This document shows positions 1-64,000 of a stretch of DNA of 64,000 nt, in pieces (position 1 is the first letter of the stretch; each line of letters begins with the position of its first letter). The stretch is from positions 1 to 64,000 of the forward strand of contig JBBPEB010000026.1 of NCBI GenBank assembly GCA_039096225.1. Direction: 5' to 3'. The translations under genes and the position numbers were made by a program. The notes below the pieces were generated by a model. It ran no database searches. It was given only the letters and a program-made list of their open reading frames with translations, and had not been told where the DNA came from. Source of the stretch: Blastocystis sp. Blastoise. Taxonomy: Eukaryota > Protista > Bigyra: Opalinata.

Positions 1-81
1 AACCCTAACCCTAACCCTAACCCTAACCCTAACCCTAACCCTAACCCTAACCCTAACCCTAACCTAAACCTAACCCTAACC

Positions 82-113
<32 letters not shown>

Positions 114-265
114 CTAACCCCTAACCCTAACCCTAACCCTAACCCTAACCCTAACCCTAACCCCTAACCCTAACCCTAACCCTAACCCTAACCCTAACCC
201 TAACCCTAACCCTAACCCTAACCCTAACCCTAACCCTAACCCTAACCCTAACCCTAACCCTAACC

Positions 266-306
<41 letters not shown>

Positions 307-350
307 CCCTAACCCTAACCCTAACCCTAACCCTAACCCTAACCCTAACC

Positions 351-391
<41 letters not shown>

Positions 392-517
392 CCCTAACCC
401 TAACCCTAACCCTAACCCTAACCTAACCCTAACCCTAACCCTAACCCTAACCCTAACCCTAACCCTAACCTAACCCTAACCCTAACCCTAACCCTAACCC
501 TAACCCTAACCCTAACC
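1..517. repeat. Telomeric repeat array (CCCTAA)n / (TTAGGG)n, chromosome left end
   Basis: Continuous CCCTAA units from base 1 to about 517 with a few variant units (CCTAA, CCCCTAA, CCCTAAA); C-rich strand on +, as expected at a left end. Confidence 0.98.
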
Positions 518-3500
518 TGCTACATATAATTAACTTTAATACTTACCAGAAATTTCAAAAAAAGAATATTGTTTATATACATTGTTGTTTATCATTATAT
601 TGAAAATATGATGATATTTCATCAGAGACTATTGACATAATATATCATTCATTATAGTATATTAGTATGTTATAATAATATGTATATTGGAATAAGGTGT
701 GAGTACATAAAATAAATAACTTTATATTTTTTGTTATAAAACAAATGTGTTGTTTAAGTGTCTTTGCTTTAGTAACTATTATTTAAAAATTACTTGTTTA
801 GCTTCCTAACCCTAATGTTTCAATGTTATATATAAAAAAAAATATCTTCATTCTTTGATAATAAAACAAAACAAAAAAGATTAAGAATTAAATTTAATGA
901 ATATATCTTAAAATTAAAATATATAATAATTTAAGAATATCATACATGAATAAAACACTATCAATAGATATAGAAATATATAATATATCGTTTAGTCTAT
1001 GAATACAAAAGATGATTATTAGTCAATTTGTAAAACAACACTTGATACTTGATTATAAGAGAATATTAGAAAATAAAAGCAAATTATTGAAATATTTTAT
1101 ATTGATTTGAATGAAACTAAAACAATGAATAACTCTTGTGAATGTTTTAAGGAAATATATATTTACAAATTTTGGATGTCTTAAGAATGAGTTTAAATTC
1201 TGTTTGTTTAATATTTGAAAATAAGAAAATATTTAATGAAAAAAAGTGAAAGAAGGTTTAGGTATATAGACATAGCAAAATATATAATAAACAATTTTTT
1301 GATATATAAAATTTTGATGAAAGTTAAATTAACAAGAATGAGCCTATTATTTCTTAATTGTATACTTAAAGATATATTTTTAAAATTACCTTACAATAGT
1401 ATTTATCATCAATATAACATAAACTAATGAAATTAAAATATAAGAATAAAAACTGAAAGAAAAAAAAAGAAACAAACTCTTCTCATTCAACGATTATATA
1501 ATAAATAATATCAAAAATATAGTTTTCATATTTAGTTACATATCATCTTTTATATATTAGTATGATATTTTTGTTTAAAATCTAATTTCTATTAAAATAA
1601 CAAAACAAGTAAATCTTAAAGTCATTTCTATTCTTCAAAGCAATTAAAATATATTTTTAGGTTTTGATTGAATACACTTGATATGTGACATATATTATAT
1701 ACTCAATTATGAGGTCAAATATTGTATTCAAAAAAAGTCATATAATTAATTAAGAAAAATAATATAAGAATGACTTTTCATATAAATTTATATAGGTATC
1801 TATGACTGTTTAAACGAGCTTTTACTAAATATAAGATTACATATAACATAATAAAGTATTGAAAACAAGCTATATTTCATTTAAAAATATTGTTTTTTCT
1901 AATTAAATTTTTGATTTTTGAAATGACTCTAAAATTTTTAAAATATTTTTCTCTTCATTTCTTCTAGAATTCTTAAAATCTCTTAGAATTCTTTATTTTC
2001 TATTTTTTATTTAAATAATTTGTTTTTCAATTTACTTTTATTTTCTTTTTAGTCACTATTAAACAATATTAATATTCACATTTTTTTACTTTTTGTAGAT
2101 ATTTTGACCTGTAGAACATTTTCTTACAACTAGATTCTTTAAAAGTGAAAAATTAACATTTCGAAATGAGAATGCTGTGCCAAATACTTTCTAAAATGTG
2201 TATTAAACTAAAATACATATGATATGTGTTTAGAAACACACACTTATACTTTTCTATTCAAGTCAGCATTTGCATCAGTTTTGAAAAAGGTCCTTATTCA
2301 AACATATATGTATATCAAATAGATAGTAATAAGGATCTAGTACACATATGTATATTCATAATTTTTAAATATAACTTAAATGAGTACTTACGAATGAGAT
2401 TTAAAAAACTGAAATTTTTAGAAAAAAATAATTCGCATACTCAAGTTTCTTTTAACTCATTCACCAATAAAAATATATTAAATATATATGAAAGACACCA
2501 ATATCGAACAAGAATAACCTACAGATACATATTTTGTATATTTAAGACATATTAGTTCAAAAATGAGATCAGTAGCCTTGATTATTTAAAAATCATGATC
2601 AATCACTTTTTTAATCTTGTTATTGTAATAGTGTCTTCCATTTTCAGAATAATAATATAAAAGCATAATAGATATAAAGTTTATAAAACGTAGATATATT
2701 TTTTGGTGTCAAACATAATATAACGACAATCCATCATTGAGAAAAGTTGAAATAAAAAAAATAAAATTTTCGTACAAAATGAATCAGTTTTGGCAAGATT
2801 GAAAAAAGGGTCTTTTGACTTATTTAAAGTTATCAAATCAATTTATATCGTTTATATTCATATACAGTATTGTCCATACATAAGAAATAATACTTTAATA
2901 GATTTATCTTGACAAGTCGACATTGGGTCAAAATGCAATATGTTGTTTTTTTTTGTCTTCTAAATTTGTTATTTTTAGTTATTACTAAGCTATATCATGT
3001 ATTAAATGCATACGAACAGATTTGCTTCAAAATTCATTATCTAGGGTATCAAAAATGAAAAGAAGAAATTTAAGTTTTTTTAATTTTTTTTTGCCTCTCT
3101 TTAATAAAAGTCATATAGCTCCGTCAATTCTTATTTAATAATAATAATTCTTTTTGTATAGAATAATAACACTATCATAATTATATATAACATATAAAAG
3201 TGTTAAAAATATAATAAATAAATGTGGTTATGACTCTTTTATAGAAATCATTTCTTTAAGCTATCGATTTTTTAAACGATTTTCATTCAATTTTATATTT
3301 TAAAGAAACATATTTACTAAGAAATATCTAAATAGTATGTATATATATAATATAGCTTTAAAAGTGTTATAATTTGTGTGAATGAGTTGATAGGATCAAT
3401 TATGATTGAAAAAAATGATTTTTGATGCAAGATTTTTTATAATTTTTCATCGACAATTTTATGCTCTATATCCTGAAATATGATATTTAAATGAATCTCA

Positions 3501-3947
3501 TCTATATATTTATAATCTTTAGATTATATACATAGAATAAAATGGTGTCATATGTCAAAGAACTACCAAATTCAAATAGAATAAGTCATAATATAGATAA
3601 TATACTTTTATAAATTTTTTCAATTAATTTTTAATATTATTCTTTTGACTTATAAAGTATATACTATATACATAAATAAAAAACAATATATAAATTAGCA
3701 TCATCAAAAAAATAATATAATTAACAATAGAAATGATACTGATACTGATTGTCATCGTATCAACAGGGTTAGTATTAATTATTTTATTTTTCTTATAATT
3801 AAGTTTTTATAAATTTATATTCTAAATTTGTTAAACTGGAAAAAAATAATGTACGATATATAAAAACATATATATATATAATAATTATATTTAAAAATAT
3901 ATTTAAATCCTATATATATAAACCATTCGTTGATCAGAAAAATTTTG

Positions 3948-4101
3948 TATACAGTTTATATACAGTTTAATTTTATTTAGTATACAGTTAATATACAGTT
4001 AATATACAGTTAATATACAGTTAATATACAGTTAATATACAGTTAATATACAGTTAATATACAGTTAATATACAGTTTGTTTACAGTTTGTTTACAGTTT
4101 T
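3948..4101 (+). repeat. 11-bp tandem array TATACAGTTAA just upstream of the tyrosine recombinase gene
   Basis: Eight perfect units at 3981-4068; variants TATACAGTTTA at 3948 and 3959; TATACAGTTTG, TTTACAGTTTG and TTTACAGTTTT at 4069-4101. Ends about 90 bp before the ATG at 4194. Confidence 0.92.
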
Positions 4102-4193
4102 TATTTTATATTAAAATATAATTGATTAAAAAAAAACTATTCAGAAAAAAATAAGTTATAAATAACAATATTTATTTTTCTTATTTAATAGTA

Positions 4194-5780
4194 ATGAAAA
4201 GAATTGTATGATATAATATACATAATACATGATAAATAAATTATTTATATTTATATAGCAAAACCAAATAAGTATTAATCAATTTGATTGTATCTAATAC
4301 CAAAATAATTTATATATTATTATTAATAAATCTATATATTAATTATTAAAATTATAGCGAATACTAAAAGTAATAAAATCAAAAAAAATAACAATCGTTT
4401 TAAAAATGATATACTAGAAACTCAACAATTATCTATTGATTCTACTTATGAAAAAACTCGTCAATCAAGTACACCTAAAAAAAGTATATATATACTATAA
4501 TAATATCTTATAATAAAATAGAAATCTCATCTTCAAATAACAATAAATTTCAAAAACAAAATAAAAAAATATTAAATAATAATTGTAATATATATATATA
4601 TACATTAATAATAATATAATTTTCATTTCATAAATAATATATATAGTTAATACAATTTTGATCGATGATTCTTCTTCTTGTTCTTCTTTTCCTCCTAGTC
4701 CTTTATCTAAAGACCCTAATCCATTATATATGAATAGTGATCTATATTACTCACCTTCTATATCATCTCCTTCTATTCATTCTATTCAATTTAATTTATC
4801 TTCACCTTCTATATCATCTCCTTCTCCACATATATCAATTTTTAATAATAATCATAATAATAATAATAATTCATCTATCAATAAATTTAATTCATCTTCA
4901 TCTTCTATATCATCTCCTTCTCCACCTATATCAATTTTTAATAATAATCGTAATAATAATTCATCTATCAATAATTTTCATTCATCTCCTTCTATTCATT
5001 CTATTCAATTTAATTCATCTCCTTCTATATCATCTCCTTCTCCACCTATATCAATTTTTAATAATAATCATAATAATAATTCATCTATCAATAATTTTCA
5101 TTCATCTCCTTCTCCACCTATATCAATTTTTAATAATAATCATAATAATAATTCATGTATCAATAAATTTAATTCATCTCCATCTTCTATATCATCTCCT
5201 TCTCCACCTATATCAATTTTTAATAATAATCATAATAATAATAATTCATCTATTAATCAATTTTATACATCTCCTTCTCCACCTATATCAATTTTTAATA
5301 ATAATCATAATCATAATTTATCTATCAATAAATCTCATTCATCTCTATCTCCACCTATATCAATTTCTAATAATAATAATAATGATTTATCTATCAATAA
5401 ATTTCATTCATTTCCTTCTCCACCTATATCAACTTTTAATAATAATCATAATAATAATTCATCTATCAATAATTTTCATTCATCTCCTTCTCCACCTATA
5501 TCAATTTCTAATAATTCTATTAAATCTACTATATCTAATAATAATTTAAATAATCAATGTAATCCCAATTCTATAAATAAACAATTACCTGCTTGTCATG
5601 AATTTCCTATTGAAGCATCATTTCTTTCACCGATTCTACATAAAAATATAAAAATAAAAAAGAAATCTATAGATAATAAAGAATATGATTCTATTAAGAT
5701 AAATAATAATCAATCTTATAAATTCAATTCTAACAAGAATAATGACGAAATTCAAGATAATGTAATTGATATAGACTCAC

Positions 5781-5836
<56 letters not shown>

Positions 5837-6203
5837 ATAATGGGAAAATTATATCAAATAAGAATAAAATAGACTATATACCACTAGCAATTAAAAATAA
5901 TGAAGAAGAAGATGATGAAGAAATTCTAATAAGTTCAGAAGAACTCAAAACATTTCTATATACATTATCAAGTAATAATTGTTTATATATTAAATGCATT
6001 ATTATTATTATAATTCATACGATATATAGATATTCAAAATATAATTAAGAATAATAATGAAATAGATGAAGAAGTATAAATATATTTTAAAATAATATTT
6101 TTTGATTTATATATATATATACTCAATAGATAAGATCAGAAATATATAATTTTTTGAAGCAATACAAAATAAATCTTGATGATAATGAAGTATATTTAAA
6201 ATC

Positions 6204-6260
<57 letters not shown>

Positions 6261-6562
6261 TAATATATATATACAGGATTTTATGAATAATTTGTGTAAT
6301 TTAATTTTGAACTCGGATACAAACTATACTAAACATGTATATATTTAAATAATAATCATATTTATTTTAATTTTAATTTATAGATTATTACTAACCCACT
6401 ACTTGTAAAAGATTTGGATCTTCAAACCTATATATATCTGCAATTAGGATATGTATCTATATATATATTATATGTATATACATTTAAAAATATAATAATT
6501 CTAGATACTTAAGAAAAATAACAATAATGAAGAATCATTAAATACAATTCAAGAATTAAGAA

Positions 6563-6621
<59 letters not shown>

Positions 6622-6940
6622 CCTGTAAAATTAAATGAAAAAATAAATCTTGGTGAGAAATCATTAGAAATAAATAAAAATCTTCTTGGTTGCTTTTTAC
6701 CAGAACGATTAAGTGATGATGATATTAGTCGCCTATATAATATAATAAAATATTGGAAATATCAAAGAAAGTGTAGTAGAAAAAGAATTCTACTAATGGA
6801 TACAAATACAAAAATATTTATAAAATATGCTTTACCTTTAATTAAATCTGTGATTACTGGAGACTTCTATGAAAACGGGGTTGAGGATAAAATACCGGAT
6901 ATATCTATATATTCTCTATCTGAGAAACAAATTTTGTATC

Positions 6941-6972
<32 letters not shown>

Positions 6973-9900
6973 TATATATATATATATATAGTTATGAAAT
7001 TATGCTTAGTATTTGTGATATAATCAATTTTGCTTTTGTATTATATCAGGAAGAACTTGATCATTATGGTTTGAATATTTTACTATTTCCTGATTTTATA
7101 TATAAATACGTTACTCTAAATATTCTGCCCAGATCAAATTGTCCAAAAACCCTTCATAATAGAATACAAGAGATAAGATCTATAATTACCTATATAGAAA
7201 GAAAAAATGTATATATAGATAATAAAATGAAAGATATAATAAAAGAAACACTAACATATATTACTCACAAGTCTTCAGTTATGATTACAGATAGCAATTT
7301 CATTAGTAAAAATGATAGTAAAGCTTTTGAGGATTTGAATAAGAAAAAGAAAATGGAAGCTCTTATCTCTTTACAAGATTACTACAATATAATTAGAACA
7401 TTATTTGAAAAAATTAATATATATATAGAAGAAATTAATAATAAGAAAAATATTAATGATATATATATAAAAAAATTTCATACTATTACGATTCTTATGA
7501 TGTATCTCCTTCAGACTTGCACAGGCTGTCCACTTAGAAATAATGATATATATAATTTGAAATTATTTGAAAACCTAAAGAAATATAGAAATGAAAATAC
7601 TAAAAAAGAATATATATATATAATACATACAGGATCTAAGAATGGAAATATTCCTTATTCTGACGGCAAAAAATTTCCTGATATATATATTTTATGCGAA
7701 AAATTTCAAAAGATATATGATAAATATATAATTATAAGAAATCAAATATGTGAATATTTAAAAGATAATGATATTGAATATACAACAAATTTATTCCTAT
7801 ATATACGAAAACCAAATACTAATAGTAATTATGTAGCATCCCAATTCACATATAGTACCTATCCCACTATGTATACCTATATATATATATTTATCTAAAT
7901 CTATATATATATATATATATATATATTAACTTATATACCTATATAGTTGTAAACATCAATTAAAAAAATTATTTAGTAACATACCTAAAGATCACTCAGG
8001 TTATTCCTATAGACATTGTTTTGCCACTTGGTTTGGAAGAACAAATTGTGTTAATCCTCTTTATTGCCAAAGTTTCATCAGAAGTTGCCATCATACAAAT
8101 GATGTTCATGACAAATACTATAATCTAAATATAAAATATAAAACTATATATAATAATAATGATTTTAAATTAAATGATTTATGTACTTCTGAGCTTGGTA
8201 TAAAAGTATTCATTGATTATGTCCTGGATAAACAATTCGCTAAAGAAATGAATTATTTTGTCCCAGAAAGAGATATTGATGGTAACCTAATAACCATTCA
8301 TGAAGCTCTAGTATGTAGATATCTATATATATATATATATATATATATAGACTTGCTCATATGAATTACTGGTTAGAAAGTGTACATTCAATTATGATAT
8401 AAATCGTTATATTGAATCAAAAGAAGATATATCATCTAAAGTATTCATATTATCAATATTATCCATATTATTTTTATTATCGATATTATTTATATTATTC
8501 ATGTATATTCATATTATCCATATATATTCATATTCATATATATTCATATTCATATTCATATTCATATTATCCATATATATTCATATTCATATATATTCAT
8601 ATTCATATTCATATTCATATTATCCATATATATTCATATTCATATTATTCATGTATATTCATATTATCCATATGTATTCATATTCATATTCATATTCATA
8701 TTCATATTCATATTCATATTATCCATATATATTCATATTCATATTATTCATGTATATTCATATTATCATATATATCCCATAGATGGAATCAAAAGATAGT
8801 GCTAAAATAAATAATTGTAACAATGAAAATAAATATATTAAATTATCAGATCAACAAATATCTCCTATAATTATATCTCCCATTATAAAGTTCAATAGTA
8901 TGAATGATGATGAAAATAAAAAAAGTATAGAACTTATTTCTCCTCTTCTTCTTCCTTCATTTAATTCTAATAACAATGATAATAATTATAGTATAAATGA
9001 TTCATTAAATAATCAATATAATCTAAATAATAATAATATATTAAATAATTATTATTCTCCAATTCCAAGTATTCATAATTCTGTTGAAGATATTAATCAG
9101 TTTAATATTTCTATCATTTCCAATAGTGATAATTCTATCAATGATAATTCTTCTAAGCAAATAATAAATAATTTATCTAATCCATTAATCAACAATAATA
9201 ATCAAAATAATAATAATTCTTCTAATTCATTCATTAATAATTCTTCTTATCCAATATCAAATAATAATCATAATTTATCTAATCCAATAGTAAATAATAA
9301 TCATAATTTATCTAATACATCAATCAATTATAACAATTCTTCTTATCCAATATCAACTAATAATCATAATTTATCTAATACATCAATCAATTATAACAAT
9401 TCTTCTTATCCAATATCAAATAATAATCATAATTTATCTAATACATCAATCAATTGTAACAATTCTTCTTATCCAATATCAAATAATAATCATAATTTAT
9501 CTAATCCAATAGTAAATAATAATCATAATTTATCTAGTACATCAATCAATTATAACAATTCTTCTAATCCATCAATCAATAATATCAATTATCTTAGTTC
9601 ATCAATCAATAATAACAACAATCTTAATTCATCAATCAATAATAATAATTATCTTAATTCATCAATCAATATTAATAATCAAAATAATAATAATTCTTCT
9701 AATTCATTCATTAATCATAACAGTTCTTCAAATCCATTAATAAATAATAATAACTATCTTAATTCATCAATCAATTACAATAATTCATTAAATCCAATAA
9801 TTAGTAGTAATGATAATATAATTTCTTCATCTCCTAATATCTTATTAAATAATATCAATAATAATTTGGCTAATCCAATAATTAGTAATAGTAATAATAT

Positions 9901-10354
9901 TTCTTTCCAAAAACTTCAAAATACTAATGAATATGCATCTAAAGTTATTCAAAATAATAACCAATCTTCAGCTAATATAATTTCAGCTAATAATTCTAAT
10001 ATACAATCATCTATTAAATATAATATTGATAATATTAATGCTGATAATATAATACCTACTGATGTATATGATTATACTTCATTATCTGAAAATAATGATA
10101 TAAGCAAAGAAATTCATAATCAATCATCAAATTTATCTATAAATTATTCAAATGATAATATTAATATTTGTATATATATATATAATATAATATAATATAA
10201 TATATATATATATAATGTATATAATATAATAATATAATATTTATATATATATATATACAGCTAGTTGTTATAATAATAGTCAAAATAGTCAATATGAAAA
10301 TGATCCTATACAAATAAATAATAAACAAACATATAATCTAATTAGTATTATATA

Positions 10355-10414
<60 letters not shown>

Positions 10415-10639
10415 TAATGAGATAATAGTTAATGAAAAACAATATGTATATAATATAATATAATATAATATAATATAATATAATATATATAGTATACATT
10501 CTTACATGAAGGATCTTTTCCAAGTGAATTATTTGATTTATATTTATATTTAAATGTTTATAACAAAATTGTAACAACCAATAATATAAATTTATTCATT
10601 CATAACTACTATAATTATAATGATTTTATTAATGATTCT

Positions 10640-10679
<40 letters not shown>

Positions 10680-11004
10680 TATTATTATTCATATATATAT
10701 AGCTATATAATATATCTTATGAAATTCAATTTCATTTTAATTCCAATTCACCAATATTTTTTATATTTACAATCTATTTAAAGTATTCATCTATATATAT
10801 ATATATTATTATTATTATTATTATAGAAATAAAGATAGATATTATTTAATAATTAATAAACTGACAAATGGTGATAAAAAGAAAACACTTACAATTAATA
10901 TATACAATTTCTTTGATATTGAAGATGGAAATGATAAATATCTCAATCAAATAATTAATCAAATCAAAAAGTATATTTAATTATTTTAATAGAATTATCT
11001 ATCT

Positions 11005-11042
<38 letters not shown>

Positions 11043-11390
11043 TTATTTAAAACTAATACATCAAAAATTATTGTTCAATATAAAAAAGTATATATATATA
11101 TATACTTATATATATATATATATAATAAAAAAATATTATATATAAAGTGTGATAAATCTTATGATAATAACAATGCAATTCTTATATTTGGAATGATTAA
11201 ACAATTTATCAAAGAATATAATATGTTTCAAAAAAATATAAAACATATTAGAAACTTGTATATATATATATATATACAATAATAACTTTTATATATATAT
11301 AGAAATTTTGATTATGATAATATAGATTTAGATTCTGAACAATTAAACGTTAATAAATTCTTCTTATATCACCTAAATAAAGAAAAATAA
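4194..11390 (+). CDS. Multi-exon tyrosine recombinase (integrase family) protein, about 1,850 aa, with Ser/Pro/Asn repeat regions and a degenerate Ulp1-like C-terminal region
   Basis: Manual GT-AG splicing joins about 24 exons in one frame from ATG 4194 to TAA 11388-11390, incorporating ORFs 4658, 6154, 6796, 7002 and 8783. Box I LLQTCTGCPLRNNDIYNL (R at 7536); candidate K in HTGSKNG. Exon 7947-8310, absent from the ORF track, reads PKDHSGYSYRHCFATWFGR...IRSCHHTNDVHDKYYNL (R 8011, H 8089/8092, Y 8116/8119). Confidence 0.85.
4790..5515 (+). repeat. Coding minisatellite encoding SSPSPPISIFNNNHNNNSSINxFH-type repeats
   Basis: About nine to ten imperfect copies of tcatctccttctccacctatatcaatttttaataataatcataat in exon 5 of the YR gene. 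Confidence 0.85.
8441..8782 (+). repeat. Intron built from (TATTCA)n hexamer repeats with higher-order duplication
   Basis: GT at 8441, AG at 8781-8782, phase 0 on both sides; the interior is nearly all ATATTC units punctuated by ATTATCCAT. Confidence 0.85.
9236..9565 (+). repeat. Coding 60-bp minisatellite (NNHNLSNTSINYNNSSYPIS) in the YR gene
   Basis: Near-identical 60-bp lines at 9301, 9361 and 9421 plus partial copies on both sides. Confidence 0.85.
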
Positions 11391-13848
11391 ATTATTTTAT
11401 GTATATATGATATTTTTAATAAATATATTTATAATTACTATTTCTTATGTATTCTTTTTTGTTGACTTTAAATAAATATACATATATACAATATAATTAT
11501 AAAATAATTTACAAGAAATATAAATGAAAATTATATATACATATCAAAAAGAAAAAATAATAATAATATATACCTTTTATTATCAGTAGTTACTAATTGT
11601 ACTCCTTTCTCACAAAACTCTCAAATAGCATTACATGATATAGTACAAATCACCATATTATCTTTTAGATATCATGAAGTATATGTATATAGAAGATTAT
11701 ATTAAAAGAATGAAATGATATTCCTATATATATATATATATATAACATATAAATGAAAACCATATATATACATACTTTTATTATCAGTACGATTATAAAC
11801 ATCCCATATTCGACCAAGAATCCATATCATATATTCTCTTACAATTATAACTATTCAATTCAACCACTTTATAATCAATCTATATAATATATAAGAGTAT
11901 ATAATAAAAAAATATTTACTTCTTGATAACAATAAGTTTCTGAGAATATTGCTAATATTTCAATTATTATTATTCTTCCATAAAATTCTACAATTCATTT
12001 TTTAGAAAGATATAAATAATAAGCTAATAATAAAATATATATTCTTTAGTTGAAGATAATTAAAGAATTTAAGAATATATAGTAGTTAAAATGAATTAAA
12101 TAAATCTTATCTTAATTTACAATTTTTTTAATATAATAAAAGAAGAAGAGTATTTATAAGATTAAAAGAAAGAAATAAGAAGAGTAAATAAGTGTAGAGA
12201 CAGTAATAGGAGTAGTAGAACATATAAAATAAATAACTAAATCAGTTACATGAATTCATAATAATAATAACTCTCTCTATATATAGATGGAATAGTTAGT
12301 ATAGTTATAATAAATAAAAAAATAAATAGAATATATATATTAATATATTATGACTAATCTAAAAATATATATACATAAATTTAAGTCTCTCTGTATATAA
12401 AATAGAATAATATCAAGAAGGATTGCAATATAAACTATATCTTTACAAGTCAATATAGGATCTACTAACTCTTCTATATATATAATAATGAATAAAAAAT
12501 AAATATATAATATTATATACCTCTTTGTTAATCATTACATTTTTTTTTCCTTTAATATTTTCTTTTAGTTTTTCTATTTCATCATTAATATCATTATCAA
12601 TGTATTTCATTTCTTTTCTCATTTTATTTCAGTTTCTTATTTACTTTTATTCTTTGTTAATTTCTTAAAATTATATATTTCATCTTCTAATACGTAATAA
12701 ATTATAAATATAGTAATAATATCATTAGCAATACTTACAGTAATTATTTACCAGAATCAATACATAATGATAAATATTCAACTAAAGTAGGTAATAGTAA
12801 TAGTTAAATATTATATAAATATTATAAAGAAGAAAAAATAATTTTAATAATAATAGTATTTTCTTTAATCTTAAAAGTAGTATTCAGTAATACTTCATAT
12901 AAAGGAGTTCATAAATCAAATAATAAAGATTTCCATTTATTTTTATTATTATTATAATCACCAATACATTCAACTATTTTCTTTATACATCAACCATAAA
13001 TACAATCTTGACTAAATTTTGTTTTAATTCGATTTGAATCTACTTTAGAAGTAATAGTAGTCATGTTTATAGATTATTCAATTTCAATTTTTATATTTAT
13101 TTTATTATATTTTTATTTTTATTTTTATTTTCAATATTCTCATCATTTTCATTTATATATATTTTTCTTCTTTTAATAATTTTATAATTTTTATTATTAT
13201 TATAATTATTTCATATATTCATTCAATAACACCTAATATATAAAGAATAAATAAACTACTAAGATCTCTCCTATATCTAATAACTCATAATAACTTTTTA
13301 AATATGTTAAATTACGAGTATCTAAACCTTTCTTACAAATACATGAGCTAATAATATAGTTATATCTTCTTCTGATTGAATAGGAGGTATACATAAATCT
13401 TTTATAAATAAACATAATAATATCTTAAATAATAATTATTTTAATTCTTCATAATCTAATAAAGATAATAATTTAAAATAGAATGACAATTTATATTATA
13501 AATTGTTTTTGAATTTAGCTTCTTCAAATAATCTACATAATAAAATACCTTCTATAATAGGTATAATAAGATTTCCATATTCCACTTTTATAACTCCTTG
13601 ATCTTTCTCTATATATAATCATAATACAGTATCACAATAATTCAATTCATCACATAATCCTAATAAACTTTCTTTATATAGAACAATAACTAAATTATTA
13701 TAATAACATAACAATTCACGACATATATTCTTCAAAGAATCATCTAAAAAAATACTTTAAATATCAAGCCAATTACTGAAATTTTTAAGAAGAATTTCAG
13801 ATATGTATCTGTTTCATGTAGACGTAGTGCATAGGTATATAGTTTTTA

Positions 13849-13987
<139 letters not shown>

Positions 13988-14011
13988 TGTTCCTTTTTTA
14001 AATAAAAATAA

Positions 14012-14712
14012 TAGTAATATTCATTTTTTAAGATTTTCTTCGAATTCAGTATGAATTGGTTTCATCACCTTATATTCTTCAATATCATAAACTATTTTAT
14101 AACCATAAGATTTCTTATTTAGGAAATCAATAAAAATAATCTCATATATTATTTATTAAATAGAAGAATATAAGTAACTACATTAATAGGAGAATAGAAT
14201 AATAATATTCAAGATGTATTAATTTTTTTATGACTATATAAAATATATAAAAATAACATAAAACTATAATAAGAATAAATATATTAATTATAACTATAAT
14301 AAGTATATATATATACCTATAGAATAGTTCTTCCTTCATTTATAATCGATATTTCAATATATATATAAGTTTAAAATATTTAATAATAAATTTATAGCTA
14401 TCTTATATTTTTTTAAACTATATATAATATCCTATTTCTTTTCTTTTTAGATAATATAATATATTGTATATAAATCGATATATTTACATCTATATATTAA
14501 TTAATAAGATATCTTTTAACACAAAAATAATTCCAATATTATTTATTTTCAAAACTAGCAATTCAAATGTAATATTCAATTTATTTATTCCTAAAAATAA
14601 TTCCATTTTAAATAATAAAGACCAAATATAGGATATATAAATATAAATAAGGATAACATTCAAATAACTATCTAGTTAATAACATCTCAATTGTTTTTGT
14701 TTCTATATATAT
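14012..14712 (+). repeat. Segmental duplicate, copy A (direct-orientation paralogue of 29595-30275)
   Basis: Shared identical core aatagaagaatataagtaactacattaataggagaatagaataataatattcaagatg and collinear similarity over about 700 bp. Confidence 0.9.
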
Positions 14713-14748
14713 ATATATATATATTTCTTATCAGTTCTTTTTTTTTAA

Positions 14749-14792
<44 letters not shown>

Positions 14793-14848
14793 TGATTAGT
14801 GAGGAGAGTGAGTAATTTACATATAATAGTAATAGTTTGAATGTATTC

Positions 14849-14879
<31 letters not shown>

Positions 14880-15216
14880 TTATGAACAGATTCGTTTAAT
14901 ATATCAATATCTTTATTTGTTAACTATATATATATAATAAAAATATAATTATAATAAGAACAAATATAATAATAAAAAAATAAATAGATAAAAGAATATA
15001 TGTGTTGAAGGAGATAAAAAAGATATTTACAATATTTATATATTTAAACACCATCATAACAACACATCTATTATATATAATAAGTAATATATATTTATAT
15101 ATACTCTATTCCTCATATATATAATGAGTAAGTAACTTATTAGCAATTTATTTCTGTATTATTACCAACACAATAAATAATACAGTTGAATTAATTATTT
15201 CCTATATATATAATAA

Positions 15217-15256
<40 letters not shown>

Positions 15257-15339
15257 TATTCATTACATTAAAATTAAAAAATATAAATGTCTTAAAAAAA
15301 AATCAAAATCTAATTTTAAAACTCGTTTGAATCTTTAAT

Positions 15340-15408
<69 letters not shown>

Positions 15409-16670
15409 ATAAAATATAAAAAGAATAATAATTAAATAACTCTAATATAAATGAATTAATTTAAATAATAATTTTAATTAAAAATTAAAATAAATAAGAA
15501 ATTAAAAAAAAATATATATATATATTACAATTAATTCATCAAAATACAATACGGAATTCAATTAATAATCACGATAACTACGTGATATACTCTCTAATCA
15601 TTTTAATACTATAAAATATATGTATATAAAATAAATAAAACTAATTCAAAATAGAAATGCATACTAAAAGTATTTCTTTAATCCAATATGTTATTTGAAA
15701 CATTATATTGACCTATTCTATAACACAATAACAGACCAAATCTTAAATAATCATGTAACCTAAACAAAGAATACAATTAACTAAAATAATATATAAAATA
15801 TATACTAAATATTGAAGCGGAACATTGTTTATTTATTGAATTTAATATATTCAATCTGAATAAAGCATCACAGCAACACATAACTTAAAAAAAAAATAAA
15901 TCAAAGACCAAGTGTCAATTTTTTCTATATTTCAAGAATTAAAATAAAATTATACGGATTCATTTAACTTTTACCGTAAACGAATAAAACAACGATCTGT
16001 GTTTTACATTTTTAATATTCTTTTATAAATATCATTATAATATAAATTATTTTTTTATTTTTTTATCTCTATATACTATTTTAAACACAATTTATAATCA
16101 TTTAATCAATAAAAAGTTAACATTGTCAATCCATTCACTGTTTAATAATAAATAAATCTAAATCAACTCTATTCTATCAAGCATAAGCTCTATCAACTCA
16201 ATATAAACTCAATAAACTCATTTGAAATACAATTATAAACATCACCTTTTTATCTCTTAATATCAATAATTAAACAATATTTGAACTCATTTTCATCTTG
16301 AATTGCTTTATAAGTCTATAATATATGCTAAATACTCTTTATTAAAGCTTTTTGTCACGGATCACTATTTTTTTATCTATAAAATAATTCAATAAAATAA
16401 ATTTACTAATAATGTTTACATCTTGAGTTATTATAAACATTCAAAAACACATTTATATTTAAAACAACACATTATCTAAAGAAAAACTATTTTTAAAAAA
16501 CAAGTTTTAAAAAAAACATAAAATTTATTCAAATTATAACGAGATCCATTCATGAAATCGTGATTCTTATTTATAATGACACTTTTCTTTTGTCTTCACT
16601 AAAAACAATTTCAAATTTCATTATTTATCTATCTTATATATTTATCAAAACTTTATCTTTTTAATTAATT

Positions 16671-17360
16671 ATGTATGTTATCTATTTATCATCTCTATAT
16701 CTCCTAGCTGTCTCATTCTTAGGTCTTGTAGTCTCTCCATTCTTCAAAATCTCCATTCCTTTTGCTGTTCTTCAAAAAGTGCTTAAAATGGTATATATTC
16801 TATATTATTTATCTATTTAATATTATATATTTATTTAGGAAGTCTTGGTGTTACCTGATTGGTGATCTCTGTGTTGGTTTCCTTTCTTGTTGGTTTTAAT
16901 GTGTTCAAACAATCTACAAGGTATTTATATATTTATTCTATTCATTTTATTATTATTTTATATAGTTTAAAGGTTAATTCACCCATCATGGGTTCGTTGT
17001 TTCCTTTCTTCTTTGGTTTTAATGCTCTCAAACTATTATGATGTTCTTTATGACCTTTCTATTCTACTCAAATGATCTCTTCTTTATCAAAAATATCCTT
17101 TTTCCTGTATATTTTTATTTATTTATTTTTTCTTTTTTTTTTATTATTTTTTATTCTTTATTTACTTTTATATTATTATAAATATATTTATTATCATCTT
17201 ATTTATTTATATACAGTATTTATATATAGTTTTTGTTATCAAAGAGATGATCATCGTCTCCATTGTGCTTGATATTTTTCTTCTTTTGCTTCTATTTGGA
17301 TTCTTTGTCTTGTTTATAGTCTTGTAATGTTATTTGAGATGAATTGGGTTACAATTTTAG
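16671..17360 (+). pseudogene. Small spliced-looking unit without an intact ORF (pseudogene or lncRNA)
   Basis: Higher-GC exon-like blocks (16709-16791, 16839-16921, 16966 onward) separated by GT..AG AT-rich introns; the frames I translated hit stops. Confidence 0.35.
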
Positions 17361-17741
17361 GTATCTTATGTAAATATATATATTATATTTTTATTTTTTT
17401 TTTATTATATTTGTCTTTATCTATTATATATTTATTTTTTATATTTACATATTTATGTGGTTTATTATACTATTTTATATTATTTTTATTAACTATTTTA
17501 TATAATATATATTTTATTTTTTATGTATTTTGTTCTCTTGGTGTATTAATAGCTTTGTTGCTTTCGTATATATATATATATATATATTTATACATAATCT
17601 TTTTTTATTCTAATATTTCCCTTTTTTTTCCTTTCACATTGGTATTCCTTTCTTGTAACTTTTATTGTGTTTTTCTATAATTTTATATATATATATATTA
17701 TTTTCTATTCATATATACTTATAATTACTTTTGTTTATCGT

Positions 17742-17803
17742 ATTTAAGCTCCATAATGGATGGATATATATATATATATACAGGTTCAAATCCTGGCTTA
17801 AAT
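17742..17803 (+). ncRNA. tRNA-like element, copy 1 (putative Pol III unit; anticodon arm replaced by (AT)n)
   Basis: ATTTAAG/CTTAAAT acceptor-like stem, CCAT-AATGG-ATGG D-like hairpin, CAGG-TTCAAAT-CCTG T arm with B box GGTTCAAATCC, T runs downstream. Confidence 0.55.
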
Positions 17804-17912
17804 ATTTTATTTTATTATATTCTTTTTATAATTAATTTTTATATTATAATTATATTATATATATATATATAGAAGATGAATTCAATATATTAAAATATAT
17901 TATTATTTTAAT

Positions 17913-17982
17913 ATTTAATTTCTATAAATGGATAGAATATATAAATATTATATATATATCAGGTTCGATTCCTGACTTAAAT
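17913..17982 (+). ncRNA. tRNA-like element, copy 2
   Basis: ATTTAAT/CTTAAAT stem, CTAT-AAATGG-ATAG D-like hairpin, TATAT-AAATATT-ATATA arm, TCAGG-TTCGATT-CCTGA T arm with B box GGTTCGATTCC, TTTT downstream. Confidence 0.55.
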
Positions 17983-19279
17983 TATTCTATTCTTTTAATT
18001 TATAATTATTATTCTATATATATAGAATTCAAATGTTTATCTAATCAATTATGTAATATATATAGTTATCTTCAATTATTTAATCATCAAGAAATCTCTT
18101 TGTATTTACAAAAATTAAAAAATTTTCAAATAGTAATATAGTCTTCTAATTAATATTTCTTTCTTTTCTACCTTTATTTTCAATTCTCATGACAAATATC
18201 ATCTTAATATGTTTATATCAACACTTCAGCACCAGTAATTAAAACATTTTTATATAAAATATGTTAATTTATTATCTTTTTTCAATTATAAATATTCATT
18301 ATAACATATTAAACTTATATAAGCATTCTAAACAACTATGTTTACACACAATTCATCCATTCTTAAAAAATATTTTATTCTATTTTTCAACTTTTAGTCA
18401 TACTAGTGTATACTATAGACTATTATTCAATGAATAGTATCAATTTTAATTCAAAAGAATAATATATGTTATTTAAAAATAATAAAATGAGAATAAAAAG
18501 AAAAATTATACTAAGAACTTTATCTATCTTTTCAAACTTCTTCTTTTTATTTATTTATTATTTAGATACTCTTAATATTCATTATTTATTCATTTTTATA
18601 CTCATTATCATCTCTAGTCATCATATATATTTTTTATTTTATACTTTACTAAAACATTATCTTCTCATTCTTATTAATTATTTTCTTAAAGTTATTATTA
18701 TGTTTAATTCTTATTAATAATCACTTTATAAATTCATTTAACATGTTTTTATAAAATATTTAAAACAAATCATGTCAAAGTCTCTCCTTCAACTATCTTC
18801 AAACTGTTCATGATTCACTTATTTAATTACTTTATGACTTAATTATCAATATTTTATTATAATCATTTTTCAAGTATTCTTTTATACACACAATTCTTAA
18901 CATTATTAAACTATTTTGTTTTTAAAACAAGTTATTATCATACACATATGTTTATTAGTCTATAATAACTTCATAAAAGTTATTTTTGTTTATTTAAGTC
19001 AACATGAGTGAATTCATAGTTTTTTACAAAATGTCTTTAAACAAAACTTTTATTTATTTAAATAGTATCTATATGTTAATTCACATTGATTGTATTCATA
19101 TTATATTATAATAATTATATAAACATATTAAAAAATTAAATTTTAAAATAAAAAATAAAAATGATATTCAATCAATTTTTCTTTTTTTATTATGTATTTT
19201 TTATTTATATTATATATTATATATATATCCAACACACGCACAACCTATATAATAATAATATAGAATAAAATAAATAATA

Positions 19280-19970
19280 TATACCTATTTGATGGGTGAA
19301 ACACCCTCTAGTTGAAAGAATAGTTTAGAAATTTTTGAATTTTTGTTATAATTTTTTTTACCTATTTTAATAATTTCTATACCTAATACTTACAAAAAAG
19401 ACTTAATACTTCATTAAACACACTCAACTCATCCTATATATACTTTCTATATAAAAATAACTATATAATATAAAATATTTATACATAATCACCACAATTG
19501 TCTAATATAATATATACCTTAAAAAGTATTCCAATGATACTAAGACAACATAAATGATCCAAAATCATCGTAGAACATAGTTTATCATCATAAGTACCAA
19601 AACCAACACTACAAAGACAATGGGAAAAAGTGATGTTATGAATTTTCATTCATAAACATCACTTTCAACTATATAATAAGACAATCAATAATATAGTATG
19701 ATATAATATAAAAATAAAATATATACCATAATTAAAATCTTCCCATTCTTACCTTAAACCTTTTCAAACGTAGTAATTCAAACAGATCCATGAATAGCAC
19801 CATATTTCAACAGACCACAGGTATCCTAACACTATAAATAGCTACACATTCAAACCCAAGCCAAGAATGGCGTCTATTTATTATTTAATATAAATAATAT
19901 TTCATTATAAAAATAAAAATAAATATATTGAATTCATTAAATAAATAAAAATAAAAGAATTACCATTATA
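19280..19970 (-). pseudogene. Spliced-looking minus-strand unit without an intact ORF
   Basis: Higher-GC exon-like blocks (about 19518-19668 and 19727-19873) with minus-strand GT-AG boundaries; stops in the best frame (DTCGLLKYGAIHGSV*ITTFEKV*). Confidence 0.35.
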
Positions 19971-20032
19971 ATTTAAAAAATAAACAAAAAAAATAAAGCA
20001 AAATAAAAAAGCCTCTCAAAAAGGTCAACCAC

Positions 20033-20635
20033 TTTTTTACCCTAATAACATTTTGGTTGACTTTTTTATTTTAATTCATTCTATTGGCTTATTTCATCCT
20101 ACAATCGTAGAATCGTAGACTCTACGATTCTACGATTGTAGACAGCCAATCAAATTCATTTTCCTACAATCCTACAATCGTAGAATCGTAGACTCTACGA
20201 TTGTAGACTACCAATCAAATTCATTATCTTATATTCTACAATCGTAGAATCGTAGAGTCTACGATTCTATGATTGTAGAAATGAAAAACTCTATTTTTAT
20301 TGGATAAATCTTTTTTTATCCAATTATTTTCTTCTTTTTTCAATTCTACAATACCCAATTATTTTATTTTATTTTTTTAACCAATTAAATTAATTATTTT
20401 CACCCTAATAAAATTTTGAGAACCCTTCTTTTAAAACATTACCACTTTATTCTATCATTTTTTTACCCTAATACTATTTTGGTTCACTTTTTTACCCTAA
20501 TACTATTTTGGTTGATTTTTTTTTAAACTTATTCTATTGGTTTATTTAATCCTACAATCATACAATCGTAGACTCTACGATTCTACGATTCTAGACTACC
20601 AATTAAATCAATAATATCTTTTTTTATCCAATTAT
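20033..20635. repeat. Cluster of four long palindromes built from 8-bp AATCGTAG units, interspersed with CCAAT boxes and ACCCTAATA motifs
   Basis: 20099-20141 is a perfect inverted repeat with 21-bp arms and a 1-nt centre; related copies at 20172-20206, 20234-20280 and 20552-20594; segment 20033-20150 recurs at about 20489-20605. Confidence 0.93.
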
Positions 20636-20697
20636 ATTTATAATATTAAAAAATATTATAACATTTTATAACATACTCTCAGTATATATTTTTTTTT

Positions 20698-20713
20698 CCC
20701 TAACCCTAACCCC
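20698..20713 (+). repeat. Interstitial telomere-like seed CCCTAACCCTAACCCC
   Basis: About 2.5 telomere units in the same orientation as the terminal tract; other seeds at 805-815 and 21207-21216. Confidence 0.6.
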
Positions 20714-21469
20714 TGAATTTATGACACTAAAATCTATTCCAAAACAAGAATTACAAAAATGTTTTCTTTTAAAATTTTATTTTTTTTCATATATTAATTT
20801 TATTTATATCTAAAAAATAGCAAATTAAAATTTCATAATAATTTTTATTTAACTTCTTTTACAATTCTAGATATTTCATAGAATTATTTATTTACTATTC
20901 ATTATTTAAAAATAAAATATTTATTCTTATTTCTTTTTAATTAATTACTTAATAACATTAATATTAATTTTTTAATTATTTTACTTTATGTAGATTCTTT
21001 GACATATAAAACATTTTCACTAATAATCAGGTTTTAGTTTTTTAGAAAAATAACTCTTAAGTTTGACCACTATCAGCCTCTAGAAAAGCACTAAATAGGA
21101 ATAAAAAATCACATTCTGACTCTAGAGTCAACACCAAATAACGTATATGACACCACTATCAGACCCAATATTTTTTTAAGAAGCAATTTCAGAAATGTAT
21201 TTGGTTCTAACCCTAAGCAAATAAAAATACACGAGAAATAAAACATATATATTATTTAATTAACATAATATGGATATTAATGATATATAAAAGGGTTTAA
21301 TAAGTCATTTCATATTTAATTAATATCCTTTTTAATCCCAAAACAACTCATTTTCATTTTATAGTATTATAAACAGAAAAATAATAAACTAATAAAAATA
21401 ATACATAAATAATTAATAAACTAACATAGATTTTTTTTATATGTTTAGTATTCATGCAGAGTGTCGTTT

Positions 21470-21933
21470 TTTGACCAATTTTTAAAGACTATAAAAATGT
21501 AATTATAAAAATGTTGATAATTTAATAATAATAAATTATACACCTTATATAAACACATCAAACATCATCTTATCTTCAATTTCAAAATCATTTTAATAGA
21601 CTATATATAGTTTAAAATAAAAAATGATAAAAAAATAATTATAAATAATATATATTAAACACGCACATCAATCAACGATTACACTTCAAGGACCACCAGC
21701 TAAAAAAGCCAATTATTACTATTATATAAAAATATTTAAAGCATACATTTCAAAGTAAGTCATTCCTGATCAGTAGAGCACCAAAAACAAAGTTATAACT
21801 ATAAAAAGTAGATAAATAGAGAAATAAGAACATATCTTCATCCAAGAGAAAAAATTGTGTTCATCTCCTATTTATTTGAGCCATAAATGATAGCTATATA
21901 ATAAATTATATAAAAAAATAATGATACATACCA
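21470..21933 (-). pseudogene. Small spliced-looking minus-strand unit, no intact ORF
   Basis: ATG followed by GTATG donor at about 21933, then short higher-GC exon-like blocks with stops. Confidence 0.3.
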
Positions 21934-22929
21934 TTATAAATCAACAAAAAAAAACAATCGTAAAAAATCAATAATAAAATAATTTATATGAAAAACTTTT
22001 ATGTCAAATAATAATCTAACCTCTAACTCTAAAATATGTATAAAAATAAATATATAAGAACTCTGAAAATTCTACCCTATAGTGATTTCTCCTTTTTTTC
22101 TTTTGAATGATTGAAAACTAAAAAAGTCAGCATAGTCCAAATATCACTGTATATTCATAATATAATAATTATGATATTTATATTTATGTTATGACAAGTG
22201 ATATTAGGTTATTGAAAGAATAACAACCAATAATAAATACAATAAAAACTATATTGTGTTTAATCGAGATACTATAATGATTATATAGTATTTCATTACA
22301 ATAATTATATCATTTAAAATAAGAAAATATTTAATCTGATATACTTTCACAAACTGATTTACTAATTCTTTAAAAATATTTTTTATTTATAAAAATATAA
22401 CTCTTCTTATTTTTACATACTCATAGAAATAAATGTGCAAAGAACTAAGTTTTAAATAAATCAATTTAAAGAATATTAATAGAAATAAAAGTGTAAAAAA
22501 ATATTATTATTATAAACAAAACTATATATATAGAAAACTATTAATTATTTAGGTAGAAACATTAATAATAAACTAATTTATATTCTTATGATATTAATTA
22601 AAAAAAGAAATAAAAATAATAGTATAAACGAATATATATATTATTTAGTAAATAATAAAAAAGAGTAATAACATGGAATAGTAATTATATATATGTTGTA
22701 AAGATATAAAAGAACTTATTAAAGAATATATATATAGCATAGACTATTTTTTTAGAAATATATGTTTATTGCTCCTATTGATTATATCATTATTATTTAT
22801 TTTTATCATTAAATTCATTCTTATCTATTATAGTATAATTCAGTGAATAATTTAATAAAATACTTAGACTATAAAAAAAATAAGTTTATAGATATAATAT
22901 ATATAATAATAATATATAATAGAAGATAT

Positions 22930-25900
22930 AACTAAATGAAAACATTCAAAATAACACTCTTCGAATTCGAAAGAACTAAAGTTAACAACATACAAAGAGA
23001 ATAACCAAAAGATCAAAGGAAGAAATAATATCATTCTATTTATCTTTGTATGTATTAATATCTAAATATATACATCAATAACAATATAATATATATAATT
23101 ATAATAATAATATATATATATATACTTGTCTATAATCTTATTTCCAATATTATTTCGACTTTTTAATACTTTTAATTGTTCAATATATGTAGATAATAAT
23201 AAAAACTTTATATATAAATAAATAATTAGTTTCTAAAGGAGATATGAAACCAGAATATATTCTTCTAAATTTTATATTAGTTTTAATTCATTTTATATTA
23301 TTTAATAGTTCTTTAATAGAATCCAGTATTTATTGTTTAGTTATAATAATAAATTTATTCACCTTAGAAAGATGAATGGACCCAATTTTTATATATCTGA
23401 AATTAGTTCTAGAGGAAGAAGAGTAGGTTTAGTAGATTCATTCTTAATAGTAAATAATTGTTCATATATAGTTACACATATATTTTTAATTGATTTCAAT
23501 AAATCTTAAGAGTAATTCCTTTTTTATACAGTAAATTAATACATATTAATTATTTTAATAATATTTCTTAAGAAAATTGAGTTGCTAATTATAATGATTG
23601 AATAAGATCAGAAAATAATTATATATAATACAATATATATATCTATATATATTACTTGTTTTTTTAGTAATAATAGAATAATTAGAAGAAGCTAACCAAC
23701 AGTTATTCATATAAATATTTTCATTTAAATCATAGAATAATGTAGTTATAGTAGATTTTGATTGTGATATAGAAGAAGGAGAAGTAAAATACATGTAAAT
23801 AAATGGATTCTAGAATATATATATATAATATAATAAACATAAAATAATAACAATAATAACTTATATATACTTCTTTAAGTTTTTTTAAGAATTATTCAGC
23901 ACACAGATATAGATACTCTTTTTTTCCTTCATTCTCATAGAAAAATGAAAGGAAACCTTTTGAATTTGAAGAAATTAAAAACCTATTTTATTCTTTATTT
24001 AAATAACATAACAATAAATTATATAGTTGTATATATCAATCAATATTTTCTTTATTATTATTATTTTTTATCTTCTTAAATTTATCATCTACATTATAAC
24101 ATATTCTTAAATAACTATTCTATGTATAATTTAATAAATTCCTAATAAATCAAATATATATTAATAATAAAACATTAATATATCGATAAAGGATGAAATA
24201 GTTCAGATAATAATGTTTGCATAGAGATATCCATAAGATTATATAATTCTATTAGGTATATATAATTTATTAAAATTATTAGGAAACCATTTTATAGTAG
24301 TCAATATTTTCATTATAGAAGAATCAGATCTATATATATAATAGATAAATAATACTGAATAAAAACAATAAATATATATACTTAATAATATTGAAGTTAT
24401 CTAGAATATAACTAATAATAGTATTTCATAATGTTATATTCATAGGAGTCACCTTAGAAAGAAAGAATTCTTTAGAAACAGTAAATAAGCAAGTCGATTA
24501 TTTTAGAGAAGACAAATTTATTAACTAATAGAAACTATATATATATGTATATACAATTTATAATTAATAACATTATTATATCCATAAAGATATTTCTATT
24601 GTATAAAATCATCGGATATATAGATATCTGTAGAACAAAAAGAAACACAGATATTTTCTTGGGTATAAGAAAAGGTAATTAATTAATTACTGTTCTATAC
24701 TATATATATATAATATTATAATTATAAATATATATATAAATATACTTTTTCAATATGATCTGGACTTCTTTCAATAATATATATTTATAAAAAAAATATT
24801 GTTTATTATCACTGAAAGATTCTACAGTTTTAAGTATGTTCTGGAACACAGATGAATCTTGTGCAATGAAACTAATATAGAATCAACATGACAAGGTGAA
24901 TAACAGGAATATAAAGAGTTTATTAGAGAGGAAGAGAGGGAGATGTCTAGAATAGAAATCGATAAGTATATATATATATAAATAGATACACAACGAATAG
25001 AAAAAAGAGTAATAATAAAATAGATTGAAGTAAGAGATAATTATATCAATAATTATAATCATAATATGTTTATATACTTATAATTATAAACTTGTCATTG
25101 TTTTTCTAATCCTTCTGTATTTATATAGAAAAAAGCATTAATAGTAAACCAACACATTATATTATTTTTCATGAGACATAAAAGGTCAGTAGACTTAATT
25201 CCCATGGAAATCTGAATGGTTTACGTTTATATATAATAAATATGTTAAAGTATTCATTCTTGAGTAAATTGAAAAATATAAGAAGATATAGAATTATATT
25301 CTATTCCTATATATATAAATGATATCAGTTAAAAAAGAAAAAAAATAATAAAAATAATAGCAATAAATAATTATAATAATATAATATACATATACATATA
25401 TATGTTGAAAACACTACATATTCTGGAGAGACATAAAAAATATATATGACTATACGAAGATGGTGAAGAGGAGGAGTGAACGAAATGAAAATGGATCTAG
25501 AATATAGTATGAGTAGCATTTATATATATATAACGATTTATATAGAATAACAACAATTATATATGGAGAATATATAGATACTAACTATAATAGCATTACT
25601 AATAATGTAAATAAATTAATAATAAATAAATTAATAATAAATAAATAAAAAATATAATATAAGATAAAAATTACTAATATATATATTTATATATACTTAT
25701 AGATACCTCTAGTAATCTATAGAGTGAGTCACATAATAGGTATTCCTGTTTATTAGTCTTTTTATATGACTGTAGAATATAAATGAATAACAAATAATGC
25801 AAATAAATAAATAGCAAATAATATAAATAAATTTAGCAAATAATATAAATAACTAAATATATATATACTATAATAATTCAAGTTACAAAAGTACTAATCT

Positions 25901-26800
25901 CTCTTTTATATTTCTCTGTTATTCTTTATATATATAATAATACGATCTGAACCTAAATATAAATAAATATAAATCTATTCATATATATTAAATAAAAACA
26001 ATATATATATATATATGTATATAAATTCTTCTTAATAATAATAAAAATATTTTAATATACCATAATATTTAATTAAAATTGTTTTAAACATTATTTTCTA
26101 ATTAAAATTTCCTATATAGGCAATAAATAAGATTAAAAATACAATAACAAAAAATATACATATAAAAAAAGTATTGAAATAATAAATAAATTTTATACAT
26201 ATATAATAAAATATTGAATTACCAAATTAACAGTAGATATACTGTAAAACAACTATTCAATATATTTATATCTAGTATAATTAGATTAATATAATAAACA
26301 TATGAATTAAATAAAAAACAAAATAAAATATATATATATATGTATATAAATATTTACCTATAAGAATTTTTGAAGATTTTGTTTGTTTTATAATTTAGAA
26401 CATTCAAGACACCAGAATGACATTAAAGTATTAATTTCGATATTCTAAGCTAAAATAAATAAATAATATAAAACAATAAATATATACAAAAAGAAATGAT
26501 CTCCATTTTCTCATTTTTTTGAATTTTTTAAATTTATTCTGATTAAAAACTGTTCGTATACCTTGTGAGAATGCTCTGAATCACTCCAATTATGATTAAC
26601 CTATATATAAATAATAATAATTATCAACATTTACAATACTTTGTCGAACATATTTCTTCCTGTTTCATCACAACTAGATCATAGTCTAATAACGTCAGGT
26701 ATTGCCAATAAACTATAAATATAAATAAATAAAAATATAATTATAATTAAGTTTTCGAGTATCAAATAAAAATACATTATTACAACTATACAGGTGGCAA
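22930..26800 (-). pseudogene. Decayed large multi-exon gene, product unknown
   Basis: Exon chain with retained splice sites, for example LLAIPDVIRL*SSCDETGRNMFDK / VNHNWSDSEHSHKVYEQFLIRINLK, with many in-frame stops. Confidence 0.55.
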
Positions 26801-27329
26801 ACACTTTCTTTAATAATTAGTAAAAAAATTAAATATTAATATTAATTATTCATTCAGAATATATATTATAAAAAGTAATCTTTATTTCAAAAGAAAAATA
26901 ATAGAAAAATTTCACTTATTTTTTATATTTTTTTTCTTTTTAGAAAAACAAAATATATTTTTGGATCTAGTTGAATTACATACCCATTTTGAGAATATAT
27001 TAGATCGATTTTGTTTTTTTTCGGTTATTTTGGTACCCAAAACTGGATCTAATAAAAAAAGATTTGAATGAAATTTTATTATATATATATTATAACAGTT
27101 TACAATCCACTTCTATTTCATGTATCATCATATGTTTATCATCAATTTTATCTATCTAATATATCATTATTATAGAAATTTACATTATTTTATATTATTC
27201 AATAACTATATTTGATAATTTTTCTATTCAAATATTATCATCAATTCATTCAAATATATATTTTTATTATATTATATAACTAAATATCATATTAATCAAA
27301 TAAAAATTATTCTATTTGTATAATAATAT

Positions 27330-29560
27330 CATTAATATTGTTTTTTATAAAATTCAATATAGTACGAATAATAAATCTTAACCATTTTTATCATTCTTTA
27401 TATTATTATTATTATTTGAATTATTATTAGCAGTAGTATTAGTATCAATAATATCATTAATATTACTAATGTCTTTATGAATATCTATTTAAATATTATT
27501 ATATTATGATTATAAGATTTATTCCCTATTTCTGAATGAAACATAATATAATAGGATAATGAAGAATATTTAGTAGCTCTTCAACAAATAAAAATACCTG
27601 TAGAAGAGAGAAATGAAGGAGAAATAGGATAAGTAATACCCTCATTATTATTTATATTCATATTATTATTATTATTATTATTATAAAAATTAGTTTTGAT
27701 TGTTAGCCTTGAATTTGAAGATATAGTAATAATAGTAGTAGTAACTAATAATAGTGATGGAGAATTCGGTAATGATTGAATTGGAGATAAACAAATAGTA
27801 TGACTTCTTTTAGTCTTATAATAAGAATGTATAGTAGAAGAAGTAGTAATAATAGTAGTTGCTGTTGTAATAGCAGTAATAGGAGGATCAGTCGTTATAC
27901 TGGTAATAATTGATTTAGATGAGAATGTAGGAACAGGCATACTATTAGAGTTAGTTAAATGATTCATATCAGAACTATTATTATGATAAGAAGAAAGAGA
28001 TTCTGAAGTCATAGAGAAAGAGTATATTGTGTAGATTAGATAAAGAATGGATAGTATATGATGTAGGAGGAAGACTACTACTAACAGTAATATGTATAGG
28101 ATTAAGAGGAGTAGAAATAGTAATAGTAGTAGCATTAGGAATATAAATATTATTATTAGTAGCAATTATATAATTATTATTTATATTAGTATTATTTGGA
28201 ATTATAAAATTATTATTTATATTATTATTAGTAGTAATAACAGTATTATTTGGAGAAGAGATATTATGAATAGAATGAATAAATTCAATATTATTAGTGT
28301 ATGCCATATTATTTTCATTAGTATCATTATTATTCATAATACTATTAGTATTATAAATCATATTATTAGTGTCAGTTTTCATAATCTTATGTTCTTCTTT
28401 TATGTGAATTAAGGATTGATTCTTCTCATTATATGAGATATTATTATCATTCTTTGCAGAATTATTAATAGTATAATTCTGATCTTCTGTTGATATAAAT
28501 TATGGCATATATATATTAAAAAAATGTTCTGTAGGATCTAATATATCATTTGATTGAATATTATTATTATTATCTTCATTATTATTATTATTTGAATAAT
28601 GTATATCTATAGAAGGATTAGATGAATATAAATCTATATTATATATATATTTAGAAGAAAGAAGAAGAGCAATAGGAGTATTATAATGAGTAGTTTCAGA
28701 CTGATTATGTATATATATAGATAAACTATACGATATAGTAGAAGGTAAATTATGAATAGAAGAAGAAGAAGAATGACTAAGAAGACGTAATGATGAATGT
28801 TTTGTTTTCGAAGATTCTGTTATATCTGTTAATAGTATATTATTATCATATACTGTAGATATACTATTTGAATGAAATCGATTATTTTGAGGTATTCTAT
28901 TTATACTATTCTTCTTTTTAAATAATTCTTTATCTTGAAGAATTATAGGACTTAATATATTCTTATTTATATATTCATTTTATGAATCATTGTAATGGTT
29001 TATAGCTATTTTATTAGTTAATATAAAGTTATTTGAATTATTATTATTTATTTGAATTATTATTACTATTCACAGAAATAAATTATTTATAAAACTTGAT
29101 GTATCTTCTTCATTTGCTGTAGTTAAATATGTTAGAAACAGAGAACATGTCTTTTGAGATATATATATGTATCAGAATATATATTATTTTCTTGAATAGA
29201 AGAATATGATTGAGTATAATCATTTGATATAGGTATAGTTGAAGATGATAAAGGTTGTGTTGAATAATTAGAAGAATCTGTAAATGAATGAGATGAAGAA
29301 GAAGGAATAGTAGATGAAGATCTATGTGTAGTTGTAATAGGAGAAATATTTGTATTATTAATAGAAGGAGAAGGAAAGATAGAAGGAGACATTGAACGAA
29401 GTGGAATAGATGAATGAGATTTCGGAGTTGAAAGCACAGAAAGACTTTTTCGATTCATAAATAATCGCCTTAATAATGTGTTATTCCAATGGGAAAGAGA
29501 AGCTTGATTTGGTTTATTTTTTTGTTGTGAGGATCGCATAGAAGAAGGAAATACTATAGT
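27330..29560 (-). pseudogene. Fragmented Ser/Thr/Asn-rich low-complexity coding region
   Basis: ORFs 29132-29632, 27981-28382 and 27581-28165 share composition and switch frames, consistent with one broken exon. Confidence 0.5.
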
Positions 29561-29594
29561 ATTATTATTATCTTTATTATTATATATAACAAAA

Positions 29595-30275
29595 TAGTAA
29601 TATTTATTTTTAAAGAATTTCTTCAAATTCATTCTGAATTTGTTTCATCACATTATATGCTTTAATATCATAAACTATTCTATAATCATAATATAATTAT
29701 TTAAAAAAGAATCTCATAAATTATTTTTAAATAGAAGAATATAAGTAACTACATTAATAGGAGAATAGAATAATAATATTCAAGATGCATATAATTTTTT
29801 ATGACTATAAATATATATAAATAATATATAACTATAATAAGAATAAATATAGTAATTATAACCATAATAAGAATATATATATACCTATAGAATAGTTCTT
29901 CTTCCATTTATAATCGATATTTCAATATATATATAAGTTTAGTATATTTAATAATGTTTATATCCTTCTTTTAACACTTCTAAACCATATACAACAATTT
30001 ATTTCTTTTCTTCTTAGATAATATTATATATTTTATATAAATCGATACATTTATATATTCATTAATAAGACATTTTTTAACATAAAAATAATTCAAATAT
30101 AAGCTATTTTCAAAGCTAACAATTCAAATATAATATTTAATTCATTTATTCAAAAAAATTAATTCCATTTTAAATAATAAAGACCAAATATAGTATATAT
30201 AAATATAAATAAGGATAACATTCAAATAGCTATTTAATGATTAATATTTGAATTGTTTTCTCTATCTATATATAT
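29595..30275 (+). repeat. Segmental duplicate, copy B (paralogue of 14012-14712)
   Basis: Collinear similarity with copy A, including an identical core of about 58 bp. Confidence 0.9.
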
Positions 30276-30319
30276 ATATTCTTATAAATTTTTATTGTTA
30301 GAAATATATATATATATAT

Positions 30320-31280
30320 ACATTATCAAGGTACTAAGTATATTAAATAGATCAACAGACCCAACAAATGAATTAAATGAATCATCCTCTATAGAATATA
30401 TATGTACTATATATATATATATTATTATTATTATAAATAATAGATACATATTATACAAACAATATATATATATAATATATATATTATACAATATCTTTAT
30501 ATACATCAAGTTATTGGAAACCCTTAGGAATATAATGCTTGTAAATGGGAGATATGAATTGTTGTAAGGGTAAGAATAATGATTTGAAGGCAAGAATATG
30601 AAAAGGAGGGACTTTTAGAAGATAATAATTATATAAATCTATATATATATATAATATTTGTTGATTAATAACTTTTATAAAACATTTAATTTAAAAGTAT
30701 AGAAAGAAATATATAGATTCAAAATGGTAGTTGAGAAACTACATATATGTATATATACTTGATAAAAATAGAATAATAAATATAAAGAATAAAAGATAAA
30801 TTATTAAATGTCATGAATATTCTATATAACAAAGAAGAGAGAAATATACAAAAAATGTTACACTGTTATATGTATAATAATAATTCATATATACAAAACT
30901 ATCATCTTTATAAAATGGTATTAATGAGAATATCATATAATTCTCTTCATTTAATTTAATAGTATAAACATATTCATAATGTAAAATATATTCACAACTG
31001 TTCTCTATAATAATAATATAATAATCTCTATCTTCCCTGAAACACTTTTTTACAGCAATTGTCATAAAAAATATGACACCTTTGTTATTTTTTAACAATG
31101 TAAAATAATTTTTATTCAACTGTATTATGTCTGATTTAAATGTCTTTCTGTGATAGTCACAACAAGTACCAAAAAATATTGGCAAGACACCGATATTACT
31201 TTTTATATATTTCATCAAATTTATCTTCTTTATTATTTATTCAAATTTTCTATATTATTCTATTATTCATCTATATTTAT
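30320..31280 (-). pseudogene. Decayed gene fragments, including a possible BTB-like remnant (ORF 30811-31218)
   Basis: Exon DLYNYYLLKVPPFHILAFKSLFLPLQQFISPIYKHYIPKGFQ*LD has an in-frame stop; ORF 30811 contains DRDYYIIIIENSCEYILHY, loosely BTB-like. Confidence 0.35.
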
Positions 31281-32088
31281 ACTTTTCATCATAATAAAAA
31301 CATTTTCATAATCATTCTCATTTTATAATAGTTATAAATACTATTAAAATGTTCATTTGGCTACTTTTGTAAATTGTATACTATTCATGAATTCTATACT
31401 ATTCTCAACTTATTCTTGTTTATAAACTATTTTTTTATTATATTTAAAAACTTTATTTAATTTTATTATTAATATTTAATTACATTTGTTCATTTCTTTT
31501 AAATAATATTCATTCTATATATTTATTTTAATCTTTTTTATATTTATTTTTTACAATTCAATGAATAATTAATTGTCTATTATTTAAATTGATATTAATA
31601 TATACAGTATTCCTATTATTATAGTTTATAAAAAGTATTAATTTTTTGATAAAAAAAGAATAGAAACATCTTTCATTTTATATTATTGATAACTATTTAT
31701 TGTTTTGAACCTTCAATAAGATTTTTTTATTATTTAAATAAACAATAATGTATTGATGTTTATTATTATCATAGAACTCCTAACATACATATATTTTATA
31801 GTTTTTATCCTTATGATTTATATATTATTCTTTAATATATACCTATAAAATAAATAGATGTATAAAAAAAATTTTATTAAAAAGCTATTTATTTATTCTT
31901 GAGATTATTGTATAAAAATTAATATTAATAAACTTATAATAATATAATGGTTAGAAAACAATTAACAAAACTATTTTTTATAATTTATTAATAAAAAAAA
32001 TAATATTAATATATTGAAAAAACTTTTCTCAATAAAGAAAAGAAAAATATATATATAAAAAAGAGAAATCATAATTTATTATCCTATT

Positions 32089-33652
32089 TTATGCTCTTCC
32101 CCATACTTCATAATCTTCTACTGTAAAATTATTAGTAGAATTAGCATTATTAGTATTTACAAATAATGAATGTTTTTGAGGAGTATTCACTTCAGAATAA
32201 GAATGTGCATTACAATAAGAATTAGTATTGCTATGACATTGATCAGATATATGGATATCATTGCCACCTCCAAATGTTGGACCATAAGAAGAAGAACAAC
32301 ATATACCATAGCTACTATTAATATTATCATATTTAGTAGGAGTAATACCATGTTCATTACTTAAAGTAAATAGAAATTCTTTAGAATTAGGTTTCCAACC
32401 TATATAAATGATATTGAATAATTATATAAATAAATAAATATACCATATGAACTATCCCAATTTTGATTTGTATATCCTCCAAATATATTAATATGATTAT
32501 TATGACCTTTATGTTTGATTATAGTTACTGTTTCTTCTGTATTATCACAATATTTATGAAATTCACTTAGAGAATAATAATGTTCACTTGCTCTATATAT
32601 AATGATATAATATAATAAAATAATAAATACCTAAATAATAATTTCCATTTCTTTTCTTTACCAAGCCAATTCATTAAGGGTGTAGCAAGTTCTTGATTAA
32701 TTATTGTTGATAATTTAAAACACATATTTACATTCCAGTCCATTTTTGAAGATTCTATTCCTTTATCACCAAATAAACAATAGATTTCAGTTTCTAATCT
32801 ATTTCGATCAACTTTTAAAATATCATCATCAGATATATAAATGTGATTTGTCTTTACATATTCATATATATAATCAACATATTCAAAACTCATATTCATA
32901 AACATAAAATTCTCTTTTTCATCATAATCTACATATCCATATCCATATTCATTAACAATATTATTCCATAATCCATTCTTCTTCAAATAATCTCTTAATA
33001 TACCATCTTTCTTATCATTTATATAAAGAATAACATCATCACCTTCTTCATATTTCTTAATATTGTGATCTCTTTGGTAATAAACTTTCATTAATTCTTC
33101 AGGCATAGGTAAATTACAATATTCAAGCATTCTTAATAAATCAATTTGATCACCTAATTTAAATTTATCAATATTCACTTTTTTATTCATTAAAGAATCA
33201 ATTAATAAAGGAAAAAGTGTTTCATCACCACGATAATCTAAATAAATACTTCCATCATTAGCCCTTTGATTTTCTTGGGAATATTCATAAAGAAGACTAC
33301 CCACTAAACTATTTGTTACTCTTTTAGGAAGAGAATAAACTGGACCTTTATTAGTGAATCGAATATAATCAATTCCATTATCATTATTATTCATAGTAGC
33401 ATCATATTCATTCAGAAAAGAAGATTCTTGGATAATTATATGTGGATCATCACCATTCTTATCATTCATTCCTTCACAATTTCTAGTTAATCGATTCACT
33501 AATTCATTCACGGACTCACCTGAATGAATACAGAAACTTATTGACTTACTTAAAATACCAATCAAATCACCAATCAGTCTTTCAAAATGAAATACATCCT
33601 TCTGAATATCACCCATCTTATCAGCATCAAATCCTACCTTCTCTTTCACCAT
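32089..33652 (-). CDS. BTB/POZ-like plus TLDc domain protein (3 exons)
   Basis: N-terminal DGSIYLDYRGDETLFPLLIDSL (KCTD-type BTB-like); spliced C-terminus KKWKLLFRASEHYYSLSEFHKYCDNTEETVTIIK..IFGGYT..W..FLFTL..YGPTFGGGNDI..VEDYEVWGRA* is a classic TLDc; introns at about 32593-32630 and 32400-32442. Confidence 0.9.
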
Positions 33653-35472
33653 TCTTAACAATAAAAGAAATAAAATAAAAATGAAAACTTTTTAAAAACT
33701 ATTTTTCCATCCTATAAAGAGAAACATGTCTCTCTTATTCAAAATTCTAGTTAAATAACTCAATTGTGAAATATATTTTTATAGCGTAAAAAATAATAAT
33801 AATCGTAAATATTTATAAAAAACTAGGTTTTCACCAAATCACGATTATTTTTGATTTATTGACTTTTATTTTAAAATAAATACAGATTATTTTCAATTTT
33901 TTTATTCTTTTTTTAAATCTCTATATTATTCATTTAAATTGCATTTATAATGAAAAATATTTTATTTTGTTATTTATAAATCATGTAATCTACAAGAATA
34001 ACATTAAAATAGATCAGAATAAACAAATAATTATCATTCTTCATTCCATTAGCTAAGGTAACAAGTCAATTTTATATTAAATTTAAATCAGAATGTTCTA
34101 ATAATTATAAATTACTATTCATTACTTGTAAGAATTATCATTTATTCACATTTTGGTTTCAAATCTTCTTCATAGGATCTATTTGAGCTTCAATTCATAT
34201 TCTATGTTATTTAGATAATTATAATTCACATGAATCACTGATCTAAATTATAATTATGATGTTTCTTTAGCTAATCATTCCAATTCTATCCTCGATTTAA
34301 TATTTTTATATATTTATTGCATTCATAATATAATTCTTTACCCATTCAAATTATTTTATTTCTTTCAATTTCAATATCCTTCTAGTTAATTAAAAAAACA
34401 TTATTTTTTCTATTTTTATTCTTTAAAGAAATTAATCATAATATATCTTGTACTCCTTATAATCATCATGTAAATGAGTATATTATTTCCATCCAAACAA
34501 TTATTATCACTTTTATTTTTGTATACTATTCAACAAAAAATAATTATCTAAGATACTTAACTTATATATATTTACCATATTCATCTATAGACCAAATATG
34601 ATTAGCTCACAGTACAGAACGTTTCTTATTCATTATCTTATTTAAAAAATATCAATTATATAATAAATAATTAAATTATGGTATAATAGCATATAAAATG
34701 ATTTCAAGTATAGCAAATCATATATATACATTTAATAACTGTAATTTTTAAATATATTTTACATTTATAATTAATCATAAAAATTTTTTTTTTCAATATT
34801 TATAAACATGTATAATTCTATTGGATGGTATACTATATTATTAATCTATTTATATCAAAGTCTCTATATGATATTAATTATACATATACAAAAAACTATT
34901 TGGTATTTCATATATTAAGCATGAAAAGAGATTCTTATATAAACAACATATTTCCTCTATTCTTCTACAGCTTTCTTTGAAACTTCTTTTATAATCAGTA
35001 AAACAAACATATTATAACTACATAAGAAACCCTAAAACAAATATTTTTTTAAATATGAAGAATTTGTTATTCTTTTAAAAAAGTAGATCCAAAACAGTCT
35101 TTTTTCGTTTTAATACTTCATATATAGTAGTTAACAGTTGTTAAGCATTTTTTACCAAAAATTATTTCAAATTATTTTTGTATAAGAATAAATCTTTAGA
35201 AACATTTATAGTTCTAAATGAATACCTAATAAGCACAATAAAACAATGAATTCATAACAAACAATAATATATTATTTAAAAATATCAAATACTGAAAACA
35301 ACAGCTAACATATATACTGATTATTTTTATTCCATTATTTTCAAATAAAATAATAAATTTATATATATATATAATTAATAGAAATTTAAATAAATATTCT
35401 TTTTCTTATTAAAAAAAAATAAATTATATATAAAGCAACAAAAAAAAACAAAAATAAAATAATTTACCTAAT

Positions 35473-38400
35473 TTAATCGAATTTATAATACACATGATTT
35501 TCTTGAATAAACATAGAATCAATCAATTGTTGTTTATATGAATTAATGTGTTCATCTGGAATATATTCATCTATACAAAACATTATAGATATATATATCT
35601 GTAAATATACTGATATGAATTATAAATTCTTTCAATTTTGGAATTCTTCTTGTAGTTATAAAATTGATCAATTCTAATAAGTGTTCCTCATTATAAATAT
35701 CTATAAAAAAGTATAATTTAAAATATTTATATATATGTATACATATTTCTAAACTTTTTAAACTTTTCGTCTTATTTTCATTTATACAATCAAATAATGT
35801 CTCTATTTCATATTCATTTATTGTTTTATCTACATATTATATAATACATATTAGTTACATATATGTACCTTCTGTACATTTAATTGTATCCATAAGTGAA
35901 TGAGTATCCTGTTTACATCGAAGAATAGAAGTATTAGGATCATAAATATACGTATAAGAAGAACCACCTATAGAATTAATAGCATTAATAAATAATATAG
36001 TATTATTTGGATTGACATACCAATTAATTGAATACTAGTTGATAATGGAAAGTTGTTATGATTCATATATGTGCATAATTTTTGGATAAAACCATTCCAC
36101 CAATCATTGTCTCTAAATGTTCCTATTAATATATATAATATTGAATAAAATAATATTATATAATAAAGAAATAATACACAAAAATTCATGATTTATAATA
36201 TATATCTTATTGTTACTATAAATATATACGAAACTTGATCAATTTCAACTTAGGGAAACTATCTGTAGTATATAGTTCACAAAAGTGTTCATCAGGTATA
36301 TCATCAGGGTCTATAATAATACAAATATTAAAATAAGATCAGATATGTCATGTTTTCTATTGAAACGTTTTGTTTGCAGAATATATATATACATAAAGAG
36401 AATTCAGTTATATTATGGAAACAACCTTTAAGAATCAATCTATTTATATCTGCCATATTTCCTTTATAGTTATATTTAAATTAATTAAATAATTATTATT
36501 GAACATAATCATCATATATATATATATATATAATTACCATAAATAAAAACAATAGAAGCGATAGGAATCAGTATATTCATTATGTTTTCTAATATTGTGA
36601 AATATTCAGAGAATGAGTCTTCCTTGATATAGCGTACTATATATTATCATATATTTATAATATAATATACAATTAATCGTTAATTTTTTAATAACTTTAA
36701 TCTTATTATCATTAAAAGCACTTGATATCCATTTTAAATATTCCAAACTTATATTTTCTTCAACTATAGACGTTATACAAAACATAATAATATATAATAA
36801 AGAATATACATGAAATATTTAATTCATTCAAATGTTCTAATACACTACTCTTTAAAAATCCTTCCAAAGAATTTCTTATATCATCTTCCATATTATCTAT
36901 ACATGAATATTAATACTATATATTAAATGAATACCATTGAATGTAATATCTAAACGATCAATATTATGTTTATACTTTTCAAAATAATCCAATTTTTTGA
37001 CATTTATAGAATCAGAAGTATCAACTTTATATGAATAAAAATAATATATAGCATATAAAATAATATTCTTTTAATATATATATATATATTTTATACTATA
37101 AATTTTATCAAAGGAAATAAGATTTTTCTCCAATAATTCTTTTAAATGTGGAAAACAATAAATCAATCCATCTATATAAAAACAAAGAAATGTAATTGTA
37201 TAGAGAGTGTAATACTATCAAATATATATACTACAAAGTAATGGGTTAATTTCATCAATATGAATTGAATGACTATAAACTAGGTTATCTAAAAGAGTAG
37301 CTATTTCCTTGTTATTGTTGATATCAATTCTATTTATTCTAATAGTATCAATTATTGACATTAAATCCATAGGAAAAAGGAATTCAAAATTACTAGTAGC
37401 TAGAATAAAAATAATAGTTATGTATTATATATGAAATTACTTATTGTAACATTGTAATTGATAATATGTAATTTAGGGAAGCATTCTTTTTTTATTGAAG
37501 ACAATCTGAATGGTTCTATATATCATATATACTTTATATAATATATATCTATACCATCATCATATATAATTTCAGTAACATTTGGAAATACATGTGTTGT
37601 CATTATTTTTATAAACAATTTATTATTAATTTTATCAAATAATTCTTTAACTATATTAAACAATAATATAGAGTAGTAATATTGACAATAATAACTAGAA
37701 ATACATACTCCACCTAATATTTAATGTTTTTAAAGAATCAAAGACACCTTCCAATGATTTTATAATAATCATAGCCTCATATTTTGAATAGGAATGTACT
37801 AGTGTTTGATATTATGTTTATAGTGTATTTATTTACATGTATTAAACCATATTTCTGAAATAGAAAAATAAGGACAAAGTTGTAATAATTGAGACATACC
37901 CCATTCTGAAGATACTTTATCAATACTATTTGATATATACATAAGAATAAATTAATGATATAAAAATATATATATATATGAAAATACCACAATTTTTTAT
38001 TGTTTTTGTGGTCTATATATAAGGATTATTAAAAAATGCTTGATTATATATTATAAGGATTATAAATGAAAAGTTTTAATTCTATATATATGTATAATAC
38101 TATCAAATGTAATTCTAACCGTATCTTTAAGCATATTATTACAAATCATTTCACTATTTTTGATTTCTGAATAATCATTTGTATATATAACTTCATTAAT
38201 ACTATTTTTAAATATTTTTGGTAACTTATTTTGTTTTTTTTTTTTATTATAAGAAACAATCAAATCACGAGAATAATAAATATTTTTAGTATCTAAAGAA
38301 GAAATCTTATTATAGTCATTCATTTCTGATTCGGTGTAATACTCATTTTTTTTACGTTTACTTATTTCATAGTCATCACTATAGTATAGGCGAGCATATT

Positions 38401-39252
38401 CCATTATATATTCTTCACTATTTGGATTCAATATTAATTCAGTTTGTTTACTACTTGTAGCTACTATATATATATAGTAAAACAAATGTATATATATACC
38501 ATTTATTGTTAATTCGTTTAATGAAGGGAATATATCTTTAATACACAATGGACATATATATTCTAATGGAATATCGGATGCATAATCATCTATATATATT
38601 TATTTATTATTTTAATATCTATTTACATTCAATTTCAACTATAATAATATTCATCAGTTTAATAAGTAATGAATAATAGAAGAATTCTTCTCTTCGTTGT
38701 TGTGTAAATAAGCCTATACATATTATTTGTAAATAATAATATAACTATACCTTTTATACTTATTTTTTTCCAATCTGAATCAAATAATTCAATAGGATAA
38801 TCATCATCCAACAGGTTTCTATTGTCATAACCTATAAATATCTCATAATTATTCTCTTTCAGATACTCTGCAAATAATTTTTTAATATGTAATAATAAAC
38901 ATTTTTGAGTTTTTTTATCAAGTGTAACTGAGTATTCATGAAGTGTTCTATATATATCATAACTATCTCGTAGATTTAAAGAAGAAATGTCTATATTTTT
39001 ATCATTAAACAAAGAAATAACTTTTTCTATGTGAAATGGAAGCATATTGATATAATAGCTACCATCCTTAAATTGTTCAGAGTGCTGAATAATATCATGA
39101 AAGGGTAATTGAGGATATTTCTCAATAAATTCTCCAGAAATCCATAATTGCGTCTCATCTTGAAATGTAAACAAATCTAAAAACATATATATCATTTGTA
39201 ATCATACTCACATACATTTATTTTCTGTTAATATTGATTCACTGTCTGACAT
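35473..39252 (-). CDS. Multi-exon expanded-family protein with N-terminal BTB-like domain and degenerate leucine-rich-repeat-like region
   Basis: ATG at 39252 (MSDSESILTENN), FTFQDETQLWISGEFIEKYP..DGSYYINM, repeated FPxLxxLxI motifs (IFPSLNELTIN, FPKLHIIN, FPHLKEL, FPKLKL), stop after YYKFD at 35473. Not every junction was checked. Confidence 0.7.
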
Positions 39253-40995
39253 CACTTGAATTCAACTATAATGATAACATAATCATAGATTATTATGCTT
39301 TGAAAAATCATTTCTATACATTATATCAAACAAATACTTTGAAAAATAGTTGCAAACTATAATAAATATAATGATTCATTGAAAGATGATAATAATAAAA
39401 CTTGCAAATTCCTTCTAAAAAAACATTTTGGGAAAAATTAAAAAAACGTTAATTTACACTCGATTTTCATTTTTTTTTTAATTCAATTCTTTTCAGAATA
39501 AATAATACATAAATTATTCAAATTTCAGACACTTTATTGTTCTTGCTTTTCAATCCCTATTATCAACTATTTATTTCAATTAAAATTCATTATACGTTCT
39601 TATCACCGATTTGAATATATATTTAATGAATAATACAAAAAATAATTCTAATTATCTGCGTTGAATTGTCAAAATAGAGTTTATACTTCTCTTAAACTAA
39701 GAATCTTTATATAAAACAATATAAGCATTATAAAATAGTTAGTCACTTCTTCAAATAATTCATTTTTTCACACATCTTGATTACTATTAGCAAGTTTGGT
39801 TATTAAAATATAAATGTTGATGTCTTCAAGATTGAAGTCATAGGCTCTAATGTATGAAATCACCTCTAATTGAATCTAATACATATATTTTGAAATAACA
39901 CCGTATTCAAAGTATATAGTTTCTTCGATGAATTCTATTATTATATTCAAAATATTTATTCTTGTTCTATCAAAATATGCTTATAAGTATTATCGAGTCA
40001 AAGATCCTTTTCTTTTAAGCGAAATATAGAAGAAACAATAACTTTTATATACTCGTTTTGTTAGTCTATATTATATTATATGCAATTCATTTAATAGGGA
40101 TTATTCTTGTTCTAAGAATTACTCACTTTTATTCATTTCTATAAATCTACTTAAAGTGTTATCTAATCATATTTTGTATCAGAAAACAAAAATATATTAT
40201 TCAACTTCAATAGCTATCCTTATTCAATTGTTTGTACTATACATAAATATATGTATCAGAACAAGAATCTATAACTATTTGCTATTTATTGAATACTATA
40301 ATACAAATCTTATGATAAGAAAACAAGTATTTTTCGCTTTCATAGTAAGAAAAATAAACTATATATATAGAATTATCCTACAATAAAATATTATTCATTA
40401 TAAACCTTTATAAATGTATATATATCTTTTCTTAATATCATATTATGTATATAATAATATCTTAAAAACTCATTTCTTGTGACATTTTAAAACGAAAACA
40501 CCGATAAAAACACAGACTTAACGTTATAATTGAAAAATAAACAAATTAAAAAATGACTACCAAACAATTTGAGAACTATCACAAATGCCTGTGACGATAG
40601 TTGTGAAGCAAAAATAATGATCTCAAGGAAGAAACTAATTATAATTAATACACAATTTAATTGACTTTTAGTGAATAGCCAAGTTTATGCCATTTAAAAA
40701 GAAATGGAATTAAGATAAACAAAACTCTTAAACTTTGTAAATAATTAAATAATTCTGAAACAAATAAAAATAAATGAAATAGAAAGATTGAATAAAAATT
40801 TATTAAAAAAAGATTGAATAAAAATTTTAAAAAATAAGAGAGAGAGAAGAAAGTAAGAAACGTGCAAGATATCAGAAAAGAATTTACATATAATACATTA
40901 TACTATTATTAATATATATACAGATAGACATACAGATTAAATACAAGTGAATAAAATTATAAACAAATGATGATTAATAGGTTTTTCAAGGGTCA

Positions 40996-42559
40996 TTACA
41001 AATATACTCTTTCAACATTATGTTGGCGTTTATATACATACATTTCATTGTAATCTATATATAAAAATAGGTTTCAAATTATATTATTTTACATAGTTAT
41101 ATAAATTTATGTATAGTTATAATCAATAATAAGCATATATATACCACGGTCTCCACGTTTTCTGAATATTTCATCATTTTTCTCGGATTCGATCATTTTT
41201 AATATATTCGCAGGTATACCAAAATCAACATTTCTACATATATATATATCTCGAGTATATAGTTCTTCACCTAAATTACTGACATCAGATTTAGGTATAG
41301 CAATAGATTGACGTATAGATTTTTTATCTCCAGTCTTAAGTGTAATAATATCAATATAGAAACCCTATACATATTTATAATCAATATATATAGTATAACT
41401 CTATTATAAAAAAAAATATATATATATATACATTCTTTGTTTTTTCAACAAAAGACTTACACACTTGTTGTATATACATAAATTGACTTTTTTTCTTTAA
41501 AAGAACATTTACATAATTCCTATCATGCTTACTATATTATGAATATAATAATAAATATAATTATGATAATAAATAGAATTATAATAGATATAATTATAAT
41601 AATAAATATAATTATAATAATAAATATAATTATAATAATAAATATAATTATAATAATAAATAGAATTATAATAATAAATATAATTATAATAATAAATATA
41701 ATTATAATAATAAATAGAATTATAATAGATATAATTATAATAATAAATATAATTATAATAATAAATATAATTATGATAAAAAAAAATTATAATACTAAAT
41801 ATTATAATAAGAATATATTTATATACGCCTTGAAATAAGCACCAAGTTGTTCTTTATAGTTAACGTCTCTATAACTAAATATATCTTTAAGTCCTTTAGA
41901 GTAAAGAGCACTAGTAACACTTTCATATCCAGGACTAAATAAAATTATATATTCATATACATTCACACATGGAATAATAAGATAGAAATATGAAGAGATT
42001 GTCAAAGCAAAAACCATAATAATTTATATAATAATAATTATATAATGATTCTAACAATAAATAATCTATAAATATATACGCTTGAATCATCTGAATAATT
42101 CGCTGAATAAAACTGAATCCGTAAATACCTCCATTCTCCATAAGGGTATTAATAGCACTAACAGCCTATATATATATATATATATTATAATTTCTAAAAA
42201 AAGTATATAAATAACATTATATTTATAAAAACAATATACTTGTTTATCAACGAGACTATCTAAGGGTAAAACAGGTAATTGACCAAAGAAATAATATTCT
42301 ACATCTCTAAATTCTATATGACGAGCTATAAAGAAAATATATTATATAATCTATTATTTTTTAGATATAAATGTTAAGGAAACATAGTTTTAGATATAAT
42401 ATGCATACTATATTCTTCTTTGGTTTCATTAAAATCTGTAACAAAAGGAGGTAAATAATGAATATTTTGAGTAATAGTAAGAAGCACATCATACCAAAGA
42501 TATAAAGGGAAAGGAGGATAAGGACTAAAGGCTAAGATCTCCTCACCATTCTATATATA

Positions 42560-42591
<32 letters not shown>

Positions 42592-45500
42592 GTTATAACA
42601 TATATACAATAATAATCATTAATCATTTTATATATATTATAATAATGAAAATAAAAAAATTATAAAAAATAATATCATTCATAATAACTAGAATAATTAA
42701 ATATATTTACCATAGAAATAACAATACAAGGTTCTTTATTCTTTTTCTTACCAAGTTTTTCACGTGAAATACTAAGATGGCAATTATAAATATCATATCG
42801 TTTATGTAAATGGCTTAAATCACTTATATTATATCTATATTTAATATATTTATTATAATAAATGTAATTAAAACGATACATAAATTATTTATAATAAAAG
42901 ACAAAAAATAATAATATATATATATATATTTATTATAAAAAATATAATTAAAACGATTTATATATTATTTATAATAAAAAGACAAAAAATAATAATAATT
43001 TAATATATATTTACTCCAATAAATAACGTCCAGTAATAACAAATATTCTATCTTTCCATTCTTTATTTCCATCACAATAAATACATCGTGAAACACGACC
43101 TTCAAAATCTTTTTCGGTTTCATATAAATTTAAAGTAGTATAATATTGAACACTACCAATATTTTCAATTCGTTTAGATATATTTAAATATTTCTTTTGA
43201 ACTGTTTCAAGTATATGTTTATAAGGTTCTGAGTCTTTATTTAAAAATCTATTCTTATCAAAATTTTGTTTTTCTTCTTTATTTATATTATAGATATAAT
43301 ATAATGATTTTTCAATGGTATCATTTCGTTGAGTAATTTGTTTATTTGTTTCAAACAATTTTGATTGAAATCCTTTAAAATTAATACCAAAGTTATTTTG
43401 TTTATTATTAAAAGATCCACTAGGAGAAGAAGGAGAAGTTGTTAATGAATCAATTTCTTTAGAATTCGATATAGAAGAAGAACGTTTTCCTCCTAAATTA
43501 GCAAATATATTTGTTTTATTAGTATTATCAACATAATTTAAATGTGGATTAAAGAATTCATAAGAAGGAGTAAAAGATCGTAAACAACGTAAATAGAAGG
43601 ATAATGCTAAAGAAGGATAAAGTGCAGGTATATGAGCATTGAAGAAAGAGAAAAATTGACTTAATACAATAAAATATAATCCAGGTGAATAAGAATAAGG
43701 AGGTAAAGAATAAGATAAGGGACAATGACTAGGAGTCTCATGAAATTGGAATAAACGATGAAACATATCCACTATATATAGATGGTATAGTGTTATTATA
43801 TTATTATTATTATTATTTTTATACTATTATTATATTATTATTTTTATTATATTATTATTTTTATTATATTATTTTTATATTATTATTATATTATTATTTT
43901 TATTATATTATTATTATATTATTTTTATAAATATTATTTTTATTATATATAATATTTATAAAATAAAATTAATATTTATAAAAAATAATATATATATACA
44001 AATAAGAATTCTATCATTACTATGATTATTTGTATAAACACTTAATATTCCTTCAAATAATCCTGGGATATCTAGCCATAACATAATAGTTCCTTCATAT
44101 ATAGATCGATATATAAAGTATAATGAGCAAGAAACAATAGAATTATCAGTAGAAACAAGATTTGTAACAAGCATCGTTTTAACATCTGTTGGAATATCAT
44201 CATTATATGAGAAATCAGGAAGATTACAGGATAAAGATACAAGTGATTGAAGAATAGAAGGAGCTAATTTGGGATGAGAAACATATGTAACATATAAATC
44301 TAAAGAAAATAAGAAATAGATAGAGTATATATGGAGAATAAATATTTATAACAGTTAATATTATTATTTAAAATTAAAAAAATATTATTAATAAAATATA
44401 ATTTAATATTATTAACATAATAAAACTAATAATAACAATAAAATAATAATTATATATATATATATACCCCAAAGAGTAGTAAATAGTCCAGAATCATAAA
44501 GTTCTGTGCATACACTTGTTAATCTACTTACATATCTAATAAGATCCGATAAAATAATTAATAGAGCTTCTTTTCCTTCTATCCATTCAGAACTAATATA
44601 TAATTCTTTTACTTCTTGTTTTTCTTGTCTCTTTGTAGAACTTATAGAATTTGTAATTTGAATAATAAGACCACTTGAACTAGCATCCATATAAGGAGGA
44701 TAAGCCTCATATTCAATATTATTCAATACAGTAAAGAACACAGAAGCAATAAAAGACTGTGACATATCATCAATAAAACGAGGAGATATCTGACATAATA
44801 ATACTAATACCTATTTAAATATGTATAACATAGTATATATAATAATATAAACTATAATGATATATAAAATAAAAAGTATATGAATATTGAACAAGAATAA
44901 TATAGAAAAAAAAGAGAATAAAAAAAATATTATAAAAAGCAAAGAAAATATCAATTACTATAATAAATAATATATAGAATATACCTTTAATGTAAGTTGA
45001 ACAATACCACGATTTGGGAATTTCAATAGATTTGTTAATAGAGGAATCATTTCATGTTTACGAATTGTAAGAACATAAGGAGAAATACTATACGCTACAG
45101 AAGTAAAACTTTTAGTTTTATTAAATTCAACAAAGGAAGGAACATAAATAAGTTCATCTGGCGAAGATTCATTTTGATGAGAAGAATACTGAACACTTTT
45201 CTTAATATTAATAAATTCTTCTGAATTAGAAATACCATTCCTAGCATCACGTTTAGCTTTCTTTGCATTTTCGATTTTTAATACTTGTCTCAAAACAATA
45301 TAAATGATATATAAAGAACGAATGCCTATTTGAATATCTGTTTCATCGCTTTCAGGATTTGTAATCAATTGTAATAAGAAATGAACAGGAATTTCAAATT
45401 GAGAGAAAAATACATAATTAATCTAGATATAGATAATTTTTATATATTAATATAATGAATAAATCAATTTTAAATGAGTGTATCACTTACACTAGATTTT

Positions 45501-45706
45501 TCTCCATCATCATTAGCATATTCTAATACTAATTTTGATAATATTTGAGCCAGAATTCCAGTAGTTTCCTCTTTGTTATTTCCAGCTATCATTCCAAACA
45601 TTTCACGGATAGAATCATCCGCATAACCTACGATTATTTTCAATTATATATACAAATCGTTCAAAAACATACCATAACAACTATCTCCAAATCTTCTTTT
45701 TTGCAT
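40996..45706 (-). CDS. Large multi-exon protein of unknown function; helical-repeat-like N-terminal half, possible PH-like domain
   Basis: ATG at 45706 (MQKRRFGDSCY); exons include ORFs 44958, 44412, 43956, 43011, 42675, 41953 and 41802; CDGNKEWKDRIFVITGRYLLEY resembles a PH first hairpin; ends NVERVYL*. Confidence 0.6.
41545..41778. repeat. Intronic 18-bp minisatellite (ataaatataattataata)
   Basis: About 13 tandem units with tat/tag variants inside an intron; source of spurious ORF 41539. Confidence 0.88.
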
Positions 45707-46594
45707 CCTTCGTTAATTAATTCAATAAAAAGAAGAAATACTAAAATATATGTTCTTTAAAAATATTATTTCATCTTTAAAAAAATAAAATCAAAATAAA
45801 ACTTGCAAAGATAAATTCACGTAAAACTACTAAAAATGAGATGAAATTCTAAGAATAATCTGAAAAAAAAATCTTTAATTTTTTTATCATGATCTTTCTA
45901 CATTTCTTTTATTTTCATCACTAAAGCAACAAGGGAAATCAAATTAACTCATAATAAGATGATATAAAGTCTTGGTTTAATGATTCATTTACTTGTAAAT
46001 CAATATTTATCAACTTTTTCAACTCATTTTTGTTTCTTTAATATATGATTTTTTTATTTGTATTTATGTTTTAGCTATCAATGTATGATATAACGAACCA
46101 TCTTCTGAGGATGTCTGTTACCTTTAAGCATTCATTTATCCATTTTTAGTATTTTAACAGATTTGATTGGCTATTTTGAGTTTTTATCCAATCAGTTTGT
46201 TTAAAATGAAAAATCATCGTTAGAAGATATTCTTTATTTTTATTCCTTTATTATTTGGTCTATAACTGCTTAGATATGTAAAAGATATATAAAAATATAT
46301 TTAATACATAATTTGAAGAGTATAATTCGCAGTAAATAAAGAAAATATAAGCTTGTAATAAACAGAAAATATTATATATATAACGTTAATAGACGTAGAT
46401 AACCCTTAAAAAGCAAGTCATTTTTTATGTATTATTCTTTTATTAACTTTTTTATAACTGAAAAAAATATTATATATATATATATATATATAGATTTATG
46501 GAACATTAAAAAAAAATAATACAAAACAATTTCTGTAGCATATAATATATTCATGATAACCAATCAATAATCTTATATATAAATATAATTATAT

Positions 46595-49303
<2,709 letters not shown>

Positions 49304-50306
49304 CGCTATTCTTCCTAACATTTAAAAAAAAGTAATTGAAGAATAAGAAGATATTTCTCAGTGACATTTCTTCGAATTCTCTTGAGAAAATTAATTAAAA
49401 AAAATTTTTTTAGAAATAGTTTAGAATCATATTCATGCTAAATATTAATTCCATACAACAATATTTATATCATTTCCGTAGAAGGCCTACTATTGAATGC
49501 TATATAACCTAGAAATTCTGACTTTTTCATTTATTTATTCTTCATTTTTTTCAAATAAGTTCTTGTTTTTCTTTTAACTAGTTTCTAAAGGTTCTGTATA
49601 GTTTTTTTAACAAAGATATTTTGAAAAATTATTACAAATGTAATCAATTATTTATAAAAAAAACAGTAAAACCATTTAGAATCACATGTATAGAATATTA
49701 TAGAATATCTATAAGGTATTCAACTAACTTGAATCAACGATATTTCAACAATAAAATATATTTTTCATGAATTTCGAACAAAAATGACTTTTGAATCAAT
49801 AATACGTTTGAAACTACTATGACATAATAAAAAGATTCTATATACGTCATGATATATATATATATTACAATAGAACTAAACAAGAAATGAGGGTAGATGA
49901 CATTCAAAAGTATAACCTATAAACAAAAAACACAAATATAATCTAAAAAATGATTATAATCAGTATTTTATGCATATATAAATGACAAATACAACAATAA
50001 TAAACGAATACATATATATAGACTGATAAAGTATGTGAATAAAAAAAAATTGAAAAGAAGATAACAAAAATTATTCTTTATTTTTAAAAAAAAAGAAACA
50101 TAAACTTTGAAATATAAATAAAGAAAAAGAAATTATGGTTTTAGTGATGAATAATATAATGTTAACTAGAAAAAAAAATGTATAAATGTATTTATAGATA
50201 TAGATATATTCATAATTAAATGAAATACATAGACATAGATATAATAGAGAAAACAATGAATATATTGTAATTAATAAATACATTTATATATAGAGGAGAA
50301 ATAACC

Positions 50307-53168
50307 TTATAATTTAGCTTCAATAACTTGTTCAGGTTCAGTAATAATATTCTTATTATCAGCTAATATATAATGGCATCCATGAGAAACAGGCTGATTG
50401 ACAGCATCGGTAGCAACACATAAAGCTATATAGAAATTGTTTAGTATATTTTTATTATATATTTTTATTATATATTATTAGAGTATATTTTTATTATATA
50501 TTACTTATAATATATTTTTTTATAATATATTATTATTATAATATTATTTATAATATATTATTATTATATATTATTTATAATATATTTTTATAATATTCTA
50601 TTATTATAGTATATTTTATAATATTTTTTTATAATAAACTATTATTATTATATATTATAAAAATCTAATAAATATCTACCTGTATCAATAGAATTTCGAA
50701 GAGAATAAAGTTCGCTATCTGGTTTAGAAGTCGAAATAGTTTTAGTGATATCTTCTTTAATACCATTTAATATACATATACTTTCATTTAACTTCTTAGG
50801 AGTACGAATAATACCTACATTATCCCACATTACCTACAGAATGAAATAGAATTAATAAATATATATATATTAATACTATTTATAAATAAACTAAGAATAT
50901 ATACAGAATGAATTCTATCCCAATAACCCTTAATAACCGCGGGAGAAACAGCTTCAGTACGTTTATTAATATTTTCATATACATTTCCATCTAATCCATT
51001 AATATCACTAATAAAAGATTTAGAACTAATAGATTGAGATAATTCCATTCCACAGAAATGTCCCCAAGTAAGACCTTCTAAAAGAGACGTAGAAGCAAGA
51101 CGATTGGCTCCATGTACACCCGTACAACTGACTTCACCAATACATAAAAGACTATACATAAATTATATATAAAAAAAAATAGTATTTATAATTGTTATTG
51201 AATACTAAATATAAATAAAATAGAAAGATCATTAATATATAGAGTAATAGAATAAATAATAACACTAATATATATATATACTTTTGAATATTTGTTTGTC
51301 CATGATTATCAACAAGAACACCGCCGCAGCTGAAATGAGCAGCCGGAACACAAGGAATAGGTCCTTTAGTGAGGTCATGACCTAGAGAGAGACAGGTAGT
51401 ATATACCTGAGGGAAACGAGAAGTAATCCAATCATGAGGCTTGAAGGAGATATCCAAGTAACTATATAGAGTAGTATTATTATGTTTATTATTATGTTTA
51501 TTATTATGTTTATTATTATGTTTATTATTATGTTTATTATTATTAAAATATATTATTATTGTTGTTAAAAAATAAATTATTATTATTATTACTATTAAAA
51601 AATAAATTATGATTATAAATACATACCAATGTTTACTATTATTTTTAAGCATTTCTCTATAGATCATTCTACTAACAATATCACGAGGAGCTAAATTACC
51701 AAGGGGATGATATTTCTTAGCAAATTCTTCATTCTTAGTATTCAATAAGACAGCTCCTTCTCCACGAAGTGATTCGGTTAATAAGAAATTACGATTATGT
51801 TCTACATATAAAGCAGTAGGATGGAATTGAACATATTCCATATCACCAGTCTTAGCACCTATATATAATATTTTATTATTATTTTAAATAATTATTATAA
51901 GTATGCTAATAAAACTAATATATATATATATCTAAAAATAAATTCCTGAATCTAACAATCGTTAACATAAATATAATAATAAATAATAATTATAATAATA
52001 ATAATTATTATTATATATATATATATATATATACCAATTCTCTTAGCAAGAGCTACACCTTCTCCTTTAGCAGCAGGGGGATTACTGGTAAATGGATATA
52101 ACTCACCAAGGCCACCTGTAGCTAAAACAACTTGCTTAGCATATACAGTCATATATCTAGAGAGTCAAATAATTAATATATAACAATAAACAATATCTAA
52201 CAATAAACAATAAATAATAAAAACAATAAAAAAAACATACTCATCATATTTTTTATTATAAATAAGAGCACCAGCACAAATATTCTCTCCATTATCTTGT
52301 TTCTTCATAGAAGTAAGAAGATCAATAACTTGAGATGTAGTAATAATATGAATATTAGGATGAGCTTGTACACTTGCAGATAAACCCTATATATATATAT
52401 AATAATAATAAATATATATATTTCATAAACTAAATAGCATAATTACAATTTTTAAAAAAATATATATATATATATATATAAATGTCAATAAAAACATACT
52501 CGAATAATAGCTTTACCTGTTTCATCCTTATAATGAATAATTCTTCGTGTACTATGAGCACCTTCTCTAGTCATATCTAATTCTTCATGATCATCATGAT
52601 CAAATTCTACATTAACTGGTTTTGTTAATAATACTTCATCTATAGCCTAAATTTATAAAAATTAGATTTTCTTTTTTATTCTTCAAAAATACACAAATAA
52701 ATATAATATAATATACTTTAGGTCCATTCTTAGATAAATATAAAACAGCATCCTTCTTATTTTCATTGGCACCAGCAACAAGAATATCATTAGCTAGAAG
52801 ATCAATCGAATCTTTCTTTCCTCTGTATACAATACCTCCTTGAGCCCTGAATATAGGTTAATTATAGAAATTTCAAAGCATAAGAATATTTCTTAACTCA
52901 ATATATACCAGTAAGAATTACATTCTTGAATATTTTCAGCTAGAGAAAGCATAGTTACATGACATCCTCCTTGAGCAGCAGCAAGAGCAGTAGAACAACC
53001 AGCTATACCACATCCTACTACTAATACATCAGTTTTAAAAGTATCTCCTTTTAAATCGTTTGTAGATATTGTATTGCAAGTAGAAGCAGCACGAGCAAAG
53101 GAACTAACGACATGAGTACGTTGAGCAATTGTTTTTATTGAAGAATTTAATATAGATATCATAGACAT
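50307..53168 (-). CDS. nadB: L-aspartate oxidase (de novo NAD synthesis), multi-exon, with N-terminal extension
   Basis: [11 protein letters not shown] motif, [104 protein letters not shown]; ends VIEAKL*. Confidence 0.93.
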
Positions 53169-54273
53169 TCTATTAGTTGATAAGAAGATAAGAAACGTGA
53201 GATAAAACTCACAAAAGAGACTTTATATAATTGAGAAAAAAAGTGAACAGTTCTTGAATAGAAAGAAAAAGACGTTGTGGATTTTTGTGGAGATAAACTT
53301 CCGTGAATAAGATCCCCTTAATGGAGAGTTTTCTTGAAAAACCGTTGATCTGACTAAAGCCGAGTGTATTTAATCACCAAGAATATTTGTGTTTTTTAAA
53401 GAAAGAAACGTTTCCATTGATTTTTATTGATGCGTCTTTTTACACCTCATGCGTCATCCACGTAAACCAGTATTCCATGGTTGTTTAAAAAGGTCATTCA
53501 TGACTCCAGGAGTGTCATCCATTTTTCATAGTCCGTTGTTTAAAAGAACAAATGAATCCACGATAAAGAAGAGTTTCCATAAATTAGAATTCTTTATAGA
53601 GAAGAAGAAACGTTTCATGAAAATGGTTTCTATTTATTTTTCTTTGTTTAAAGAAATATATATCTAGAAGGGTTCTCTAGTAATAAAAACATATATTAAT
53701 AGCAATAAGAAAAATGCGTTACTTATCTCAACTTTTGAATTGAATTTATTTGTTTAAAATTGTTAAATTGATTCCATTATTTTCTAATTAGTTATTATAT
53801 AAGTTATTGAGTATTATGCATGTATGCATAGTATAAAACCAATTCTTAACTATTGAATATATACGAGAGTAAAGATATTTTCCTGGAATCCTCCTTCGTT
53901 TTCCTAAATAATAGTTTTTTTATAAATTAGTTATGTAGAGTATTCATTAATTTTCATATTCATATGCTCGTCAATAAATAATTTATGAAAAAATATTTAT
54001 GATTTCTATGAAAAACATAATAGTAAAACTATTCCTCATTTTTGATACTTTAATCAGGTATTTATTTTGATAATATGATGATTAAGAATATAAACAAAAG
54101 AAATAGACCATAAAATATATATATTTTGTTTTGATAATGATATTGAAAGAATGATATATATATTAAAAACAAAGAAAACAATATAGAAATACATTTTTTA
54201 AAAATTATATGAAATTACTATAAAAACTATAATTTATACATTAAGATACATATTGCTTCGCAAATAATTCAAG

Positions 54274-57200
54274 TTATACACTGTGAGTATATATTTTCTA
54301 TATATAAAACAAAGATAAAATGATCATAAATAATATATATATTTATATATATATACATTTGTAATCATTTGAACAAGTTTATCGAATCGAACTTGTCGAA
54401 TATCATTTGTTAATTTATATGGAGTAGCAAATGTATTAATAGGCACTATGAAATATATAGAATATATCATATAGTAAATATATAAGGAAATAATATACAA
54501 TATAATAAAAATAAATAATAATTATATATATATACTAGAGGGTGTTGTATTAAGTATAGTAGGTTTCTTTTGGACAACTATATATAAGTTTTATAATGAA
54601 GAATAAATAGCTAAATGAAAATGGATATAGTATATATTCATCATATAGAAAAAATGTTAAAACAGAAAAAAAAAGATAATAAATAAAAGAGAAAAAAAAA
54701 TTTAAAAAAAATAATAATAAATAAAAAGCAAAAAAAAAATAATAATAAATAAAAAATATTTTAAAATAAAAAAAAAATAAAACTACCTTCTTGTCGAATA
54801 GAATTTGTATAGTGTTTCGATATATCAGACATAGTATTATTACGAATCACAGGAATGGGTTCTGTTTTTGAATTATCAGACGAATTCAGACGCTTTAAGG
54901 TAGGAAGATTTGAAGAATTGGAGACAACTGGGTGTTTGGCGGGGATTTCTTTGTTTTTCTTGGTTTCAACAGACTTTTTCGTTTCCTTCTTCTTTTCTTT
55001 TATGTCTCGTTTTTCTTTTCGTGTTTCCACAGCTTTTGTTGAATTAATTGTATTTTCTTTATTACTAGCAGCAGCAGAAGAAGAAGAAGAAGAAGAAGAA
55101 GAAGAACTAGTACGTGTAGCTTTTGATCTTTTTTGAACATTTGTAGTATCAGAATTATCATTAGATTTTGTTCTTTTCTCTTTTTTCTCTGATGTAGAAA
55201 CAGTAGTCTTATTATTTTTCTCTTCCTTAGAGATATCTATATTTATTTCTATAGGAGAATCTTCATCATCTAATTAGATAAGTATTATAGTTATATATAT
55301 ATAGAGAGAGAATTAAAAAAAAAACATTTTTAAAAAATCATAGGTATAAGGTTTTTTATATATTCATATAAAAAATAATTCAAAAAAAATAATAATGTAT
55401 ATATATATACCAAAAACAGGTATATTTTCCTTATTAGAATTGGTTGTATCCTTTATTTTCTTACTTGTTCTTGGTGTTTTTGTTACTTTTACTTCTTTAT
55501 TCATAGATTCATGTATACCATTATCTTCTTCATCATCATCCATATAAGCACTTCCTATTTTAATAAGAGATTCTGCATTCACTTTTCGTGTTGATTTCAC
55601 TTGCTTCTTTGGAGAAGTTTTACGGGAATCTGTTGTTTTTGAATTAGTCTTTTTAGTTTTTTCTTTATTTATATCTATCTTTGATTTTTGTTTTGAAGGA
55701 GAAGTAGTTGTAATTGTAGTTGAATTTATCATCGAATTAGTTTCTTCTTCTTCATCTTCATCATCATCAGAATCATTATCATCCAAACATGTAGGAAAAA
55801 TACCTAGAAAACATATTATTATTATTATTATTATTATTATATGTTGCTATTAAACTTATTATTAAACTGATTATTATATGTATAATATATATATCCAAAA
55901 TAATATATTTATACATTCTTTTAGATTCGATTCTGGATCAATAACATCGTTGATAAATTTACTATATATATAGTCACATATATTTTATATATATAAAAAT
56001 TTAATTAATTAATTAAGAATTTTTAAATAAATAAATAATAATAAATAATAATAAAAAATACGAAAAGAGAATATTTTCATTTTTGCTTTTAAGTCTAGCT
56101 TCCCAAATAGTTTTCATCATTGCTGAACTATGATGACGACAAAAAGATAACTTTGAAATAGAATATGTATTTTCTTTTTCATTTATATAAGTCTATATAA
56201 TGTATATAATATATTATATTATATATTATATAATATATATATATTAAAAAGCAAAAAATATATATATACTAATTTCTTATAGATATATCCAGCTTTAAAT
56301 CCACAATAAGGATGATAAGATGCTCTACAATCTTTAGTAGAACACTGAATACAATACCCCTATATATATATTATTTAATTATTAAATAAGAATTATATAC
56401 ATATATAACATTGTTAACTAATAAATAATGGTTGTTTTTTAAATTATAAAAAAATATTATTATTATATATAATAAATATATATATATAAATATATATATA
56501 TACAAGCATTTGTCTGCAAACATTACATCGAAGAAGTTTTCGATCTGGATTTATTGTAGAAAGAGCAACTACTTCTTCATGACCCTTTATATATATATAT
56601 AGAACAACGCAAAAAATATATATTTAAATTCAAATATAAATTATAAATAAAATAAATAGAAGCAAAATAAAATACCTTTGTATACTTGATTTCAGGGATA
56701 AATTCAGCACAACAAGCGTGAACCCAAACATTATCCTTTCTATTTTTAAAAAACATTATATTTTAATTATATTAAATAAAAAAACATAGCAAATACTTGA
56801 CATGAATAGCAATTCCATCATCTAATCGTTGATAGCAAATCATACAACTATATAATAAGAAGAAGAAAATATCTAATAAATAAAATAAACAAAAAAATAC
56901 AGATTTTGTTTCACACTTTGAGTTTTTTTGGCTTGACATAAACGGCAAAACCAGGATTTATTACTATCGTTTAAATCTTCAATAGAATCCTTAACATGAT
57001 AACATTTACGATGAGTTTGTTGCCCACATCCATCGCAAATGACTATCATGTTCTTCTCTGTAAAATTATAGCTAAAACAAATACTACAAGGTAATTCTTG
57101 AACTACATCACCATCAGCAGCTAGATTGAATATATTTATATGATTGTTGAACTAGAATAAACATACGTTGCTTTTTGGTTAACCAATCAAGAGGAACAGA

Positions 57201-57384
57201 AAGCTCAGCTGAACCATTATCATAAACAACATCTGCACAATTCTCTCTTAAACGACTTATTCTACCCTTATACCAAGAATTCTGCAAACACCAATTAACA
57301 AAAACAAGTTCTCCTTGAAAAAAGACATTTCCATTTTCTATACTTGTTATTAAAGAAGAGATCCTACAATATACCAAATGACAT
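54274..57384 (-). CDS. Chromatin reader with Tudor-like domain, PHD finger and extended PHD (PZP-type, as in BRPF/JADE/AF10/Nto1), plus a Lys/Glu-rich tail
   Basis: GELVFVNW..WYKGRI..DVVYDNG; CSIC..IVICDGCGQQTHRKC..WFCRLC; CMIC..WVHACCAEFIPEI..RCNVCRQ..CIQCSTKDCRASYHPYCG. The 3' end is approximate. Confidence 0.88.
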
Positions 57385-58652
57385 CGTATTATTAAATTCA
57401 ATAAGCACTTTTTTAGTATTTATAGATGAATTCTCACTTTGAAAATCCTTTTCTAAAAATTGAATAAAGAGAGGCATGAATGTTTTAATGTATTTATATT
57501 TATTTTTATTTATATTTATTTTTATTCATTTTTTATATAAATCATGTAATTCTATTTATTTTATTAAATAAATATATTAAAATCTTTGTCCATAAATAAT
57601 TATTTATCATTTCAATAAGAAATAAAGTAGATACTCAAATATTTTTTATGAACATTCTCCTTTTTTCCATTCTAAACAGTATCTTAAACAAAAGAAAAAA
57701 AGTCTTAAATAATAAAATATACTAATTGAATCTATTCTACTAAAAATAACTTAGAAATGATCACATTTTGCGTTTTATAGAATTCATAATCTATAATTCG
57801 TACCTTATATTCAGCGTATCCTTTAACTATTGACTAACGAACACATTTATTTAAAAAAATAAAGAGTTTTTGCGAATTGTCATCCAGTTCTTATAGAGAT
57901 ATTGATTCATATCATAATATTATAATCCAAACAAAATATCAGTCAACATAAAACCAGAATAACCACAATAAAATCAATGTTTCATCAAATTCAACAAGAA
58001 ATCTAAATGAGTTTTACGTTTTTTTCCATCTAAATAAACTTTGCTTATTCCTAATATATATATATATATTATTACACTAATCTATTTGTTAAAATCAGCA
58101 AGAAAAAACAACAAATCTTCATTGAATCCTTGAAATCGTTCCTTCTTGAAAATGTCATTTCATTTATATTAATAAAAAATTAAAAAACAATTAACTATCT
58201 CTAAATTGATATCAACAGAACTAACATAATTCATCTTTTAGTACTTTGAAATTCTTATAATCATAAATACAACAAAAATCAATTGATTCTATCAAATCTA
58301 AGCAACCTATATAAATAAGAGAAAACAATTTATACATTATTTCTAGCAATTTACAGTGACATCACAAACAATTCATTATCCAAATCTCTTCCAAAAGATA
58401 GCTCAATATCTATTTTATGTCATCCATGCCAGCCAACTAGTTACTAACCTTAAAAACCATATTATAGCCGTGATATAACTTTGAAAAGAATAAACAAGTA
58501 TTTGGAATAACCTTGGAAATACGTCAAACAACACAGTTTTTCCTGAGAAAGAAATGCCAGTTCTTTTGACTGTTTTTCCATAAATAATATTTTTCACATT
58601 AAATACTCGATCATCATATCTTTATTAAGGAAAATAATTATCTCCATAGAAT

Positions 58653-61600
58653 ATGACAATGATGACTCGCATAATAGCTTACTTTATTTTTGTGAATTGC
58701 ATTCTTTTTGGTATGTTCTTATAGTCAACTCATTAATTAGTTCTATTTAGTTGAATCAACATGCATTAACCCTAAAATCGATGTGCTTGTGACAAAAAGA
58801 TATGGAGCTAATCCTCAACAAGAATCTTTTTCTATTTTTGATGAAGAAAACTTACTTTTAAATGTATCTGGAAGTGTATCTGATGCCTATCAAATAAAAC
58901 AGTGGACTATATGTGCATCTTCCGAAGTCTATTCATTAGATTTATTTGATTCGTATTTTTTTATACTGTTTTTAAATATTTATATGTTATCTATTTTTCA
59001 ATCTAGTGTTGGTGATGGATGGGGAAGTGATACATCAACTTCTTATATTACTATTGAAGTCTTTGGTATTACTCTTCTTCATGATACACTTAATTATGTT
59101 TCTGGAACTTCTAATACTCATAAAACAATAACTTTTTCTTGTATATAATAGTTATTATTATTAAATTTAAATATCATATATTTTTTAGTATATTTAATAG
59201 TATTCTTATAATTCTTTTTTTTATTATATTCTTCTTATAATAGTTTTCGTATAATAGTTTACTTATTATACTCTTCTTATAATACTATTTTTATAATTCT
59301 ATTTTTATAATATTCTTCTTATAATTCTATTTTTATAATATTTTTCTTATAATACTATTTTTATAATATTCTTCTTATAATAATATATACAATATATATA
59401 CTCTATTCTATATAGCTCTTCCTACATTTTTACCTGGATCTTCTTGGCATTATTCATCAGAGAATCAAAATACAACGGAATGGACTATATCTTCTTCTTC
59501 TTCTTCTTCTTCTTCTTCTTCTTCTTCTTCTTCTTCTTCTTCTTCTTCTTCTTCTTCTTCTTGGCCTATTTATAATCCTACGAATCTTCCTTCTCCTCAA
59601 TCTATTACTCGATATTATTATCAATCTATTTCTTATTCTTATAATTATAATACTATCGGATCTTTCTATATATCTATTCGATCTAAAGGAGGTCTAATTA
59701 TATATATAAATGGAAATGAAATCTATCGACATAATCTACCTACGTATGCTTTTATTTATATATACATATATGTATATATTTGTTTTTTTACAATTATTTT
59801 ATTGTTATAAATTTATAAATATTTATTTTTATTATATATATATATATAGTGGCTCTATATCATCAACAACAAATGCTTTAGAATATAATTCTGAATCACA
59901 ATATAATGTGTATATATATATAATTAAGAATTATTTCATATCCTAATCATGCATTGCTTATAGTTAATATATATATATATATATTTAAATTGTATAGTTT
60001 TTTTAAAGTTATATACAAAGTGAATTCTTTTTTACAATTTACATATATATATTGTATATAATTCTTATAGTGCTTCTGTTTACCGTGGTTATTTAAGCGT
60101 TCAAGGTGTTCTTTCTATAGCTGTTGAAGTTCATATGACAGAAAATACTCAAACATTATTCGATGATTTTGATTTTGCTTATAATATTATTCCACTTGCA
60201 GACAATCGTATATATATTTATTTAATTATTATTATTTTTTATTATTAGATATATACATAATTTATTATTTATTTATTTTTATTATATATATATTTTTTAT
60301 TATTCTTTAATTTAATATATATATATATTATTTCCAATTTAATTTAAATATTCTTTCTAGAATGTTCTACTAGTTTATTTACTTATGGAGAAAGTGTATG
60401 TAATCCTGCTTCTGTGAATGTAGACCTCTATAAATGTGAATCTATTACCGATGGCAATTTATCCTCTTATTATATGGTTATGGATCAAGGAACAATGGAT
60501 ATTGTCTATTCTTTCCCTCATAATAGGTATATATATTATTATTATTATTTTAATAATCATTTATTATTATTTATTATTTATTTTTTTTCTTTTAATAATT
60601 TTTTATTTAAATATTTTTTATAATATTTCTTTCATTATTTTCTTCATAATAAAAAAGATTACAGAGTTTGATTCTAAATAAATAATACTATTATTTATAC
60701 TTATATCCTAGAGCTGAATGGTTTAATCAATATTCTATTGCTTCTCCTCCTAATATATTTTATGGTGTTCCTAAAAGTTGGTCTATTTATGGTTCTAATG
60801 ATGGCTCTTCATGGACACTTATTGATCAACAAACAAATGCTCAATTCTCAACATCCAATCAAATCAAAACGTTCACTGTATCATCCAATACAAAAGCATA
60901 TCAAATTATTCAACTCTCTATTAGTATACTCTATATTATTCTTATTCTTATTACATAAAAGTCTATATTTCTTACAGATTTCACATCTATAGATTCTTCT
61001 CTTCTTCCTTCTCAAGTAGCTTTAGGTTATTTTACTATTTCAACATGTAATTATCCAATTACATCAGAGCCACTCTCTTATACTTCTAATACTATTTCTG
61101 GAGTAGCTTATACTTCTTCTTTCTCTATTGAACCTATTCCTACTCAATATATATCGTTCTCTATATCTCCATCAATTCCTTCTACTGTTACTCTTAATAC
61201 TCAAACAGGTCTATTGTCAGGATATGCTCTATATAGTATTGAAGGAATATATACTATTACTGCTATCGACCAATTTACTCGAAGAGAATCAACCTATAAT
61301 ATCACATTTGCTATTACTGGTATTTATATATATTTGTTCATTTTTTAAGTTTTTTAAAATTTATTTATATTTATTTATGTTTTTTTTTTCATTTTTTTTA
61401 TAAATATTTTTTAATTTTTTATTTTTTTTAACATTTTTTATATTTATTTTTTATATATTTTTAAATTTATTTTGCATTTTTTTAAACTCACAATAAATCA
61501 ATAAAATGAACTCTACCTCTAATACTATATAATTTATTCATTACTATATATATATTTCAATTTTTTTTATAGGATGTCCTTCTACTTCACCTGTTCCTAT

Positions 61601-64000
61601 TCAAATATCTCGTTTTACAAATATAAATGCAAATCAAGAGACTTTTAAATTATATACGAATCAAGGTCAAGAACTTTATAATTCAGAATCCACTCTTTTT
61701 GAAGATAATCAAAGTGTTACTATTTCTTTATGTGTACCTCATTCTATTCTACGTATTATTCTATTAGATACAACAGGTGATGGTTGGTCTCCTTCTAGTT
61801 CTGTCTCTATATTCCTTGTTCTTTCTTCTTATAAAACTCAAATTGGATATTTTCATCTCTATAGTGGATCTGAAACATCTTATTCATTCTCTACTATACA
61901 TCCTATTCCTTATAAATCATATAATTGGTATTATTTACAAGGAACTATACCTAATGAATGGTATACAGATTCTTTTGATATAAGTAAATGGTCTATATAT
62001 CCTGCTATGAACACACCTTCTTCTACTTCTACTATATCTTTATATAAACAATTCTTTGAAGTTAATGATCTTGATAATTATAAATCTATTGATATACGTC
62101 TAAAAGCACGTGCTGGATTTATTATTTATATAAATGAACAAGAAGTTTATAGAGCTAATCTTCCTTCTACTACAATTACTACGTCTACTGTTCCTACATA
62201 TTCAAAAACTAGAGCTTATATCTTTATAACAACAATTCTTATTAGTTCATTACATAGTGGCACAAATTCAATTTCTATTTTAACATTAAATAAAGCTAAT
62301 TCAAATCCTTCTAAACTTGAATTTGATTGTATAGTATCTCTTACTAGTTCAAATGTTAATGAAATTCCTAATTATCAATCTGTTTCTTTAACTGATTATG
62401 ATAATAATGATTTATATGCTGCTATTGATTATAATTATGATACCTCTTTCTTTGCTTATTCTACTAGTTATGATGGATCACTTGCTCTTATATTTCATTA
62501 TAGTGATATCGAAGCTTATTTCCATAATAAATATTGTTTTGTTTCTTCTTCTGATAATCCTCAAGATAATGATCCATATACATGGACAGTATATGGTAGT
62601 ACAACAGAAGAACCTCAAGATGAACTACATCGTGTTGATGAATATGAATTTATAGGTAGAGGAAAAAAGAAATGTTGGTATATGACAAGTCATACTACTA
62701 TTTATCCTTATTATATTTTTGTTTTAGAATTTCCTTATGGATTAACTGCTTATGAATTTAGTCTTTCTCAAATTGAATTATTAGTAGAAAATCCTTCTAC
62801 TTTAGTTTTACCTCCTCTTTCTTATTCTCCTAATCCTGTTAATGCTTTTATTGATTCTACATTTCCTACATTAACTATTAATGATCCTCTCTATGAATCA
62901 TTTACTATTACTCCTTCTCTTCCTACTGGACTTACTTTTGATAAAAATACTGGTTTAATTTCTGGTAGTACATCTATTCCACAATCTAGAAAGATCTATA
63001 CAATTACTGCTTTATCTCCTCTTGGTACTACTTCTTTAACTAGATTATCTATTACTATTATTGGTTGTGATTTCCCTAGTACTCGTCTTTCTATTATTAT
63101 TTCTACAGATTCTTTTGGAAATGAACAAGGATTTATATTAAAATCAATTACAAATGAAATTATTGATGAACATACTTCATTTCCACTTAGTACTTCTGTT
63201 TCTTATACTTATTGTTTAGAATCAAATACATATATATTTATAGCTCTTGATTCTGCTAAGAATGGATGGGGTATATCTACTTCTTATTCTCTTTTATTAG
63301 CAGATAATTCTATTATCTCTAAAGGTATTGTTGGAAAAGATTATGAAGAAAAACAAGTTATATTAGATTTTAATTATATGATTCATCCTATTAATAGTTA
63401 TTGGAAATATTGGAGTGAAATGAGTGTACCTTCTGATAGTTGGAATACTATTTCTTTTAATGATGATTCTTGGGATACAGTCATGTTATCTTCTATTAGT
63501 AGAGGTATTAGTATTAGTAAATTCTTAAGAGGATCTTTCTTTTTTGATAAATCTAAATCTTTTATAGGTATTGAAATAACAATTAAAAGTAAAATTGGTA
63601 TTGCTGCTTATTTAAATGGTAATATAATTATTAATAGAAATCTACCTACAAATTTTGTAGCTAGTTCATTAGCACTTCAAGAATATTCTATGGATCAAGT
63701 TTATTCATTAATATTATTTATGAATGATACTCAACTTATTGATGGTAATAATCTATTAGCTATTCAAGTTCATCGAAAAAGTTTAACGAATACAGCTAGT
63801 TTTCTATTTACATCACAAGTTCTCTATATTAGTGAAGGTATGAGTAGAATGAAAGAAGGTAATATTATTATGGATATGGATATATCATCTGAAAATATGA
63901 ATTTATTAATAGATAGTAATACAGATACTGTTCTTATTACAGGTCCTCGTTGTATTGGAGCTATTTATGGATATCAATTTAATAATGAAAATCGTGATTA
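58653..64000 (+). CDS. Large secreted or surface protein with repeated jelly-roll (galactose-binding-like) and putative Ig (He_PIG-like) domains; 3' truncated by the window
   Basis: Signal-like start MTMMTRIIAYFIFVNCILF; repeated DSxGDGW motifs; PKSWSIYGSNDGSSWTLID (F5/8C-like); FTITPSLPTGLTFDKNTGLISG (He_PIG-like); long exon from 61573 to the window end. Confidence 0.82.
59489..59562 (+). repeat. Coding (TCT)n microsatellite, poly-serine
   Basis: About 24 TCT units in frame between EWTI and WPIYNP. Confidence 0.9.

Follow-up and report, generated by a model that had tools for sequence, protein, structure and literature searches.

The 64,000-nucleotide stretch analysed here (the window) is the beginning of contig JBBPEB010000026.1 of Blastocystis sp. 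Blastoise. It opens with a telomere array, and 3.7 kb inward of this array starts a gene resembling those of tyrosine recombinases (YRs), adjoining the telomere as the preliminary description had it. The gene is real and its reading frame is intact: splicing and translation with our own model gave 24 exons of together 5,553 nt and a single open frame of 1,850 aa with one terminal TAA, in agreement with the approximately 24 exons and 1,850 aa estimated earlier, and the catalytic motifs quoted at that time were found where they had been placed. Described as cryptic, the gene turned out to be annotated in NCBI already, as hypothetical, and to be multicopy. The features of the locus are as follows.

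1..517, plus strand: terminal telomere array (CCCTAA)n, 85.7 copies
3948..4099, plus strand: 11-bp tandem repeat TATACAGTTAA, 13.8 copies, directly upstream of the start codon
4194..11390, plus strand: YR-like gene, 24 exons, 1,850 aa, three junctions seen in run X1
Exons 1-8, plus strand (splice model): 4194-4205, 4259-4271, 4358-4483, 4522-4584, 4647-5782, 5833-5971, 6030-6073, 6130-6189
Exons 9-16, plus strand (splice model): 6277-6336, 6384-6452, 6505-6564, 6619-6935, 6992-7870, 7947-8310, 8351-8440, 8783-10169
Exons 17-24, plus strand (splice model): 10261-10344, 10414-10445, 10493-10642, 10703-10782, 10827-10970, 11042-11087, 11148-11257, 11303-11390
6619..6935, plus strand: exon 12, beginning of the conserved core, possibly a DNA-binding region
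6992..7870, plus strand: exon 13 with box I R882 (7536-7538) and candidate K916 (7638-7640); exon matched in ESM Atlas
7947..8310, plus strand: exon 14 with Y1012-x-x-R1015-H1016 (8002-8016), H1041/H1042 and Y1050/Y1051; exon matched in ESM Atlas and in a profile alignment
Protein, aa 73-450: Asn/Ser/Pro-rich repeats
Protein, aa ~595-1144: folded core with the YR-like domain
Protein, aa 1145-1606: Asn/Ser-rich repeats
Protein, aa 1607-1850: C-terminal domain without assigned family
4716..8100, continuing past 8100, minus strand: spliced antisense transcript(s), from run X1
4716-4754, 5535-5588, 6733-6835, 7190-7268, 7382-7483, 7575-7630 and 7678-7806, minus strand: antisense GT..AG introns among the listed joints
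7877-7984, minus strand: eighth antisense intron, in the coordinates of contig record 7
20099..20594, no strand: palindrome cluster flanked by CCAAT-like boxes
20698..20713, plus strand: interstitial telomere relic CCCTAACCCTAACCCC in the orientation of the terminal array, from pattern search

Gene model and subtelomeric setting

All 23 sense introns (38-342 nt) begin with GTA, and they end with TAG (20), CAG (2) or AAG (1). Three of the 13 sense introns within the covered stretch 4100-8100 were seen in sequencing run X1, which is RNA by guess; runs X2 and X3 gave no coverage. Some small exons are skipped in the NCBI models; exons 4 and 8 were included here on the basis of the X1 joints 4483/4522 and 6073/6130, and the donor of exon 2 is ambiguous, a later GT being used in the NCBI models. 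The proposed in-frame joining of 6992-7870 to 7947-8310 is common to 13/13 NCBI gene models and a Xer-like profile spans the junction 7870/7947 in register, but the junction is absent among the X1 joints listed. The latter exon does contain an in-frame ATG, contrary to what had been noted, at 8248-8250 and thus downstream of the catalytic residues. The TATACAGTTAA repeat in front of the gene may serve as a protein-binding array.

New in this analysis are eight minus-strand introns that indicate spliced antisense transcription over the catalytic exons and, about 20 kb inward, a telomere relic together with four palindromes of about 43 bp. One palindrome is perfect (20099-20141; 21-bp arms, each with a tandem 8-mer) and three are degenerate copies (20164-20206, 20235-20278 and 20552-20594). 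They are placed among CCAAT-like boxes and are candidate recombination sites or promoter elements; in metagenomes the palindrome pattern had no match. The telomere-repeat pattern had two matches outside the telomere against a chance mean of 0.15, and telomeric repeats (1-517 and the relic at 20698-20713) flank the block on both sides in direct orientation. The relic is a candidate for the inner boundary of a unit of about 20 kb that the copies of the gene may share. In addition, the window holds duplications lacking the YR (1932-2123 ~ 20827-21018, 73%; 13973-14770 ~ 29557-30323, 84%). Genes neighbouring the YR-like gene look decayed, and 1-32000 contains no Rfam match and no tRNA that could be found.

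Likely tyrosine recombinase identity of the core

Exons 13 and 14 each match YR clusters in ESM Atlas, which is one source, with first matches at 0.97 and 0.95. The named Atlas families are PF00589 and PF16795 only (clusters at 0.93-0.95), ten of the ten named matches of exon 14 fall in one clan, and the unnamed top matches of exon 13 include Preplasmiviricota clusters. Judged by sequence, the core is likely a YR. The earlier assignment to this class is borne out by the Atlas matches and by motif order and spacing, while the canonical His of HxxR is absent and the fold is unconfirmed; Y1012 stands three positions ahead of R1015, and the motif reads YxxR rather than HxxR.

Profiles lend this identity weak support, some of it circular. 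With a profile built from 37 phage integrases the score was 10.8 bits, a value reached in 0/3000 shuffles, with 1.0 for the best of 48 window ORFs; its alignment crosses the exon 13/14 junction with box II aligned, and with box II masked the score drops to chance (508/3000 shuffles). When the query was aligned glocally and without anchors to 46 viral YR-like proteins, which were gathered by the motif PPRRxxDY and which we take to be OLV11-like, R882, R1015, H1042 and Y1050 met the family landmarks, and box I of the query (CPLRNNDI) was in register with PPRRxxDY. The spacings of 27 from R to H and 8 from H to Y are those of 13 of the 33 parsed viral proteins, whereas the gap from R882 to R1015 is 133 residues compared with 86-118 across the viral set. 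With the viral profile, hmmsearch gave -2.1 bits (168/2000 shuffles; 8/3000 without bias correction), hhalign gave a probability of 1.3%, and the query reached a z of about 4, with 3/72 natural control windows higher. A pattern composed after seeing the motifs was matched by 0/20,000 shuffles, a post hoc figure which overstates significance. Other YR families could be aligned to the query only at short boxes.

No YR match was obtained in Pfam, NCBIfam, PHROGs or PDB sequences (best PDB E not below 0.4), and the viral YR-like controls are also without Pfam match (4/4). Single-sequence AlphaFold models (pLDDT 41 and 47) are too poor to show the fold; on these low-confidence models, VIA-align returned helical bundles only, and in Foldseek neither Sputnik integrase V10 (rank 30, E 0.65) nor a Staphylococcus integrase (rank 36, E 1.9) was significant.

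Homologues outside the family were found in 0/866 near-length and 0/1072 shorter-length candidates, and among 1.84 billion representatives there was none beyond this one organism; the homologues carry the name Blastocystis, in keeping with the supposed gut-type protist. One candidate (P0017) was rejected as a tandem-repeat protein that matched on 'QCTGC'. Viral contigs and metagenome contigs contained no relatives of the gene. A tblastn search with exon 14 gave one phage match at E 0.3 and three plasmid matches at E 5-7; the tblastn matches H1 and H4 proved on inspection not to be YRs. That no named eukaryotic family fits holds, as no Crypton, Starship, DIRS or viral domain was found. Of the profiles suggested for comparison, DUF3435 (Starship) had no match in the Pfam search of the gene's protein, and DUF3504, like GCR1_C (Crypton), had none in P0004 and P0005, which are without any Pfam family. 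Reverse transcriptase (RT) and RNase H were not matched in 73 ORFs, 17 ORFs or the full protein, although a decayed gene could escape notice in short exons; the 73 ORFs, which are those of 520-32000, had no Pfam match at E 0.001. Among the ORFs scanned there was no viral gene, including nimaviral core genes, and within the window no second YR remnant was found. None of the papers listed in literature searches describes a Blastocystis YR, judged by title or abstract opening, and the main text of the genome paper on these strains mentions 'recombinase', 'integrase' and 'subtelomer' zero times.

Genomic copies and antisense transcript

Thirteen 'hypothetical' proteins in NCBI, all named Blastocystis sp. 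Blastoise and spread over 8 contigs, represent copies of the gene. Their cores are 99-100% identical (290-292/292 and 120-122/122; 112/112 in the truncated P0004), and R882, R1015-H1016, H1042 and Y1050/Y1051 are kept in 13/13. The consecutive locus tags 003002|003003 and 006557|006559 fall on different contigs, which puts at least these 4/13 copies at a contig end or no more than one gene away from it, and 003001/003002 and 006854/006855 are adjacent copies. Copies occupy about 10 sites; the 33 scaffolds have as many as 66 ends, so the gene is absent from some of them. Variable sites number 7/520 in the core, 15/244 in the C-terminal domain (Fisher p 6e-4) and 11/215 upstream; since those of sibling copies are not independent, the core constraint could reflect uneven gene conversion. 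The copy P0008 is a mosaic with a diverged Asn/Ser region (309/447) and a near-identical C-terminus (242/244).

The antisense RNA is apparently spliced and non-coding and lies over the catalytic exons; four of its introns are crossed by a single 617-nt contig. We rejected the idea that the minus strand holds the true gene, since over the core no open stretch exceeds 71 aa (77 with TGA=Trp). General TGA=Trp in the genome was rejected as well, because ArgRS, an FAD enzyme and an 822-aa ORF use TGG only. Under TGA=Trp, a 242-aa minus frame at 4.4-5.9 kb mirrors the Ser/Pro repeats. A sense-spliced contig over the catalytic exons was not evident, the depths of the 7584-8100 bins being those of the antisense contig alone, which does not imply absence of the sense form, as X1 contigs drop minor paths and five joints at repeats were dropped.

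Possible modes of spread and relation to known systems

The preliminary description left open an undescribed element or a domesticated gene. The at least 13 near-identical copies, their contig-end and tandem placement, the antisense transcript, and the relic with its palindromes tilt the balance to a subtelomeric element or family over a single domesticated gene. Our preferred reading, held at a probability of roughly 40%, is a non-viral telomere-dwelling YR element. Its recombinase, likely active and highly divergent, would carry the subtelomeric block in which it lies from one chromosome end to another, and antisense RNA would dampen it. It builds on an intact multicopy gene close to the telomere with spliced sense and antisense forms in X1 (RNA by guess). 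Y1050 or Y1051 would attack the DNA, assisted by R882, K916, R1015 and H1041/1042; the mobile unit would be the block of about 20 kb from the terminal telomere to the relic, leaving as a circle and inserting again into telomeric repeats. Recombination would take place at the palindromes or at the repeat junctions and would leave some ends with copies, both tandem and dispersed; the antisense transcript may curb YR output via transcriptional interference or double-stranded RNA. In its most specific form, which we regard as rather doubtful, this would be a new kind of eukaryotic DNA transposon, non-viral and RT-free. Such a transposon would measure about 20 kb, encode a YR of 1,850 aa in a gene with 23 introns, target telomeric repeats via its own 43-bp palindromic sites, form tandem arrays at ends and be restrained by a dedicated antisense RNA that has several introns and covers the exons of the active site.

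Several observations would also fit a resident YR gene that was acquired long ago from a transposon or virus, gained introns and came to lie in a subtelomere. It would have been multiplied passively by ectopic recombination between ends, with an enzyme that does not move itself, an explanation we rate as unlikely but as the main rival. The 23 introns suggest long residence and speak against a mobile element, passive copying of genes is a property of subtelomeres, the YR-independent duplications in the same subtelomere count against self-movement, the P0008 mosaic is typical of exchange between ends, and the neighbouring genes have a decayed appearance; according to the available text, fungal intron-rich Crypton YRs resist sorting into mobile and domesticated ones (PMC13465315). 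Passive copying is, however, at odds with the retained full catalytic set and core constraint, given that the domesticated Crypton YRs in the accessible part of one paper are without catalytic Tyr and second Arg (PMC3212892). It also leaves the bracketing of the block by telomere repeats as a point against it.

Intact and constrained catalytic residues, perfect palindromes adjoining the telomere relic, and sense transcription with splicing in X1 (RNA by guess) would suit as well a host-adopted, active telomere enzyme of resolvase or protelomerase type, which would resolve end-to-end fusions or shuffle subtelomeres at palindromes and be kept at ends by acting there. Protelomerases are YR-family enzymes that act on palindromes. 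This is improbable in our view, with chromosome ends that are ordinary (CCCTAA)n arrays, copies at about 10 sites only and no homologue outside the organism, the last a weak point as GenBank, at the time of the paper, did not yet include the two other tortoise isolates. Somewhat less probable still is that the gene encodes no YR but a member of a subtelomeric multigene family, with short motifs that look like YR boxes by coincidence: the blank searches of Pfam, NCBIfam, PHROGs and PDB sequences, the exclusively helical bundles and the weak profile statistics agree with it, whereas each exon separately matches Atlas YR clusters, the four controls are Pfam-blank too, four landmarks stand in order and spacing, and shuffles did not reproduce the motif pattern, albeit with post hoc, overstated significance.

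Telomere-targeting mobile elements of eukaryotes are mostly retroelements. If the preferred reading of a self-standing telomeric YR element is true, it adds a route for remodelling chromosome ends, could partly account for the growth of subtelomeres in the genomes of tortoise Blastocystis, which are large and AT-rich, and supplies a very divergent site-specific recombinase together with a candidate target site, which are directly assayable. Large crustacean viruses are the only case of telomere insertion driven by a YR that is reported in the literature found, as far as the available text goes (PMC10871703). These nimaviruses insert into telomere repeats by a dedicated YR family, and concatemers or episomes occur; the endogenous majani-, pemoni- and some whispoviruses carry a YR in a telomere-repeat-flanked element, a layout that our locus may share, and related 28S-targeting YR genes are multi-exon like the gene here (PMC10871703, in part). 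They differ in being 278-580-kb crustacean viruses that contain core viral genes and whose YRs are of arm-binding/C2H2/SAM-like type (same portions of PMC10871703), while here the host is a stramenopile protist, no viral gene and no sequence relative was detected, and the candidate unit has about 20 kb.

In Cryptons (CryptonS/F/A/I; Glomhoppers), the YR is the sole evident mobility gene and introns are tolerated, as here; circle excision is proposed and stramenopiles are among the hosts, and the available sections do not mention contig-end clustering (PMC3212892, PMC13465315). The gene here lacks a DUF3504 or GCR1_C match and its protein is much larger. Another mark of Cryptons is a pair of terminal direct repeats of 4-6 bp. 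Starships, with a DUF3435 captain, likewise carry the YR near the block end with other genes, and a circle intermediate is hypothesised in the part available (PMC10104507); here there is no DUF3435 match, the host is non-fungal and no TIR or direct-repeat boundary is shown. The OLV11-like YRs of Polinton-like viruses and virophages (PMC4642659) connect to the gene through the Preplasmiviricota clusters among its Atlas neighbours. They are about 300 aa long, intronless, and located in 15-30-kb capsid-encoding elements according to the accessible text (PMC10120064), compared with 1,850 aa and 23 introns here; such elements contain capsid, packaging ATPase and replication genes, whereas 0/73 ORFs had a Pfam match at our locus. 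The gene and the viral set gathered here have in common a helix ahead of a box I of the form P-x-R-x-x-D, a residue other than His at the third position before the second Arg, and the 27/8 spacing; neither hmmsearch nor hhalign finds their profile similarity significant.

Near-identical genes at some of the ends and tandem arrays are also a trait of yeast Y' elements and of telomere-linked helicase genes in fungi, in which interstitial telomere repeats form the boundary. These encode helicases and use host recombination, whereas the gene described here appears to encode its own site-specific recombinase.

Gene structure and its spliced transcripts

The window begins with a telomere array (1-517) in DNA of 14-27% GC, and the gene follows at 4194-11390 on the plus strand. 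Joined through GTA..AG splice sites, 24 exons yield 5,553 nt in one open frame of 1,850 aa, which bears out the intact gene of about 24 exons and about 1,850 aa claimed in the preliminary description. The introns are 38-342 nt long and very AT-rich, the longest (8441-8782, 342 nt) being a CATATT-type microsatellite. Some details had to be corrected: the exon-2 donor is ambiguous, exon 14 (7947-8310), said to lack an ATG, carries an in-frame one late in the exon, and box II reads Y-x-x-R-H instead of H-x-x-R. Contigs from X1, a sequencing run judged to be probably RNA, show 3 of the 13 sense introns within 4100-8100 (4484-4521, 5972-6029, 6074-6129), and two sister runs placed no contigs on this interval. 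The junction 7870/7947, which joins the catalytic halves, is absent from the X1 joints listed and is used by every NCBI model in the gene family.

Seven of ten joints in the X1 contigs on 4100-8100 are CT..AC, i.e., minus-strand GT..AG introns within plus-strand exons, and a 617-nt contig spanning four of them yields, by its coordinates, an eighth antisense intron (7877-7984). Contig depth, which is not an expression measure, was 156-771 at antisense and 81-94 at sense joints. The antisense transcript is likely non-coding over the core, because its spliced sequence there holds no open frame longer than 71 aa (77 with TGA as Trp). It may stem from the convergent neighbour by read-through, or from pervasive transcription that is cryptically spliced, and it may repress the recombinase gene.

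Evidence for a tyrosine recombinase

ESM Atlas searches with exons 13 (6992-7870) and 14 count as one source, not two. For exon 13 the best matches were unnamed clusters at 0.96-0.97 (of the first three, Preplasmiviricota dominated two), and a PF00589 cluster (PF00589 in 14% of members) scored 0.93; exon 14 scored 0.94-0.95 to PF00589 (28%) and PF16795 (55%) clusters, all ten named matches coming from one clan, at a recognition of 2289, slightly below the tool's mark. A viral set of 46 distinct full-length tyrosine recombinase-like proteins was derived from 93 loci fetched by a PPRRxxDY pattern, and unanchored glocal alignment placed R882, R1015, H1042, and Y1050 on its landmarks. The alignment score was equalled by 0-10 of 2,000 shuffles over three gap settings; 3-23 of 72 natural windows matched the raw score and 3 of 72 exceeded its z. 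The R-to-H and H-to-Y spacings (27 and 8) recur in 13 of 33 parsed viral members. A phage-integrase profile (37 integrases out of 119 loci, chosen by similar motif) gave the gene 10.8 bits, which 0/3000 shuffles equalled; among 48 window ORFs the highest score was 1.0, and the viral set had a median of 3.6 and a best of 15.8. The alignment spans the exon 13/14 junction and loses its score when box II is masked (508/3000 shuffles).

That the product is something other than a tyrosine recombinase is improbable. With the viral profile the gene was not significant in plain hmmsearch (168/2000 shuffles) and reached a probability of 1.3% in hhalign, and Pfam, NCBIfam, PHROGs, and PDB returned no recombinase match to it; viral controls were also blank in Pfam (4/4). 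AlphaFold models made without an alignment had pLDDT 41 and 47, and fold searches were uninformative. We consider the product very probably a tyrosine recombinase.

Copies, surroundings and readings of the locus

In a search of longer proteins, 5 clusters among 2,285 candidates matched, comprising 13 NCBI proteins, all entered as 'hypothetical protein [Blastocystis sp. Blastoise]' and spread over 8 contigs. Core identity to the model from the window is 99-100%, and all 13 retain the four catalytic motifs. Variable sites number 7/520 in the core, 11/215 upstream and 15/244 in the C-terminal domain (core vs. C-terminus p = 6e-4, sites among sibling copies not being independent). Locus tags 003001/003002 and 006854/006855 are adjacent copies, while 003002|003003 and 006557|006559 carry (near-)consecutive numbers on different contigs, so that 4 of 13 copies are either terminal on their contig or separated from its end by no more than one gene. 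Copies 003309 and 006854-8 stand 300-307 tags from the first copy, and their contigs should hold about 340-350 genes (derived from 8,547 genes, 33.3 Mb, and 33 scaffolds in Table 1 of PMC10690189). This fits, without proving, a position at the far contig end; four copies are unplaceable by locus tag. No relatives beyond this organism were found among proteins, viral and metagenome contigs, though the two sister isolates are given in PMC10690189 as not yet in GenBank.

Features around the gene
3948-4099, 11-bp tandem array immediately upstream of the gene
32092-33691, minus strand, TLDc-domain gene
46758-48801, minus strand, arginyl-tRNA synthetase
50833-53222, minus strand, FAD-binding enzyme, L-aspartate oxidase-like by our reading
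61533-63998, plus strand, large He_PIG-domain protein

None of the 73 ORFs in 520-32000 matched Pfam, and ordinary genes (TLDc, ArgRS, FAD enzyme) begin beyond 32 kb. Beyond the terminal array, telomere-type 8-mers occur only at 20698-20711, in the orientation of that array (chance mean 0.15). Directly distal of this telomere relic lie a perfect 43-bp palindrome (20099-20141) and three degenerate copies (to 20594). The palindrome can fit the layout of typical recombinase sites (11-13-bp inverted arms, 6-8-bp spacer; PMC3212892); a promoter element is equally possible, given the CCAAT-like boxes beside it. Same-strand duplications link 1932-2123 in the distal subtelomere to 20827-21018 just inside the relic (73%, 197 nt), and 13973-14770, part of the convergent neighbour, to 29557-30323 (84%). 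These duplications suggest that the distal 20 kb was added onto an older chromosome end, represented by the sequence inward of the relic.

The gene is intact, present in many near-identical copies and spliced in sense and antisense forms; the window copy lies telomere-side, four copies stand at contig ends, and telomere repeats bracket the block. We tentatively favour a self-mobile telomeric element (probability roughly 0.4), in which a catalytically active product would excise the ~20-kb block as a circle and re-insert it at telomere repeats, the antisense transcript controlling the recombinase gene. A resident recombinase gene amplified passively in subtelomeres is a less likely account, and a host enzyme acting on telomeres is more doubtful still.

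Yeast Y' elements have a similar layout. The preliminary description had recognised no matching family; in line with this, the domain tests were negative for Crypton, Starship, and DIRS and no viral genes turned up, and the locus is therefore assigned to none of these groups. Endogenous nimaviruses, with a telomere-inserting tyrosine recombinase, as described in PMC10871703, come closest to the proposed mode of working. The locus is real and unusual, a eukaryotic tyrosine recombinase element or recombinase-derived gene family that is new in form.

Further subtelomeric observations

Telomere-like words are scattered at 20034-20510, 804-815, and 21205-21216 (TTTTTACCCTAAT four times, CCTAACCCTAA, CTAACCCTAA), and outside the terminal array CCCTAA outnumbers TTAGGG by 11 to 2, the same strand bias as in the telomere. 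Intron-containing, protein-like genes with many in-frame TGA codons at Trp-like places lie at 11500-15100 (-), 16690-17700 (+), 21640-21900 (-), and 38662-39414 (-). The stretch 16787-17677 (297 codons) has four TGA and no TAA or TAG, the 11.5-15.1-kb gene has some TAA/TAG besides TGA, and conserved genes further inward use TGG only. These genes could be pseudogenes decayed under a TGG>TGA bias or could reflect context-dependent UGA read-through. ARAGORN called no tRNA; the short repeats caggttcaaatcctggctt and caggttcgattcctgactt (17780-17800, 17960-17980), which follow TA-rich intron-like tracts and resemble tRNA T-arm (B-box) fragments, are possibly intron-split tRNA genes or their relics.
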